Below are positions 1 to 64,000 of a stretch of DNA of 64,000 nucleotides, one piece after another (the stretch's first letter is position 1; each line of letters begins with the position of its first letter). Location of the stretch: the IMG/VR virus record IMGVR_UViG_3300028886_003642; one strand, given 5' to 3'. The translations under genes were made by a program, and so were the position numbers. Source of the stretch: a virus (taxonomy: Duplodnaviria; Heunggongvirae; Uroviricota; Caudoviricetes). The notes beneath the pieces are model-generated. The model saw nothing but the letters and a program-made list of their open reading frames with translations, was not told the origin of the DNA and ran no database searches.

Positions 1-527
1 TATCCTATCATACAAGTCAATCATTTCATCATTAAGATACCTATCATACATGTAAGTGCATGTATATCTATAACTATCCAATTCTTCTTCACTTACATAT
101 TCTATCTTTTTTGGTTTTGGCTTTTCTCGTGAAGGAATATATATTAACCCTTCTCTATTTTCTACTTCTATAGTGCCAAAATGTTTAAGTATCCATTGAG
201 CACCAAAATTTTCACCATAATATCCAAAACATCTTGATACTAATGTTTCTAGTGTGCCTTTCTCATGACAAGTAAAACAATTAAAATATACTTTGCCAGT
301 ATCTCTATCTGCTCTTGTCATTATACCTGCTGATGGTCTATTTTCATTACCATTCTTATGAAAAGGACAAGTAAATACTATATCTTGTCCTGGTGATTTT
401 GGCATCCACAGGTCTTTTAAAAGATTAATATTTTCTCTATGTAATGTTTTTTGCAGTAATAGCATTATGTCTTGGACACTAGCCATTACTGGTATATTAT
501 CTTTTCCTATGAATAACATAGGCATTT
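1..527 (-). CDS. DnaG-like DNA primase, N-terminal part (truncated by window edge)
   Basis: Minus-strand ORF starts ATG at 527 (RBS ggtaaaaggtaaATG) and runs off the window. Translation MPMLFIGKDN...FTCPFHKNGNENRPSAGI matches the CHC2 zinc-finger motif CPFH(x)E(x)TPS of bacterial primases. It lies downstream of the DnaC/DnaB-like genes. Confidence 0.5.
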
Positions 528-532
528 ACCTT

Positions 533-826
533 TTACCAAAGAGCTAGGTTTAAAACCTCTTCTAAGCCTAATTCTATTACCTTATCTCTCTTAAAAATTC
601 TGAAAACTTGCTTTGAAGGAACTACTTCAATGAATTTAGCATATTCCCCATTATGTGTAATTTCTGTATAAATGGGGAGTTGTTTTAATACATTAATAGC
701 TATTTCATCTATTTCTTCATATTCTTCACGTTCAATGTCTTCAATTTTATAACGATACTTAGTCATCACTTGGGCCATCTTGTTCTTTGCTTCTTCTAAC
801 ACGTTCATAGTAATCCTCCAATCCAA
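533..826 (-). CDS. hypothetical protein (97 aa)
   Basis: ORF in track, embedded in the replication module. No recognisable motif. Confidence 0.4.
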   Translation of the reverse strand: MDWRITMNVLEEAKNKMAQVMTKYRYKIEDIEREEYEEIDEIAINVLKQLPIYTEITHNGEYAKFIEVVPSKQVFRIFKRDKVIELGLEEVLNLALW

Positions 827-1202
827 AATTATTTACTTCTTTTAGTTCGTATACACCACAATTCTTACATATTCTTAATTTAAATGAAGTGGTTCTTGTA
901 GTACCTCTTGTAGCGTTTCCGCATAAAGCAGTTAAATCTACATCTTTAATAACTGTTTCTGCAACTTGCTTGGAATCACAAAAGGGACATCGTTTTTTAT
1001 TAGCTGGCTGTAAATCATATACATCCATTATTTTAAGCACATCTTCTAGTAGTTTTATATCTTCTAATTCTTCTGGAAACACTGCTTCTAACTTTAACCT
1101 ATTTATTAATTTAGTTAAACCTACCTTAACACCTCTAAGTCTATAACGCATAGGTTTCCATCTATGATTTAATCTTGGCATGTTATCGCCCCTAAAATAC
1201 AT
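759..1202 (-). CDS. hypothetical C4 zinc-ribbon protein (147 aa)
   Basis: CPFC...(~50 aa)...CKNC cysteine pairs. Overlaps the downstream ORF by 68 nt, so the true boundaries are uncertain. Confidence 0.4.
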   Translation of the reverse strand: MYFRGDNMPRLNHRWKPMRYRLRGVKVGLTKLINRLKLEAVFPEELEDIKLLEDVLKIMDVYDLQPANKKRCPFCDSKQVAETVIKDVDLTALCGNATRGTTRTTSFKLRICKNCGVYELKEVNNFGLEDYYERVRRSKEQDGPSDD

Positions 1203-2475
1203 TAGCTACTGTCTTTTTTACTTCTTGTTGTTGTGTTTTTAAATCTTCATCTTTTTCTATATCTTCTAAATCTGGGATATAATTAAATGTTAAGTGATCA
1301 AAATCATATGCATACAAAAGTTTTTTATCTACTAAACCATAACGATTCTTAGCTATACTTAATTGTAATGCTCCTGCTTTCTTTTGAATAGCAATAATTC
1401 TAGTAGACACTTGCGCTAAAGAATATGATCCACCAATAGACTCTGCATCCATATCCACCTGTTCATTACTCTTACTTTCATTTTGTCTACGTCTTGCTTG
1501 TACTACACCAACTACAGGTATTTTATACTGTGTAGACATTGAAAGTAACTCTGCACCAACTTCTCCTTCTATTTCAGCTTCTGTTTGCCCCTTCTTAGGA
1601 TAATCTTGACGAACATATTTAATACCATCAATAAAAACAATATCACACTTAGTCTGCTGAATTAACTGCTCAATTTTACTTACAGTTATTTTTCTATTTA
1701 AATCAGTCATATCTACAACAAATAAATGCTTATCGCTTTTATTCATATCCTCAATATATTCTTTGTAGCCATTTATTTGTAAGCCTTTTTGCATAGCCAA
1801 ATTAGAAAAATTAGTGATGTAAGTATCTATACGATATTGAATATCAAGCTTTGGCATTTCTGGACTAATAAATAAAACTCTGTCTCCATCCATACACGCT
1901 TTAGCAGCACTACTACAAAGTACTTGAGATTTTCCTGTATTAGACTTACTAAGGTAAAGAAATAAATCTCCACCTCTCTGATAACCATATACATATTCAT
2001 TTAATTCTTTAAATGGAGTTTCAATATATATCTCTGCTGGATGTTTATTTCTTTCTTCCCAAACCTCTAATCTTTCCTTATCATGCATCATATCAACACA
2101 AGTTATTTCATTAGTAAGTTTTAACTCATCTACATGAGATAAAAGATATCTAACACCATCATTAGCATCTTTTTCCATCATCTTCCCAGAAGATTGAATT
2201 AAAGTTACACAACGATTAAATAACCTAAATTCTCTAATATCATCTAATACAGATTTAAAATTAGAAGGTAAGTCTGTAAAAGAAAAATTCGGACAATTCG
2301 CAATTAACTGTTCAGCTGTTGGAGTAGATTTATATTTTTCATAATATTCTCTAACATAATTAAACGCATCTCTATGCTCAAAGAAGTAAGTTTCATCTAA
2401 AAAATTATTAGTTAATACAGAGTAATCTTTATCTTTTATTACTTTAGTTATTACTTGACTTTCTGAAAGGCTCAT
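1192..2475 (-). CDS. DnaB-family replicative DNA helicase
   Basis: Walker A LSKSNTGKSQVL, Walker B-like VFIDGIKY and the H4-like motif VVGVVQARR, typical of the DnaB C-terminal RecA-like domain. 4-nt ATGA overlap with the upstream loader gene. Confidence 0.75.
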   Translation of the reverse strand: MSLSESQVITKVIKDKDYSVLTNNFLDETYFFEHRDAFNYVREYYEKYKSTPTAEQLIANCPNFSFTDLPSNFKSVLDDIREFRLFNRCVTLIQSSGKMMEKDANDGVRYLLSHVDELKLTNEITCVDMMHDKERLEVWEERNKHPAEIYIETPFKELNEYVYGYQRGGDLFLYLSKSNTGKSQVLCSSAAKACMDGDRVLFISPEMPKLDIQYRIDTYITNFSNLAMQKGLQINGYKEYIEDMNKSDKHLFVVDMTDLNRKITVSKIEQLIQQTKCDIVFIDGIKYVRQDYPKKGQTEAEIEGEVGAELLSMSTQYKIPVVGVVQARRRQNESKSNEQVDMDAESIGGSYSLAQVSTRIIAIQKKAGALQLSIAKNRYGLVDKKLLYAYDFDHLTFNYIPDLEDIEKDEDLKTQQQEVKKTVANVF

Positions 2476-3191
2476 AAGTTACCCTTCCTTCTATATTGAT
2501 TTGTTGAAGCTCTTCTACTTTCTCCGATTATCTGCAATGAAATATCACTCAATATTCTATCAGCAGTTCTCACACCGCACTTTGACGCAAGCTCTTCTTG
2601 ATTTAAGTTACTAGTAAATATAGTTGCTTTTTTATTTCTATATCTGTTATCAATTACATCTGCAAGCACTGAATCATCATACTTACTTAAATGTATCGCT
2701 CCAATATCATCTAATATAAGAAGATTTACGTTTAATGCTTTTTGAATTACTTCCTGACGTTTTTCATTATCATCAAAATTTTTTGCATTAGCTAAAAAAC
2801 TAGGAACATATACAAAATAAGCTACATTAGGATTAAAACCATTACCTAAACTATTCATTGCTAAATACGTTAGCATAATTTTAATTGCCCACGAACTTTT
2901 ACCACTGCCTGCATTATAACCCCAAATATATAAAAACCGTCCTTCATCCACAAAGGCATCTATATCAGTCTTTATATCGTTTAAAGTATAAAATACATCT
3001 ACGTCTTCATCAGAAGGTGTTAATAATATTTTATCATAACTCTTAAACTTATCTGGAACTTCACTTGCAAAAAGCAGGTAGTCAAATTCTCTACGCATTG
3101 CACAGAATTTATTACAACCTTTAGTCTTTTCTAAGTGACAAGATCCATTAAACCAACACTTATCTTCATAATGATACTCATACTCATTCAC
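2472..3191 (-). CDS. DnaC/IstB-like AAA+ helicase loader
   Basis: Walker A GYNAGSGKSSWA, Walker B LLILDDIG and sensor TIFTSN. N-terminal Cys cluster. Translationally coupled to the DnaB-like gene. Confidence 0.7.
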   Translation of the reverse strand: MNEYEYHYEDKCWFNGSCHLEKTKGCNKFCAMRREFDYLLFASEVPDKFKSYDKILLTPSDEDVDVFYTLNDIKTDIDAFVDEGRFLYIWGYNAGSGKSSWAIKIMLTYLAMNSLGNGFNPNVAYFVYVPSFLANAKNFDDNEKRQEVIQKALNVNLLILDDIGAIHLSKYDDSVLADVIDNRYRNKKATIFTSNLNQEELASKCGVRTADRILSDISLQIIGESRRASTNQYRRKGNL

Positions 3192-3192
3192 T

Positions 3193-3399
3193 TTACCACC
3201 CCCTCCTTTTCTCCCAACTATAACATCTTTTAAAATCTTTTTCTAAATTACAAGTACGAGTAAAGCTATTAAAATACTTACAAGAACTACATTTTGATTG
3301 CCTATAGCTTAATCTAACCACATTATTATTCTTACCTTCTTGATAGGTTTGAAAAAGCATAAGAACAATTAGTATCCAACAAGACATTATAAGCCACAT
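3193..3399 (-). CDS. small hydrophobic protein (68 aa)
   Basis: ORF with an N-terminal hydrophobic segment MWLIMSCWILIVLMLF, directly downstream of the consensus promoter at 3420-3455. Confidence 0.35.
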   Translation of the reverse strand: MWLIMSCWILIVLMLFQTYQEGKNNNVVRLSYRQSKCSSCKYFNSFTRTCNLEKDFKRCYSWEKRRGW

Positions 3400-3419
3400 C
3401 TATCTATCCCCTTTCTGCA

Positions 3420-3455
3420 CATATTATCATAGCACAAAAAAGAGAAAATGTCAAG
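3420..3455 (-). promoter_or_regulatory. sigma70-type promoter (-35 TTGACA at 3449-3454, 17-bp spacer, -10 TATGAT at 3426-3431)
   Basis: Minus-strand reading ccccTTGACAttttctcttttttgtgcTATGATaatat, upstream of the ORF that starts at 3399. Confidence 0.55.
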
Positions 3456-3472
3456 GGGAAATTGCTTTCCCC
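3455..3472 (-). terminator. rho-independent terminator-like hairpin (GGGGAAA/TTTCCCC) followed by a T-run on the minus strand
   Basis: ggggaaattgctttcccc inverted repeat. On the minus strand a T-rich run (ttttctctttttt) follows it. Confidence 0.45.
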
Positions 3473-3483
3473 TTACAAAAATA

Positions 3484-3657
3484 TTTAGATAATTCTAACA
3501 AGGTCAATATCAATATCTACATCTGATAGCTGATAATCTAAATCACCAATATCTAAATTTGCTTCAATTTCTTCATAGATTTCTTCTTCTGTAGTATCAT
3601 CTGGAACTACTATAGTTACTTTAGCTTTACCATTTACATAGCAATTTGCTGTTACTT
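3484..3657 (-). CDS. small acidic protein (~58 aa), not in ORF track (<60 aa)
   Basis: Manual translation MKEVTANCYVNGKAKVTIVVPDDTTEEEIYEEIEANLDIGDLDYQLSDVDIDIDLVRII with RBS AAGGAGAG 6 nt upstream. Confidence 0.35.
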
Positions 3658-3660
3658 CTT

Positions 3661-4305
3661 TCATTTTACTCTCCTTATATATTCTGGATATACTTTACTA
3701 GCACTAACTTTTTTACCTGCCTCATCTACTAATACTTTCTTACCACTAGGAGTTTTTACTTCGTAATATTTAGGTAAAGGTTCTTTACCTTGTTCTCGCA
3801 TGAAGTCATCAAATATATCTGTGCCATTTTGTTGTCTATATAGATTAGACATAGCACACATTATATTTACGTTAAAATTTAATATATCACTATTATCATA
3901 GCCCCAAAGAACTTCTTCTATGTTATCTTCTCCGATTGCAGTAAACTCGTCCATGGACGTAAATTTTTCAACAGTACTAAAATAATCTATACACTCATAT
4001 TTCTTGCCATCATATACTTTATTAGGAATAAATGTAATTAAAAATTCTTTTGGAGTTAACCTAGCTAAAAGTTGTGTTGTTTCTGTACCTGCCTGAAATA
4101 TTAAATAACTATTATCTTCTAACTTACAAATACAATTAAAATCTTTAACTAAATATCTACAAAGACTCATATATTGATATCTATCATATGGGTCTAGATT
4201 TAATAAAATATTATCTATTATTGACTTATATTTCTCATGCCACCATTCAGTAGTTTTCTTATTACCATCAATTACTTTAAAATTAGTAGATGCATCCATC
4301 GTCAT
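3661..4305 (-). CDS. hypothetical protein (214 aa)
   Basis: Long minus-strand ORF. No recognisable motif. Confidence 0.5.
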   Translation of the reverse strand: MTMDASTNFKVIDGNKKTTEWWHEKYKSIIDNILLNLDPYDRYQYMSLCRYLVKDFNCICKLEDNSYLIFQAGTETTQLLARLTPKEFLITFIPNKVYDGKKYECIDYFSTVEKFTSMDEFTAIGEDNIEEVLWGYDNSDILNFNVNIMCAMSNLYRQQNGTDIFDDFMREQGKEPLPKYYEVKTPSGKKVLVDEAGKKVSASKVYPEYIRRVK

Positions 4306-4510
4306 AATCTATTTCCCTGTATATTACATCTGGTTTAAAAACTTCACTTATTTCAAATAAAATAAAATCATCTTCATGTTCTGTACCATCATCAACAATA
4401 ACATCATGAAATGCTTTTGTGTCTTCAAAAATAAAATCACTAACGTATGTTGTAGAATCTGGGCTATAGCAATAAAGTTTTCCTGTACTACGATTAACTG
4501 CAATTATCAT
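4283..4510 (-). CDS. hypothetical protein (75 aa)
   Basis: ORF in operon context. Confidence 0.3.
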   Translation of the reverse strand: MIIAVNRSTGKLYCYSPDSTTYVSDFIFEDTKAFHDVIVDDGTEHEDDFILFEISEVFKPDVIYREIDYDDGCIY

Positions 4511-4800
4511 GATAAATCTCCTTTTTTAATAACTTCCAATAATTCTGAATCTTTTAAGTTGTATAACTTGCCACAATTAAGATCTGCTGTACCATATTCT
4601 TTCATTAAAATATTATAAAGTAATTGCAAAAATCTTTGATGAGGATACTTTGCATGTAACTTTATCAATTCTTGCCCTAATATTACTATATCTAATTTAC
4701 TTTCCACTAGAACCAACTCCACCAGTACGAATATCTGAAAGTGGTTTATCATCATCTGTAATATAATATGAAGAAAAAATGCCTTGAGCAATTCTATCAT
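4507..4800 (-). CDS. hypothetical protein (<=97 aa; start probably an internal Met)
   Basis: ORF overlaps the dUTPase 3' end by ~100 nt, so a later start is likely. Confidence 0.3.
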   Translation of the reverse strand: MIELLKAFFLHIILQMMINHFQIFVLVELVLVESKLDIVILGQELIKLHAKYPHQRFLQLLYNILMKEYGTADLNCGKLYNLKDSELLEVIKKGDLS

Positions 4801-5143
4801 ACTTCTTAATTTCTACAGACTCATCCCCATAATTATATAATGCTACTAAAAGATTGCCATCGTTTTGGATATTGCTATAATAAGAACTATCTATAATTCC
4901 TGTAATATTAGCAAGCATTAAATGTTTTTTAATTCCTATAGAGCTACGCACATGAATAGCCAAATACTCATTACTAGGCATATATGCTTTTACATCTGTC
5001 TTAAATACATGCATAGTATTAGGTGCTATAATAGCATCTTCATTACTATAAATATCATATCCTGCTGATCTTAAATCAGACCTTGTTGGTAATTTTACAT
5101 CTTTACTAGCATCCTTTACTCTCTCAAACCCTCTGTACCGCAA
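4697..5143 (-). CDS. dut: dUTP diphosphatase (trimeric dUTPase)
   Basis: Five conserved dUTPase motifs are present: AGYD, RSSIG(IKK), GIIDSSYY, YDRIAQGIF, and the C-terminal RTGGVGSSGK (motif 5, RxxGxGSxG). Confidence 0.8.
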   Translation of the reverse strand: MRYRGFERVKDASKDVKLPTRSDLRSAGYDIYSNEDAIIAPNTMHVFKTDVKAYMPSNEYLAIHVRSSIGIKKHLMLANITGIIDSSYYSNIQNDGNLLVALYNYGDESVEIKKYDRIAQGIFSSYYITDDDKPLSDIRTGGVGSSGK

Positions 5144-5331
5144 AATTCTTCCTCCTTTGGATCAATCTTCTTCATTAAACTAGTTGCAACTTCAAGTTTT
5201 TTCATAGCTACTGATACTTCCAAAATTGCAACATCAACATATTCCTTATCAACATAATTAAGATGATTTTCTGCAACCTCCAAGTCAGAAATTGCTTCAT
5301 CAATCAGTTTCTTTACTTCTTCCTTGCTCAT
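5116..5331 (-). CDS. hypothetical coiled-coil protein (71 aa)
   Basis: ORF in track. Confidence 0.35.
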   Translation of the reverse strand: MSKEEVKKLIDEAISDLEVAENHLNYVDKEYVDVAILEVSVAMKKLEVATSLMKKIDPKEEEFCGTEGLRE

Positions 5332-5675
5332 TAGAAAACCAAATCCTTTCTTATTTTACTTTCATCTTGCTTTTTCCTAGTTACAGACTCTTGTGGTCTA
5401 TTATTATTTTGTTCATATGCCATCTGCCTATATCCACACAATACAGATCTATGAACCATTTGAACTCTTTCTATTTTAGGTATTTTTTCTAAGAGTTCAC
5501 ATTGAGCTATCCAGCTTATTTTAGTTGGATAGAATCGTTTTTGTCTACATACTTTTAGAAAATCTTTAATCTCTTTCATTAAAGCACTATCATCTCCAAA
5601 CTTAGATTCAGCAATTTCTAAAAGCGTTAGGTTTTTCTTAGGCTTCTCCTGTTTAGGGATATTAAATAGACCCAT
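5331..5675 (-). CDS. hypothetical protein (114 aa)
   Basis: First ORF after the consensus promoter at 5700-5732. Confidence 0.45.
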   Translation of the reverse strand: MGLFNIPKQEKPKKNLTLLEIAESKFGDDSALMKEIKDFLKVCRQKRFYPTKISWIAQCELLEKIPKIERVQMVHRSVLCGYRQMAYEQNNNRPQESVTRKKQDESKIRKDLVF

Positions 5676-5699
5676 ATTTGCTCCTCCTCAATTTCTATA

Positions 5700-5732
5700 C
5701 ATAGTATATCACACTTCTAAGGGTTTGTCAAG
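5700..5732 (-). promoter_or_regulatory. sigma70-type promoter (-35 TTGACA at 5726-5731, 17 bp, -10 TATACT at 5703-5708)
   Basis: Minus-strand reading cttcTTGACAaacccttagaagtgtgaTATACTatg. Confidence 0.55.
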
Positions 5733-5772
5733 AAGAAAAATAAAAAAGGACAGGAAAATTTTCTCCTGTCCT
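5733..5772 (-). terminator. rho-independent terminator (GGACAGGA...TCCTGTCC stem plus T-run)
   Basis: Inverted repeat at 5747-5754 and 5764-5771. On the minus strand it is followed by TTTTTTATTTTTCTTCTT. Lies just downstream of the ORF ending at 5783. Confidence 0.6.
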
Positions 5773-5782
5773 ATCCTCTAAT

Positions 5783-6433
5783 TTAATCCTTCTTATATAC
5801 ATTATTGCCTATTGGTTTTGGTGGAGTTGTGAGTGCTTTTATAGGCTCCCAACCAAAATCATTTATACGACTAATAAAAGTTTGATAAGCTACCTTTCCG
5901 CATTCTCGCCACCACTCTTTAGCAGTTTTTGTAATACCGTCTATAGTTATATAGTGATTTCTTCTTGTATTATTTCCCTGCTTTAAATGTGTAGTCCACC
6001 TACAATTTTCTTTACAATAATTCCCATCTACATCAATCCTGTCTAACGTAGTCTCCTTCTCACCAAATTCTTCTACATGTACTTGATAACTTTCATACAT
6101 ATCAGACATAAATTCTTCAAATGTATTCCACTCAACTTTTATACCTCGTCCACCGTAATTTTCATACCCAATACATTTAGGAGAAGTACAACGTCTTTTT
6201 GCATCATGATAAATATGATAAAATCTAGTACCTGTCATTCCATGTGTAGATGTATAACCACTATGCTTTAAACATCCACAAGACTTTACCATACCACTAC
6301 TTAAATGGCTATAGCTAACAGTCTTAAATCCTCCACATTCACACTCACAAATCATTTTTGTACGTTCACCCTTTTTATACCTAACACCTATAATAGTAAG
6401 CTTACCAATTCTTTCTCCAATATGGTAATTCAT
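5783..6433 (-). CDS. Cys-rich HNH-like endonuclease-family protein (paralog of 17401..18423)
   Basis: N-terminal GKLTIIG...CECECGG...SCGCLKH Cys module. C-terminal RFYHIYHDAKRRC...YGGRGIKV...LDRIDVDGNYCKENCRWTT resembles a degenerate HNH motif (D-x-I-D...N...N-C/L-R-W-T). Confidence 0.5.
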   Translation of the reverse strand: MNYHIGERIGKLTIIGVRYKKGERTKMICECECGGFKTVSYSHLSSGMVKSCGCLKHSGYTSTHGMTGTRFYHIYHDAKRRCTSPKCIGYENYGGRGIKVEWNTFEEFMSDMYESYQVHVEEFGEKETTLDRIDVDGNYCKENCRWTTHLKQGNNTRRNHYITIDGITKTAKEWWRECGKVAYQTFISRINDFGWEPIKALTTPPKPIGNNVYKKD

Positions 6434-6463
6434 ACTAACATTGCTAATAAATATCGCCTCACT

Positions 6464-6889
6464 TTAAATAGGATTATCATTCATCAACCTTTCTGCTAGA
6501 GAATTGCTAACCCATTTACCAATACGTTGTTTAAGGGCATCTACATCTGCAAGTTGCTTTTCAGCCTGTGTTAAATTCACATAACCATTAAAAGAAATAT
6601 TATTACCTGCTACATTAAAGATAAGTGTATCTTCTACTAATCCATCTGGATTATAAGCAAAGATATCAAATACTGGCCCTTGTGGTTTAATATTACCACG
6701 AATACGTACAATAGAAAGTGGTTCAATGTAATCTTGGCTTACTTCTACTTCTTCGACATTAATTGTGTCATATTCACCAGTTTTAATGAGGTTTGCTTTA
6801 AGTGTACCTGCATTATCCTCTTGATCACAAGCAGAAATAATCTGACCATTTCTACCATTTTTTAATAAATATACATACATGTTTATCAT
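6464..6889 (-). CDS. hypothetical protein, tandem paralog A (141 aa)
   Basis: Shares clear similarity with the adjacent 6907..7506 product, e.g. ...NGYVNLTQAEKQ...ERLMNDNP versus ...VGYAKLTEAEIS...ERLVNDNP. Confidence 0.5.
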   Translation of the reverse strand: MINMYVYLLKNGRNGQIISACDQEDNAGTLKANLIKTGEYDTINVEEVEVSQDYIEPLSIVRIRGNIKPQGPVFDIFAYNPDGLVEDTLIFNVAGNNISFNGYVNLTQAEKQLADVDALKQRIGKWVSNSLAERLMNDNPI

Positions 6890-6906
6890 ACCTCCTTTAA
6901 ATATTA

Positions 6907-7506
6907 TTAACCTTCTCCATCTCCTGTTTCTGTACCACCTTCAGTAGGTTCTGTACTTCCTCCTTCGGTTTCTGAACCACCTTCTCCACCAGTATCTGGG
7001 TCAGGGTCAGGATCAGGTTCTGGATCTGGGTCAGGATCTGGAGTTGGTTCAGGCTCTGGTTCAGGATCTGGTTGTGGATCTACCTGTTCAGGATTGTCAT
7101 TAACAAGTCTTTCACTAAATAATCCTTCAATCCAACTTGTAAGTCTAGTTTTTAAAGATGTAATATCACTAGCACTAATTTCTGCTTCAGTTAATTTAGC
7201 ATATCCAACAAAGCTAACAAGATTAGCAGTTACAGTAAATGTCATCTTATCTACTTCTGTTACTCCTTCTGGAATATTATATGGAGTAATAGTAAGTCTA
7301 GGGCCACCAGATGCGAAATACCCTTCTACTTTTACAGCAGATAATGCTGTTACCACATCAGAACTTACCTCAATAGTTTCTAGATCAATTTTACGATAAG
7401 ATCCAACCTTTAAAAGATTACTACGTTCTGCAATGGCACTTGCTTCAGTGTCATATGCATTAATAAATTGTCTATTAAGACCGTTTCTTAAAATATATAC
7501 GTTCAA
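6907..7506 (-). CDS. hypothetical protein, tandem paralog B with C-terminal (D/E)P-repeat and Gly/Glu/Thr-rich tail (199 aa)
   Basis: The N-terminal 140 aa are homologous to paralog A. The C-terminal tail reads PQPDPEPEPEPTPDPDPDPEPDPDPDPDTGGEGGSETEGG. Confidence 0.5.
   Translation of the reverse strand: MNVYILRNGLNRQFINAYDTEASAIAERSNLLKVGSYRKIDLETIEVSSDVVTALSAVKVEGYFASGGPRLTITPYNIPEGVTEVDKMTFTVTANLVSFVGYAKLTEAEISASDITSLKTRLTSWIEGLFSERLVNDNPEQVDPQPDPEPEPEPTPDPDPDPEPDPDPDPDTGGEGGSETEGGSTEPTEGGTETGDGEG
6990..7090. repeat. short tandem DNA repeat (gggtca/ggatct units) encoding the DP/EP tail
   Basis: gggtcagggtcaggatcaggttctggatctgggtcaggatctgg... reiterated hexamer-like units. Confidence 0.5.
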
Positions 7507-7509
7507 AAC

Positions 7510-8004
7510 TCATCCCTCCAAATTTAATAAAACAACTTTATTATTATCTAAAGACGCTTTTACGTCTATTATTCTTTGATTTGATGATCCTTTAAAAGCT
7601 AATGTTATATCACGATTATTTAATTCAAATTCCCCATCCACTAATACATCTATACAGGATAAATCAATTCCGTCTAGTTCTTCCCAAGTATACCCAGTAT
7701 AACACCAAATATTTTTATGAGGCAATTCTTCTTTTATCCTTTTTGCAAATTTTAGTATATCATTTCTATTACTAAAAGCCAAAGGATCTCCACCACTAAA
7801 TGTTATACCATCTACTTCTGGTTTTGCAAGGTACTTCAAAATTTTATCTTCGGTTTCTTTTGTGAATATATTACCACAATTAAAATCCCATGAATTACTA
7901 TTATGACAACCTAAACAACAATGATTACAACCACTAACAAATAGCACACAACGAATACCCATACCGTTATTAATGGAAGCCTTATCTATTTCTAAATATC
8001 TCAA
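7510..8004 (-). CDS. nrdG: anaerobic ribonucleoside-triphosphate reductase activating protein (radical SAM)
   Basis: CVLFVSGCNHCCLGCHN matches the NrdG CxxxCxxC cluster region. 164 aa. Translationally coupled to nrdD (ATGA overlap at 8001-8004). Confidence 0.8.
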   Translation of the reverse strand: MRYLEIDKASINNGMGIRCVLFVSGCNHCCLGCHNSNSWDFNCGNIFTKETEDKILKYLAKPEVDGITFSGGDPLAFSNRNDILKFAKRIKEELPHKNIWCYTGYTWEELDGIDLSCIDVLVDGEFELNNRDITLAFKGSSNQRIIDVKASLDNNKVVLLNLEG

Positions 8005-10220
8005 TCCATCTCAACTCCAGTATGTTTTACTCGCATCTCTACTTCTTGCTGTTTACCTAAATTAAATGCTTTCTTATAATCTGAAGTCATATACCCTGTG
8101 ACCCTACGTAATCTTTGAATATCACTACTACCACACTTAGGACAAGTATCATTCATTTCATCACAATACCCACAATTTTGACAAGTATCATTAGGGACAT
8201 TTATAGCGAAATATGGAATATCTTTATCCATGGCATAAATAACTATCTTCTCTAAAGCGTCTATATTATGTTTAGCGGTAGCATCAAGTTCTACGTAAGT
8301 TATACAGCCAGCATTTGAATATCCTGTCAACTGTGATTCAATATCTATTTTTTCAAATACATCAACCTTTTTATATACAGGTACATGTATACTATTTGTA
8401 AAATATTTTTTATCTGATACTTTAGAAATTACTCCATACTTTTTCTTAAATTTATTCATTGCTGTATAACAAAGATTTTCAGCAGGAGAAAAATATACTC
8501 CAACATTTAATTTATGTTCTAATTTATAAGCTTTACATCTATCATAAAATAATTTCTCGATACGTTTAGCCAACTCCATACCTTCTTCTGTTGTATGGTC
8601 ACATCCAATAAGTATTTCTAAAGTTTCACTTAGCCCTAATTGACCGAGAGCCAATGTACCATGTTTCATAGCAGATCTAATATCTTTACCATCATAACCT
8701 ACCATAGTATTATTTTCCCACATAAAAGTAGCAGATGCTGGATCTTGAGAACAAATCCACTCATATCTTTCAACAAGCATCTCAATACCTTCAGATATTT
8801 TAACATCTAAGTATTCCATAAATTTTTCCACTAAATCATCATTATCACTTAAAGATTCTTTAGTCTCCATAGCTAAAGTAGGAAGAATAATAGTAACTGG
8901 AGTAATATTACCTCTACCATCTTTAAGCTGACCAAGACCATTTATATCGAACCCATTATATGTGCGGCATCCCATAGTTGCCATAAATGTATTTGGATCA
9001 TTCTTATCATACCCCTCATTTACAGACCAATCTATGTTAGCATAGTTAGGATAAAGTCTTTTAGCCGTACATGTTAAAGCTAATCTAAATAAATCATAAT
9101 TAGGATCTCCTTTATGTTTATTTATTCCTTCCCCAACCTGGAAAATGACGCAGGGAAACACAGAAGTTTTGTGTAATCTCCCCACACCTCTGATACTTCC
9201 TTCAAGCAATGCCCTAATAACAAGTCTTCCCTCAATACTAGTACATGTGCCAAAATTAATTGAAGAAAATGGTAACTGATTGCCAGAGCGACTTTGTAAA
9301 GAATTTAAATTATGGTATAATCCCTCAACTGCCTGTTCTGTTTCTTTTATCGTCATATCCATCGCATATTTATACACTTTAGGTATCTTTTTATACCAAT
9401 TATCATCAATAGATATATCAACTACATTTGCTCCACAAGGTTCTTTATATACAATAACCAAATCATCTGCTTCTTCAATATATTTTAATCCATCACAAAA
9501 ATGCTTATTAAAGGACTTTCTTACATAAGGAATCATAGTCCAATCAACATGTGTTGCAGCAACTCCACCAAATTGAGCAAGACTTTGAAGCTGAAAAATA
9601 ACTGCAACTAACTGCATAGCAGTATTTATAGAATTGGCAGGTCTAATATCTACTTGTCTAGTATTAAAACCATACATAAGTAAATGATCTAAAGGACAAG
9701 ATAAACAATTATGAAGCCCAAGCGCATAACTATCAAGATCGTGTATATAAATTTCGTTATTTAGATGATTATCTCTTGCCATTTTAGACATACAGTAATT
9801 TAAAGCGTAGTCCTTTAAAAGTTCATTGGTCATTTCACCTTTACGACCACCAAAAGATCTTTCATCCACATTAGCATTTTGGTTTTGAACATTTTTTGCA
9901 AATAATTTTTCGTCTACTATATCTAATAGTTGTGCATATTTTTCTCTTGCTACATCATGCAAATGTCTATAAGAAATATAACTTCTTGCTACATCATAAA
10001 AGTGAGAGTGCATCAACTCATTTTCTATAGCAGTTTGTATATCATGAACAGAAATATCTGATAATTTTCTCAATTTTTTTGTAACTTTCTGTACCACAGA
10101 ATTTATATCTGAATAAGATAAATCCCCTGCTTTTTGTACTGCCTTGTATATCTTTTCCGCATTAAAATCCTGTAAGCTCCCATCTCTTTTTCTAACCTTT
10201 ACCACATAACTCACCCTCAC
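8001..10220 (-). CDS. nrdD: anaerobic ribonucleoside-triphosphate reductase (class III RNR)
   Basis: N-terminal ATP-cone. C-terminal CxxC...CxxC zinc site (CQNCGYCDE...CPKCGS). Glycyl-radical motif RVTGYM near the C-terminus. 739 aa. Confidence 0.85.
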   Translation of the reverse strand: MRVSYVVKVRKRDGSLQDFNAEKIYKAVQKAGDLSYSDINSVVQKVTKKLRKLSDISVHDIQTAIENELMHSHFYDVARSYISYRHLHDVAREKYAQLLDIVDEKLFAKNVQNQNANVDERSFGGRKGEMTNELLKDYALNYCMSKMARDNHLNNEIYIHDLDSYALGLHNCLSCPLDHLLMYGFNTRQVDIRPANSINTAMQLVAVIFQLQSLAQFGGVAATHVDWTMIPYVRKSFNKHFCDGLKYIEEADDLVIVYKEPCGANVVDISIDDNWYKKIPKVYKYAMDMTIKETEQAVEGLYHNLNSLQSRSGNQLPFSSINFGTCTSIEGRLVIRALLEGSIRGVGRLHKTSVFPCVIFQVGEGINKHKGDPNYDLFRLALTCTAKRLYPNYANIDWSVNEGYDKNDPNTFMATMGCRTYNGFDINGLGQLKDGRGNITPVTIILPTLAMETKESLSDNDDLVEKFMEYLDVKISEGIEMLVERYEWICSQDPASATFMWENNTMVGYDGKDIRSAMKHGTLALGQLGLSETLEILIGCDHTTEEGMELAKRIEKLFYDRCKAYKLEHKLNVGVYFSPAENLCYTAMNKFKKKYGVISKVSDKKYFTNSIHVPVYKKVDVFEKIDIESQLTGYSNAGCITYVELDATAKHNIDALEKIVIYAMDKDIPYFAINVPNDTCQNCGYCDEMNDTCPKCGSSDIQRLRRVTGYMTSDYKKAFNLGKQQEVEMRVKHTGVEMD

Positions 10221-10225
10221 TTTTT

Positions 10226-10253
10226 ACATAAAACAAAAAGCAAGACATCTTGC
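10226..10253 (-). promoter_or_regulatory. leader hairpin plus U-tract between the nrdD promoter and RBS (possible attenuator)
   Basis: GCAAGAcatcTTGC stem at 10240-10253, followed on the minus strand by TTTTTGTTTT, within the ~55-nt nrdD leader. Confidence 0.3.
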
Positions 10254-10274
10254 CTTGCATATTTGTTCTCTAAT

Positions 10275-10308
10275 TATATTATACCATAAATTTATTTATT
10301 TGTCAATC
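10275..10308 (-). promoter_or_regulatory. sigma70-type promoter for nrdDG (-35 TTGACA at 10301-10306, 17 bp, extended -10 TGGTATAAT at 10278-10286)
   Basis: Minus-strand reading gattgacaaataaataaatttaTGGTATAATataatt. Confidence 0.6.
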
Positions 10309-10518
10309 CTCATTTGGAGTTAATGACTTAACAGTTTCTTCGGCCTGATCATCCACTAAAGCATTTGCTCTTTCATAAAGACTAGCAATATAGTCATCTA
10401 CATCTTCATCTTTAAGATCTTCAACATTAGCATCATAGCCAACCTCAAATTTATAGAATTCATCCTTAATTTTCATAGTCCTAGAACTAACACAATGTAT
10501 AGAATTTACTTTTGGCAA
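10303..10518 (-). CDS. hypothetical acidic protein (71 aa), TTG start
   Basis: RBS GGAAGGTGGA lies 5 nt before TTG. Confidence 0.4.
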   Translation of the reverse strand: MPKVNSIHCVSSRTMKIKDEFYKFEVGYDANVEDLKDEDVDDYIASLYERANALVDDQAEETVKSLTPNED

Positions 10519-10689
10519 TTAATCCACCTTCCTATCCAAATATACAATTATTAAATTAAGTATAAATATTGATAATACAAAATCTATTATAGTACCAACA
10601 ACAGCACAAAAAAGATTACCGCTAAAATATGTTTCTACTAGCCAAAGAGTAGACGTTGTAATTGTTGCTACTACTAATGCTATTACTGA

Positions 10690-10960
10690 AAATATTGAAC
10701 ACTCCCACCACCTATAGAGGTGGGGGATTCCTGATTCATCGACTAATGCGCCAAAACCTTAGTTTCAGTGTCTTACATAATCTCCAAAGGCGTAGAGGTT
10801 ATTTCTAACCTCAGTTCCCGTATGACCTACGGTACTATTTTTCTTATGCTATATCTTTTGCTTTTGCTAAAATATTTATTGCCGCATTTCTATCTCTATC
10901 ATGATGCGCTCCACATACAGGACATACCCAATCTCGCACAAGTAAATTCTTTACTAGTGG
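10690..10960 (-). ncRNA. candidate TnpB-associated ωRNA (reRNA) region, estimated to span the tnpB 3' end and the right-end hairpin
   Basis: In IS200/605 the ωRNA overlaps the tnpB 3' end and extends past the RE. The flank has GC-enriched stems: gaggttatttctaacctc (10795-10812), cccgtatgacctacgg (10817-10832) and cccacc-acctatagag-gtggg (10704-10726). The 5' limit inside tnpB is a guess. Confidence 0.35.
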
Positions 10961-11962
10961 ATTTTTATATCCACATTCATAACAAGTTTGACTTGATGGG
11001 TAGAATGTAGGTATTTTTACTACTACACCGCCATGTTCTTTTGCTTTATATTCTAATTTAATAAAGAACTTACCCCATGCTACATCACTTATTGCTTTTG
11101 CTAACTTGTGATTCTTTAACATGCCTTTGATGTTTAACTTCTCAATAGCTATAAAAGCATTGTCTTCTGTTAAGTGATAAGTTAATTTATGCTGAAAATC
11201 ATCTCGTACATTCTTTATTTTTTCATGAATACGAGCAACTTTTATCCTTTGCTTTTCATATTGTGCTGAACCCTTTTTCTTACGAACTAATTTTCTTTGA
11301 GCACGAGCTAATTTCTTTGCAAATTTAGCAAGTATTTTTGGATTCTTTACCACATTACCATTAGTATCTGCATAAAAATCTTTTACTCCTACATCAATAC
11401 CTATTTCATGTCCACTATTAGAAAGCAATTCTGTTTCATATTTTACACAAATAGACACATAATATTTATTAGATGCTGTGCAAGTAACTGTTGCATTTAC
11501 AATTTTTCCTACCAAATCACGAGAAAGTTTGATTTTCACTTTCCCAATCTTTGGTAGTTGAATTGTATTACCTACTAATTTAATATTATTACTTACACAC
11601 TGACTTCTATATTTCTGACAATATGCATGTTTAGACTTAAACTTAGGATACTTAGATATCTTTTTAAAGAATCTATCGTATGCTACTTGTAAATCTCGAA
11701 GGGAATTTTGAAGTGCCGTACTATCAACTTCATTAAGCCAGCTATACTCATCATACTTTTTAAGGTCTGTAAGCATAGCATTTGTAGCACTATAATTAAC
11801 ACTTTTATGATTGAATTTCCATTCATCTCTACGAACCTGTAGAAAATGATTGTAAATAAACCGCTTACAACCAAGAGTTTTATTTATCAATATCCTTTGC
11901 TCTTTTGTAGGATAAATCCTATACTCCATGCCACGAGTAATTTCTACTATCAAAATTCTCAC
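10844..11962 (-). CDS. tnpB: TnpB (IS605 OrfB family RNA-guided endonuclease)
   Basis: N-terminal YRIYPTKEQ motif. RuvC-I GIDVGVKDF, RuvC-II IAIEKLNIKGM, and zinc finger CYECGYK...CPVCGAHHDRDRNAAINI containing RuvC-III. The true start is probably TTG/ATG a few codons inside the listed ORF, after RBS AGGAGGTG. Confidence 0.85.
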   Translation of the reverse strand: MRILIVEITRGMEYRIYPTKEQRILINKTLGCKRFIYNHFLQVRRDEWKFNHKSVNYSATNAMLTDLKKYDEYSWLNEVDSTALQNSLRDLQVAYDRFFKKISKYPKFKSKHAYCQKYRSQCVSNNIKLVGNTIQLPKIGKVKIKLSRDLVGKIVNATVTCTASNKYYVSICVKYETELLSNSGHEIGIDVGVKDFYADTNGNVVKNPKILAKFAKKLARAQRKLVRKKKGSAQYEKQRIKVARIHEKIKNVRDDFQHKLTYHLTEDNAFIAIEKLNIKGMLKNHKLAKAISDVAWGKFFIKLEYKAKEHGGVVVKIPTFYPSSQTCYECGYKNPLVKNLLVRDWVCPVCGAHHDRDRNAAINILAKAKDIA

Positions 11963-12130
11963 CTCCTAATTATATTGTAACATATGTAAGAAATAATTGC
12001 AAGTAGTTTGTGGCAATTCATCTCCACCCTTCGCTTCGCTTAGAGGATGAAGGCTTCTTGCCACACTCTGCTAAAACTACTTGTCCAAGGACTTTAAGCA
12101 TTTTTAATGTTTCTTTATAGGCATCTTTTA

Positions 12131-12478
12131 TCATTTTTTAACCTTCACAAACTTGACAGCCATAGTCTTTTTCTCAATAACACAATCTGCAAATTCAGCA
12201 CCATCAATTTCACCTGTAGCAATAGAATCTTCCAAAGCTTCTTCATTTACTACCTCCTTCAGTAACCATTTTGCATTTAGCTTTTTAACTACTTCTAAAG
12301 TTTTTTCTGGGTCTAATTTTTGTGATACTCTTTCTTCTACAATAGCTCTATATTCATTTCCTTCATATGAACCTACACCTTGAGATTTTACTTCTGCCTT
12401 TAGCTTATCTACTTCTTTCTTTAAAGCTGTCAACTCGGCATTCTTAATGGCAAGCAAATCAATTTTATTTTCTGACAT
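12131..12478 (-). CDS. hypothetical coiled-coil protein (115 aa)
   Basis: ORF with RBS AAGGAG. Confidence 0.4.
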   Translation of the reverse strand: MSENKIDLLAIKNAELTALKKEVDKLKAEVKSQGVGSYEGNEYRAIVEERVSQKLDPEKTLEVVKKLNAKWLLKEVVNEEALEDSIATGEIDGAEFADCVIEKKTMAVKFVKVKK

Positions 12479-12586
12479 ATATAGTGTACTCCTTAAAATA
12501 ACATATTAATTAGACATGGAATAATTCGATAAAGCAATAATATACTGAAAATTCCTAAGATAGCTATGACAAGCATAGCCATAAAC

Positions 12587-13069
12587 CTATACAATTTCAT
12601 ATTCATTATCTTTTAGCTGTTCCTCTACTGATTTTTCATCTGAACTATATTTAAGTTTATACACTGGATACTTATCTGGTGGCATGTATGGAAATTCTAC
12701 TGGAACTCTTGATTCTCTACAGGTAAATTTAACCCCATCTGGTTCAGCAAAAATTCTACCTTCTACATCATAACATTCTCCAGTTTCTTTATTTTTGAAT
12801 ACTGCTGAATATCTTTTATTTTGCCGTGTATTGCCATCAGGATCTAATATATCTGACCACTCATCCTCTTCTCCAGTTAATGGAGTTAAAGGTTTCCAAC
12901 TCCAAAGCCTATCTACAAGTGTAATTACAATAGAAGCTGACATATTAGTATGTCCTTGATCTACAAGTGTTTTTATAACCTCTAATACAGCTTTGTTCAT
13001 ATTATCGTCATAGAAATCAAAGTTATATCTTTTAAGTTCTTCTTCTGCCCAAGTTAACATATCTGACAT
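12587..13069 (-). CDS. hypothetical protein (160 aa)
   Basis: ORF in track. Confidence 0.45.
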   Translation of the reverse strand: MSDMLTWAEEELKRYNFDFYDDNMNKAVLEVIKTLVDQGHTNMSASIVITLVDRLWSWKPLTPLTGEEDEWSDILDPDGNTRQNKRYSAVFKNKETGECYDVEGRIFAEPDGVKFTCRESRVPVEFPYMPPDKYPVYKLKYSSDEKSVEEQLKDNEYEIV

Positions 13070-13079
13070 AATATATACC

Positions 13080-13979
13080 TCATTTTAAGAAATCAGCGTT
13101 CAAAATAAAACTATTATTTCCTGCACCAATCTTAGGAGTTTCGCCATTCCATTTTTCTATTGCTCTTTGACGTAATACATTTTCAGTTAAAGATTCTTGC
13201 AATTTAGCGTTAGCTTGTGCTTGACCTTCAGCTTCAATAATAGCAGCATCTGCCTTACCTTTAGCAGTAACTCTAGCTTTTTCAGCTTCAACTTCAGCTT
13301 GTTCTTTTTCAATACGAACACGTTGGAGTTCATTTTGTGCATTCACAACATTTTGAATTGCAGTTGCAGTAGCTTCATCAGGAACTACATCAGATAAGTT
13401 AAAAGTTTCAATTACAATGCCATATTCCTCTAAATCATTTCTAAACGCTTCAAATATCTTTTGATTAATCTCTGGGCGTTTATCTCCTACAAGTTCCATC
13501 AGACTATACTGGCTAGTTATATTATTAAGTGCTTCATACATAGCATTTTTCATGTAGCCATTTTGAATTGACTCAATATTTTGCCCTCTGAACTTTGCAT
13601 AAACAGCAGGTAGTTTTTCTACATCCATATGATAAGCATAAGTAACAGATGTGTTTACCTGCTTACCATCTTTAGTATTAACATTTACACTCTTATCTAC
13701 CTTCTTATCATCCTTATCACTACCGTCTACAGTATTTTTAGTATAATATACTGTTTCAGTAGAGATAGGATATTCACTCACATGTTTCCATGGAGCTACA
13801 ATATGAAATCCTTGTGACAAAGTTTCGTTTTCAATACCACCGTCCATGTTGTAGACTACACCAGCATATCCAGGGCCAATTCTATTTACACAAGTAAACA
13901 TGCCTACTGTACATACTGCCATACCAACAAAAATTCCAATAGCACCAAGATTTTTAATTTCCATAATGCACTCCTTCAA
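13080..13979 (-). CDS. SPFH/band-7 (stomatin/prohibitin/HflKC-like) membrane protein
   Basis: N-terminal TM segment, then GYAGVVYNMDGG...FHIVAPW...(SPFH core) and a C-terminal coiled-coil typical of band-7 proteins. Confidence 0.7.
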   Translation of the reverse strand: MKECIMEIKNLGAIGIFVGMAVCTVGMFTCVNRIGPGYAGVVYNMDGGIENETLSQGFHIVAPWKHVSEYPISTETVYYTKNTVDGSDKDDKKVDKSVNVNTKDGKQVNTSVTYAYHMDVEKLPAVYAKFRGQNIESIQNGYMKNAMYEALNNITSQYSLMELVGDKRPEINQKIFEAFRNDLEEYGIVIETFNLSDVVPDEATATAIQNVVNAQNELQRVRIEKEQAEVEAEKARVTAKGKADAAIIEAEGQAQANAKLQESLTENVLRQRAIEKWNGETPKIGAGNNSFILNADFLK

Positions 13980-14108
13980 AAAATCTTATTGAAAAATTTC
14001 TTTATCTCTCTACCTACTTCCTTACCATAATGAAAACATAGATACGCCCAAATAACAATAAAAGCTATTAAGATACAAAAGAACATTGCTCTCATGTTTA
14101 ATCAACTC

Positions 14109-14627
14109 TCAATCTAAAATCTCTATTGTAGCATATCGTACACCAAATTCATTACATTCAGCAACAGAATTCATAAAAATATCTAATACTCCATCTGTAG
14201 CAACTCTGTCTTTTATAACATAAATCTGACCATTATACCGAACTCTTGTCCCTAAAGGTAAACCATTCATAGCTGCACACCCCACATAAGGAACTTCACC
14301 ATTAGCCATAACACTATTAGGAGTTAGTCCATCATTAAGAGCGTATGCGCTCACCTTTACTTGCATTGTCCTATAGCTTAATTGTTGTGCCTTTTGTACC
14401 TGACCTTTTAACTCTGAAATTTCCTCATTCTTAGATTGAAGGTCAACTTTTAATTCATTTACATATTCAGCTTGTTTTTTAACAGAAGTATCTAATACTT
14501 CTATTGCTTGACTTCTTGATTCTAATTTTACTTCTAATTCTTTTGTGTGGTTATACCACAATACATTACTTCCAATTAGCATTCCTGCTAAGATTAAACT
14601 TCCTACAATTTTCTTTTTCTGAGTCAT
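14109..14627 (-). CDS. membrane-anchored 3D-domain protein (MltA/RlpA-like fold; possible cell-wall-binding/lytic function)
   Basis: C-terminal VSAYALNDGLTPNSVMANGEVP...GTRVRYNGQIYVIKDRVA...DIFM resembles the 3D domain. The start is moved to ATG at 14627 (MTQKKKIVGSLILAGMLIG signal-anchor) because the -10 of the consensus promoter (14696-14701) lies inside the longer ORF (to 14705). Confidence 0.55.
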   Translation of the reverse strand: MTQKKKIVGSLILAGMLIGSNVLWYNHTKELEVKLESRSQAIEVLDTSVKKQAEYVNELKVDLQSKNEEISELKGQVQKAQQLSYRTMQVKVSAYALNDGLTPNSVMANGEVPYVGCAAMNGLPLGTRVRYNGQIYVIKDRVATDGVLDIFMNSVAECNEFGVRYATIEILD

Positions 14628-14693
14628 TCGCCCGCCAGTCGAGCAAGTCCTTTTGGCTTGCTTTGCTGACTTCCCTCCTTTGATTTGATAAAC

Positions 14694-14726
14694 ATAGTAT
14701 AGCACATTTTTAAGTGCTTGTCAAGG
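14694..14726 (-). promoter_or_regulatory. sigma70-type promoter (-35 TTGACA at 14719-14724, 17 bp, -10 TATACT at 14696-14701)
   Basis: Minus-strand reading atccTTGACAagcacttaaaaatgtgcTATACTatg. Confidence 0.55.
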
Positions 14727-15287
14727 ATAAATTCCAAATTTTTCCAAGTACAAATGAAATTCTACAAATTCTGGGATTGAAATTTCAGACTTCTTTATTA
14801 CTGCTCTTTCAAATGTATGTTTTGTATTATCTGGAAATGTTATAGTAAATACTTGACTGGTTTCTTCCATAGGATAACCTAGTATATTAAAGTATTCTTT
14901 AAACATTTTTACTTTTTCTTTTGCTATTTCTTCATATTCTTTTTTCTTCCATCCTTTTTTCTTTACTAATCCTGCTCGTTTTTTAATAGCAAAAGGATGT
15001 GTCTGCCACATGTCAAAATGTATCTTTATAGTTTTACCTTCAAGATGTGGAAATTTATCTATAAACTTTTGTATAGGTTTATATATCCATATCATTCCTT
15101 TTTCTTCGCCTATAACTTCATCTAATATGAATTTTGCCATTTTATTAGTATGAGAATCTTGTAGCCAAATTACATTTTCTTCTTGCGGATTTCCATAGAA
15201 AAGGCTGGGCTTTAAGTGACTAGTATAGCCAGTATAGCCATTTTTATGCTCTAGCATATGTTTACTGTTAATCACTCTTGATTTCAT
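14721..15287 (-). CDS. hypothetical protein (188 aa)
   Basis: ORF that overlaps the SNF2 gene end by 20 nt. Confidence 0.45.
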   Translation of the reverse strand: MKSRVINSKHMLEHKNGYTGYTSHLKPSLFYGNPQEENVIWLQDSHTNKMAKFILDEVIGEEKGMIWIYKPIQKFIDKFPHLEGKTIKIHFDMWQTHPFAIKKRAGLVKKKGWKKKEYEEIAKEKVKMFKEYFNILGYPMEETSQVFTITFPDNTKHTFERAVIKKSEISIPEFVEFHLYLEKFGIYP

Positions 15288-17004
15288 CTAGTTCTCCTTC
15301 CCCTGTTAATAGGAAATTTAATACTTTTTCATCTTTAAGATCATACTTATGATCCACTAACGCATCTCCAAGAGCACCCTTCCTTTTTACTATTGAGTGA
15401 ATATTTTCATCTATAGTATGTTTGCAGACAAGTGTGATTACAGTTACAGTTTCTGTCTGACCTATTCTATGACATCGATCTTCACACTGAAGTTTTTCAC
15501 TAGCACTCCATGATTCATCTAAAAATATTACATTAGATGCTTTGTTTAAGGTCAGCCCAACGCCCATTGCTCCAACCGTACCAACTATAATATGACAGTC
15601 ATCCTTTTCATTAAAGTATTTAATTTGCCCTTCCCTATCCTTTATTTTACCAGTTATTACAGCTGAAATCAAATAATTGTCACTTAGAAATTTTCTGAAA
15701 TTTGATACTACTGTTTCCCAACAAGAAAATACAATGACAGATTCGTTTCGTTCAATAATTTCTTGTATTAACTCTAATGCTCTATCAAACTTAACAGACT
15801 CTTTTACAGTACTAGAAAGAATACTAGTATCAGCTGTTGCTTGTCTAAGTCTTATCATTTGACTAAGTGGATTTATACTTAATTTAATATTATCAATATC
15901 TGCCACAATAGCATTTAAAACATCTTTATATATTTTCTTTTGCTTTACTGACATATCCAAAAACTCTTCCACATAAATTTTAGGGGGCAATTGTTTTAGT
16001 ACATCAGCTTTTCTAAGCCTTTTAGACACTGATATAAGCTTTGCTTGTAATTCATCTAAATGCTTATGCCCCACGACTTCGTAATTACCAAACCCACCTA
16101 GTATATCATATCTAGATCTAAAATTACTAAAATTGCCTGTAAATGCTCCCGTAATCTTTAGTGGAATATAAAGGTCATCTGGTCTATTCATGAGTATAGT
16201 ACCAGTAAGTAAGTACACATATTTAACATGATTAGTTAATCTTAATAATGCCTTTGATTGTTGTGCAGAAGGTGAAACTATTTTATGACTTTCATCTACT
16301 ACAATACAATTAAATACACCCTTATCCATTAACTTAACTAACTTATCTGTAATAGTTTTCTCTCTAATTGACTCAATGTTAGTAACATAAATAGAAACAT
16401 CATTCTCAAGATTATTTAAATCTTCTAATTTTTCTTTTGTACCTTTAGTAAGCCATATACCTTTGCTATTCTGTCTATTACCTAAAATTTTACACTTAAC
16501 TCCTGTTGTATGCTTATTTACTTCATTTTCCCAAGTATACTTAAGCAGGTTCATTGCTGGTAGTATAAGTACTTTGTTTATCTGCCCTAGCTCTATTCTT
16601 TTTAGTATTGTAGCTATTGTGCAATTAGTTTTTCCAAGTCCTTGGTCGAGATTATAAATATAACGATCAAAAGCCATTCCTTCATCAAAAGTTTCTTTTT
16701 GATATGGATATAATTTAGTAGTTAATGCTTTAGGTAAAGTTATTGTGTGATCTACTATTTTTTCTCCATATTTTTTATTGTCAATTGGCTTCCCATAAAT
16801 ATCTATTCCCTCTTTTGGGAGAATATCTTTAAGTTCTGACAAAGCATCGTAAGGTATCTCCCACATCTTTTCTTCATTATGCCAATATCTTGGAGTTATT
16901 TTTCTTATTGCATCTACTATATTTTGTTTGTATCTAAATGTTAAAAATAAACTTTGTTCTATTCCTTTTAATTTTTTTGGTTTTCCATATTTTGCGTTTA
17001 TCAT
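15268..17004 (-). CDS. SNF2/RAD54-family helicase (DEAD/DEAH-like ATPase)
   Basis: Motif I LDQGLGKT, motif II IVVDESHKI, TGT motif, and C-terminal helicase motifs ...LTLNKASNVIFLDESWSA...QCEDRCHRIGQT. Confidence 0.8.
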   Translation of the reverse strand: MINAKYGKPKKLKGIEQSLFLTFRYKQNIVDAIRKITPRYWHNEEKMWEIPYDALSELKDILPKEGIDIYGKPIDNKKYGEKIVDHTITLPKALTTKLYPYQKETFDEGMAFDRYIYNLDQGLGKTNCTIATILKRIELGQINKVLILPAMNLLKYTWENEVNKHTTGVKCKILGNRQNSKGIWLTKGTKEKLEDLNNLENDVSIYVTNIESIREKTITDKLVKLMDKGVFNCIVVDESHKIVSPSAQQSKALLRLTNHVKYVYLLTGTILMNRPDDLYIPLKITGAFTGNFSNFRSRYDILGGFGNYEVVGHKHLDELQAKLISVSKRLRKADVLKQLPPKIYVEEFLDMSVKQKKIYKDVLNAIVADIDNIKLSINPLSQMIRLRQATADTSILSSTVKESVKFDRALELIQEIIERNESVIVFSCWETVVSNFRKFLSDNYLISAVITGKIKDREGQIKYFNEKDDCHIIVGTVGAMGVGLTLNKASNVIFLDESWSASEKLQCEDRCHRIGQTETVTVITLVCKHTIDENIHSIVKRKGALGDALVDHKYDLKDEKVLNFLLTGEGELDEIKSD

Positions 17005-17168
17005 AAATTAAACTTCCTTATCGCAATACTCATTATTCCTGCTACAAAAGCATTTACAAAAGAAAAATAATGTGTACTGAATATTGTATCTATACCTAAA
17101 AGTAATATTGTTCCTTGTACAAATCCTACAATCATGCTTGCTATTACTGACGCGAATAATATTCTCAT
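17001..17168 (-). CDS. small membrane peptide (~55 aa; MRILFASVIASMIVGF...)
   Basis: Internal ATG with strong RBS AGGAGAAAGAGAAATG. The listed 83-aa ORF (to 17252) lacks an RBS. An overlapping 30-aa hydrophobic ORF (17181..17273, MSENSVKWFLYGALTVLIIEMLFYLFVLIV) with RBS GGGGAGAA precedes it. Possibly holin-like. Confidence 0.35.
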   Translation of the reverse strand: MRILFASVIASMIVGFVQGTILLLGIDTIFSTHYFSFVNAFVAGIMSIAIRKFNL

Positions 17169-17305
17169 TTCTCTTTCTCCTATACAATTAGTACAAATAA
17201 ATAAAATAGCATCTCTATAATTAATACTGTTAATGCTCCGTACAAAAACCACTTAACACTATTTTCTGACATTTCTCCCCAACTCTTTTCTTTTAATTTC
17301 TGTAC

Positions 17306-17338
17306 ATAGTATAACACACTTTCGTCCTTCTGTCAAGA
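17306..17338 (-). promoter_or_regulatory. sigma70-type promoter (-35 TTGACA at 17331-17336, 17 bp, -10 TATACT at 17308-17313)
   Basis: Minus-strand reading gctcTTGACAgaaggacgaaagtgtgtTATACTatg. Confidence 0.55.
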
Positions 17339-17368
17339 GCAAAAAAGGGGAAATTTTACTTTCCCCTT
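17339..17368 (-). terminator. rho-independent terminator (GGGGAAA/TTTCCCC plus T7)
   Basis: ggggaaattttactttcccc, followed on the minus strand by TTTTTTT. Lies downstream of the 17401..18423 gene. Confidence 0.6.
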
Positions 17369-17400
17369 AAATTCCTTTCCCTAATTTTTCTAATAATTTA

Positions 17401-18423
17401 TTAAGATATTCCACTACTTATGCGGGTTCCTTTAGGAGTCTCTAATGCTTCCCTAAAAGACATTCCATTATGTAATCTGCGTCTAACCGTATGCCTACCA
17501 ATGTTATATAATTTACACCAATAAGATATAGGTTTCTTGACACCATCAAGCTCAAACATCTCTATACCATTTCTCTTTTTTGTCTTACGAGGTACTATTT
17601 CTAATGCTTCATATATATTCCAACCATCCCTAAGTCTTCTTGCCACTAAATCATATCTCTTATCATATCTTTCAGCTAAATCCCATACTAAGTCAATCTT
17701 ACCATCAAATTCTACACGTAAAGAAGTTCTTCTATTAAGTATTTGTTCATGACATGTTGCCCAACGACAGTTTTCCTTACAATAATTACCATTATAATCT
17801 ATACGGTCTAATGATGTATCATTTTCTCCATATTCATCGACATGTTCTTGATACTCATCATACATAGCATCACGAAATGCTATAAATGAATTATTCCATT
17901 CTTCACATACTTTTATTCCTCTTCCACCATAATTATGATATTCACAATTACTTTCATTATTACATCTATTTTTCATGTCTTGCCAAATTCTATAAAATCT
18001 TGTCCTAGACATATTATGAGTTATTTCTGACTCTGATACATACTGAGATTTCTTACAGCCGCACGATTTTGATATGCCATCTCTCAATGCCTGTGTAGTC
18101 AATTTCTTTCTTGTACCACAAGAACAAACTATATTCCACCAAGATGCCCTTTTCTCATATCCTGCATATGATTCAACATACCACTCACCAAAAGTCTGCC
18201 CTGTTAAATCTATAAATAAAGCTTCATGTAGTCTTTCTTTTCTCAAACATCCACATGACTGAGAAAATCCTTTCCTTAAACTATAACCATTAACTCTCAA
18301 ATGCTTTTCTGGATCACAATCACATACACAATCCCAATACCCACCACCAAGATAACTAAGTGCAGTCAATCTTCCAAATTTTTGTCCTGTAATATCTATA
18401 ACACTTTTATGCAAAAATATCAC
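17401..18423 (-). CDS. Cys-rich HNH-like endonuclease-family protein with duplicated N-terminal Cys module and C-terminal DNA-binding-like region
   Basis: Two copies of GQxFG...C.C.C...SCGC module. RFYRIWQDMKNRC...YGGRGIKVCEEW...LDRIDYNGNYCKENCRWAT is near-identical in pattern to 5783..6433. Confidence 0.5.
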   Translation of the reverse strand: MIFLHKSVIDITGQKFGRLTALSYLGGGYWDCVCDCDPEKHLRVNGYSLRKGFSQSCGCLRKERLHEALFIDLTGQTFGEWYVESYAGYEKRASWWNIVCSCGTRKKLTTQALRDGISKSCGCKKSQYVSESEITHNMSRTRFYRIWQDMKNRCNNESNCEYHNYGGRGIKVCEEWNNSFIAFRDAMYDEYQEHVDEYGENDTSLDRIDYNGNYCKENCRWATCHEQILNRRTSLRVEFDGKIDLVWDLAERYDKRYDLVARRLRDGWNIYEALEIVPRKTKKRNGIEMFELDGVKKPISYWCKLYNIGRHTVRRRLHNGMSFREALETPKGTRISSGIS

Positions 18424-19106
18424 ACCTTATTTTTAATATATTCTAACAACTTATTTATATACTCAACCAAGCTACTTCTTAGAAAGAATAGTCCCGCGAC
18501 CATAGATGTCATAGAAGCCCATTTACCTAAATCTTCCAATGAACCTAATGGGTCTAGTTTACTTCTTTCCTTTACATACCAATGTATAGATGCTGTTAGC
18601 TGTTGACCTAGTGTATATGTTAGGTTACTTGCTTGTTGTTGTACTACATCATGTACTCCATTTTTTAGTGCTGTGTTTATTACATCTTTTTGCGCATCTA
18701 TATTTTTCTCTAATTCTTTATACCACTGTTTTGCCTCATCTATATTTTTTGGCTCTACAAATGCATAAGAATCTACAATAGCTTTTGTAGTATCTGCTAT
18801 TACTGTATTTACAGTTTCTTTTACTATCTCTTTTGGTTTTTCTTTATTTTCTGTTGATAACATTACTACTTCTTTACTTATTATTTGATCTATATCTATT
18901 ATTTTTAATACAAAAGATTGTGTAGTAAAATCTTTCTTAGTTATAGTTACTGGTAATACTCCTACTTCTATTCCACTTATTGAAGTATTTCCTAAATTAT
19001 CAGTTGTTCTTTCTATTAAACCTTTACCTTCTAAATTAAATACTACTGAAGCTTCTTTAACTGGTTCTCCTGTTAAATCTTTTGTTTGTATTTTAATTTG
19101 TGCCAT
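18420..19106 (-). CDS. hypothetical protein with C-terminal hydrophobic segment (228 aa)
   Basis: ORF that starts immediately after the IscB-end hairpin. Confidence 0.45.
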   Translation of the reverse strand: MAQIKIQTKDLTGEPVKEASVVFNLEGKGLIERTTDNLGNTSISGIEVGVLPVTITKKDFTTQSFVLKIIDIDQIISKEVVMLSTENKEKPKEIVKETVNTVIADTTKAIVDSYAFVEPKNIDEAKQWYKELEKNIDAQKDVINTALKNGVHDVVQQQASNLTYTLGQQLTASIHWYVKERSKLDPLGSLEDLGKWASMTSMVAGLFFLRSSLVEYINKLLEYIKNKV

Positions 19107-20645
19107 CTAAATTTGTGGCGTTCTCCATCCTCTATAAGATAAAGGAGAACGCCACTTTCACCTCACTTTCTAAATAAGAATTATTATGTTGTAAAAATTT
19201 AATCTTTGAAGGTACTTTTTCAACTTTATTTCCAAATAAATCTTTTAATACAAAAGACCCTCTTTGCCTTAATCCTCCAATAAACCATAACTTATCATTA
19301 TACTCTACTGTATCATGCAAACAAAACCCCCTTACAAAATGTCCTGCTTGTGCTCTTTTACGAACACCACCTTTTGTTAGCACTTCTCTATGTAGTTTAC
19401 GATTATGTCTTCTTACTTGCTTTCTAAGAAAATAATAATCAAGCCGTTCTGCTTTAAGATTATTTGATATACAGTAAGCATCTGTAGTATGAGACTTTTC
19501 TATATTATTTTCTATACGCTTTACTTTTGTAATATAACCATAAGTTAAACTTACATTAACATAAATTTCTTTTAACTTATTATAAAAAGCCCATCTCATT
19601 ATTCCCATAAAAGTAGCGTCTTTAAATGACATACCTCTTTTTATATTTTTAGGTAAATCTATTAAACCTTTATGGTATTTATTGTGGCAAGACTCACATA
19701 ATGTAATTAAATTGTTTGGAGCATTACCCCCAGTTTTACGAGACTCAATATGGTGGACATTTAACACCTTATCTTTAGATTTTCCCTTACAGCATTGGCA
19801 TTTATGATCATCTCTAAACAATACATATTCTCTCACATTACCAAAACCATACTGATCACCTTCTTGATATTCCTTTCCGCTTATATTAGGATTTTTAATC
19901 TTTTGAATATCAAAACTAGCAACTTCCACTATAATTTTAGTTATAGGTAATATTTTATGTATATCAGCAACTAATTTTAAGTGTACATGAATTTTATTTT
20001 CTATAGAAGGTGCAAGCCAACCTTTAGGTTTTTCCCTGTTTAAAAATCTTGCAGATCTATAACGTGTTTTTCTATTTCTACGAGAACGTCTTAACTCCTT
20101 TCTTGTAGATAATAAATTTACTATACTTTGCTTACCATCACCAGAGCGCATAATAGTCTCTGACGCATACAATTCTTTCTTTTCAGTAGTTGCTGAAGCT
20201 CCAATATGTACAGAACCTGCATCTATACCTAATGTTATTGGTTGTTTATACCCAGCACTACCATATTTTAATTTAATTGTAAATGGTGTATACTTATATA
20301 TTTCTGCTCTACCACTTTTAAGCAATTTTCTTGCTTTTTGTGGGTTACAAGGCATAAGTGGTTTACCATTTTTGTTTAGTACATAAACTAACAATGAGTT
20401 TACCTCCTATTCCTGAGTTACACGACCCTTCGCCAATGTTATAATAGCTTGCTTAAATGTTAAGCCGTCCCCAGGTTGACTGTTCCTACCCATCAGAACT
20501 GTTTACAGAGCCTGTTCAGAGCTACAAACTAGGATCTATATTCATAGGTGAAATAACTAAAATAACGTAGTCAATTAAGACTTAGGCTAGTCAACTAGTG
20601 CTTGGTTCCAAGCTTCCACCTCTATAGGTGGTGGGTTATTGACCC
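19107..20645 (-). mobile_element. IscB-type IS200/605-superfamily element (iscB plus upstream ωRNA), no tnpA
   Basis: iscB is flanked by a 12-bp perfect hairpin GTGGCGTTCTCC...GGAGAACGCCAC (19115-19155, spanning the stop codon) and by an upstream hairpin ccacctctataggtgg (20617-20636). Exact ends were not determined. Confidence 0.5.
19132..20394 (-). CDS. iscB: IscB (OMEGA RNA-guided nuclease; Cas9-ancestor with PLMP, split RuvC and HNH domains)
   Basis: PLMP motif NGKPLMPCNP. RuvC-I ITLGIDAGSVHIGAS. Arg-rich bridge helix RRSRRNRKTRYRSARF. HNH DHKCQCCKG...NVHHIESRKTGGNAPNNLITLCESCHNKYH. RuvC-III-like HTTDAYCI. TTG start 7 nt after RBS GGAGGT. Confidence 0.85.
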   Translation of the reverse strand: MLVYVLNKNGKPLMPCNPQKARKLLKSGRAEIYKYTPFTIKLKYGSAGYKQPITLGIDAGSVHIGASATTEKKELYASETIMRSGDGKQSIVNLLSTRKELRRSRRNRKTRYRSARFLNREKPKGWLAPSIENKIHVHLKLVADIHKILPITKIIVEVASFDIQKIKNPNISGKEYQEGDQYGFGNVREYVLFRDDHKCQCCKGKSKDKVLNVHHIESRKTGGNAPNNLITLCESCHNKYHKGLIDLPKNIKRGMSFKDATFMGIMRWAFYNKLKEIYVNVSLTYGYITKVKRIENNIEKSHTTDAYCISNNLKAERLDYYFLRKQVRRHNRKLHREVLTKGGVRKRAQAGHFVRGFCLHDTVEYNDKLWFIGGLRQRGSFVLKDLFGNKVEKVPSKIKFLQHNNSYLESEVKVAFSFIL

Positions 20646-20650
20646 ACAAT
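20395..20650 (-). ncRNA. candidate IscB ωRNA
   Basis: A 250-nt GC-enriched, stem-rich non-coding region lies immediately upstream of iscB: gggtcaataaccc, ccacctctataggtgg, gcttggaaccaagc, ctagttgactag. In IscB systems the ωRNA is encoded 5' of the ORF and overlaps the RBS. Confidence 0.45.
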
Positions 20651-20998
20651 TACCATCCTTTCTATTATTGTATTTGCATCTTCTATTTCTATATGAATTA
20701 TCTGACCAAAAATATCAAATTCATATTTTCCTTCTCTTAACCCTGTGATAGTTATTATACTTCCTTCACCTTTTTTATATACTTTTCCTATATCTTCTAT
20801 AATAAATCCAGCCTCCACATTTTGCAGAGGCTTTCCTTCTTTATTTATTACACAAAATTTTACTGTAGCTCTATACTCACTATCTAAAAAATTAATAAGT
20901 TTATTACTTAATTTTTCTAAGTATTCATCACTATGTTTATCCATGAACCTTAATAGATACGGTATTATTGAAGCTACTAAATTTGCTATGAATTGCAA
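20636..20998 (-). CDS. hypothetical protein (120 aa)
   Basis: ORF in track. Confidence 0.4.
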   Translation of the reverse strand: MQFIANLVASIIPYLLRFMDKHSDEYLEKLSNKLINFLDSEYRATVKFCVINKEGKPLQNVEAGFIIEDIGKVYKKGEGSIITITGLREGKYEFDIFGQIIHIEIEDANTIIERMVIVGQ

Positions 20999-21011
20999 CT
21001 AACTCACCTCT

Positions 21012-21350
21012 CTAATCCTCCTTCTTTAATTCGTGTGGAATTTGTAATACTTTATTATATACAGAAGTTACTACCCCATTTCCACCTAAATTATGATATG
21101 CTATATACATATTACTTATATTTTCTAGTTCTTCTATTTGTATTTTTCCTATTCTACTAAAATGATTATAGGCTTGTAATATCCTATCTCTTAATACTGC
21201 TCTTATACCATTTTTAATAGCTTCTGATTCTTCTCGTTCTTTTTCTTTTTCTTCTTCCCTTTTCTTTAATTTAATTCCTACATATCCTACTATTATGGTC
21301 ATCAGTCCTTGTAGTATTAAAGTTAAACTCATTTTATCACCTCCTGCCAA
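21012..21350 (-). CDS. hypothetical membrane protein (112 aa, one N-terminal TM then charged KREEEKEKEREE stretch)
   Basis: MSLTLILQGLMTIIVGYVGI TM helix. Overlaps the upstream gene by 14 nt. Confidence 0.4.
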   Translation of the reverse strand: MAGGDKMSLTLILQGLMTIIVGYVGIKLKKREEEKEKEREESEAIKNGIRAVLRDRILQAYNHFSRIGKIQIEELENISNMYIAYHNLGGNGVVTSVYNKVLQIPHELKKED

Positions 21351-23637
21351 AATGTACGCATATTAATCTTAAGTTGTCTACATAGATGGTTTCTAATGCT
21401 TTTTCTACAACATCCTCATTGTTAGTAGCATCACCATCTTCTACTATTCTTTCTGCTTCTTTATTGGCTGGTGTTATTGAATATGTTACTCCATCATAAT
21501 CTATATAAAACTCTCCACCTAAAAGGTTTACTGAAGTCTTACTTAGCCTACTATCAGTTATTACCTTTGGTAGTGGTCTATTTTTATCTAATAGTTCTAT
21601 ATCTACTTCTCTATCATTCTTTGTTAAGTAGTATTCCCCATACATATAATACTTACCATCTACTTCTTTTATTATTAATATCTCAAAATCTAAGTCTACT
21701 GGCTTTCTTATAGGCTCTACTATTGGTCTATACTCCTCATACACTTTAGGTTCAGGTTTAGGTATAGGTTCTACTTTATTAAAGTTTATTGTTATAGGTA
21801 CTGAATCTCCTACTTTTCCTTTTTCTTCATGCGAACCTGTATATGTTATGTTTATTGTTGAGCGAGGATTATTTATTTCTTGTATAAGTCCTCTTACTGT
21901 ATTTTTAGCATCATCTACATCTGCCCAACTGTTGCCACTATTATCGTGCCAACCTATTGCAACATATGGTTGGTCATAATTAGAATTATTATTAGGTTCA
22001 TTAAACACATAACCAAATATTCCATTTGGATCTTTAGACCAAGCTGAATATGTATGTGTTATACCTTCTCCTTCTCCTGTTGATGTAAAGAATACTACAT
22101 CTTTAGATATTCCTGTATACCACTTAAATACTCTATTGTCTTTAATGTTCTTGCCTACTATATCAGTTCTTCCACCAAGGAAATATTCATAACTTTTACC
22201 TTTTAGCATGGAAGTTACTCTCCAATTTTCTAGCGAATCAGTTATTGTAGCTAAATATTTATCACCAACTGCATCTCCACCTTCAGTTCCTTCCTTTGCG
22301 GAATTAACTGCATTTGCCCATATATTTAGTATAGACTCTCTATTATCAGTATTATTATATGCAAATGTTGTTAGTATATGTTTAGCTAATTGTGTATATT
22401 GATCATCAGTTAAATTATCAAAATCCGTAGCTTCAGTTAAACCACTTAGCTTTACATTCTCATTAAAATATGCCTTTACTGCTTCTTGTTCATCAGTTGG
22501 TAATGGTCTATTATGATAGCCTTTATATTCATCTAAGCATCTATCTCTAATAATAGCATATTCTTCACTAGTTAGATTTTCAAAGTCTTTATATACTATA
22601 TTTTTTAGATAGTTTTCATAATAAAACTTAGCTAGACTTTTCATTGCAGGCTCATCTTTTACATCGGCCCCATAAGTGCTACCATTTTCATATACATTGT
22701 AAGAGTTTGCTGAGTCTATATTTGAATAGAAGGTTATATTTTCTGTATCTATATCTAAAGTGCTATTGTCTACGGCTACATTTCCATAAAAGTTAATATC
22801 TTTTGCGCTTATATTACCTTTTCCACTAGGATAATTAAAATAAGTACCAGTAGTTGGTGCATAGAATGTTAAATCTTTATCAGTAGATATATTAGCACCT
22901 ACACTAACCATGCCTTTATAGTCTTTATCATAATCCGCACCAAAAATAAGATTTCCTGTAGAAGTTATAGGAGAATTTATATTAGTATCTACCTTAGATA
23001 TTAAATTAGTATCTCCAGTAGATATAAAAGTACCATTTTCTAAATTTATATTTTCTCCTACAACTATAAAATTATTAACTTTTGTATCGCCTGTTATTAA
23101 CGCATCATTACTAGATTTTAGATAAATCTCACCATCTTCACCTAATTCTACTTTATCAGCCTTTATTATACCATTCATATTTACTATATTACCGTGTTCA
23201 TCAGGCTCAAAAGAAATTAATGGGTCATTTGACATACTAAAATTAGTCATTATATCATCTGAAATATTTTTTGTAGATGCTATAAATGCTCCAGTATCTA
23301 TTTGGCAACCTTCGCCAAAAAGAATACCATTAGGATTAATTAGTATAACCGTACCATCAGATTGTATTCTGCCAAAAATAGAGGATAGGTCATTACCTAC
23401 CACTCTATTTAAGGCTATTCCACCATTCTGATTAAATCTTACTAATTCATTTCTATCTACATTAAAAGTATTCCAGTCAATAGCTACTCTATTAGTATTT
23501 TGTGTTATTACCATTGAGTTACCATCTCTAGCTATATCTGCGCTACCTGACCTAATATTTTCACCAGTAGGTAGCGCAAAAGCAGTATTAAATGTTGCTA
23601 GTGATGCTAGAGATATTGCTAAAGCTGAAAATTTCAA
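21337..23637 (-). CDS. secreted TPS-domain (filamentous hemagglutinin N-terminal, TpsA-like) protein, 766 aa
   Basis: Signal peptide MKFSALAISLASLATFNTAFA. Then ...VITQNTNRVAIDWNTFNVDRNELVRFNQ...ALNRVVGNDLSSIFGRIQSDGTVILINPNGILFG, matching the haemagglutination-activity/TPS domain (NPNGI motif). TTG start after RBS GGAGGTG. Confidence 0.6.
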   Translation of the reverse strand: MKFSALAISLASLATFNTAFALPTGENIRSGSADIARDGNSMVITQNTNRVAIDWNTFNVDRNELVRFNQNGGIALNRVVGNDLSSIFGRIQSDGTVILINPNGILFGEGCQIDTGAFIASTKNISDDIMTNFSMSNDPLISFEPDEHGNIVNMNGIIKADKVELGEDGEIYLKSSNDALITGDTKVNNFIVVGENINLENGTFISTGDTNLISKVDTNINSPITSTGNLIFGADYDKDYKGMVSVGANISTDKDLTFYAPTTGTYFNYPSGKGNISAKDINFYGNVAVDNSTLDIDTENITFYSNIDSANSYNVYENGSTYGADVKDEPAMKSLAKFYYENYLKNIVYKDFENLTSEEYAIIRDRCLDEYKGYHNRPLPTDEQEAVKAYFNENVKLSGLTEATDFDNLTDDQYTQLAKHILTTFAYNNTDNRESILNIWANAVNSAKEGTEGGDAVGDKYLATITDSLENWRVTSMLKGKSYEYFLGGRTDIVGKNIKDNRVFKWYTGISKDVVFFTSTGEGEGITHTYSAWSKDPNGIFGYVFNEPNNNSNYDQPYVAIGWHDNSGNSWADVDDAKNTVRGLIQEINNPRSTINITYTGSHEEKGKVGDSVPITINFNKVEPIPKPEPKVYEEYRPIVEPIRKPVDLDFEILIIKEVDGKYYMYGEYYLTKNDREVDIELLDKNRPLPKVITDSRLSKTSVNLLGGEFYIDYDGVTYSITPANKEAERIVEDGDATNNEDVVEKALETIYVDNLRLICVHFGRR

Positions 23638-23736
23638 GTTATATCACCTCCATACTACTGCTTGTAGTAACATTAAGAAGAATTGAATTTCCATTGCATT
23701 ATATTTCCTCCATACAACTTTTATTAAATACCAAAA

Positions 23737-25722
23737 CTAGACTCCATATGGACTTACTGGCGGATCAAAGTTGCTAGTCCACCTAGCTATCGAAGATATT
23801 CTAAACTCATCAATATAAGAATTCGTATAGTTATTATATTGACTTGAATCCATTCCAATAATAAAATCACTAAATGAAAGCGTTTGTTCTGATATACCAC
23901 TTTGACTTGATGACAATACACCATCAATATATATAGATATTACACCACCACTACCAACTATAGCTATATGGTGTGTACCATTTAGTATAGCTGAGGAACT
24001 TTGTATATCAATTAAAGATGTACCAGACACAGAAATAATAATATATCTAAATTTACTATTAAAACTATCATGCCTTACATAACAAAGCATATGCGGTCTT
24101 ATAGATTCATTAACTACACCAAACAATCCTTGATACCCATAATTATTATCAGTATAAACTAACCAAAAATCTACTGTAAATGCATGAGTATTTATAGAGA
24201 AAGAACTATCAGCTTTTATATACTTCTTAGCATTATTTGTATTATTAGCTTGCATAGCACTACCAAATTTCTTATATATACTACTATATGTTGGATCTAT
24301 ACCAACTGCTTGCCAAACTACTCGTGCTTTACCAACATCTTCTATATTATTATCAAAGTGCATCAATACAAGGGTATTTGCATCAATTACCTCACTACCA
24401 TTTCCATTATTAGCTTCATTAGTTACAGGATAATTTATAATATAATCACCATTTGTTAGTAATCTTACTGACATTGTAGTTTTATTTGGATAAGTCACAT
24501 TATAGTCAGTTCCATGTACAGACTGACTCCAACTACCATCAATATCTACTACTGCTGATATTTCTGATAATTCTGCTGATGCATTTTCACTTGTTCCTAT
24601 AAAACATTGCTTAAATGCTATACCATTTGATATATTTAATAATGCTAACATCTCTGGTGTTAATGCATTTATTTGTGCGATACTCATACCATCTTCTTCT
24701 ATATCAGTAGATGTTGCCCACTCCCCTTGTATAGCATCATATACCTTGTAAGTAGTTAAATCTGTAGTTATCGCAAATTTAACTGTGGTATCTGTTATTG
24801 TATTAGTTATATTTATTGATTGTACTGTAGATACTGCTCCTGTATTTATTAGTGATGTTGGTTCTATTGTCTGTGGTTTTGGCTGTCCTGTTACTTTTAC
24901 ATTTGTCGAAGAAGTATCATCTGTTAATACTCTAAATGGTGATATAGTTGCTAAATTTGATATTGCTGGCATATCATCACTAAATGATGGTACTAATGCT
25001 TCTTTCTGTGCATTTGTTAGTGTATTCCACGAATTAGATAATTGTGTTAATGATGCTCCTGTATATAATGAATTATTTGAAAGAAAAGCAAATTTAGATG
25101 GAAGTGTAACACCATTCCATGGTGGAGTAAAATTAGATGTCCACAACGCTCCATCTACAATAACAATGTCATCTAACTCACCGTTAAAATAAGTTACACT
25201 TTGCATACCGTCCCAGCCAATGCATAACTTATTACCAAAATCAACATTATCCAACCATGTTTGTGTTCCTGTTGCAACTCCATCAATATATATTGTTGCG
25301 GTTGTTCCTTGTTTAACTAAAGCAATGTGATGAACAACGCTTACACTATAAGCAGATGAAGATATACATTGAGTAGCGTAACCGTCATTCTTAAATGATG
25401 CGTATGGAATCCATGAACCAGCTCTACCAACAGCTAATCCAGGCCCATACGCCGCATATTTCACTAACGCTACTGGATATTGAGTTGGTTGCAATGCTTT
25501 AACAAATACAGATATAGTATAATCATCAGATGAAGAAAAATTATATGATTGAGATAAGTCTACCACTAAATAATTGCTTCCTGAAAATCTAATAGCTTTT
25601 CCGCTAACCTGAAAATCATTATCGTCAACTACACTAACTGAACCATTATTTGTTATCGTATTTCCTGCCAAATCTTCTATTCCATTTGATGTAGCTCTAA
25701 GTCTAATCAAAAATTCTGACAT
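23737..25722 (-). CDS. tail fibre-like protein with two LamG/concanavalin-A-like lectin domains
   Basis: Repeated LamG-like segments: ...VLMHFDNNIEDVGK...FTVDFWL...; ...FQVSGKAIRFSGSNYLVVD...TISVFVKA.... Located within the fibre gene array. Confidence 0.5.
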   Translation of the reverse strand: MSEFLIRLRATSNGIEDLAGNTITNNGSVSVVDDNDFQVSGKAIRFSGSNYLVVDLSQSYNFSSSDDYTISVFVKALQPTQYPVALVKYAAYGPGLAVGRAGSWIPYASFKNDGYATQCISSSAYSVSVVHHIALVKQGTTATIYIDGVATGTQTWLDNVDFGNKLCIGWDGMQSVTYFNGELDDIVIVDGALWTSNFTPPWNGVTLPSKFAFLSNNSLYTGASLTQLSNSWNTLTNAQKEALVPSFSDDMPAISNLATISPFRVLTDDTSSTNVKVTGQPKPQTIEPTSLINTGAVSTVQSINITNTITDTTVKFAITTDLTTYKVYDAIQGEWATSTDIEEDGMSIAQINALTPEMLALLNISNGIAFKQCFIGTSENASAELSEISAVVDIDGSWSQSVHGTDYNVTYPNKTTMSVRLLTNGDYIINYPVTNEANNGNGSEVIDANTLVLMHFDNNIEDVGKARVVWQAVGIDPTYSSIYKKFGSAMQANNTNNAKKYIKADSSFSINTHAFTVDFWLVYTDNNYGYQGLFGVVNESIRPHMLCYVRHDSFNSKFRYIIISVSGTSLIDIQSSSAILNGTHHIAIVGSGGVISIYIDGVLSSSQSGISEQTLSFSDFIIGMDSSQYNNYTNSYIDEFRISSIARWTSNFDPPVSPYGV

Positions 25723-25725
25723 ATG

Positions 25726-27435
25726 TTAATTCACCTCCAATGAGGTAATATTACAATTAATTATGTTACTGTATGGATATTCTGGAACATTAAAATTTGT
25801 GTCATATCTACAAACATTAGAAAATCTAAACTCATCAACATTCCATAATTTAGTACTTGTATTATATTGAATCATACAAAACACATTAAATGCTGTATTT
25901 GTTGAATAAAAACTACATGATCTTTGAGAAACTAATGTACCGTCAATAAATAAACTTCCATTACCATTTTTCCTAGTAAATGCAAAATGATGCCAATTTT
26001 CATCCATATAATCTATCATTGTAACACTATATATGTAATCATTTGATACTTCATGTCTACCTACCCTTAATTCTGTTCCATTATAAATATAAAAACTTAA
26101 TTGACCATAGCCATTTCCACAAAATATAGACAAAGATGTACCACTAAAACTACTATCAACAATCTTAAACCAAAATTCAATAGTAAAATCACTATTCAAT
26201 GCGCTATTTATAGCAGATATTAAACTGTTATCACTAATCATCATTGCATTAGCATTAGTATCATCATTTATATATAAACCTTTATCAAATTTTCCTGCAA
26301 CATACTCTATATTATAAGATGAATTAACTACTGGGTCTGCATAAGCTGTTTCGTTTATGACTGATTCATTGAAATGAATTACTACTAAATCATTAGAATC
26401 TATTAGATACCTTTTTCCTCCACCTTCAACATAAAAATCATCAAAATCTATTTCATCACTTACACCAATATCAATAGTAGACAATGTTTGTGTAGTTATT
26501 GGATATTCTTTATAATTATATAGTTTAGCTTTACTGTTTTCTATTTTTAGAAAATCACTTGTACCAGTATATGCTGACGCATTATTATAGTTTTCTAATG
26601 TTAATGTTACATTATCACTACCGCCAGTTTTCTTTAATACATCTATTGGAGGTTTACAATAATTACTATCCCCAACTTGTAATAGCATTTCATATGGAGC
26701 TACTACATTTGTTATTATTTTTTGTGCATACGTACTTGTAGAATTAAATGTAGTTCCTATTACATCCCATTCACTATCTACCCAAGTTGTTGATGTTGTA
26801 GTATTAGCTTTATACAGTACATTATTATTTATTACTAAATCTCCAGACGAATAGCTTGTTCCACTTGTCCATTCATCTATACTACCTCCACCACTGATGC
26901 TTGCTGAAATTTCAGTAAATTTTGTATCATCAAATGTAGATGAGCTTGTATGTGCCGTAGTACATCTATAAATCTTATCATTATATATAACAACATCATC
27001 TAATGCATAAGTTGTTGAAGATGACCAATAATCTAATCCTCCACCACCACCAGCACTGATTTCTGCCCATTTCGTATCATCAAATGTACTTGTTGATGTA
27101 TGTGCAGTACTGCATTTATAGATTTTATCATTATATACTACTTGGTCATTTAATGCATAATCAGTACTAGATGCCCAATAATCAATTCCTCTTTTGTCTA
27201 AGTCTACTCTTGTCCAAACAGCTGTTCCATCAGGTAATGTATCTCCTACATCTAATGCTGATACATCAGGTTTTGTAGTAGCAGTTGTTCCAGCTGTAGT
27301 ACATTTTAGAGTATTTCCATCATAATTTACAATATCATTTAAGATATATGCTGTACCTCTTTGCAGGAGTTTTATATGCTCTGCAAGTTCAGCATGATAA
27401 GCTTGTAAATTTTCATTTGTTACTAACTTGCTCAC
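25726..27435 (-). CDS. tail fibre protein with ~40-aa W..Y..GD.V.Y...Y.C.TAHTS..TFD..KW repeats (ChtBD3/CBM5_12-like) and C-terminal LamG-like domain
   Basis: Repeats such as WASSTDYALNDQVVYNDKIYKCSTAHTSTSTFDDTKWAEIS occur three times. C-terminal ...LVVIHFNE...FTIEFWFK... LamG-like. Confidence 0.55.
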   Translation of the reverse strand: MSKLVTNENLQAYHAELAEHIKLLQRGTAYILNDIVNYDGNTLKCTTAGTTATTKPDVSALDVGDTLPDGTAVWTRVDLDKRGIDYWASSTDYALNDQVVYNDKIYKCSTAHTSTSTFDDTKWAEISAGGGGGLDYWSSSTTYALDDVVIYNDKIYRCTTAHTSSSTFDDTKFTEISASISGGGSIDEWTSGTSYSSGDLVINNNVLYKANTTTSTTWVDSEWDVIGTTFNSTSTYAQKIITNVVAPYEMLLQVGDSNYCKPPIDVLKKTGGSDNVTLTLENYNNASAYTGTSDFLKIENSKAKLYNYKEYPITTQTLSTIDIGVSDEIDFDDFYVEGGGKRYLIDSNDLVVIHFNESVINETAYADPVVNSSYNIEYVAGKFDKGLYINDDTNANAMMISDNSLISAINSALNSDFTIEFWFKIVDSSFSGTSLSIFCGNGYGQLSFYIYNGTELRVGRHEVSNDYIYSVTMIDYMDENWHHFAFTRKNGNGSLFIDGTLVSQRSCSFYSTNTAFNVFCMIQYNTSTKLWNVDEFRFSNVCRYDTNFNVPEYPYSNIINCNITSLEVN

Positions 27436-28148
27436 AATACTGCCTCCCCAAATATACTTTCTATTAAGTCAGAATTATCTTCTATATCATATGTTAATTG
27501 TGTAAATTTTGTATCGTCAAAAGTACTAGTACTGGTGTGTGCTGTATCACATCTATAAATGCAATCTTGATACATTACTATGTCATCAACTGCATAATCA
27601 GTAGAAGATTGCCACTCACTTATTCCATTTTCACTAGCACTTACTTCTGCCCATTTTGTTGTATCAAAAGTAGAAGTTGCTGTATGTGCAGTTGTACATT
27701 GATATATATTTCCACTATATATTACTATATCTCCAACATCATAACTTTCTCCAATAGTATAAAAATCTATACCTTTATTGCCGATTAAAGTCCATTTACT
27801 TGCATCAGCTGTAAATGTAGTTGAAGTATGATTAGTATTACATTGATATATATTATTATCATGTATTACTAAATCACCTACAGAATATGTAGTTCCTGTA
27901 GCCCAATCTGAAATAGTTGTACCTCCGCTACCACCAACTAAGTCAAATTTTGTAGAATCAAAAGTTGTAGTTGAAGTATGCTCTGTTTTACATCTATAAA
28001 ATTTTCCATCTTGTATTACAGTATATCCTACTTTATATTTTTTATTGGCTTGCCAATTATTTAATGGTAAGCCATTTGATTTTAGATTATCGTGAAATCT
28101 TGATAATCTATCTAAGTCTATTACTTTTTCATCAGGCAAATTTCTCAC
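27432..28148 (-). CDS. fibre-repeat protein (four HTS-repeats); start probably TTG at 28139 after RBS GAGGTG
   Basis: YRCKTEHTSTTTFDSTKF, YQCNTNHTSTTFTADASKW, YQCTTAHTATSTFDTTKW, YRCDTAHTSTSTFDDTKF. Confidence 0.5.
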   Translation of the reverse strand: MRNLPDEKVIDLDRLSRFHDNLKSNGLPLNNWQANKKYKVGYTVIQDGKFYRCKTEHTSTTTFDSTKFDLVGGSGGTTISDWATGTTYSVGDLVIHDNNIYQCNTNHTSTTFTADASKWTLIGNKGIDFYTIGESYDVGDIVIYSGNIYQCTTAHTATSTFDTTKWAEVSASENGISEWQSSTDYAVDDIVMYQDCIYRCDTAHTSTSTFDDTKFTQLTYDIEDNSDLIESIFGEAVL

Positions 28149-28191
28149 CTCGTTTCTGTGTATAAATAAAAAAGCTCAATCCATACTATAT

Positions 28192-28224
28192 CTAGTATAG
28201 CATAAATTGAGCCATCTGTCAAGT
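28192..28224 (-). promoter_or_regulatory. sigma70-type promoter (-35 TTGACA at 28217-28222, 17 bp, -10 TATACT at 28194-28199), nested between the arms of a terminator hairpin (GCTCAAT at 28174-28180 / ATTGAGC at 28206-28212)
   Basis: Minus-strand reading gacTTGACAgatggctcaatttatgcTATACTag. On the minus strand the hairpin is followed by TTTTTTATTTAT. Confidence 0.5.
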
Positions 28225-28225
28225 C

Positions 28226-28654
28226 TTAATTAAACATATCGTCAATATCTTGATTGTCAGCAATAGTAATATTATCACCAGTAATTCTTACCCAATTAGC
28301 AGAATCATTACTGAAATCACTAACATCTGATGTATGAGCAGTAATACATCTCCAAAGCGCATAATTAGCAAGCACTATATCATCTACTTGATATTGAGTA
28401 GAACCTGCCCATTCTGTTATTACTACTCCACTATATGCATTGGAACTCAAAATCTCGAACTTGTCATTGTCAAAAACTGTATTTGCAGTATGTGCTACTG
28501 TGCATCTGTATAATTCACCATTATGAACTACAATGTATCCAATTTTATATGCGTTACCAGTTGTCCAATCATTTAATGGCAAGCCTTTTTGTTTCAGATT
28601 GTCATGAAATCTTGCAAGTTTGACTTTATCTATCAAATCATCATAAACAGCCAT
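28226..28654 (-). CDS. fibre-repeat protein (two HTS-type repeats, 142 aa)
   Basis: YRCTVAHTANTVFDNDKF and WRCITAHTSDVSDFSNDSANW. Same N-terminal DK.KLARFHDNLK..GLPLN.W motif as 27432..28148. Confidence 0.5.
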   Translation of the reverse strand: MAVYDDLIDKVKLARFHDNLKQKGLPLNDWTTGNAYKIGYIVVHNGELYRCTVAHTANTVFDNDKFEILSSNAYSGVVITEWAGSTQYQVDDIVLANYALWRCITAHTSDVSDFSNDSANWVRITGDNITIADNQDIDDMFN

Positions 28655-28668
28655 TTACCTCCCCTCCA

Positions 28669-28866
28669 TTACTTAAAAATATCATCTACTTCTTCATCTG
28701 TTGCTATATCTGCAAATGGTTCTAAATCCTCTCCATCTCGTATTGCGTGAATGTATGAATATGGAGTTACTATTTGCAGATGATCTAGTGCTTCTCTAAC
28801 AATAATGTACTCATCTTTTACATTTTTATAAACACTCCAACGGTTACGAGGCTCCATTACCACCAC
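28669..28866 (-). CDS. hypothetical acidic protein (65 aa)
   Basis: ORF in track. Confidence 0.3.
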   Translation of the reverse strand: MVVMEPRNRWSVYKNVKDEYIIVREALDHLQIVTPYSYIHAIRDGEDLEPFADIATDEEVDDIFK

Positions 28867-28871
28867 CCTCT

Positions 28872-29444
28872 TTATAAAAACATAGCGTCAATATCATCAT
28901 CACTAGCAATACTAATTTCTCCCATAGCTACATCTACCAGTGTGCTAAAACTGATTTTATAATCCCCATTAGCTATTATATCATACTTATTATTAGCTAT
29001 TACAAAAAGATCTTTTATTTCTATTTCTTTATCTCTTTTCATCTCAGCAATATATACTGCAACACCTATATTTCCTTGCCAATTTGTAAAATCAACGTCA
29101 TTTAATTTACCTAATGGCATTCCTCTTGCAAAATCTCTTAACATCACAAATTCACCATTTAAATAAACATAATAATGTTTAAGGTCATTAGTTAATGCAA
29201 ATCTTACTTCTGCATTTAGTTTATCTGAAATATTTTCTGTTACATTTAGTACATTTTGTCTTAAATACAACTTTCTAGGAAGAATTAAAAAATCATCATG
29301 TATACCTATTGATTTTACTCTATGACCAAAATTATCATCAAAAGTTAAGGTTTTTATTGCTCCTAAATCTTCTAAGGAGTCAACTTCTATTTTTTCATAT
29401 CCTCCACCAATAAGTACATCTTCTATTTCATCTGGCAAAACCAT
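28872..29444 (-). CDS. hypothetical protein (190 aa)
   Basis: ORF after the promoter at 29514-29546. Confidence 0.45.
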   Translation of the reverse strand: MVLPDEIEDVLIGGGYEKIEVDSLEDLGAIKTLTFDDNFGHRVKSIGIHDDFLILPRKLYLRQNVLNVTENISDKLNAEVRFALTNDLKHYYVYLNGEFVMLRDFARGMPLGKLNDVDFTNWQGNIGVAVYIAEMKRDKEIEIKDLFVIANNKYDIIANGDYKISFSTLVDVAMGEISIASDDDIDAMFL

Positions 29445-29513
29445 TATGTTTCACCCCATATATAAATAAAAGCCCAACCAAAAGGTTAGGCTTATTTCCT
29501 GTCCTCTCTAATT

Positions 29514-29546
29514 ATATTATACCATAATTAAAACATTTTGTCAAAT
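29514..29546 (-). promoter_or_regulatory. sigma70-type promoter (-35 TTGACA at 29539-29544, 17 bp, extended -10 TGGTATAAT at 29516-29524)
   Basis: Minus-strand reading aatTTGACAaaatgttttaattaTGGTATAATataatt. Confidence 0.55.
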
Positions 29547-29773
29547 TATTCTCCATCCTCAGTAGGCTCTTCAGGATTTGTGATTGGTTCTTCTGGTTCA
29601 GTAGTAGGCTCTTCACTACCACCGCTACTTTCTGGCGTATACTCATAAGTATCATCACCAATTTTTACACCAGAACTATATTTAGAAGTATTTACAGTAT
29701 ATTTACCTGTTAATGCATCTTTTTCTACGTGTGCTTCTATTGCACCTTTATAACTCTTTAAATCAGTTGCCAT
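29546..29773 (-). CDS. hypothetical protein with acidic PE/PT-rich C-terminus (75 aa)
   Basis: ...GGSEEPTTEPEEPITNPEEPTEDGE. Confidence 0.4.
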   Translation of the reverse strand: MATDLKSYKGAIEAHVEKDALTGKYTVNTSKYSSGVKIGDDTYEYTPESSGGSEEPTTEPEEPITNPEEPTEDGE

Positions 29774-29788
29774 GTTATCATTCCTCCA

Positions 29789-32700
29789 TTAGTTAAACAA
29801 ATTATCTATATCTGAATTAGTAGCATATATTAAATCACCACTACCACCAGAACTTATTTTTATCCATTTATCACTATCACCATAAACAGTAAAATCAGTT
29901 AAATGTGCATTTGGTGAAACTGCTCCAACATCTATATTTACTGAGTCTACAGTTAACTTTATATATTTAGCATTTACTGCATCTTCTGTCCAATTTTCAT
30001 ATGTAATATTATCTATACTTGTTTCTATTGTATATGTAAATGACATTTCAGAAGTAGATTCTGTATAATCTATGTCTGTTATATGCTTAACTGAACCTAA
30101 ATCTATTATTTCTGAATATGGTAATGTAATAGTATCATCTACGTCTATTACATTATCTGATGCTTCGTATATTTTAGCATCTGTTGGCGGCTCATCTGCT
30201 ATACTTTCATGTGTTATTAAAGATTTCCACAATCCATCTCTATAAGATACAACTTGGTCTTTTAAGTACAGTTTATCTACTGCCCAATCTTTTACTAACC
30301 AGTTTGTATCTAATACTTGCCATTTAGAAATATCTCCTAAAAATGTACCTGATGTATGTGCTGTAATACACCTATATGTCTGATTATCATATATTACATT
30401 ATTGCCTACAACATAATAAGTATCAGTTTCCCACAATTGTATATTAGCAGAACTTACTTCTACCCACTTAGATTTATCGAATTGAACATCATTATTATCC
30501 TCTAATGCTATGTATATTTTATCTTCATATACTACTAAATCATCTTTTTTATAACCTTCATAATTTGGATTTTGAAATGGCTCAGTTGGTATATCAAAGT
30601 CATCTATATATTTTTCTCCCTTAGTAATAAGAAGTTCATCAATACCAAATACTCCATGGTCACGCTGACTATGTCTATCCCCCATAGACAAATATATAGG
30701 CAAACTATCTGCTCTTGTAGACGTAGACTCTTTTTTACCATTAATAAATGTAGTACATTTTGTTGGCGAAATAACAAATGCCATATGATTCCACACCCCA
30801 CCAACAAAATTAGTTGGCACAAATTCATAAGGAGAACTATAAAACACCTTCAATCCTTGATACATTGGGAAAGTAATAACTCCCCCTATATTTCCAATAC
30901 TAACATGGGCATTCTCACTAAATCCCCTATCTGTAGCAACTATCCAGAATTCTATAGTATATACCTCATCATTCTGAAAACTATACTGTGGGCTAGAAAT
31001 ATTACCATATCTACCACATAAATCTATTCCTGACCCAAACTTCCCTTCTCCAAGAGCTGGATTATCAGAAATACCAAAGTTATCCCCATATTCATTATAC
31101 CCTTTATCATTTGGATTATCAAAATGCAATAAAGCTAATACATTTGGGTCTGGTGCTCCCCTCCACATTTCTATACTACACTTATTTACTTGTCTCCATT
31201 TAGCCCTTTCAAATGCAATATCATTATTAGCAACTGTACAAATATACAACTGGTCTTCATATATTACAGTATCTCCAACTTTATATGTAGTTCCACTTAC
31301 CCATTGTCTTATATTAGCACTTAGTGGTTCCCAATCAGCTTTATCTAATTCAAATGTTCCAAGTGATGTATGTGCTGTTGTACATTTATATGGTGTATTA
31401 TTATAAAGTACAACTTCACCTTCTAAATAATAGGTATTAATTACCCAATCTTTAACTTGCCACTTTGTATCTAATATGTCCCAGTTAGCTATGTCTGTAT
31501 AAAAATCACTACTATCTGAAGTATGTAATGTTTTACATCTATATATTTGATTATCTTTTATTACAACATTTCCAACTTTATAATCTGTAGATGATTGCCA
31601 TAAGCCAATATCAGCAGAGCTTATTTCATCCCATTTTGTTGGATCAAATGTACTGCCACTTGTATGTGCTGTATTACATTTGTATATTTTATTATTATAT
31701 ATAACTACATTTGAAGTAGTATATGCTTCATTTGCTCTCCATATATCTATTCCAGTACTACCAATAGCATCCCAATAAGCAATATCAGTATTAAAAGAGG
31801 TTGAATCAGATGTATGGTCTGTATTACATCTATATAATTTATTATCATGTATTACTAATTGACCAATTTCATAGTCGGTAGAAGGTGTCCATGTACTTAT
31901 TTCGTTTATTGTTGGCGAAAGTTCTTCCCAATTTAGTTCTTCTGTAGCATCCCAAGTACTTTCAGAAGTATGTGGAGTAGTACACCTAAAAATTTTAGCA
32001 TCATGAGATACTAAATCTCCAATAACATAGTCCTTATTTGCTTCCCAATTTGGTATTCTAGTAATACATGCACTTATTTCATTCCACTTATCAGAATCAG
32101 CATTAAATGTTGCTCCAGACGTATGTGCAGTAGTACACTGATATATCTTATTTGCATATACTACTACATCTCCAACAATATAATCAGTATTTTGTTCCCA
32201 TTGATCTAATCCACCGCCACTTACTTTTTGCCAATTAGAAATAGTAAAATTAGTATCATTATTTGCTGTAATACATTTATATAGAATACCATTATAATTT
32301 ACATACTGACCTACTACATAATCACGACTACCTACCCAATCGTTTATTGAGTCTGTAAGTAAATCCCATTTAGCAATAGTAAATGAAGCATCATTATTTG
32401 TAGTATTACATCTATATAAATTACCATTATGTCTTACCAGTTGATTTTGGTAGTAGTGTGTACTACCTACCCAATCTCTAACATACCCATTTGGATCATG
32501 CAATAATTGCCATTTTAAATAATCAAAATTTGCTCCTGATACATGTGGGTCTATACATTTATATAACACATTATTGTAATAAACAACCACATCTTGATCA
32601 TACCACGCATTACTTGTCCATGGAATAATACTTGCAAATACTGGCTCCCACTTTAATGTATCATCAGTAAATACACCACTTGAAGTATGAGTTTCAACTG

Positions 32701-33424
32701 CTCTATATAATAAACCATTTTTAGTTATTAATTGATCTTTTAAATAATTTGTTACACTATGCCATTCTGAAGCTCTAGCTAAATTACCTACAATATCCCA
32801 ATAAGGAACTTCTCCAGCATTTGTAAATGTGCTTGCAGAAGTATGATCTGCATTACATTTATATATTACATTATTTACTATTACTGTATCATCTTCATAG
32901 TAAAATTTATTCAGTACCCATGGTCTAATACTTGCATATATCTCTTGCCACTTTGACTTATCTGGCTCAAATGTACCAGAAGCTGTATGATTTACTTTTG
33001 CCCTATACAAAGCATTTGCATATATTACAATATCTCCACGAGAATAAATCTCACCACCAAGCCAAATCATTATGGGGGCAGAATTATCTGTAGCCTCAGT
33101 TAATGACATTACTTTCCAAGTAACTGATCCTTCTGTTAATACTGAACCAGTAACATTATTTCCTGGCTCTATACCACCACTTGTACCACCAGTTATACAT
33201 TTAGCATATTGATGTGATTTCATATTAGGCCATCTTACCACATCATTAGCTATATAAGTAGTATTTTCTTCCCACTCTGTCCAATGTAAAGCAGTTTGTA
33301 GATGGTCTATACCCAATACTTTTGAGTCAATATCGTCCAATATGTTATTAAAAGTATCTGAAATAAAATAATCTGTAGGCTGTACTTTAATTATATTTAA
33401 CTTTTCTGTATGTGTTGCAGACAA
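29789..33424 (-). CDS. giant tail fibre / receptor-binding protein (1211 aa) with roughly 14 or more HTS-type ~40-aa repeats, a LamG-like domain and a C-terminal head
   Basis: Repeats Y.C.TAHTSG.TF..DKW.EIS recur through residues ~100-720. Then ...LALLHFDNPNDKGYNEYGDNFG...YTIEFWIV... LamG-like. Directly downstream of the gpJ-like gene and the promoter at 33473-33505. Confidence 0.6.
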   Translation of the reverse strand: MSATHTEKLNIIKVQPTDYFISDTFNNILDDIDSKVLGIDHLQTALHWTEWEENTTYIANDVVRWPNMKSHQYAKCITGGTSGGIEPGNNVTGSVLTEGSVTWKVMSLTEATDNSAPIMIWLGGEIYSRGDIVIYANALYRAKVNHTASGTFEPDKSKWQEIYASIRPWVLNKFYYEDDTVIVNNVIYKCNADHTSASTFTNAGEVPYWDIVGNLARASEWHSVTNYLKDQLITKNGLLYRAVETHTSSGVFTDDTLKWEPVFASIIPWTSNAWYDQDVVVYYNNVLYKCIDPHVSGANFDYLKWQLLHDPNGYVRDWVGSTHYYQNQLVRHNGNLYRCNTTNNDASFTIAKWDLLTDSINDWVGSRDYVVGQYVNYNGILYKCITANNDTNFTISNWQKVSGGGLDQWEQNTDYIVGDVVVYANKIYQCTTAHTSGATFNADSDKWNEISACITRIPNWEANKDYVIGDLVSHDAKIFRCTTPHTSESTWDATEELNWEELSPTINEISTWTPSTDYEIGQLVIHDNKLYRCNTDHTSDSTSFNTDIAYWDAIGSTGIDIWRANEAYTTSNVVIYNNKIYKCNTAHTSGSTFDPTKWDEISSADIGLWQSSTDYKVGNVVIKDNQIYRCKTLHTSDSSDFYTDIANWDILDTKWQVKDWVINTYYLEGEVVLYNNTPYKCTTAHTSLGTFELDKADWEPLSANIRQWVSGTTYKVGDTVIYEDQLYICTVANNDIAFERAKWRQVNKCSIEMWRGAPDPNVLALLHFDNPNDKGYNEYGDNFGISDNPALGEGKFGSGIDLCGRYGNISSPQYSFQNDEVYTIEFWIVATDRGFSENAHVSIGNIGGVITFPMYQGLKVFYSSPYEFVPTNFVGGVWNHMAFVISPTKCTTFINGKKESTSTRADSLPIYLSMGDRHSQRDHGVFGIDELLITKGEKYIDDFDIPTEPFQNPNYEGYKKDDLVVYEDKIYIALEDNNDVQFDKSKWVEVSSANIQLWETDTYYVVGNNVIYDNQTYRCITAHTSGTFLGDISKWQVLDTNWLVKDWAVDKLYLKDQVVSYRDGLWKSLITHESIADEPPTDAKIYEASDNVIDVDDTITLPYSEIIDLGSVKHITDIDYTESTSEMSFTYTIETSIDNITYENWTEDAVNAKYIKLTVDSVNIDVGAVSPNAHLTDFTVYGDSDKWIKISSGGSGDLIYATNSDIDNLFN

Positions 33425-33472
33425 GCTTTCTCACCGCCTTTACAAAAAAAAATAAATCCGCAATCTCTACCT

Positions 33473-33505
33473 TTATTATACCACAAAAGGGCTAATTTGT
33501 CAAGT
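33473..33505 (-). promoter_or_regulatory. sigma70-type promoter (-35 TTGACA at 33498-33503, 17 bp, extended -10 TGTGGTATAAT), nested inside a terminator hairpin (AAATCCGC at 33453-33460 / GCGGATTT at 33510-33517)
   Basis: Minus-strand reading ctacTTGACAaattagcccttttGTGGTATAATaaagg. The hairpin is followed by ATTTTTTTTGT on the minus strand. Confidence 0.55.
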
Positions 33506-33527
33506 AGAAAGCGGATTTACTTACTAA

Positions 33528-36500
33528 TTATGTTTCACCATAAAGCTGAGTTTCATACCAATTACTATTTCTATATCTATAGTACCTTCTATTAACACCT
33601 TCAGCCCTAGTAAAATCATTTTGTAATACATATTCTTCTTTTAACTCTATTTCATGAATTACTGCATCATTATCACCATTAGCACCATCTACTCTATATG
33701 CTTTAGTTGAAGGAATATATCTAACACCATCTTGACCTGTAATGCCACTTAAATCTGTAGTAGTACTATCAGCGACTAAAATTAAAGGTGCATCTTCAAA
33801 TGTCATAGTAGAAAATTCTACGTAAGTAGACTCAGGTATTTCAATATGTGTTGCAGTAACAATACTATCAGCATACGTTTTTGCCATTTGATCTACGTCA
33901 TCACCATCTTGTGGATATATAATACCAACAACTCTAGGTACATGATATATTAGATGTTTATCATAATGGTCAAATGAGTATAAATCTTTTTGTTTATTAT
34001 AAGAACCAATTTCCAATTGAACATCACTAACTCTTTGAAGTCTATTCCCCATCTGCACACAAAATTCATTCCAGAATAGTGTAATATCAGTTGGGAACTC
34101 TTTTGTAACATTTCCATCATCATCAGTTACTTCAACAACAGCGTCATATTTAAATTCAAACTCTTTTTCATTACAAGTACATTTAATATAGTATTGTGTA
34201 GTATCTTCTGGTTCAGCATCATTTTCATTATTATGCACATTTATATTATCAGACTGATTAAACTTATTTCTTAGATTATATGTAAAGTTTATATCATGCC
34301 CAAATATAGTACCTGCTGGATAATTATAATTATAAACTGTTTTATCTCCACGCTCAGCAGCAAATTTAAGATTAGCCATGGGAGATGGACATTCACTTCT
34401 GCGTTTAGTGTAAAATGTTACTATATCATCTATATTAAACTGCTCTTCTTCATCTACCGTACCAGACCTAAGTTCATACTGCTCATCTGCAAAATTACCT
34501 TCTGTAGCTACTCTCTTATCATCAACCTGCAATTCATAATCCAAAAAATAAACTTTAGAATATGCTGGATGATCTCTTGGTATAGTATCATATACACCAT
34601 GAATTACATTTGTTAGCGTATAATGACCATTAGGTAATTTAATCATTGTATCATATGTTAGTATCTCACCGTCAATTACCATCATATTTCTATTAGATTT
34701 ATTTGTATATACAGATGGATAATCTAATATTTTTTGACATTTATCATCAAACAAATCTCTTGCTTGAGCACCAATAACTTCTATCTCAAACCCAGTATTA
34801 TCTTCATCATAAATTTCTTTCGTACCATATACTAATTGAGCTACCATTGACCAATCATTAGTTCGTGTTCTTCTAGCATATTCTGTTCCAGTATATCTAT
34901 AATTAACATAATAATCATCATCATTTGTAGGTCTAGCAGCATAAGCATTAACATAAGTATCCAAAGATTTAGTCCATTCATACGGCATTTCCATATACAT
35001 ATAGTACTGGATTGATGACGCATATTTTTTAGGATTAGTCCATTCTGGTACTTCTGCATAAGCATACCTTGTATTTTCAAATCCATATATATCTTCAATT
35101 GCAGTTACCTTTATAGCATTAGCTGTAAGAGTAGCATAATCTATATCTGTAACTCTATATATTTGATTATCTATTCCATATGACAACCAATGTACTATTA
35201 TTGGATCACCAAGACCAATATCATGACCAAACCTATTTGTAGTAAACTCTACTGTAGATAATGGATAACCAGAAGCTAATTGTGAGATTTTTGCTAACCA
35301 ACCAGCGTTCTTAGGTACAGTATAATAAACTCCCTCAACTGAAGACTCTTTATAAGATCTTGTTATAAATCTATTGGCCACATCTTGGTATATTACTGTA
35401 CCATCAACATATTTATTAGAAGCATGAGTAAATGAAACAGTTGTTGCTGAAGATGTTTCTGACCAATCTAATCTTGTAAATTTCATGCTTTCACAATTAC
35501 TTGGGTTAAAAATAGGCAATGTACTTGGGTCATAATCACCACGAATAAGCTTAAATGTAAGTCTACCTGTATACGGATTATCATACATTATACCATTTAT
35601 ATGATTTAATATCTTTTGAATATATGAACCAGCCTGTGCTTCTGATGTAATTAAGCATGATACACCTAGTCTTTCTTCCTCACAAGTTATGCCTAATTGC
35701 AATAAACTCTGTGCATCTATATCTGTTATTCTATCATAATTACATCCCCATAAATCATTTGTAAGAATTGCATAGATTGCCTCTGCTGGGTTCAAATCTT
35801 CATCCAATTTCCCTAAATGCCAAACACCATTATCAAGAAGCGTGTCTAAAGGATCTACTAAAGAAGCTACCTCATCTCTATTTGTTTGAGGATAATTATC
35901 TCTAACTGCATCCGCAGCATCCCTTAACGCTTGGAAAGTTTCTTCTGTTTTCTCATGAGCTTCATCTGCTTCTTGTTTTGCTTTATCATATTCTTCTTGT
36001 GCATCAGTAATTACTTGCTGATCTCCACTACGTTCAGCTTCTTCCAGTCTTTCTCTAGCTCTATCCATTACATCTATTTTTAACTGTTCTGCTTTATAAT
36101 AAGCGTCATATTCTCCTTTAGCTTCCCGCAATTCTTTTGTATAATCTTCCATATAAGTTTGTACTGATTGGTCTTGATTAGATATATATGCTAAAATATT
36201 ATCAACTAGCTCACCTATACGTTTAGAATATAGACCAAATAAATCTGACTTAAATTCTTCATATAACTTTGTTGGATAGTTTACTACCTCAAACCACATT
36301 TCTGGCATAGTTGACTGTTTACCAATATACGCACCATCAACTTTATTTCTATCAGATACTACACAAGTTAAAAACATCGGATATCTTGGAGTCAATCCCC
36401 TCAAATCTTCCTCTATAGTATCTGCTTTCATTTCATTTACCATCCATGAGTCTTTTGGTTGTTCATAAGTACCAAAATAAAACCTTACTTCCCCAATAAA

Positions 36501-37439
36501 GCCTCCACCTTCATCTACACCACCAAACATTTGGTCATTGTCGATATATGCAGATATACCAGTAGGATTATCTTTTTTATATGCTATATGATTATCATTA
36601 TCCCAAACACCAGTTTCTGTAGATTGCTCAACTTCAGTATCATATACATTCATCCACAATCTCTTAACACCGATATTTTCATCTGTCCAACAAAGAATAT
36701 GTTGCCAGCCAAGATAATATTTAAATCCTTTTTGAATAGTGGTACGTAATAAATGTTTACCTATTAAGTATGATAATAGCCATAAAATAAAATTAAGTAA
36801 TGCTTGCATTATAAGAGCACGTTTTTTACCTGGTCCACTAAGGTCAATAGTTCCCTCTACAGGTGCTGGCCCAGTGGAAGTAATCGCATTTAAAACAGTT
36901 GTCGAAGGTGGTGTCTTCTGTTTAGGCACATCACCAATTTTACCAGAATTATTATTCATACCAGAAGTTCCGCCTCCAGTAACAGTAGCAGCAGGTAATC
37001 CGCCAATAGTCATAGCCTCTGTTGTTCTTCCTGTTATCTCTACTCCTGTACCAGCAGTAACCTTTATAGTGTCTTTCTCTGATACAGCAAGAATAATTGG
37101 AATTAAACTAAGTATCCAAGGCCAAATATCAAGATTACTATGTGCTCCATACTCTTCTGTATAAATATCTGCTCTAAATGCACCATAATAAGAAATTAAA
37201 GGATTTTTTATCATTACTCTACCTAATGCTACAGGTATTGGTTGACCTATTTGATTTGAATTACTATCTGTATATGGTGAAGCTTGCATAGAAGAAGTAG
37301 AATCACTATCACTATTATTTCTATTAAGTAGCCACAAAAGTAAAGTAGATATTCCCCAACCCAAGAATGAATTGAACCAACCTCCACCTCTACTTGTACT
37401 ACTAGATTTACTTTTAACTGTAGCTGCCATATTAACCAC
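33528..37439 (-). CDS. host-specificity protein J-like tail tip protein with a ~480-aa N-terminal extension (TM helices plus coiled-coil)
   Basis: Central region resembles lambda gpJ: ...LSTVEFTTNRFGHDIGLGDPIIV versus lambda TVDFSVGAEGLRHVPGDVIEI, and W...L.....YG.G.. / ITCxxxL blocks. Immediately downstream of the gpL-like gene (8-nt overlap). N-terminal hydrophobic helices and an EEAERSGDQQ...EADEAHEKTEE coiled coil. Confidence 0.55.
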   Translation of the reverse strand: MVNMAATVKSKSSSTSRGGGWFNSFLGWGISTLLLWLLNRNNSDSDSTSSMQASPYTDSNSNQIGQPIPVALGRVMIKNPLISYYGAFRADIYTEEYGAHSNLDIWPWILSLIPIILAVSEKDTIKVTAGTGVEITGRTTEAMTIGGLPAATVTGGGTSGMNNNSGKIGDVPKQKTPPSTTVLNAITSTGPAPVEGTIDLSGPGKKRALIMQALLNFILWLLSYLIGKHLLRTTIQKGFKYYLGWQHILCWTDENIGVKRLWMNVYDTEVEQSTETGVWDNDNHIAYKKDNPTGISAYIDNDQMFGGVDEGGGFIGEVRFYFGTYEQPKDSWMVNEMKADTIEEDLRGLTPRYPMFLTCVVSDRNKVDGAYIGKQSTMPEMWFEVVNYPTKLYEEFKSDLFGLYSKRIGELVDNILAYISNQDQSVQTYMEDYTKELREAKGEYDAYYKAEQLKIDVMDRARERLEEAERSGDQQVITDAQEEYDKAKQEADEAHEKTEETFQALRDAADAVRDNYPQTNRDEVASLVDPLDTLLDNGVWHLGKLDEDLNPAEAIYAILTNDLWGCNYDRITDIDAQSLLQLGITCEEERLGVSCLITSEAQAGSYIQKILNHINGIMYDNPYTGRLTFKLIRGDYDPSTLPIFNPSNCESMKFTRLDWSETSSATTVSFTHASNKYVDGTVIYQDVANRFITRSYKESSVEGVYYTVPKNAGWLAKISQLASGYPLSTVEFTTNRFGHDIGLGDPIIVHWLSYGIDNQIYRVTDIDYATLTANAIKVTAIEDIYGFENTRYAYAEVPEWTNPKKYASSIQYYMYMEMPYEWTKSLDTYVNAYAARPTNDDDYYVNYRYTGTEYARRTRTNDWSMVAQLVYGTKEIYDEDNTGFEIEVIGAQARDLFDDKCQKILDYPSVYTNKSNRNMMVIDGEILTYDTMIKLPNGHYTLTNVIHGVYDTIPRDHPAYSKVYFLDYELQVDDKRVATEGNFADEQYELRSGTVDEEEQFNIDDIVTFYTKRRSECPSPMANLKFAAERGDKTVYNYNYPAGTIFGHDINFTYNLRNKFNQSDNINVHNNENDAEPEDTTQYYIKCTCNEKEFEFKYDAVVEVTDDDGNVTKEFPTDITLFWNEFCVQMGNRLQRVSDVQLEIGSYNKQKDLYSFDHYDKHLIYHVPRVVGIIYPQDGDDVDQMAKTYADSIVTATHIEIPESTYVEFSTMTFEDAPLILVADSTTTDLSGITGQDGVRYIPSTKAYRVDGANGDNDAVIHEIELKEEYVLQNDFTRAEGVNRRYYRYRNSNWYETQLYGET

Positions 37440-38328
37440 CTAATCCAATATCACCAGTATCACCGTTAGTATCTTCATATCTAAGATTATCTTTTACCCA
37501 ATATGTACCTTTACAAGTAGGATGTGTAAATGCATTATAAGGCATAATATAAGGTACACCACTAAAATTATCAGAATTACCAAACTTCCTTGCACATACT
37601 GAAAATAAATTCTGACATCCAGGATATACCTTAAAGCTACCTTGCCAATCTGATGACCTTATTGGATATTTTATTTGAATCCAATCTGCTTGTGCATTTA
37701 CTATTGCTCTATAACTATTACCCATTTTTAAAAACCCATCTATTGGCCAACCCTCTTCATGTTCTCTAAGATTTGTTGAATAAAGCCTCATACCATTAAC
37801 ATGCTTATCTAAATAGCATTGTAATGCATAATTTTCTGGCTCAAGTGTACATTTGTTATCATAAATACAATTTTGACAATAATAAGAAAGCTTACCTCTT
37901 GGAATCAATCTATTTAAAACATTTTCTATTGTAATAGTTAATTCTGCATAACTACCATCAAAAGATACTTGTGTAACTACACCCCTTAAAATTAAAGCAT
38001 AATCACTATTATTTAATCCATGCACCCTGTATACTCTTACTCTTACAATATCTTCTTCTGGTGGTGCTCCTTGAAATAATAATGCTATATTATTTGTTCT
38101 ACTAACTGTTATTGTTGTAGTTTCAGTATTACCGCTGGAATTACCAGTTTTTAATGAATCACCACGTTTTATATACTCAGGATTAAATACATACCACTGA
38201 TTATTAAGGAAAGCTGATTTAGCATAGCCACTTGATGTATATGTAAAATCTACATTAGCATAAGTAAATATATATAATTCTACTGGTTGTGCGTCTTGAA
38301 TCGAAGTTTCATCATCATAAAAACTCAT
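37432..38328 (-). CDS. minor tail protein L-like (gpL family, 4-Cys cluster)
   Basis: C-terminal ...YYCQNCIYDNKCTLE...QCYL...GCQNLFSVCARKFGNSDNFSGVPY parallels the lambda gpL Cys cluster and its FRNNVGNFGGF segment. Confidence 0.45.
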   Translation of the reverse strand: MSFYDDETSIQDAQPVELYIFTYANVDFTYTSSGYAKSAFLNNQWYVFNPEYIKRGDSLKTGNSSGNTETTTITVSRTNNIALLFQGAPPEEDIVRVRVYRVHGLNNSDYALILRGVVTQVSFDGSYAELTITIENVLNRLIPRGKLSYYCQNCIYDNKCTLEPENYALQCYLDKHVNGMRLYSTNLREHEEGWPIDGFLKMGNSYRAIVNAQADWIQIKYPIRSSDWQGSFKVYPGCQNLFSVCARKFGNSDNFSGVPYIMPYNAFTHPTCKGTYWVKDNLRYEDTNGDTGDIGLGG

Positions 38329-39566
38329 ACTAAATCATCCACCTCCTTCATTGATAATGATGTAGTTGCTGCTGTATTTGACTCAAAATCTAACTTTAAA
38401 TTATCTGAATCTAATCTAACTAAATTAAAATAAGAAACCATTAATACCTCATCTACAGGTATTGCTCTTGGAACATTACTAGTTAAAATCAATTTACCAT
38501 AAGTTTTATTCCCTATTACTTCTGTAGTATAAGACATTATTTCTAAAATATATGACTCCCATTTTTTTGTAAATATTATTATTGCTTTTTTACGCCCATT
38601 ATTTGCATAAAATTTAAATAATAAATGAAATCTTGTATAAATGTAATTACTATTTGGTCTTATATCTAAATCTACTTGAAAATCATTTGCCCAAGTTGGA
38701 CAATAAAATGATTTATACCTTCCCTGCACCCTATGAAAAAAGTGTATCATATTAGTTATTCTTTTTATACCAAACAAAAAAAATGTCATGTTATGAGTAT
38801 CATAAGAATATGTATTTATTGTATCATAAACAAATGTTCCTGTAGTATTATCCATTAGCTCTACTTTCTTTTCTAATAACAAATTATTAGAATCATCCCC
38901 TACCCATTGAGGAGTAAAAAGTAACACTTCTTTTCCATTATAAAATTTTGGTAAGTGAAATCTGTTGAACTGTTCAATATCTTCCCAATCATCATAGCGA
39001 TATTTATTAGGTATATGTAATTTACTTTCATGAAGTATAAGCTCAAAATTAAGACATTCTTCATCACCATTTGAATACAAGTATTGAATAGCATCAGTAG
39101 TTTTAGTAGTTACTTGTTTTAATGGAAATATCCAAGTGTTTTTCATATTTAATGGTCTAGCTATTTTCTTCTTTAATGTTATTATACCATCTGTATAGGA
39201 ATGAACCTGCCTAACAATATTTACACCAGATTGTGTAAAATCATCCTTAACAAATATTTCAATCCACTCACATTCATCAAAATTATAGTAATAATCATTA
39301 TCTATATATAAAGCCTTACCATTAGCTATGAAATCCTCACGTAAATAACTTCCTTTATTCCATATAGGAATATACCAAACATCTGATTGTCTTATTCTTG
39401 ACATCCCTCTAAGCCACTGTGCTTGATATTGATCCATAGCTGAATAATCATAACTAAAGTATTGTCTTGGTTGTTGTCTTATTTTTATGCGTTGTTCATG
39501 CCCATCATAAGAAGTCAATACATCAGTCAAGTATTCTATATTTTCTGATATCTTTGTTTGTGCCAA
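38325..39566 (-). CDS. hypothetical tail protein (413 aa), first gene of the L/J/fibre operon
   Basis: ORF that follows the promoter at 39610-39642 and is coupled to the gpL-like gene (ATGA overlap). Confidence 0.45.
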   Translation of the reverse strand: MAQTKISENIEYLTDVLTSYDGHEQRIKIRQQPRQYFSYDYSAMDQYQAQWLRGMSRIRQSDVWYIPIWNKGSYLREDFIANGKALYIDNDYYYNFDECEWIEIFVKDDFTQSGVNIVRQVHSYTDGIITLKKKIARPLNMKNTWIFPLKQVTTKTTDAIQYLYSNGDEECLNFELILHESKLHIPNKYRYDDWEDIEQFNRFHLPKFYNGKEVLLFTPQWVGDDSNNLLLEKKVELMDNTTGTFVYDTINTYSYDTHNMTFFLFGIKRITNMIHFFHRVQGRYKSFYCPTWANDFQVDLDIRPNSNYIYTRFHLLFKFYANNGRKKAIIIFTKKWESYILEIMSYTTEVIGNKTYGKLILTSNVPRAIPVDEVLMVSYFNLVRLDSDNLKLDFESNTAATTSLSMKEVDDLV

Positions 39567-39609
39567 CTATTTCACCTACCTTTAATATATAATAAAGCCC
39601 CTATTTTCT

Positions 39610-39642
39610 ATATTATAGCATAATAGAGGCTTTTTGTCAAGT
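39610..39642 (-). promoter_or_regulatory. sigma70-type promoter (-35 TTGACA at 39635-39640, 17 bp, -10 TGCTATAAT), flanked by inverted repeat AAAGCCCCTATT / AATAGAGGCTTT
   Basis: Minus-strand reading gaacTTGACAaaaagcctctattaTGCTATAATatag. Confidence 0.55.
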
Positions 39643-39757
39643 TCTTTGTATTTAAATACCAAACTAATAACTCCAGTTCGGCGAAAGCATTTTTTTACTT
39701 TATATTTCTATAAAGATTAGACTATATCTTATCCATGCCTTATATTAAGGTTTAGGT

Positions 39758-40915
39758 TTATTCATATCCTGTTTTATTAACAGTACTTCCATTTATGGAA
39801 TAGTCGTTGACCCATTTTATTGGGTGCTGATTTTCTATTAACATCTGATAAATTTTTATAACTACTTCTAGTTTTATCAGCTTTAAGAAGTTCCAGCAAT
39901 TAAAATAATTATTCATGTACAAATTTCTTTGTAATGCAACCATCTCTAAATAATCGAAGACATCTATCTCGTAATCATCATCATCTACTTCTTCACGATG
40001 TAAGAATAAGAACTTAAACACACCCCAGATCAACCAAGGTTCATAGACTGGTCTGTTATTATGAGTTTCACCCAATCTAATAGTTATATTTAGTCTTGGA
40101 TACATACAATTACTAAGCATAAAATATAATAATGAATATTGTAATGCTATTGCTTTATATGTTCTAGGTAAATGTGTTACGTTAAAAGGCTTAAACGAAT
40201 CATCATATACCTTATTAGTAGTAACCATATATTTATCATTAGCTGTATATTCTGCTATACCTTTTGGCATTGCAGACCTTGGAACATCTTCTTCATATAC
40301 TACTCTCCTAATAGGTATTCTAATATCTACAATATATGTTTCTACAGATGCTATACGTTTTTGCATATCTGTGCTATTCTTATATGCTACCCTATTATCT
40401 GAACCGTACAACTTATCCCCCTTACTAATAATAGGATTCCATATATATGATTCACCATAAAGCTTTTTCTTTAATTTTGCTATGGGGAAGAATCTATTTA
40501 TAAGTGAAACATCAAAATGTATCTCAAATTGATGACTCATTTGTATAGTAAAATCTATATGTAAATCACCAATAGTTTCTATATTATCTCTATGTATATA
40601 AGTATTACCATTCTCATCATATACATCAAATGTTGCTGCTGGATAGTCATAAATATATAACCACCCTTCTTGCCTTGTTAATACTTCTTCTGAATCATCT
40701 ATCTCACCAAAAGGTATTTTTAAAAAGTTCCATCCTTTCATAGTAATAGTATCCCCATACCACGGAGATTTCATAGTTCCTAAATCTGGTTCTGGGTCTA
40801 TTACAAATATACCTTGAAAGTATGGTTTTGCAAAATATTTGTCACTTGTAGTCATCCTCTGTAAAAAATATTTTGGCCCGACAATACTTGCCTTACCTAA
40901 TATATTTTCTGGCAT
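39758..40915 (-). CDS. uncharacterized large tail-module protein (385 aa)
   Basis: Member of the 10-gene block between the tape measure and L/J. No recognisable motif. Confidence 0.5.
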   Translation of the reverse strand: MPENILGKASIVGPKYFLQRMTTSDKYFAKPYFQGIFVIDPEPDLGTMKSPWYGDTITMKGWNFLKIPFGEIDDSEEVLTRQEGWLYIYDYPAATFDVYDENGNTYIHRDNIETIGDLHIDFTIQMSHQFEIHFDVSLINRFFPIAKLKKKLYGESYIWNPIISKGDKLYGSDNRVAYKNSTDMQKRIASVETYIVDIRIPIRRVVYEEDVPRSAMPKGIAEYTANDKYMVTTNKVYDDSFKPFNVTHLPRTYKAIALQYSLLYFMLSNCMYPRLNITIRLGETHNNRPVYEPWLIWGVFKFLFLHREEVDDDDYEIDVFDYLEMVALQRNLYMNNYFNCWNFLKLIKLEVVIKIYQMLIENQHPIKWVNDYSINGSTVNKTGYE

Positions 40916-40925
40916 AGGCTATCAC

Positions 40926-42194
40926 CTACCCGTCAATACCTTTTCTTGTTGTAGTAATATCTCCTATAGTACTATCACTATCATCTTCATTTTGTCTAAT
41001 GCTTATACCATCAAACCCAAATCTTCCTCTACGCATTGACATAGAAAATACCTGACACAAATCATTAGATTTTGGATAGCTCATCTCATAACAGAAACTT
41101 GTCTGCATATTTAACATACATACAAAATATACACCGCTTACTTGACCAGCACCTGCATAATTATTTAATGCATCTGGGTCTACTTGCACAGCCATAAACA
41201 TAGGCATATTTAACGTAATACAATTTAATGTATTTATGTTTCTGCCCCAGTCTAACTTACCTTGAGATTGAATATAGCCATAATGAGGTATCTTACCATT
41301 ACCAGAAGAACCACCATAAGGATCTCTAACTGGCATTGATAATCTTTTTCCAGTTACGTTATCTGTACCACTAGATGCCCATCTAATATATCCTCTGCTT
41401 TCTTTTGGAGCATCGTCTATATCCATTCTTAAAAATGTATTTGATATTCTACCACTACTAAGAACAGGAAGTATATTTGCATCCTTAATTTCATGGAAAG
41501 GGTCATCTGCGTCAGAATTAGCGAATAACTCATAAGCTTGCTTAATAGTACTAGGAACGGCAGAACCACTCATAAAAATTCCTCCTTCCCAATCATCATA
41601 CTTATTAAGCATACCAACTATTAAATGTACTGCTCTATAATCCCAACCATTTGCCTGATCTCCACCAACATTTTCAGCTACTAAACTAAATACTAAAGTA
41701 TCTGTTGGAAGTGTAGTATTATTACAATATAGTGTATATGCATTTTCATTTGTATCTGGATTTTCCTGTTCGGTATATTCATAATTCTCATTTCTATTTA
41801 CTACAGGCATACATACAAATTGTACTTGATTTCCCCTATAATTTAATGGTACTAAATACTGATTATACCATCTTTGCGTTTGAGAATACCCTTCTGATAT
41901 AGTCATTGCTACACCTTGATAGCCTATATCAGTATCTGGTGTTGCTATATCCATTGCAGCGTCATCAGTAGTACCAAATGGACTTACATATTCAAATGAT
42001 CTTAAATGAATAAAATACGTATTTGTTTTATCCATAAATACAAACTTTTTACCATCTACAGAAGACCTATCGTATACATTTACATCATCTTTTAATGCGT
42101 CTACTACTGTAAATCCTCTACTTGTTATATACTCAGCCATTTTTTCAATGACTTGATTGGCTGTTTTTAAATTATTATATGCTACATATGCCAT
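40926..42194 (-). CDS. uncharacterized tail-module protein (422 aa), N-terminal region paralogous to 52948..53859
   Basis: Shared N-terminal pattern (A..I..L...G.TV...(x)n..G..F.....T.YI.L.S.E) with the 303-aa protein. Confidence 0.5.
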   Translation of the reverse strand: MAYVAYNNLKTANQVIEKMAEYITSRGFTVVDALKDDVNVYDRSSVDGKKFVFMDKTNTYFIHLRSFEYVSPFGTTDDAAMDIATPDTDIGYQGVAMTISEGYSQTQRWYNQYLVPLNYRGNQVQFVCMPVVNRNENYEYTEQENPDTNENAYTLYCNNTTLPTDTLVFSLVAENVGGDQANGWDYRAVHLIVGMLNKYDDWEGGIFMSGSAVPSTIKQAYELFANSDADDPFHEIKDANILPVLSSGRISNTFLRMDIDDAPKESRGYIRWASSGTDNVTGKRLSMPVRDPYGGSSGNGKIPHYGYIQSQGKLDWGRNINTLNCITLNMPMFMAVQVDPDALNNYAGAGQVSGVYFVCMLNMQTSFCYEMSYPKSNDLCQVFSMSMRRGRFGFDGISIRQNEDDSDSTIGDITTTRKGIDG

Positions 42195-43886
42195 TTATAT
42201 TATCAACTCCTTATAGTCATCTACTAAAAATAATAGCCCAGTATATCTATTTGAAATACCTATAAATTTTTTACCTAAGTAATTGTACTCGTGCATCCTA
42301 TTATCATCATCATACAGTCTTTGACATGAATATACAAAGTTTAATTTACAATATATAGAATATGTGTTAGTGTCTAATGGCTCTCTCTTAATGTATATAT
42401 GTATAGGGTACATTATAAAATGATTGTTAAGTACATTATTTGTTTGAAAAGGAAATAGCTTAGTAAATACTTTTGGATCTCCTTGTCTTGCCATAGAGAG
42501 AAGTAAAGAATAATTATGTTCATATTCCCCTATATTATCACCATTTGTTAAAGTTGGAAAATGAGGTATACTATAATTATCAAGTTCCCAGTCATCATAA
42601 TTTACACCATCTCCTTCTGCCCCACTAGAATTAAAAGAAGTAATTATAGTAGGAACAAGGATATTTGAAGTCCACCCTAAACCGCCAACCCACCTATCTG
42701 GATCATCTTCTGCTAACTTACCCTTAAACATATAGCTCTGTGCTCGTTTTTCTACATTATTAAAATGCTTAAAATTTCTATATGACCCAAAATTAGGTTT
42801 ATAAGAACTATGCCATAAATTACACACTCTGTCTTTAATATTACTATCTGCATATGCACCAAAAATAACTAAAGGTACTCTCTCTGGTACAAAACTATAT
42901 GGATCTCCTATACGAACTGTATGCCCATAAGAACATAAATATGGGGTTCTATCCCTTTCTTTGTCTCTATCATTCACCTCTAAATGTTCATCCCCTTCTG
43001 GATGACCATTAGCCATCATACTAAGAAAAGCTACCCCATCTGATTTACAAATCAATGCCTCCTCTGGACTCATTAAATCACATCCACCAACCAGCTGAGT
43101 ATCTTTAACTGAAATAAATGAATTTAAACATGTAGTATTTGCTACATAATTTTGATTTTTTAAAAAATAAAAACAAATAGTCTTATTATACAAGCTCATA
43201 GCAAAACTAAAACTATCAACATTGCTACTAATTATATCATCAGCCACTATATCCCACATATGATAAAATGGGTCTAATATTAGTATAGGACTTGATTTTA
43301 TTGTAGCATCTTCATACAAAAGACCATCATATATACTATCAACACCTATACCACTACGCATTGGATGTCTTTGAGTGTATCTAAATTTTGCTCTCTTTGA
43401 AATCTTATTATTAGCATCCAAATTAAATATGCTTAGATCAAAAGCTACACAGATACTTTGCCTCGAACTAAATCCATCATCCGGTCTTAACCCTTTTGTG
43501 TAATCAGACCATGTAATAGCACCAGATTTAGAAACAAATATTAAAATAGGGCATGGCATCCACGAATAAAATATGCAATAAACAGGATAATTTATATCAG
43601 CAAAATGAGATATTTTAAACTCAGAAAAGTCATCTAGATTAAATGCAGAATTAGTACTATTATCAACAACATTAGAATAAAAAATTAGAGGGGTCGTATC
43701 TTTTATATAATCTGGCATATCATTTACCCAAGGAACTGGTGTATTTATATCTTCAGTAGCAGTAAAATCTGTATTTGGAGCTATATTACAAATAAATGTC
43801 TTTATATTTTCCATTGTTATTCTTAATACTTCTGACAACGGACAATTTTTAGGATAATTATTAAATACTTTATACATACTAACCAA
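42195..43886 (-). CDS. uncharacterized tail-module protein (563 aa)
   Basis: ORF that overlaps the upstream gene by 8 nt. Confidence 0.5.
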   Translation of the reverse strand: MVSMYKVFNNYPKNCPLSEVLRITMENIKTFICNIAPNTDFTATEDINTPVPWVNDMPDYIKDTTPLIFYSNVVDNSTNSAFNLDDFSEFKISHFADINYPVYCIFYSWMPCPILIFVSKSGAITWSDYTKGLRPDDGFSSRQSICVAFDLSIFNLDANNKISKRAKFRYTQRHPMRSGIGVDSIYDGLLYEDATIKSSPILILDPFYHMWDIVADDIISSNVDSFSFAMSLYNKTICFYFLKNQNYVANTTCLNSFISVKDTQLVGGCDLMSPEEALICKSDGVAFLSMMANGHPEGDEHLEVNDRDKERDRTPYLCSYGHTVRIGDPYSFVPERVPLVIFGAYADSNIKDRVCNLWHSSYKPNFGSYRNFKHFNNVEKRAQSYMFKGKLAEDDPDRWVGGLGWTSNILVPTIITSFNSSGAEGDGVNYDDWELDNYSIPHFPTLTNGDNIGEYEHNYSLLLSMARQGDPKVFTKLFPFQTNNVLNNHFIMYPIHIYIKREPLDTNTYSIYCKLNFVYSCQRLYDDDNRMHEYNYLGKKFIGISNRYTGLLFLVDDYKELII

Positions 43887-46332
43887 TCCTTATTGCTAAT
43901 TTTTCCATTACATATGGAAATGGATTATGACCTCGTAATGCAGTACTATCATATAAATCAACAACATCACAAGATTCCCACGGTTCATTCAATACCTTAA
44001 ACCTATGTCCAAAAGAAGAATCATAAGCATCATAAACATATAATCTTCCATCCCAACCACACGGAACAATCAAATATTTACTACCATCTTGAGCAACATA
44101 TTCTCCAGATTCTATATATTTATCAAACGTACAAAAAACACATGGTATTGTAGCACACTGACAACTTTCAAAATGATCCTTAGATTTATCGAAGAACACA
44201 GACACTGGTATAAACTGTGTATTACAAATATAACTAGTACCCATGATATGATTAACTCCAGTAATATTATTATACCCATGTGTATTAATAAATATAGTAC
44301 TATTTATTTCCCTAGCGTTATTACTTGTAGGAAATAACATATGATCATTATTATTATATCTATACACATTATTAAGTATAGACGCATAGTCTGGAGGAGG
44401 GCCTGCCGTAGGCCAAGAAACAACTGTAGCATCCTGTATTATACTATATATATTTTTCCATATACCCTCTATAGACAACACTCTAAAATTACTCGTATTT
44501 GCACCGTTAAATTTACACGGAGTCAATAATGTTGCGGGATGTCCCCAACTAACATTATGAAAATCTAAATCATAACTATTACCATGCACATAAGTTTTTG
44601 TTCCTCCTCCTGCTGGAGTATACACATACACATCATTACTTATTCCTAAAGACCCTCCAGCACAATATAAACTATAAGAATAATTTTCTGTTTGTTTATA
44701 CGGAAATCTTCCAAAAGATATTGATTGCCAGTTATCTAGTTGCTGATGATTTCCATCTACCTTAATCGTAATGCTACAATTTTTATCGTCTGACATGGTA
44801 ATCCAACAATCATACAGCATGTGATTAACACCATCAGTATCCTCATAAAAAGAATAATCATTTATGTTATTATCACTTATAACAAACCACGGAGCACCAG
44901 TTCCTGGATAAACTGTTGAATGATAAGGCTCATTTTCTGACCCCGATGATAAGTATCTACGACAAGGCAAAGTATTTATTAAATTTCTACCAGCATAATT
45001 TTCACCACAAGTATCTGTCTGACATAAAAATTCGTAATTAGTATTTGCTTGAAATTGCTCATTTGCCCATAACGTATCAGAATATCCTGTATGAACAATG
45101 ACAACAAATCTTTGGCCAGTATTCATAAATAAATTTGGAGATTGTAACCCAGAACCATATTTATTAACATGATACTGTTCTATATATGGAAGTACACTCC
45201 ATTCTATAACATTTTCACGTTTCTGTGTAGATAACTTATTAAACTCACTAGTGTACCAATCATTATTGTGGTCTAAATGACCAAGACTAAAACCTTTCAT
45301 AAAATCATTATAAGAAGTATTAGTTATCTTATCGCAAATTAATGACACATAATACTTATCTCTATGTACAGGTAGATGCCACTTTTCAATAGCTTTGTCG
45401 CTTATATAATTATATATAAAGTCATAAAATACATCAAAAGTTTCTAGTGCAAAGTAATCACCATCTCTTGCCTCAGTTACCCATCTATCTATATCAATTA
45501 TATAATCATCTGGAACTTTATTATCTATGAAATTTCTATAATCTAAATAAAATGAGCTTTCTTTGTAACTTGGGTCAGTAACAATTACAAGCCTAATACC
45601 CCAAACTCTACATATATTCATTATATCAATAACAGTACTTATTGCGTCATTAAAGTTATCTAAATCAGATATTTCCTTCTCTATGCCTCCTATAAGTATA
45701 TGTGTTGGTAACTGTGATCTATATATATTCACATCTACACTATCATAATCTACACCACCAACAATATTACTAAGTATATTAAATACCTGAGATATATTTG
45801 ATGAAGAAAGTGTGTAATCAAATGTAGGTGTAGTAAAATCACCAAATTTAGTTATAGTCGCATTAGGATAAGATACTGAAACTATATTCTCTAAACTATC
45901 AAATCTTATGCCATCAACTTCGTGATGCCAAGAATTTGCAATATCATCTCCCCACCCCATATCAGCATATGATTCTGGTTCATCTTTAGGACTAACTACA
46001 TAATCAACAAAAATACGAGAATAGTCTGACATTATATGTAAGTTACCACAAATAACAAATCTATATGCTTCAGAATGAACTTCATAGTCACTTAACGGAC
46101 ATTCATATGTAGAACCATAAAAAGTATTTAATCTATTGTCTAATCTTCTCCAACACCTACCATCAGTGTTTCTTGCAACATTTAATACAAAACCACCGTC
46201 TTCAAATATAGAAATCCCACTCTCCCACGCACTAGAATAAGGAAATGCATTAGGCACATAGCATGTTGCATAATAGAAAGCAGAATCAATAGCATCAAAA
46301 TTATCATATGCTGAAAATCTTAAATTATACAA
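43879..46332 (-). CDS. uncharacterized tail-module protein (817 aa), paralog of 51154..52941
   Basis: KYGSGLQSPNLFMNTGQRFVVIVHTGYSDTLW ~ KYGSNPPNIFKNTGELVSVGVHTSYDPFLW. PGTGAPWFVISDNNINDY ~ PTTGCPWFTISSKNIADY. YCAGGSLGISND ~ YCAGGNQALSPD. NTSNFRVLSIEGIWKNIYS ~ NLSNFRIMNGEGTWEDIYS. Confidence 0.55.
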   Translation of the reverse strand: MYNLRFSAYDNFDAIDSAFYYATCYVPNAFPYSSAWESGISIFEDGGFVLNVARNTDGRCWRRLDNRLNTFYGSTYECPLSDYEVHSEAYRFVICGNLHIMSDYSRIFVDYVVSPKDEPESYADMGWGDDIANSWHHEVDGIRFDSLENIVSVSYPNATITKFGDFTTPTFDYTLSSSNISQVFNILSNIVGGVDYDSVDVNIYRSQLPTHILIGGIEKEISDLDNFNDAISTVIDIMNICRVWGIRLVIVTDPSYKESSFYLDYRNFIDNKVPDDYIIDIDRWVTEARDGDYFALETFDVFYDFIYNYISDKAIEKWHLPVHRDKYYVSLICDKITNTSYNDFMKGFSLGHLDHNNDWYTSEFNKLSTQKRENVIEWSVLPYIEQYHVNKYGSGLQSPNLFMNTGQRFVVIVHTGYSDTLWANEQFQANTNYEFLCQTDTCGENYAGRNLINTLPCRRYLSSGSENEPYHSTVYPGTGAPWFVISDNNINDYSFYEDTDGVNHMLYDCWITMSDDKNCSITIKVDGNHQQLDNWQSISFGRFPYKQTENYSYSLYCAGGSLGISNDVYVYTPAGGGTKTYVHGNSYDLDFHNVSWGHPATLLTPCKFNGANTSNFRVLSIEGIWKNIYSIIQDATVVSWPTAGPPPDYASILNNVYRYNNNDHMLFPTSNNAREINSTIFINTHGYNNITGVNHIMGTSYICNTQFIPVSVFFDKSKDHFESCQCATIPCVFCTFDKYIESGEYVAQDGSKYLIVPCGWDGRLYVYDAYDSSFGHRFKVLNEPWESCDVVDLYDSTALRGHNPFPYVMEKLAIRIG

Positions 46333-56584: not shown

Positions 56585-56726
56585 GTAATCATCTCCTAGA
56601 AATCTATTTTAATAACAAACCAAAGAAGTCCATACTAAAATATAGCATAGACTTCTTTGACCAGCTTTCAAAATACCTATAATACTCATATCATATGTAC
56701 TTTGAAAACTTATCTACCTTATACTT

Positions 56727-56759
56727 ATATTATACCACATATTTCTGATTTTGTCAAAT
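56727..56759 (-). promoter_or_regulatory. sigma70-type promoter, repeat copy 3 (TTGACA-17-TGTGGTATAAT)
   Basis: Third copy of the ~45-bp repeat cttatattataccaca..tttt..caaatt(t)tgtcaaatttta. -10 at 56729-56734, -35 at 56752-56757. Confidence 0.55.
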
Positions 56760-56760
56760 T

Positions 56761-56946
56761 TTAAATAAAAGGCTGTTTTCCTTTCTTTTTTGCCTTTACT
56801 GATCTTTGACCTTCATTATATGCGAATTTTTCTATATATTCAACTAAATGTTTAATCTTGTGAAAATTATCATCAAAGCCTGTAAGCTTTTCTAATCTCC
56901 AAATTAATTCATCCCAACATTGCTCTGAACTTTTTAGTTTACTCAT
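56761..56946 (-). CDS. small hypothetical protein (61 aa)
   Basis: ORF driven by repeat copy 2. Confidence 0.4.
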   Translation of the reverse strand: MSKLKSSEQCWDELIWRLEKLTGFDDNFHKIKHLVEYIEKFAYNEGQRSVKAKKKGKQPFI

Positions 56947-56966
56947 CTTCTTTCTACCTTCTACTT

Positions 56967-56999
56967 ATATTATACCACACTTTTTCAAATTTGTCAAAT
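56967..56999 (-). promoter_or_regulatory. sigma70-type promoter, repeat copy 2
   Basis: -10 at 56969-56974 (TGTGGTATAAT on the minus strand), -35 TTGACA at 56992-56997. Confidence 0.55.
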
Positions 57000-57005
57000 T
57001 TTACA

Positions 57006-57158
57006 CATCTTTACCAACAATATATATCTCACCATCATATACTTCAAGATCATCTATGTCAGCAAGAATATAATTATTATTTGCTACTATCTTTAATTTA
57101 AGTTCATCTTCTGGCTCACAAAATGCCAACTTTTCCATTAGTTCTTCTACACTCATCT
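57006..57158 (-). CDS. small acidic protein (~50 aa), not in ORF track
   Basis: Manual translation MSVEELMEKLAFCEPEDELKLKIVANNNYILADIDDLEVYDGEIYIVGKDV with RBS GGTGAAAGAG. Confidence 0.35.
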
Positions 57159-57174
57159 CTTTCACCCTATACTT

Positions 57175-57207
57175 ATATTATACCACATTTTTCAAATTTT
57201 GTCAAAT
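57175..57207 (-). promoter_or_regulatory. sigma70-type promoter, repeat copy 1 (abuts the tape-measure stop codon)
   Basis: -10 at 57177-57182, -35 TTGACA at 57200-57205. Confidence 0.55.
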
Positions 57208-57208
57208 T

Positions 57209-60200
57209 TTAAAATCTACTTGTTACACTAGCATATCTTCTACTAAAGTCTAACATTATTCTTTGACCTTCTGGAGATCTTAATAACTGTTTCATACCTT
57301 CTTGCTCATCACGAACAAGTGCTACACTAATATTAGCTGTATTGCTTATATTATTACTAATATCTTTACCAAAATTACTTATTCCTCTTGCTGTTTGTTC
57401 TTGTGCTAGATCTGATACTAATCCACCTTGAGCATAATGTGGTATTCCAGATTTTATTTTAGTAAAATTACCACTATTAACTGCATTAAGGAAATTAGTA
57501 CCATACTTTTTAACAGAACTTGCTTTAATAACATATTCACCATTTGAAAGCATTGTAGGAATACTATCAGAAGTACTTGTACCTGGTCCACTTATATAGC
57601 CACCTTCAGCAAAACCACCCAATCTAAATGCAATATTTGATAGTGCTTGTGCAGCTGCTTTTGCTTGTATTTCTAATTGCATAAAAGCTGTCTGCAATCC
57701 TGTTGTCATAGTTGTAGCAGTAGTCTGTATTTCTGTAGCAGCTACAGCTACAGTTGTAGATGCTTGTTGCATAGCCTGACCTAACTGCTGAGTATCGGCT
57801 GGTGTAGTATTAACATCTGTAATATTCTGACTTAAATTACTAACATTCTGTGCTGTATCACTTAAAGAAGTAGAAAACGTACTTAAACCAGTATTTGATG
57901 TTTCTTGTAGTTTTTCATTAAACTGCTGTAAGCTACCTTGAGTTATATTTGCGCCATTAAAACTTATTGATTGTTGGCTATTAGAACCAAATTGCGAATT
58001 TGCTAATGCTGGTAACTCATAAGTCTGTTTCTGATACCCAAATGCAGGACTAGTTAATGTTGGCATTGGTGTTCCACTATAGCTTACTGCATTATTTGCT
58101 ACAGACAAACCACCATAACTACTAATAGCTTCTCCTTTAATAATATTTGCAGCATCTCTTAATGCTTGTGCAACACCTTGAGCACCCATCCTAATGTCAG
58201 CTTGTACTTCTGCTGATGTTCTACCAAAATCTGAATTATTTATATGTAAACTTTGAGGATTATCTATCTCATATCCACCAAACCATTTATCCATCATAGA
58301 CTTAACCATTCTCTCAGCAGAAAACTTTTGTATAGTCTTTAAGAAATTAATTGCAAGATTTCTTAAAGCTTCCCCAAGATTTTCTGCCTCGTTTATACCA
58401 TCTGTTAAGAATGTTACTAAACCATCTTCTAAGGCTTGCTTTGCAGTTACTCTTAAATCTCTCAAATAATTGGGGTATTGCTCAGCTATTAGTTTAGCTT
58501 TTTCTCGTGCCTGTGTAGCATCCCAAAGTTGTCGATCAATTATCAACAAAGCATCTGCACTTGCACCAGCTTTTTCAAGACCATCTTTAACTTTAGCTAA
58601 TCTAGAAATCTCAGAGTCCCAAAAATCAGCTTCAGCTTGCCCTTGCCAAGACTTTAATTGTCTTTCTCCATACTCTTTCTGTAATGTAGTATATTTATCA
58701 GAAGCTGTAAAAATGTCTAAAGCATTATCAAAAGGCTTTCTAATTGCTTCTAACCCTGAATTCATCATATCCTTAAAGTTATTCATTACCTTCTTAACTT
58801 CAGACATACTCTGCTGATATAGCTCATTCATACCATGTGCTAAATAAAATTTAGCCTCATTAGTTATCTTAGTAAGATATTTAAATACTCCCCAAATTCC
58901 ACCTTGAGTGCCACCACCATCACCTTTAGTGTTATAAAAATAATTAAAATAATTTTCAAGAACTCCATCGAACTCATCAAAAGAAATTTTGCCAGTACTT
59001 AAATTAAATAAATGACCTTCCCAATCTGACTGTATTTTAGATAAATTATAATCCATAGTTCTTTTAGCTACAGATATTGTAAGATCAGCAACTTTCTTCT
59101 GATAATCAACAGTTATTTCCTGAATATATTTATCCTTTATGTCTCCTTCTAAGCCTTGCACATCAACACTATTAAGCTTTTCTTTATATTCAGATTCTAA
59201 TTTTTTTAACTGAGCATCGATCTTATTTAACTGATAGGATTCTAAGGTTGCTGCTGAGTCTAGAACTTTCTTTCTTGCCTCATTTATTGCTTTTAAATAA
59301 GCAGAAGCAGTTTCACTTGTATTTGCTTGTGACATTCTTATAGGATTAACATTATAACCTCTCTTACCAGAAAAAGATGCTAAGTCACCATAACCAACAA
59401 TACCACTTTCTAAATCAGATATAGGCACAGTTACAACTTTACCCCTACCACTAGAAGCATGAGTAATAGTACCATCACCGTTGTAAATACCAGTATGTCC
59501 TATTTTTTGCCCTTCAACTACACCATAATCACCGCCAAAATACATAGAAACAAAATCTCCACGTTTTGGCTGATAACCAGATCCTTTTAAATGAAACGCT
59601 CCTACATCATTAAATTGTCTAGCTTGTTCATCAGCAGTTCTAACTATTTCAACACCCAATCCCTTGTATACTTCTTGAACAAATTTTGAACAGTCTATAC
59701 CTCTGCTAAGATCATTTCCTAAATAATATGGTGTACCAAGCCATTTATTTATTTCTGAAGTTAAAGCATCTCCTACACCAGAAACTACATTCCTAGCTGT
59801 ATTACTAGCATTAGCTAAATCCTGATTTACATATTTAATATTATCCTTTCTTGCTTGTGCCTGACCAACTTTATCAGCGGGACGTTCCACATATCTAGTC
59901 CACCCTTCTACGGCAGCTTCTATGGTTCTTCCATTATCATTATAATATTTCAATGCTTGAGCAAACGCACCACTTTCTGTAGTCCAAATTTCATGCAATA
60001 AATAAGCACTTTGCGTTAGTATATGATTAATATCACTAAAATTATCTTTAGCAAACTGCTTTAATCCATCCCAACGCTCATTGTGCCACTGAGCAATGCC
60101 AAAAGAAGTACCATTATCTCCAATAGTATTAGTATCTAGATATCTTCCAGACTCACCCATTAAAGATGCAATTATACCTCTAACCATGTTATCCTCAAGT

Positions 60201-63178
60201 CCACCTTGAGTTAATTGTCTATATACTATTTCAGTATTAGACATTCCACTAGTTGTTTGAGCATTTAATAGTAAATTATCCCTTCCCATCTGAGTTGCAA
60301 ATAAATTATCATGCATAGCTCCAACATCTGCAAACTTTTCCGCAGCTGCTTTTGTTATTGCAGCAACTTCTTGCTGTCCTCTAACTGCTTTATTAAGTTC
60401 TCTTGTATACTGACTTATCTCCCTATTTAACTTATGTAGTTCTTTACGCTGATCATCCTCATTTTTAAATGGGGTTTTTTCTATTTCAGCCTTTTCAGCT
60501 AAAGCCTCCTGTAATTTAGCTTCAGCTTCTTCTCTTTCTATTTGTGCTTTTTGAGTATAGTATTCCCTAATAGACATGAATCCTTCATCAAAAGCAATCT
60601 TATTTTTAGCAAGAGTTTCCTTCAAATTAGCTATATGATCTTTTAATTGCTCCTTTAATCCTTGAATATGAGCTTTCATAGCTTTTTGTGCTGCTTGTAT
60701 TGCTTTATTACGAGCTTTTTCATCTTCTTTATCCTGAGCAGTTCCTTTCATTCTTGGAACATCCCTACCTTTAGGAATATCCCTATTTCTCGCTCTATCT
60801 ATCAAATCAATTACTTTTTTAGTTAATTTTCCAGATTCACCCAGATAAGTATCAAATCCATTAGTTTTCTTGTTTCCAGTCCATCCAGTATCTATCGTAT
60901 TATTATACTGACCCTCTACATCAGAAAACGCATAAAAAGCATTTTTTGATTCACTTAAAAATGTCTTTGAAGCTTCAGCATATTCATTAGCCTTAGACTC
61001 ATTACCAAGTTTAGCATTAACCCAACCAAGAAAAGCTTGTGTTAGCCCAATAAACCCTTTGACTAAACCCTCAATCAAACTTACTCCTGATTTCATTACA
61101 GCCCATAACATCTTAAATATCTTTATAACACCTAAAAGTGTACCAATAAGCGTGGTTAATGCACCTATCATATCTTTTATGAAATTAACCATAGTCTCTA
61201 TTGGGTCGCTTCCACCAACAATGGACTGTATCATATTCAACAAAGCATCTGCACATGAAGTAGCATATACAACTATATCTAATAATCCATCAGCCAATTC
61301 TTTTAGCCAATCACTAAGATGAAAATTACCTTGTTCATCAAACTGACCTAACGACTTTGTAATAGTCTGAGCAGTTTCAACAATAAGTGGCCCATACTCA
61401 TCAACTATCGTCATTGCAGCAATGCCCCAAGTCTCTTGCAACTGTTCTATAGCACCAACAGGAGTATTAGCATATTCTTCCATTACCTTAGTATATTCTT
61501 GAAATTTCTTCATCAAATACTCATATAATGCATCAACATTACCCTTAAACTGAGCAAGATCTTGATTAGTAATGCCCAAAATATTTGCTACCTGTGATGT
61601 TCTAGCTGTAATACTACCTTGAGCTAAATCACGAGTTTCTTGTAGTACCTGATTAGGAGCCAATCTACCAGTCTTTGCTACACCAGCTACACCAAAAATA
61701 ACATCTTGGGCTTGTTTTGGAGTCATACCCTTATTTAAAAGCATTGGCAATACGCCTTGCTGTGCTGTAAGAATATCATTTAAGTTCAATACTGTTTTAG
61801 CAGCTTCCTGCATAGCTCTGCTAAATAAATACGCTGATTCAGCAGTAGCTTCTTCATTAGTTACTGCTCTACCATTAACAGTGGCTGAAGTCTTTAATGC
61901 TGCTTTTGTAGTTAGCATAGTTGTATCACGTTGAGCCATTAGTTCAAATCCAGGCTTTAATGCTGTTGCAACTAATTGTGCTATAGATCCAAGTGCCGAA
62001 GCCAAATTATTGATTGCACCTATCAGTAAATTACCCGCAACCAGCATACCGCCAATAGTAGCAGCTGCTATAGATGCTGTACCAGTAAGTTTACTTAAAG
62101 AACCCCCAGCAGCATTACCTTTAGCCAATACATCTGCCAAAGCCTCACCAAATGAACCAAGACCTTTTGAAGATCTACCGAGAAAATGAATAAACTGTGT
62201 AGCATCACTTGAATTATACCAACGATCACCGCCAACAGTTCCACTACTGCCTCCACCTCTAGATCCTCCACCACCAGATCTATTATTATACCTAGTATTA
62301 ACTCTAAGAGTCATCCTATTTATTCTACGTATCTGATTAGTAATAATGGCTAATCTTTTTTCTACAGCAAATAAATCAGACTGGTCTGCTTCAACTTTTA
62401 ATTTTGGTAAATCTTTTGCACCACTAGCTTCTATTTTTATCTTTGAATTTTGCTTAATAGACCTTAAATATAATTCCATATTCTTCAGTTTACCTAAAAT
62501 TGGATTTAGTCCACTTTCTGTAAACTGAATAGAATTGTTATTCTTTAAATTAGCTAATACATTAGATACTTGTCTAACCCTATCTAAAGAATTTTGTACA
62601 CTTTTTACAGTTATACCAAAAGTTATATCACTCTTTAATCCTGCAAGCTTAGACATATCTTTAGTAAATGTATTTATTCCTTTTAAGTCTGCATTATTTT
62701 TTACATTTATTGTAAAACTTACATTCTTAAGGTTATTTATGTCCTTTGATAAACCTGCTAATTGACTTTTAACTTGTGCAGTAGTAGCATTTAAACTTAT
62801 AGTGTGCTTGCCAGTAATAAAGTTTAAATCATTCCTTATTGACTGAAGTTGCGAAGATACTCCTTTTGCATCCAAAGATAAAGTTATTTTAGTAAAATCT
62901 TTAAATGATCTTAATGTACTTAATAATCTATCGGCTTTTGCTTGAGCGTCAGCAGTAGATAGTTTTACTACATTATCTTTATTAAATGTACGAGAAATGA
63001 AATCCCCTAAATTCTGAATAGACATTCTCGCACTTCTAGTTTGTGCTTTTACATCTATAGTTTTATTCTTAAATTCATTAAGCAGATTCTTTAATTCTTG
63101 CATACTTTGCTTTGCTTTATCTGCTTTAAGATTTATCTCACCATCTAACTGTAAAATGGTTTTTTCTTTCCCTGCCAC
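57209..63178 (-). CDS. tail tape measure protein (1989 aa) with embedded lysozyme-like/transglycosylase-like and NlpC/P60 peptidase domains
   Basis: Long coiled-coil N-terminal half. Hydrophobic Gly/Ala-rich segment GTASIAAATIGGMLVAGNLLIGAINNL. NlpC/P60 signature ...GIDCSKFVQEVY...IGHTGIY...THAS. Lysozyme-like ...SLMGESG...FGIAQWHNERW. Strong RBS GGGGGGAGGAG. Preceded by a chaperone gene that has a frameshift site. Confidence 0.8.
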   Translation of the reverse strand: MAGKEKTILQLDGEINLKADKAKQSMQELKNLLNEFKNKTIDVKAQTRSARMSIQNLGDFISRTFNKDNVVKLSTADAQAKADRLLSTLRSFKDFTKITLSLDAKGVSSQLQSIRNDLNFITGKHTISLNATTAQVKSQLAGLSKDINNLKNVSFTINVKNNADLKGINTFTKDMSKLAGLKSDITFGITVKSVQNSLDRVRQVSNVLANLKNNNSIQFTESGLNPILGKLKNMELYLRSIKQNSKIKIEASGAKDLPKLKVEADQSDLFAVEKRLAIITNQIRRINRMTLRVNTRYNNRSGGGGSRGGGSSGTVGGDRWYNSSDATQFIHFLGRSSKGLGSFGEALADVLAKGNAAGGSLSKLTGTASIAAATIGGMLVAGNLLIGAINNLASALGSIAQLVATALKPGFELMAQRDTTMLTTKAALKTSATVNGRAVTNEEATAESAYLFSRAMQEAAKTVLNLNDILTAQQGVLPMLLNKGMTPKQAQDVIFGVAGVAKTGRLAPNQVLQETRDLAQGSITARTSQVANILGITNQDLAQFKGNVDALYEYLMKKFQEYTKVMEEYANTPVGAIEQLQETWGIAAMTIVDEYGPLIVETAQTITKSLGQFDEQGNFHLSDWLKELADGLLDIVVYATSCADALLNMIQSIVGGSDPIETMVNFIKDMIGALTTLIGTLLGVIKIFKMLWAVMKSGVSLIEGLVKGFIGLTQAFLGWVNAKLGNESKANEYAEASKTFLSESKNAFYAFSDVEGQYNNTIDTGWTGNKKTNGFDTYLGESGKLTKKVIDLIDRARNRDIPKGRDVPRMKGTAQDKEDEKARNKAIQAAQKAMKAHIQGLKEQLKDHIANLKETLAKNKIAFDEGFMSIREYYTQKAQIEREEAEAKLQEALAEKAEIEKTPFKNEDDQRKELHKLNREISQYTRELNKAVRGQQEVAAITKAAAEKFADVGAMHDNLFATQMGRDNLLLNAQTTSGMSNTEIVYRQLTQGGLEDNMVRGIIASLMGESGRYLDTNTIGDNGTSFGIAQWHNERWDGLKQFAKDNFSDINHILTQSAYLLHEIWTTESGAFAQALKYYNDNGRTIEAAVEGWTRYVERPADKVGQAQARKDNIKYVNQDLANASNTARNVVSGVGDALTSEINKWLGTPYYLGNDLSRGIDCSKFVQEVYKGLGVEIVRTADEQARQFNDVGAFHLKGSGYQPKRGDFVSMYFGGDYGVVEGQKIGHTGIYNGDGTITHASSGRGKVVTVPISDLESGIVGYGDLASFSGKRGYNVNPIRMSQANTSETASAYLKAINEARKKVLDSAATLESYQLNKIDAQLKKLESEYKEKLNSVDVQGLEGDIKDKYIQEITVDYQKKVADLTISVAKRTMDYNLSKIQSDWEGHLFNLSTGKISFDEFDGVLENYFNYFYNTKGDGGGTQGGIWGVFKYLTKITNEAKFYLAHGMNELYQQSMSEVKKVMNNFKDMMNSGLEAIRKPFDNALDIFTASDKYTTLQKEYGERQLKSWQGQAEADFWDSEISRLAKVKDGLEKAGASADALLIIDRQLWDATQAREKAKLIAEQYPNYLRDLRVTAKQALEDGLVTFLTDGINEAENLGEALRNLAINFLKTIQKFSAERMVKSMMDKWFGGYEIDNPQSLHINNSDFGRTSAEVQADIRMGAQGVAQALRDAANIIKGEAISSYGGLSVANNAVSYSGTPMPTLTSPAFGYQKQTYELPALANSQFGSNSQQSISFNGANITQGSLQQFNEKLQETSNTGLSTFSTSLSDTAQNVSNLSQNITDVNTTPADTQQLGQAMQQASTTVAVAATEIQTTATTMTTGLQTAFMQLEIQAKAAAQALSNIAFRLGGFAEGGYISGPGTSTSDSIPTMLSNGEYVIKASSVKKYGTNFLNAVNSGNFTKIKSGIPHYAQGGLVSDLAQEQTARGISNFGKDISNNISNTANISVALVRDEQEGMKQLLRSPEGQRIMLDFSRRYASVTSRF

Positions 63179-63231
63179 ATCTCCTCCCCCCTATTTATAT
63201 ATAAAAAGCCTCACCATTATATAGGTAAGGC

Positions 63232-63950
63232 TTATTTTCTCATATCTTCAACTATTTTTTGTATTTTCTTTCCAGATCCTCCAAAAGCCATACCTATTCC
63301 TAATCCTACAGCGTCTATAAAATCTGCTGTATGCCTCATGTCTTGTTTAACACATTTTTCGTAAAACAATGTTATCTCTTCTCTCGAATATTCTCTAAGT
63401 ACCTTATTCTTATCGTGTCCGTGTTCTATTAAAACTTGCAGAACTTCATAGATACTTACTTCTTGCTGGTCTTTTTTGGCTTTTCCTCGTCCTTTTTCTC
63501 GACCAGATTTTGAGTCTTCTCCTTTAGCTTCTGCAAGAACTTCTTGAAAAAAGATTTATTCACCTCATAAATCTTAAATAATAGATCAATACCTTCTTCA
63601 GCACTAATAAGCTCTGCCTCGTCATAATCTAAATTAGTAGATTTTACAATAATATTCTGAATTAAATCAGCAGCATCTTCACCAACTAATCCTATAATTT
63701 CTACCATACCAATTAATCTGATAGCATTATCTGAGTTAATATCTCCAGAATTTACTGCAAGTTTACCAATAGCATTAGCAGCTACTTCACTGTTATTTAC
63801 AATAGCAGCTGCTAAACTACTCATTTGACTAGCAAGACGAATTGTATCTAACATTGCTAATTTATGTACAATTACCGTTTTACCATCTACTTTAATTTCC
63901 TGTTCTGACAATAATAGTTCCATTTCAGAAGTATTTTTTTCTTCACTCAT
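63232..63950 (-). CDS. tail assembly chaperone G and its -1 frameshift extension (GT-like fusion)
   Basis: 0-frame product is 164 aa (63456..63950). A slippery heptamer T_TTT_TTC (plus-strand gaaaaaa at 63546-63552) sits near its end. The -1 frame stays open for ~108 codons (FFQEVLAEAKGEDSKSGREKGRGKAKKDQQEV...IQKIVEDMRK) and ends at 63232-63234, just before the TMP RBS. Confidence 0.55.
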
Positions 63951-64000
63951 GTTTCATCCTCTCTCTTAAAAATAAAATTAAATCTTAATATCGACCTTAG
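63947..64000 (-). CDS. C-terminal fragment of upstream gene (probably a tail structural gene), runs off the window
   Basis: The only open frame ends ...LRSILRFNFIFKREDET with TGA overlapping the chaperone ATG (ATGA). Confidence 0.3.
   Translation of the reverse strand, partial: LRSILRFNFIFKREDET

Follow-up and report, generated by a model that had tools for sequence, protein, structure and literature searches.

Repeated consensus promoter units and small orphan genes at the tape-measure junction in an uncultured rumen phage lineage

Why should a phage carry three almost identical consensus promoter sequences, followed by small genes of no known family, directly behind its tape-measure gene? 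The question is raised by a locus on the minus (coding) strand of a Caudoviricetes record (IMGVR_UViG_3300028886_003642), of which a stretch of 64,000 nucleotides, here called the window, was analyzed. An earlier note on this DNA had read the locus as a tandem array of a duplicated promoter-plus-gene cassette. In the order of transcription, the region contains the following features:

57209..63178, minus strand: tape-measure protein gene, 1989 aa (Pfam, PHROG)
57161..57213, minus strand: promoter unit P3, the first in transcription order (repeat search and gapped alignment); -35 TTGACA 57200-57205, TRTG 57184-57187, -10 TATAAT 57177-57182, predicted start ~57170-57172, SD-like GGGTGAAAGAG
57001..57156, minus strand: ORF51, an acidic 51-aa orphan protein with 14 D/E and 4 K (ORF list)
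56953..57005, minus strand: promoter unit P2; begins with the ORF51 stop TAA (57001-57003), -35 56992-56997, -10 56969-56974, SD-like AAGGTAGAAAGAAG, then the ORF61 ATG
56761..56946, minus strand: ORF61, a 61-aa orphan protein (ORF list)
56713..56765, minus strand: promoter unit P1; begins with the ORF61 stop TAA (56761-56763), -35 56752-56757, -10 56729-56734
56618..56710, minus strand: structured leader of two directly adjacent ~20-bp hairpins (RNA folding), A 56663-56710 and B 56618-56662, then UUUGUUAUU
53983..56584, minus strand: five-gene accessory block downstream of P1 (ORFs, Pfam, PHROG)
56180-56584, minus strand: block gene, Q-rich, 134 aa
55953-56183, minus strand: block gene, Q/M-rich, 76 aa
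54947-55801, minus strand: block gene, N/Q-rich, 284 aa, with TM segment
54903-54924, minus strand: terminator-like hairpin within the accessory block
54432-54872, minus strand: block gene, BclA_C-like, 146 aa
53983-54429, minus strand: block gene, DUF7841, 148 aa
53934..53976, minus strand: predicted intrinsic terminator closing the island, 16-bp stem and U-run (fold -27.4 kcal/mol, z -6.1)
53880..53908, minus strand: next consensus promoter, into the virion structural genes from a 303-aa protein onward

A repeat search returned a 50-nt direct repeat in three copies (56716-56765, 56956-57005 and 57164-57213) with 84-92% identity, which bears out the near-identity described in the earlier note. 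In the gapped alignment the similarity sets in at the T/TAAAAT tract, ends with ...AAGGTRGA and covers ~53 columns, and the unit thus measures ~50-53 nt instead of the ~45 bp first given. Furthermore, the copies are spaced by 240 and 208 bp and are dispersed direct repeats with ORFs between them, not a head-to-tail tandem. Read on the coding strand, each has the order stop codon-TAAAAT-TTGACA-17 nt-TGTGG-TATAAT-ATAAGTAnARGGT, and the perfect TTGACA-17-TATAAT that had been assigned to the minus strand is indeed present, with 12/12 consensus positions, the TG and a 17-nt spacer in every copy. The stop codon TAA of the tape-measure gene (57209-57211) is the first element of P3 and lies 3 nt upstream of its -35, so that the statement that the first copy abuts this stop is right when the copies are counted along transcription. 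The ORFs said to follow the repeats were found as well: 51 aa from the ATG at 57156 (54 aa from a GTG), 61 aa, and the Q-rich genes. P1 retains the SD-like AAGGTAGA of the repeat without a start codon after it, and this motif is vestigial and now useless. Within the three copies no stem-loops were detected, and their folding was no better than that of shuffles (z -0.8, +0.9 and -0.5).

Short repeats in a genome of 31% G+C could result from misassembly or from chance similarity in A/T-rich DNA, and an artefact was one of the refutations that the earlier note itself had named. At least ten independent assemblies from different samples (Logan, ENA, JGI) share this array, with lineage-specific substitutions, and none of 100 dinucleotide shuffles reached the observed promoter match count. 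An artefact or chance origin is therefore extremely improbable and effectively refuted. P3 is conserved in the related loci L001-L010, and the -35 and -10 hexamers are unchanged across them with the exception of TACAAT in the third copy of L004/L005.

Each repeat is predicted to be a full-consensus Gram-positive sigma-A promoter with a TRTG extended -10, as in every copy a single base separates TGTG from the TATAAT downstream of it. This extended -10 element, the '-16' motif of Gram-positive sigma-A promoters, was reportedly described by Voskuil and Chambliss in 1998, and judged by it the host would be of the low-G+C Gram-positive type. Activity and strength of the three units, like the very high expression considered in the earlier note, are what we infer from the consensus match; escape of the polymerase can become the limiting step at a promoter of full consensus, and great strength is therefore not guaranteed. 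In total the window holds 13 consensus promoters. Every one of them reads along the coding strand, and 12 avoid ORFs of at least 90 aa entirely, although DNA free of such ORFs makes up just 9.2% of the window. The -35, the 17-nt spacing, TRTG and the -10 are exactly kept at all 13 sites, ten of which are spread through the window with the same design as the trio.

It is conceivable that consensus promoters are simply the general style of this phage, and that the three are ordinary operon promoters, each independently selected towards the sigma-A consensus without shared origin or cassette behaviour. However, when the 47 positions left free by the consensus are compared, identity reaches 66-74% between members of the trio, versus a mean of 40% (sd 7.7%, max 57%) in the remaining promoter pairs. 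The shared TAAAAT, ATAAGTA-A-GGT and the vestigial SD of P1 are not demanded by the consensus, and the copy number differs among relatives, all of which makes independent selection quite improbable. By sequence, the three copies form a distinct subfamily of the promoters in the window. A stem-loop accompanies the majority of the other promoter units in this genome, whereas the trio is without one; those at 33503, 28222, 39640 and 3454 overlap or sit inside stem-loop terminators, and a stem-loop feature is likewise seen in P3 of L007/L008/L010 and in the leader that follows P1. A scan of IMG/VR with the 18-mer TGTGGTATAATATAAGTA matched >117 unrelated contigs and was uninformative, because the motif is largely generic consensus.

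The A/T-rich, intergenic direct repeats, with an insertion junction at the edge of one of them, could in principle serve a function of the DNA itself, as replication-origin iterons, packaging signal or recombination site, the likeness to promoters being incidental. We consider this very improbable: the promoter elements are exact at all 13 sites, always co-oriented with genes and placed just upstream of SD and start codon, iterons would not be expected to lie 208-240 bp apart and to be separated by genes, and no replication or packaging genes adjoin the array according to Pfam and PHROG.

Both small ORFs are real genes that evolve like coding sequence, because their variable columns fall at codon positions 1, 2 and 3 in numbers of 5/3/17 for ORF51 and 2/0/17 for ORF61. 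ORF51 has 13 codons with synonymous change only versus seven that change the amino acid; in ORF61 all 19 variable codons are synonymous, in a comparison biased towards synonymous change by the choice of loci with the exact protein. ORF51 homologs belong to one 90% cluster only, whereas a divergent 55-aa homolog of ORF61 exists in L138/L139 (read in L138). Neither protein could be assigned to a family: ORF51 gave no match to Pfam or PHROG and no significant Foldseek match in PDB and BFVD, and ORF61 none in Pfam, PHROGs and a homolog search, nor with Foldseek in PDB and BFVD. AlphaFold models predict an N-terminal helix with four short strands for ORF51 (pLDDT 73) and a two-helix hairpin with a basic tail for ORF61 (pLDDT 72). 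Paralogy of the two was ruled out (BLASTP E=3.8; one alpha+beta, the other a helical hairpin). Because the two small proteins are unrelated, the reading as a duplicated promoter-plus-gene cassette fails, and the repetition is confined to the ~53-nt promoter/SD unit.

The RNA between P1 and the Q-rich gene folds into the double hairpin with an MFE of -46.3 kcal/mol (z -7.55). In six distinct relatives the substitutions in the stems always kept pairing, with none broken and one fully compensatory pair. A 26-aa ORF inside this leader does not qualify as a further small gene, since in relatives an indel in a loop puts it out of frame while the hairpin pairing persists. Rfam returned no family for the leader at the gathering threshold, and a permissive run gave chance-level miRNA/HIV matches (E 0.6-1).

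Because the leader consists of two long neighbouring hairpins whose structure is constrained, with a U-rich tract after them, array and leader can also be read as a regulated switch comparable with lambda Q/PR'-tR' or HK022 put. Constant firing of the promoters would then yield transcripts that end at the leader hairpin(s), except where polymerase is rendered terminator-resistant by a phage factor or by the leader RNA; alternatively, the conserved non-consensus bases would be the operator of a phage repressor. In relatives a hairpin of different sequence, in some with a clear T-run, takes the place of the leader after the last promoter, and the promoters 29544 and 10306 of the window likewise precede a hairpin with T-run. 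On the other hand, hairpin number and sequence are conserved only among close relatives, the U-tract of the window is interrupted (UUUGUUAUU), the leader has no Rfam match, no antiterminator or repressor candidate was identified, and A-U-rich 20-bp stems would equally suit cleavage by RNase III or stabilisation of the 5' end. We assume that such a switch is unlikely as an account of the whole array. The leader probably acts in attenuation, processing or stabilisation of the RNA, and it could be an undescribed attenuator or antitermination RNA that gates a heavily promoted accessory block.

The genes on either side place the array in the tail module. The tape-measure protein contains internal tail-lysozyme and NlpC/P60 domains (Pfam Phage_lysozyme2 1.6e-13, NLPC_P60 6.8e-12), its C-terminus matches PHROG tape-measure families, and a tail assembly chaperone gene lies upstream. 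Beyond the closing terminator, the 303-aa protein belongs to the structural family PHROG_687 and matches the 'virion structural protein' of PDB 8rk3 (1.3e-7); the window also holds lambda-J-like tail tip genes. The accessory block in between is conserved as a unit, and it is located after the major capsid gene in L140/L142/L144 and in an early region of Clostridium phage XP41-N3. Among the ORFs scanned neither an integrase or repressor nor T4-like genes were seen, and a prophage copy was not found in representative bacterial genomes.

A comparison of related phages from rumen metagenomes showed that the number of promoter units at the tape-measure junction is 1, 2, 3 or 6 and that of genes 0-3, which answers the suggestion of the earlier note to look for copy-number variation:

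L136: 1 promoter, 0 genes
L146, L147, L149: 2 promoters 57-58 bp apart, 0 genes
L138: 3 promoters, 1 gene; two promoters abut at 42 bp, ORF51 absent
Window, L001, L003, L006-L008, L010: 3 promoters, 2 genes
L002, L004, L005, L128: 6 promoters, with an added 539-aa gene
L009: 5 promoters seen, on a short contig starting inside the 539-aa gene

ORF51 and ORF61 are both absent in L136, L146, L147 and L149. Since the relatives differ in this way in promoter units and genes, the junction is a plastic site. The recombination-generated expansion that had been proposed is in line with the differences in copy number, which fit expansion or contraction. The insertion of the 539-aa gene joins at TTAA, exactly the upstream edge of P3. 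Homologous recombination from promoter to promoter is a mechanism that we only infer, because this indel is bounded by a 4-bp microhomology (TTAA) and not by two homologous promoter copies. The two abutting promoters of L138 are not derivable from the state of the window by a simple crossover between promoter copies, and the single unit of L136 could be a P3 x P1 recombinant. At a second promoter-bounded cassette (28222-29544) the relatives are identical, so this site offers no test of shuffling. Megablast of the region against deposited phages gave no match, and a search for related loci by the tape-measure C-terminus returned, except for a 92-kb relative, only distant phages without the promoter array.

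Taken together, we think it probable that the locus is a moron-like accessory island built from promoter units resembling the promoter-early stem-loops (PeSLs) of T4-type myoviruses (Arbiol et al., 2010, PMC2839356; Comeau et al., 2014, PMC4122927). The three repeats would be copies of one portable ~53-nt regulatory unit, which runs from the upstream stop codon in an A/T tract through the promoter and a conserved initially transcribed sequence to the SD-like AAGGTRGA, and the units together with the closing terminator would form a 3.3-kb island that has been inserted behind the tape-measure gene and ahead of the following structural operon. Independent starts by the RNA polymerase of the host are expected at ~57170, 56962 and 56722. 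As there is no terminator between the units, transcription should add up along the array: ORF51 would receive read-through of the late operon and the output of P3, P2 would add to this at ORF61 and P1 at the Q-rich block, and the output of P1 would first pass the two-hairpin leader. Duplication or gene conversion would have multiplied the promoter and not the genes, and the junction would be a hot spot at which relatives gained or lost promoter units and ORFans. The sequence anatomy, its conservation, the coding status of the ORFs, the constraint on the RNA structure and the copy-number variation are established.

PeSLs combine an upstream stop in an A/T-rich tract with a consensus promoter of the sigma-70 type, which leads to an SD and to the start of the next gene, preferentially an ORFan (PMC2839356). 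They occur in many repeats per genome and are linked to indels between close relatives (Arbiol et al., 2010, PMC2839356; Comeau et al., 2014, PMC4122927). The unit TAA-AAT-TTGACA...TATAAT...AAGGTAGAAAGAAG-ATG of the window fits this published anatomy, with P1 lacking the start codon; the units lie upstream of the orphans ORF51 and ORF61, relatives show indels at the junction, and the promoters in or over stem-loop terminators recall PeSL subclasses. In contrast to PeSLs, the trio has no stem-loop component, the array is located in the tail module instead of a hyperplastic early region, and the one indel mapped here uses a 4-bp microhomology. Moreover, the phage is not a T4-like myovirus and has a long tape-measure gene and a Gram-positive-type promoter consensus.

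Morons are described as complete transcription units of promoter, gene(s) and terminator between conserved structural genes (Juhala et al., 2000; Hendrix et al., 2000; Cumby et al., 2012; as cited in PMC6316719). The island resembles them in its three promoters and closing terminator, all of them predicted signals, in breaking the usual gene order from tape measure to distal tail, and in its small, patchily distributed genes, the Q-rich block being found elsewhere in L140/L142/L144 and XP41-N3. Classic morons, however, are single units of temperate phages expressed from the prophage, whereas here three units are chained without intervening terminators, the promoter is of the phage's own genome-wide type, and neither lysogeny nor host benefit is evident.

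Close-set, co-directional consensus promoters and very small, often acidic orphan proteins have further parallels. Small early genes, each with a strong host-type promoter, make up the host-takeover module of SPO1 and the terminal-repeat genes of Kayvirus, and T7 (A1/A2/A3) and T5 have tandem early promoters. Those clusters are known early genes at the end of the genome that is first to enter the cell, whereas the array of the window directly follows the tape-measure gene. The small-gene cluster of SPO1 is mentioned in PMC6873191 and the Kayvirus transcriptome is covered in PMC7698491.

The finding is a real, conserved and copy-number-variable feature of a kind for which other phages provide precedents, and the promoter array opens no new class of mechanism; it extends the composite promoter/terminator design of T4-type phages to an unrelated, uncultured lineage of rumen phages. 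More tentatively, and as a possibility that we do not favour, the ~53-nt unit may act as a PeSL-type mobile regulatory cassette in Gram-positive long-tailed phages, which multiplies at the tape-measure junction while ORFans are captured or lost between its copies. If this is true, modular shuffling in the manner of PeSLs would be a general phage strategy and not a peculiarity of the T4 family. If the units are active, they would provide, as a part for rumen and clostridial expression, a Gram-positive promoter of full consensus that is compact and portable and comes with its natural SD. The two orphan miniproteins, one of them very acidic, would then be strongly promoted candidates for host takeover or anti-defence, and the relatives with 1, 2, 3 or 6 units would form a natural series for ORFan gain in a rigid tail module.

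A repeat search found a 50-nt direct repeat in three copies (56716-56765, 56956-57005 and 57164-57213), which are 84-92% identical and spaced by 240 and 208 bp; in a gapped alignment the similarity extends over about 53 columns and ends abruptly on both sides. The layout proposed in the earlier note is confirmed, with three consensus-promoter repeats, small ORFs and Q-rich genes behind the gene of the tape-measure protein (TMP). The copies, described there as tandem, are indeed repeated but dispersed instead of head-to-tail, and the first copy abuts the TMP stop if counted in the direction of transcription. In this direction, with the promoter units named P3, P2 and P1, the region contains:

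57209-57211, minus strand: TMP stop, the first element
57001-57156, minus strand: 51-aa ORF (ORF51) after P3; 54 aa if started at the upstream GTG
56761-56946, minus strand: 61-aa ORF (ORF61) after P2
56713-56765, minus strand: P1, separated by a 144-nt leader from the Q-rich 134-aa gene
53983-56584, minus strand: Q-rich block, five genes 3' of P1 (Q-rich, 134 aa; Q/M-rich, 76 aa; N/Q-rich, 284 aa, with a membrane segment; BclA_C-like, 146 aa; DUF7841, 148 aa)
53934-53976, minus strand: predicted strong terminator closing the Q-rich block (z -6.1)
53880-53908, minus strand: next consensus promoter, directly after the terminator

On the coding strand each copy reads TAA (the stop of the upstream gene)-AAT-TTGACA-17 nt-TGTGG-TATAAT-ATAAGTAnARGGTRGA. 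All copies match the sigma-70/sigma-A hexamers at 12 of 12 positions with optimal spacing and carry in addition a TRTG extended -10, as is usual in Gram-positive promoters; in 100 dinucleotide shuffles this number of promoter matches was never reached. Activity, strength and timing of the three promoter units are inferences.

The same design (TTGACA, 17 nt, TRTG, TATAAT or TATACT) occurs at 13 sites in the window, always on the coding strand, and 12 of them are located wholly outside ORFs of at least 90 aa, i.e. within 9.2% of the window. This intergenic bias and common orientation suggest that predicted consensus host-type promoters are the general means of starting operons in this phage. At 47 positions outside the fixed consensus the trio is 66-74% identical, compared with a mean of 40% for all other promoter pairs (sd 7.7%, max 57%), and the three copies form a distinct promoter subfamily. 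P1 also retains the SD-like AAGGTAGA of the repeat with no start codon behind it. Independent selection for the consensus is one explanation for the trio, but the excess of identity together with this leftover motif is probably better explained by shared descent through promoter-unit duplication or gene conversion. Elsewhere, the -35 hexamer of promoter 14724 (T-TGA-CA; 14719-14724, minus strand) contains the TGA stop of the 188-aa ORF upstream of it. The promoters at 29460-29545 and 10225-10306 (minus strand) have the transcribed sequence ATAATTAGAGA in common, and each promoter is followed about 25-30 nt on by a hairpin and T-run ahead of the next gene; the same sequence lies behind the last promoter in the related loci L138 and L146.

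The array had also been interpreted as a duplicated promoter-plus-gene cassette. This fails because the two small proteins are unrelated at sequence level (ORF51 versus ORF61, BLASTP E=3.8); what holds is a set of repeated consensus promoters, as predicted from sequence, with small genes. ORF51 is very acidic and modelled as a helix with four short strands, ORF61 as a hairpin of two helices that carries a basic tail, and for neither did we find a family, a homolog outside the lineage or a significant fold match. Both behave as genes: among ten related contigs the variable columns by codon position are 5/3/17 for ORF51 and 2/0/17 for ORF61, with 19 of 19 variable ORF61 codons synonymous in loci that had been retrieved by the exact ORF61 sequence. 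L138 carries a readable diverged ORF61 homolog of 55 aa. Behind P3, three loci (L007 and L008, 770-810; L010, 925-965) have a 37-nt segment missing from the window, which forms a 5'-terminal hairpin (TATAGGCTGAAA...TTTCAGCCTATA) with a C-G to G-U change in the stem between lineages and provides a better SD for ORF51.

Recombinational plasticity, in contrast to the cassette, holds up in the comparison of related genomes, in which copy number varies from 1 to 6 promoter units. We scored the promoter units and genes between TMP and the Q-rich gene at each locus.

Junction states (loci; promoter units; genes)
L136, L137; 1; 0
L146, L147, L149; 2, spaced 57-58 bp; 0
L138, L139; 3, the first two abutting at 42 bp; 1 (ORF61 homolog only)
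Window, L001, L003, L006, L007, L008, L010; 3; 2
L002, L004, L005, L128; 6; 3 (extra 539-aa gene plus a promoter pair)

L009 has the 6-unit arrangement with 5 promoters visible, as its contig begins inside the 539-aa gene. With 1, 2, 3 or 6 units and 0-3 genes among relatives, the junction is clearly plastic, with the predicted promoter unit as recurring boundary. TTAA marks the point where the 539-aa insertion meets window-type sequence, and this point coincides exactly with the upstream border of P3. At the mapped junctions we found microhomology or promoters that abut, and no clean crossovers of one promoter copy with another. The presence of several promoters seems in itself to be maintained here. 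Gene-less consensus promoter pairs, 42-58 bp apart, immediately follow either the TMP stop or the 539-aa gene (L138 4654-4740; L146 3838-3930; L004 5390-5480).

Between P1 and the start codon of the Q-rich gene the RNA forms two directly adjacent hairpins of about 20 bp (56663-56710 and 56618-56662; -46.3 kcal/mol, z -7.55) with a U-rich tract (UUUGUUAUU) behind them. In six distinct relatives all substitutions in the 41 stem pairs keep pairing, with none broken and one fully compensatory. At the corresponding position, more distant relatives carry a hairpin with another sequence, which has a clear T-run in L138 and L146, and Rfam gave no match for the leader. The possible roles that we infer for it are those of an attenuator or terminator, of an RNase III site, of a 5' stabiliser and of an antitermination RNA. 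A 26-aa ORF within the leader was rejected as a gene, since in relatives an indel in a loop puts it out of frame. Another hairpin (63206-63233, minus strand; 10 bp, G+C-rich, TATATAAT in the loop, then a T-run) lies between the chaperone and TMP genes, just 5' of the TMP start codon.

The five-gene block stays together as a conserved unit whose position varies among phages. In L140, L142 and L144 it sits after the major capsid gene and a UCP028589 protein, with no consensus promoter ahead of it, and part of it is found in an early region of Clostridium phage XP41-N3 (L145), beside an antirepressor in C. perfringens phages. The Q/N-rich, BclA_C-like and DUF7841 block is a relocatable module, and the 3.3-kb stretch between the TMP stop and 53934 therefore behaves as an accessory island with its own predicted promoters and terminator. 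The predicted promoter at 53880-53908 would restart transcription into the virion structural genes. The usual siphovirus order, TMP followed by distal-tail genes (PMC6316719), is interrupted here by the island, which as a whole meets, by its predicted signals, the structural definition of a moron. A weak GerD match and the BclA_C resemblance in the block hint at spore-surface-like proteins.

The source of the window is a large tailed phage known from metagenomes only. G+C content is 31%, GC skew is negative throughout, and the minus strand holds essentially all long ORFs. The tail genes encode a tail assembly chaperone, a 1989-aa TMP with lysozyme and NlpC/P60 domains, tail assembly proteins, lambda-J-like tip proteins and CBM5/12-rich fibre proteins; SNF2 helicase, anaerobic ribonucleotide reductase and DnaB-like and DnaC-like proteins are also encoded. 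No close relative was found among deposited phages; many assemblies from Logan, ENA and JGI, several of them labelled as rumen studies, contain identical or near-identical segments on contigs reaching 92-126 kb. About 14 kb of large genes (39758-53859, minus strand; 303 to 817 aa) separate the island from the recognisable tail assembly and tip genes, with a PHROG match for the first (structural protein, PDB 8rk3-like) and none for the rest. IscB and TnpB are inserted in the window. The IscB gene (19132-20394, minus strand; 420 aa, RRXRR+HNH) lies in the tail-fibre/helicase region with a HEARO (IscB omega) RNA directly 5' of it (20418-20643, minus strand; 125 bits, E 2e-25); the IscB of L006 has a different location, inside the Q-rich block between its 76-aa and 274-aa genes. 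The TnpB gene (10844-11962, minus strand; HTH_OrfB_IS605, OrfB_IS605, Cas12f1-like TNB) adjoins promoter 10306 and the NrdD gene, and in L004 and L005 TnpB instead truncates the DUF7841 gene.

In SPO1, Kayvirus, T7 and T5, small early genes are arrayed, each behind its own strong promoter; these arrays are functional analogues whose genome position differs from that of the island. The promoter-early stem-loops (PeSLs) of T4-type phages consist of an A/T tract that holds the stop codon of the upstream gene, a consensus promoter of the sigma-70 type, a variably placed stem-loop, and the SD with the start codon that opens an ORFan (PMC2839356), and they are associated with indels between close relatives (PMC2839356; PMC4122927). 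The promoter units of this genome closely match this anatomy, and four composite units elsewhere in the window, in which a consensus promoter is enclosed or overlapped by a hairpin with a T-run behind it, have the same design as PeSL subclasses:

33440-33530, minus strand: unit 33503, promoter in the loop of a long hairpin, then T9
28160-28225, minus strand: unit 28222, 18-bp stem overlapping the -10, then T6
39590-39645, minus strand: unit 39640, hairpin overlapping the promoter
3400-3475, minus strand: unit 3454, hairpin overlapping the promoter

Upstream transcripts would terminate at a promoter embedded in a terminator hairpin, whereas transcripts from the embedded promoter, with the 3' arm only, would escape. 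The three copies differ in that they have no stem-loop of their own (fold z -0.8, +0.9 and -0.5) and the phage is not T4-like. Therefore, we describe them as PeSL-like in their presumed operation and not as members of the PeSLs. The finding belongs to an already known kind of feature, and its main value lies in a natural 1-to-6-unit series, predicted strongly promoted orphan miniproteins and a conserved double-hairpin leader.
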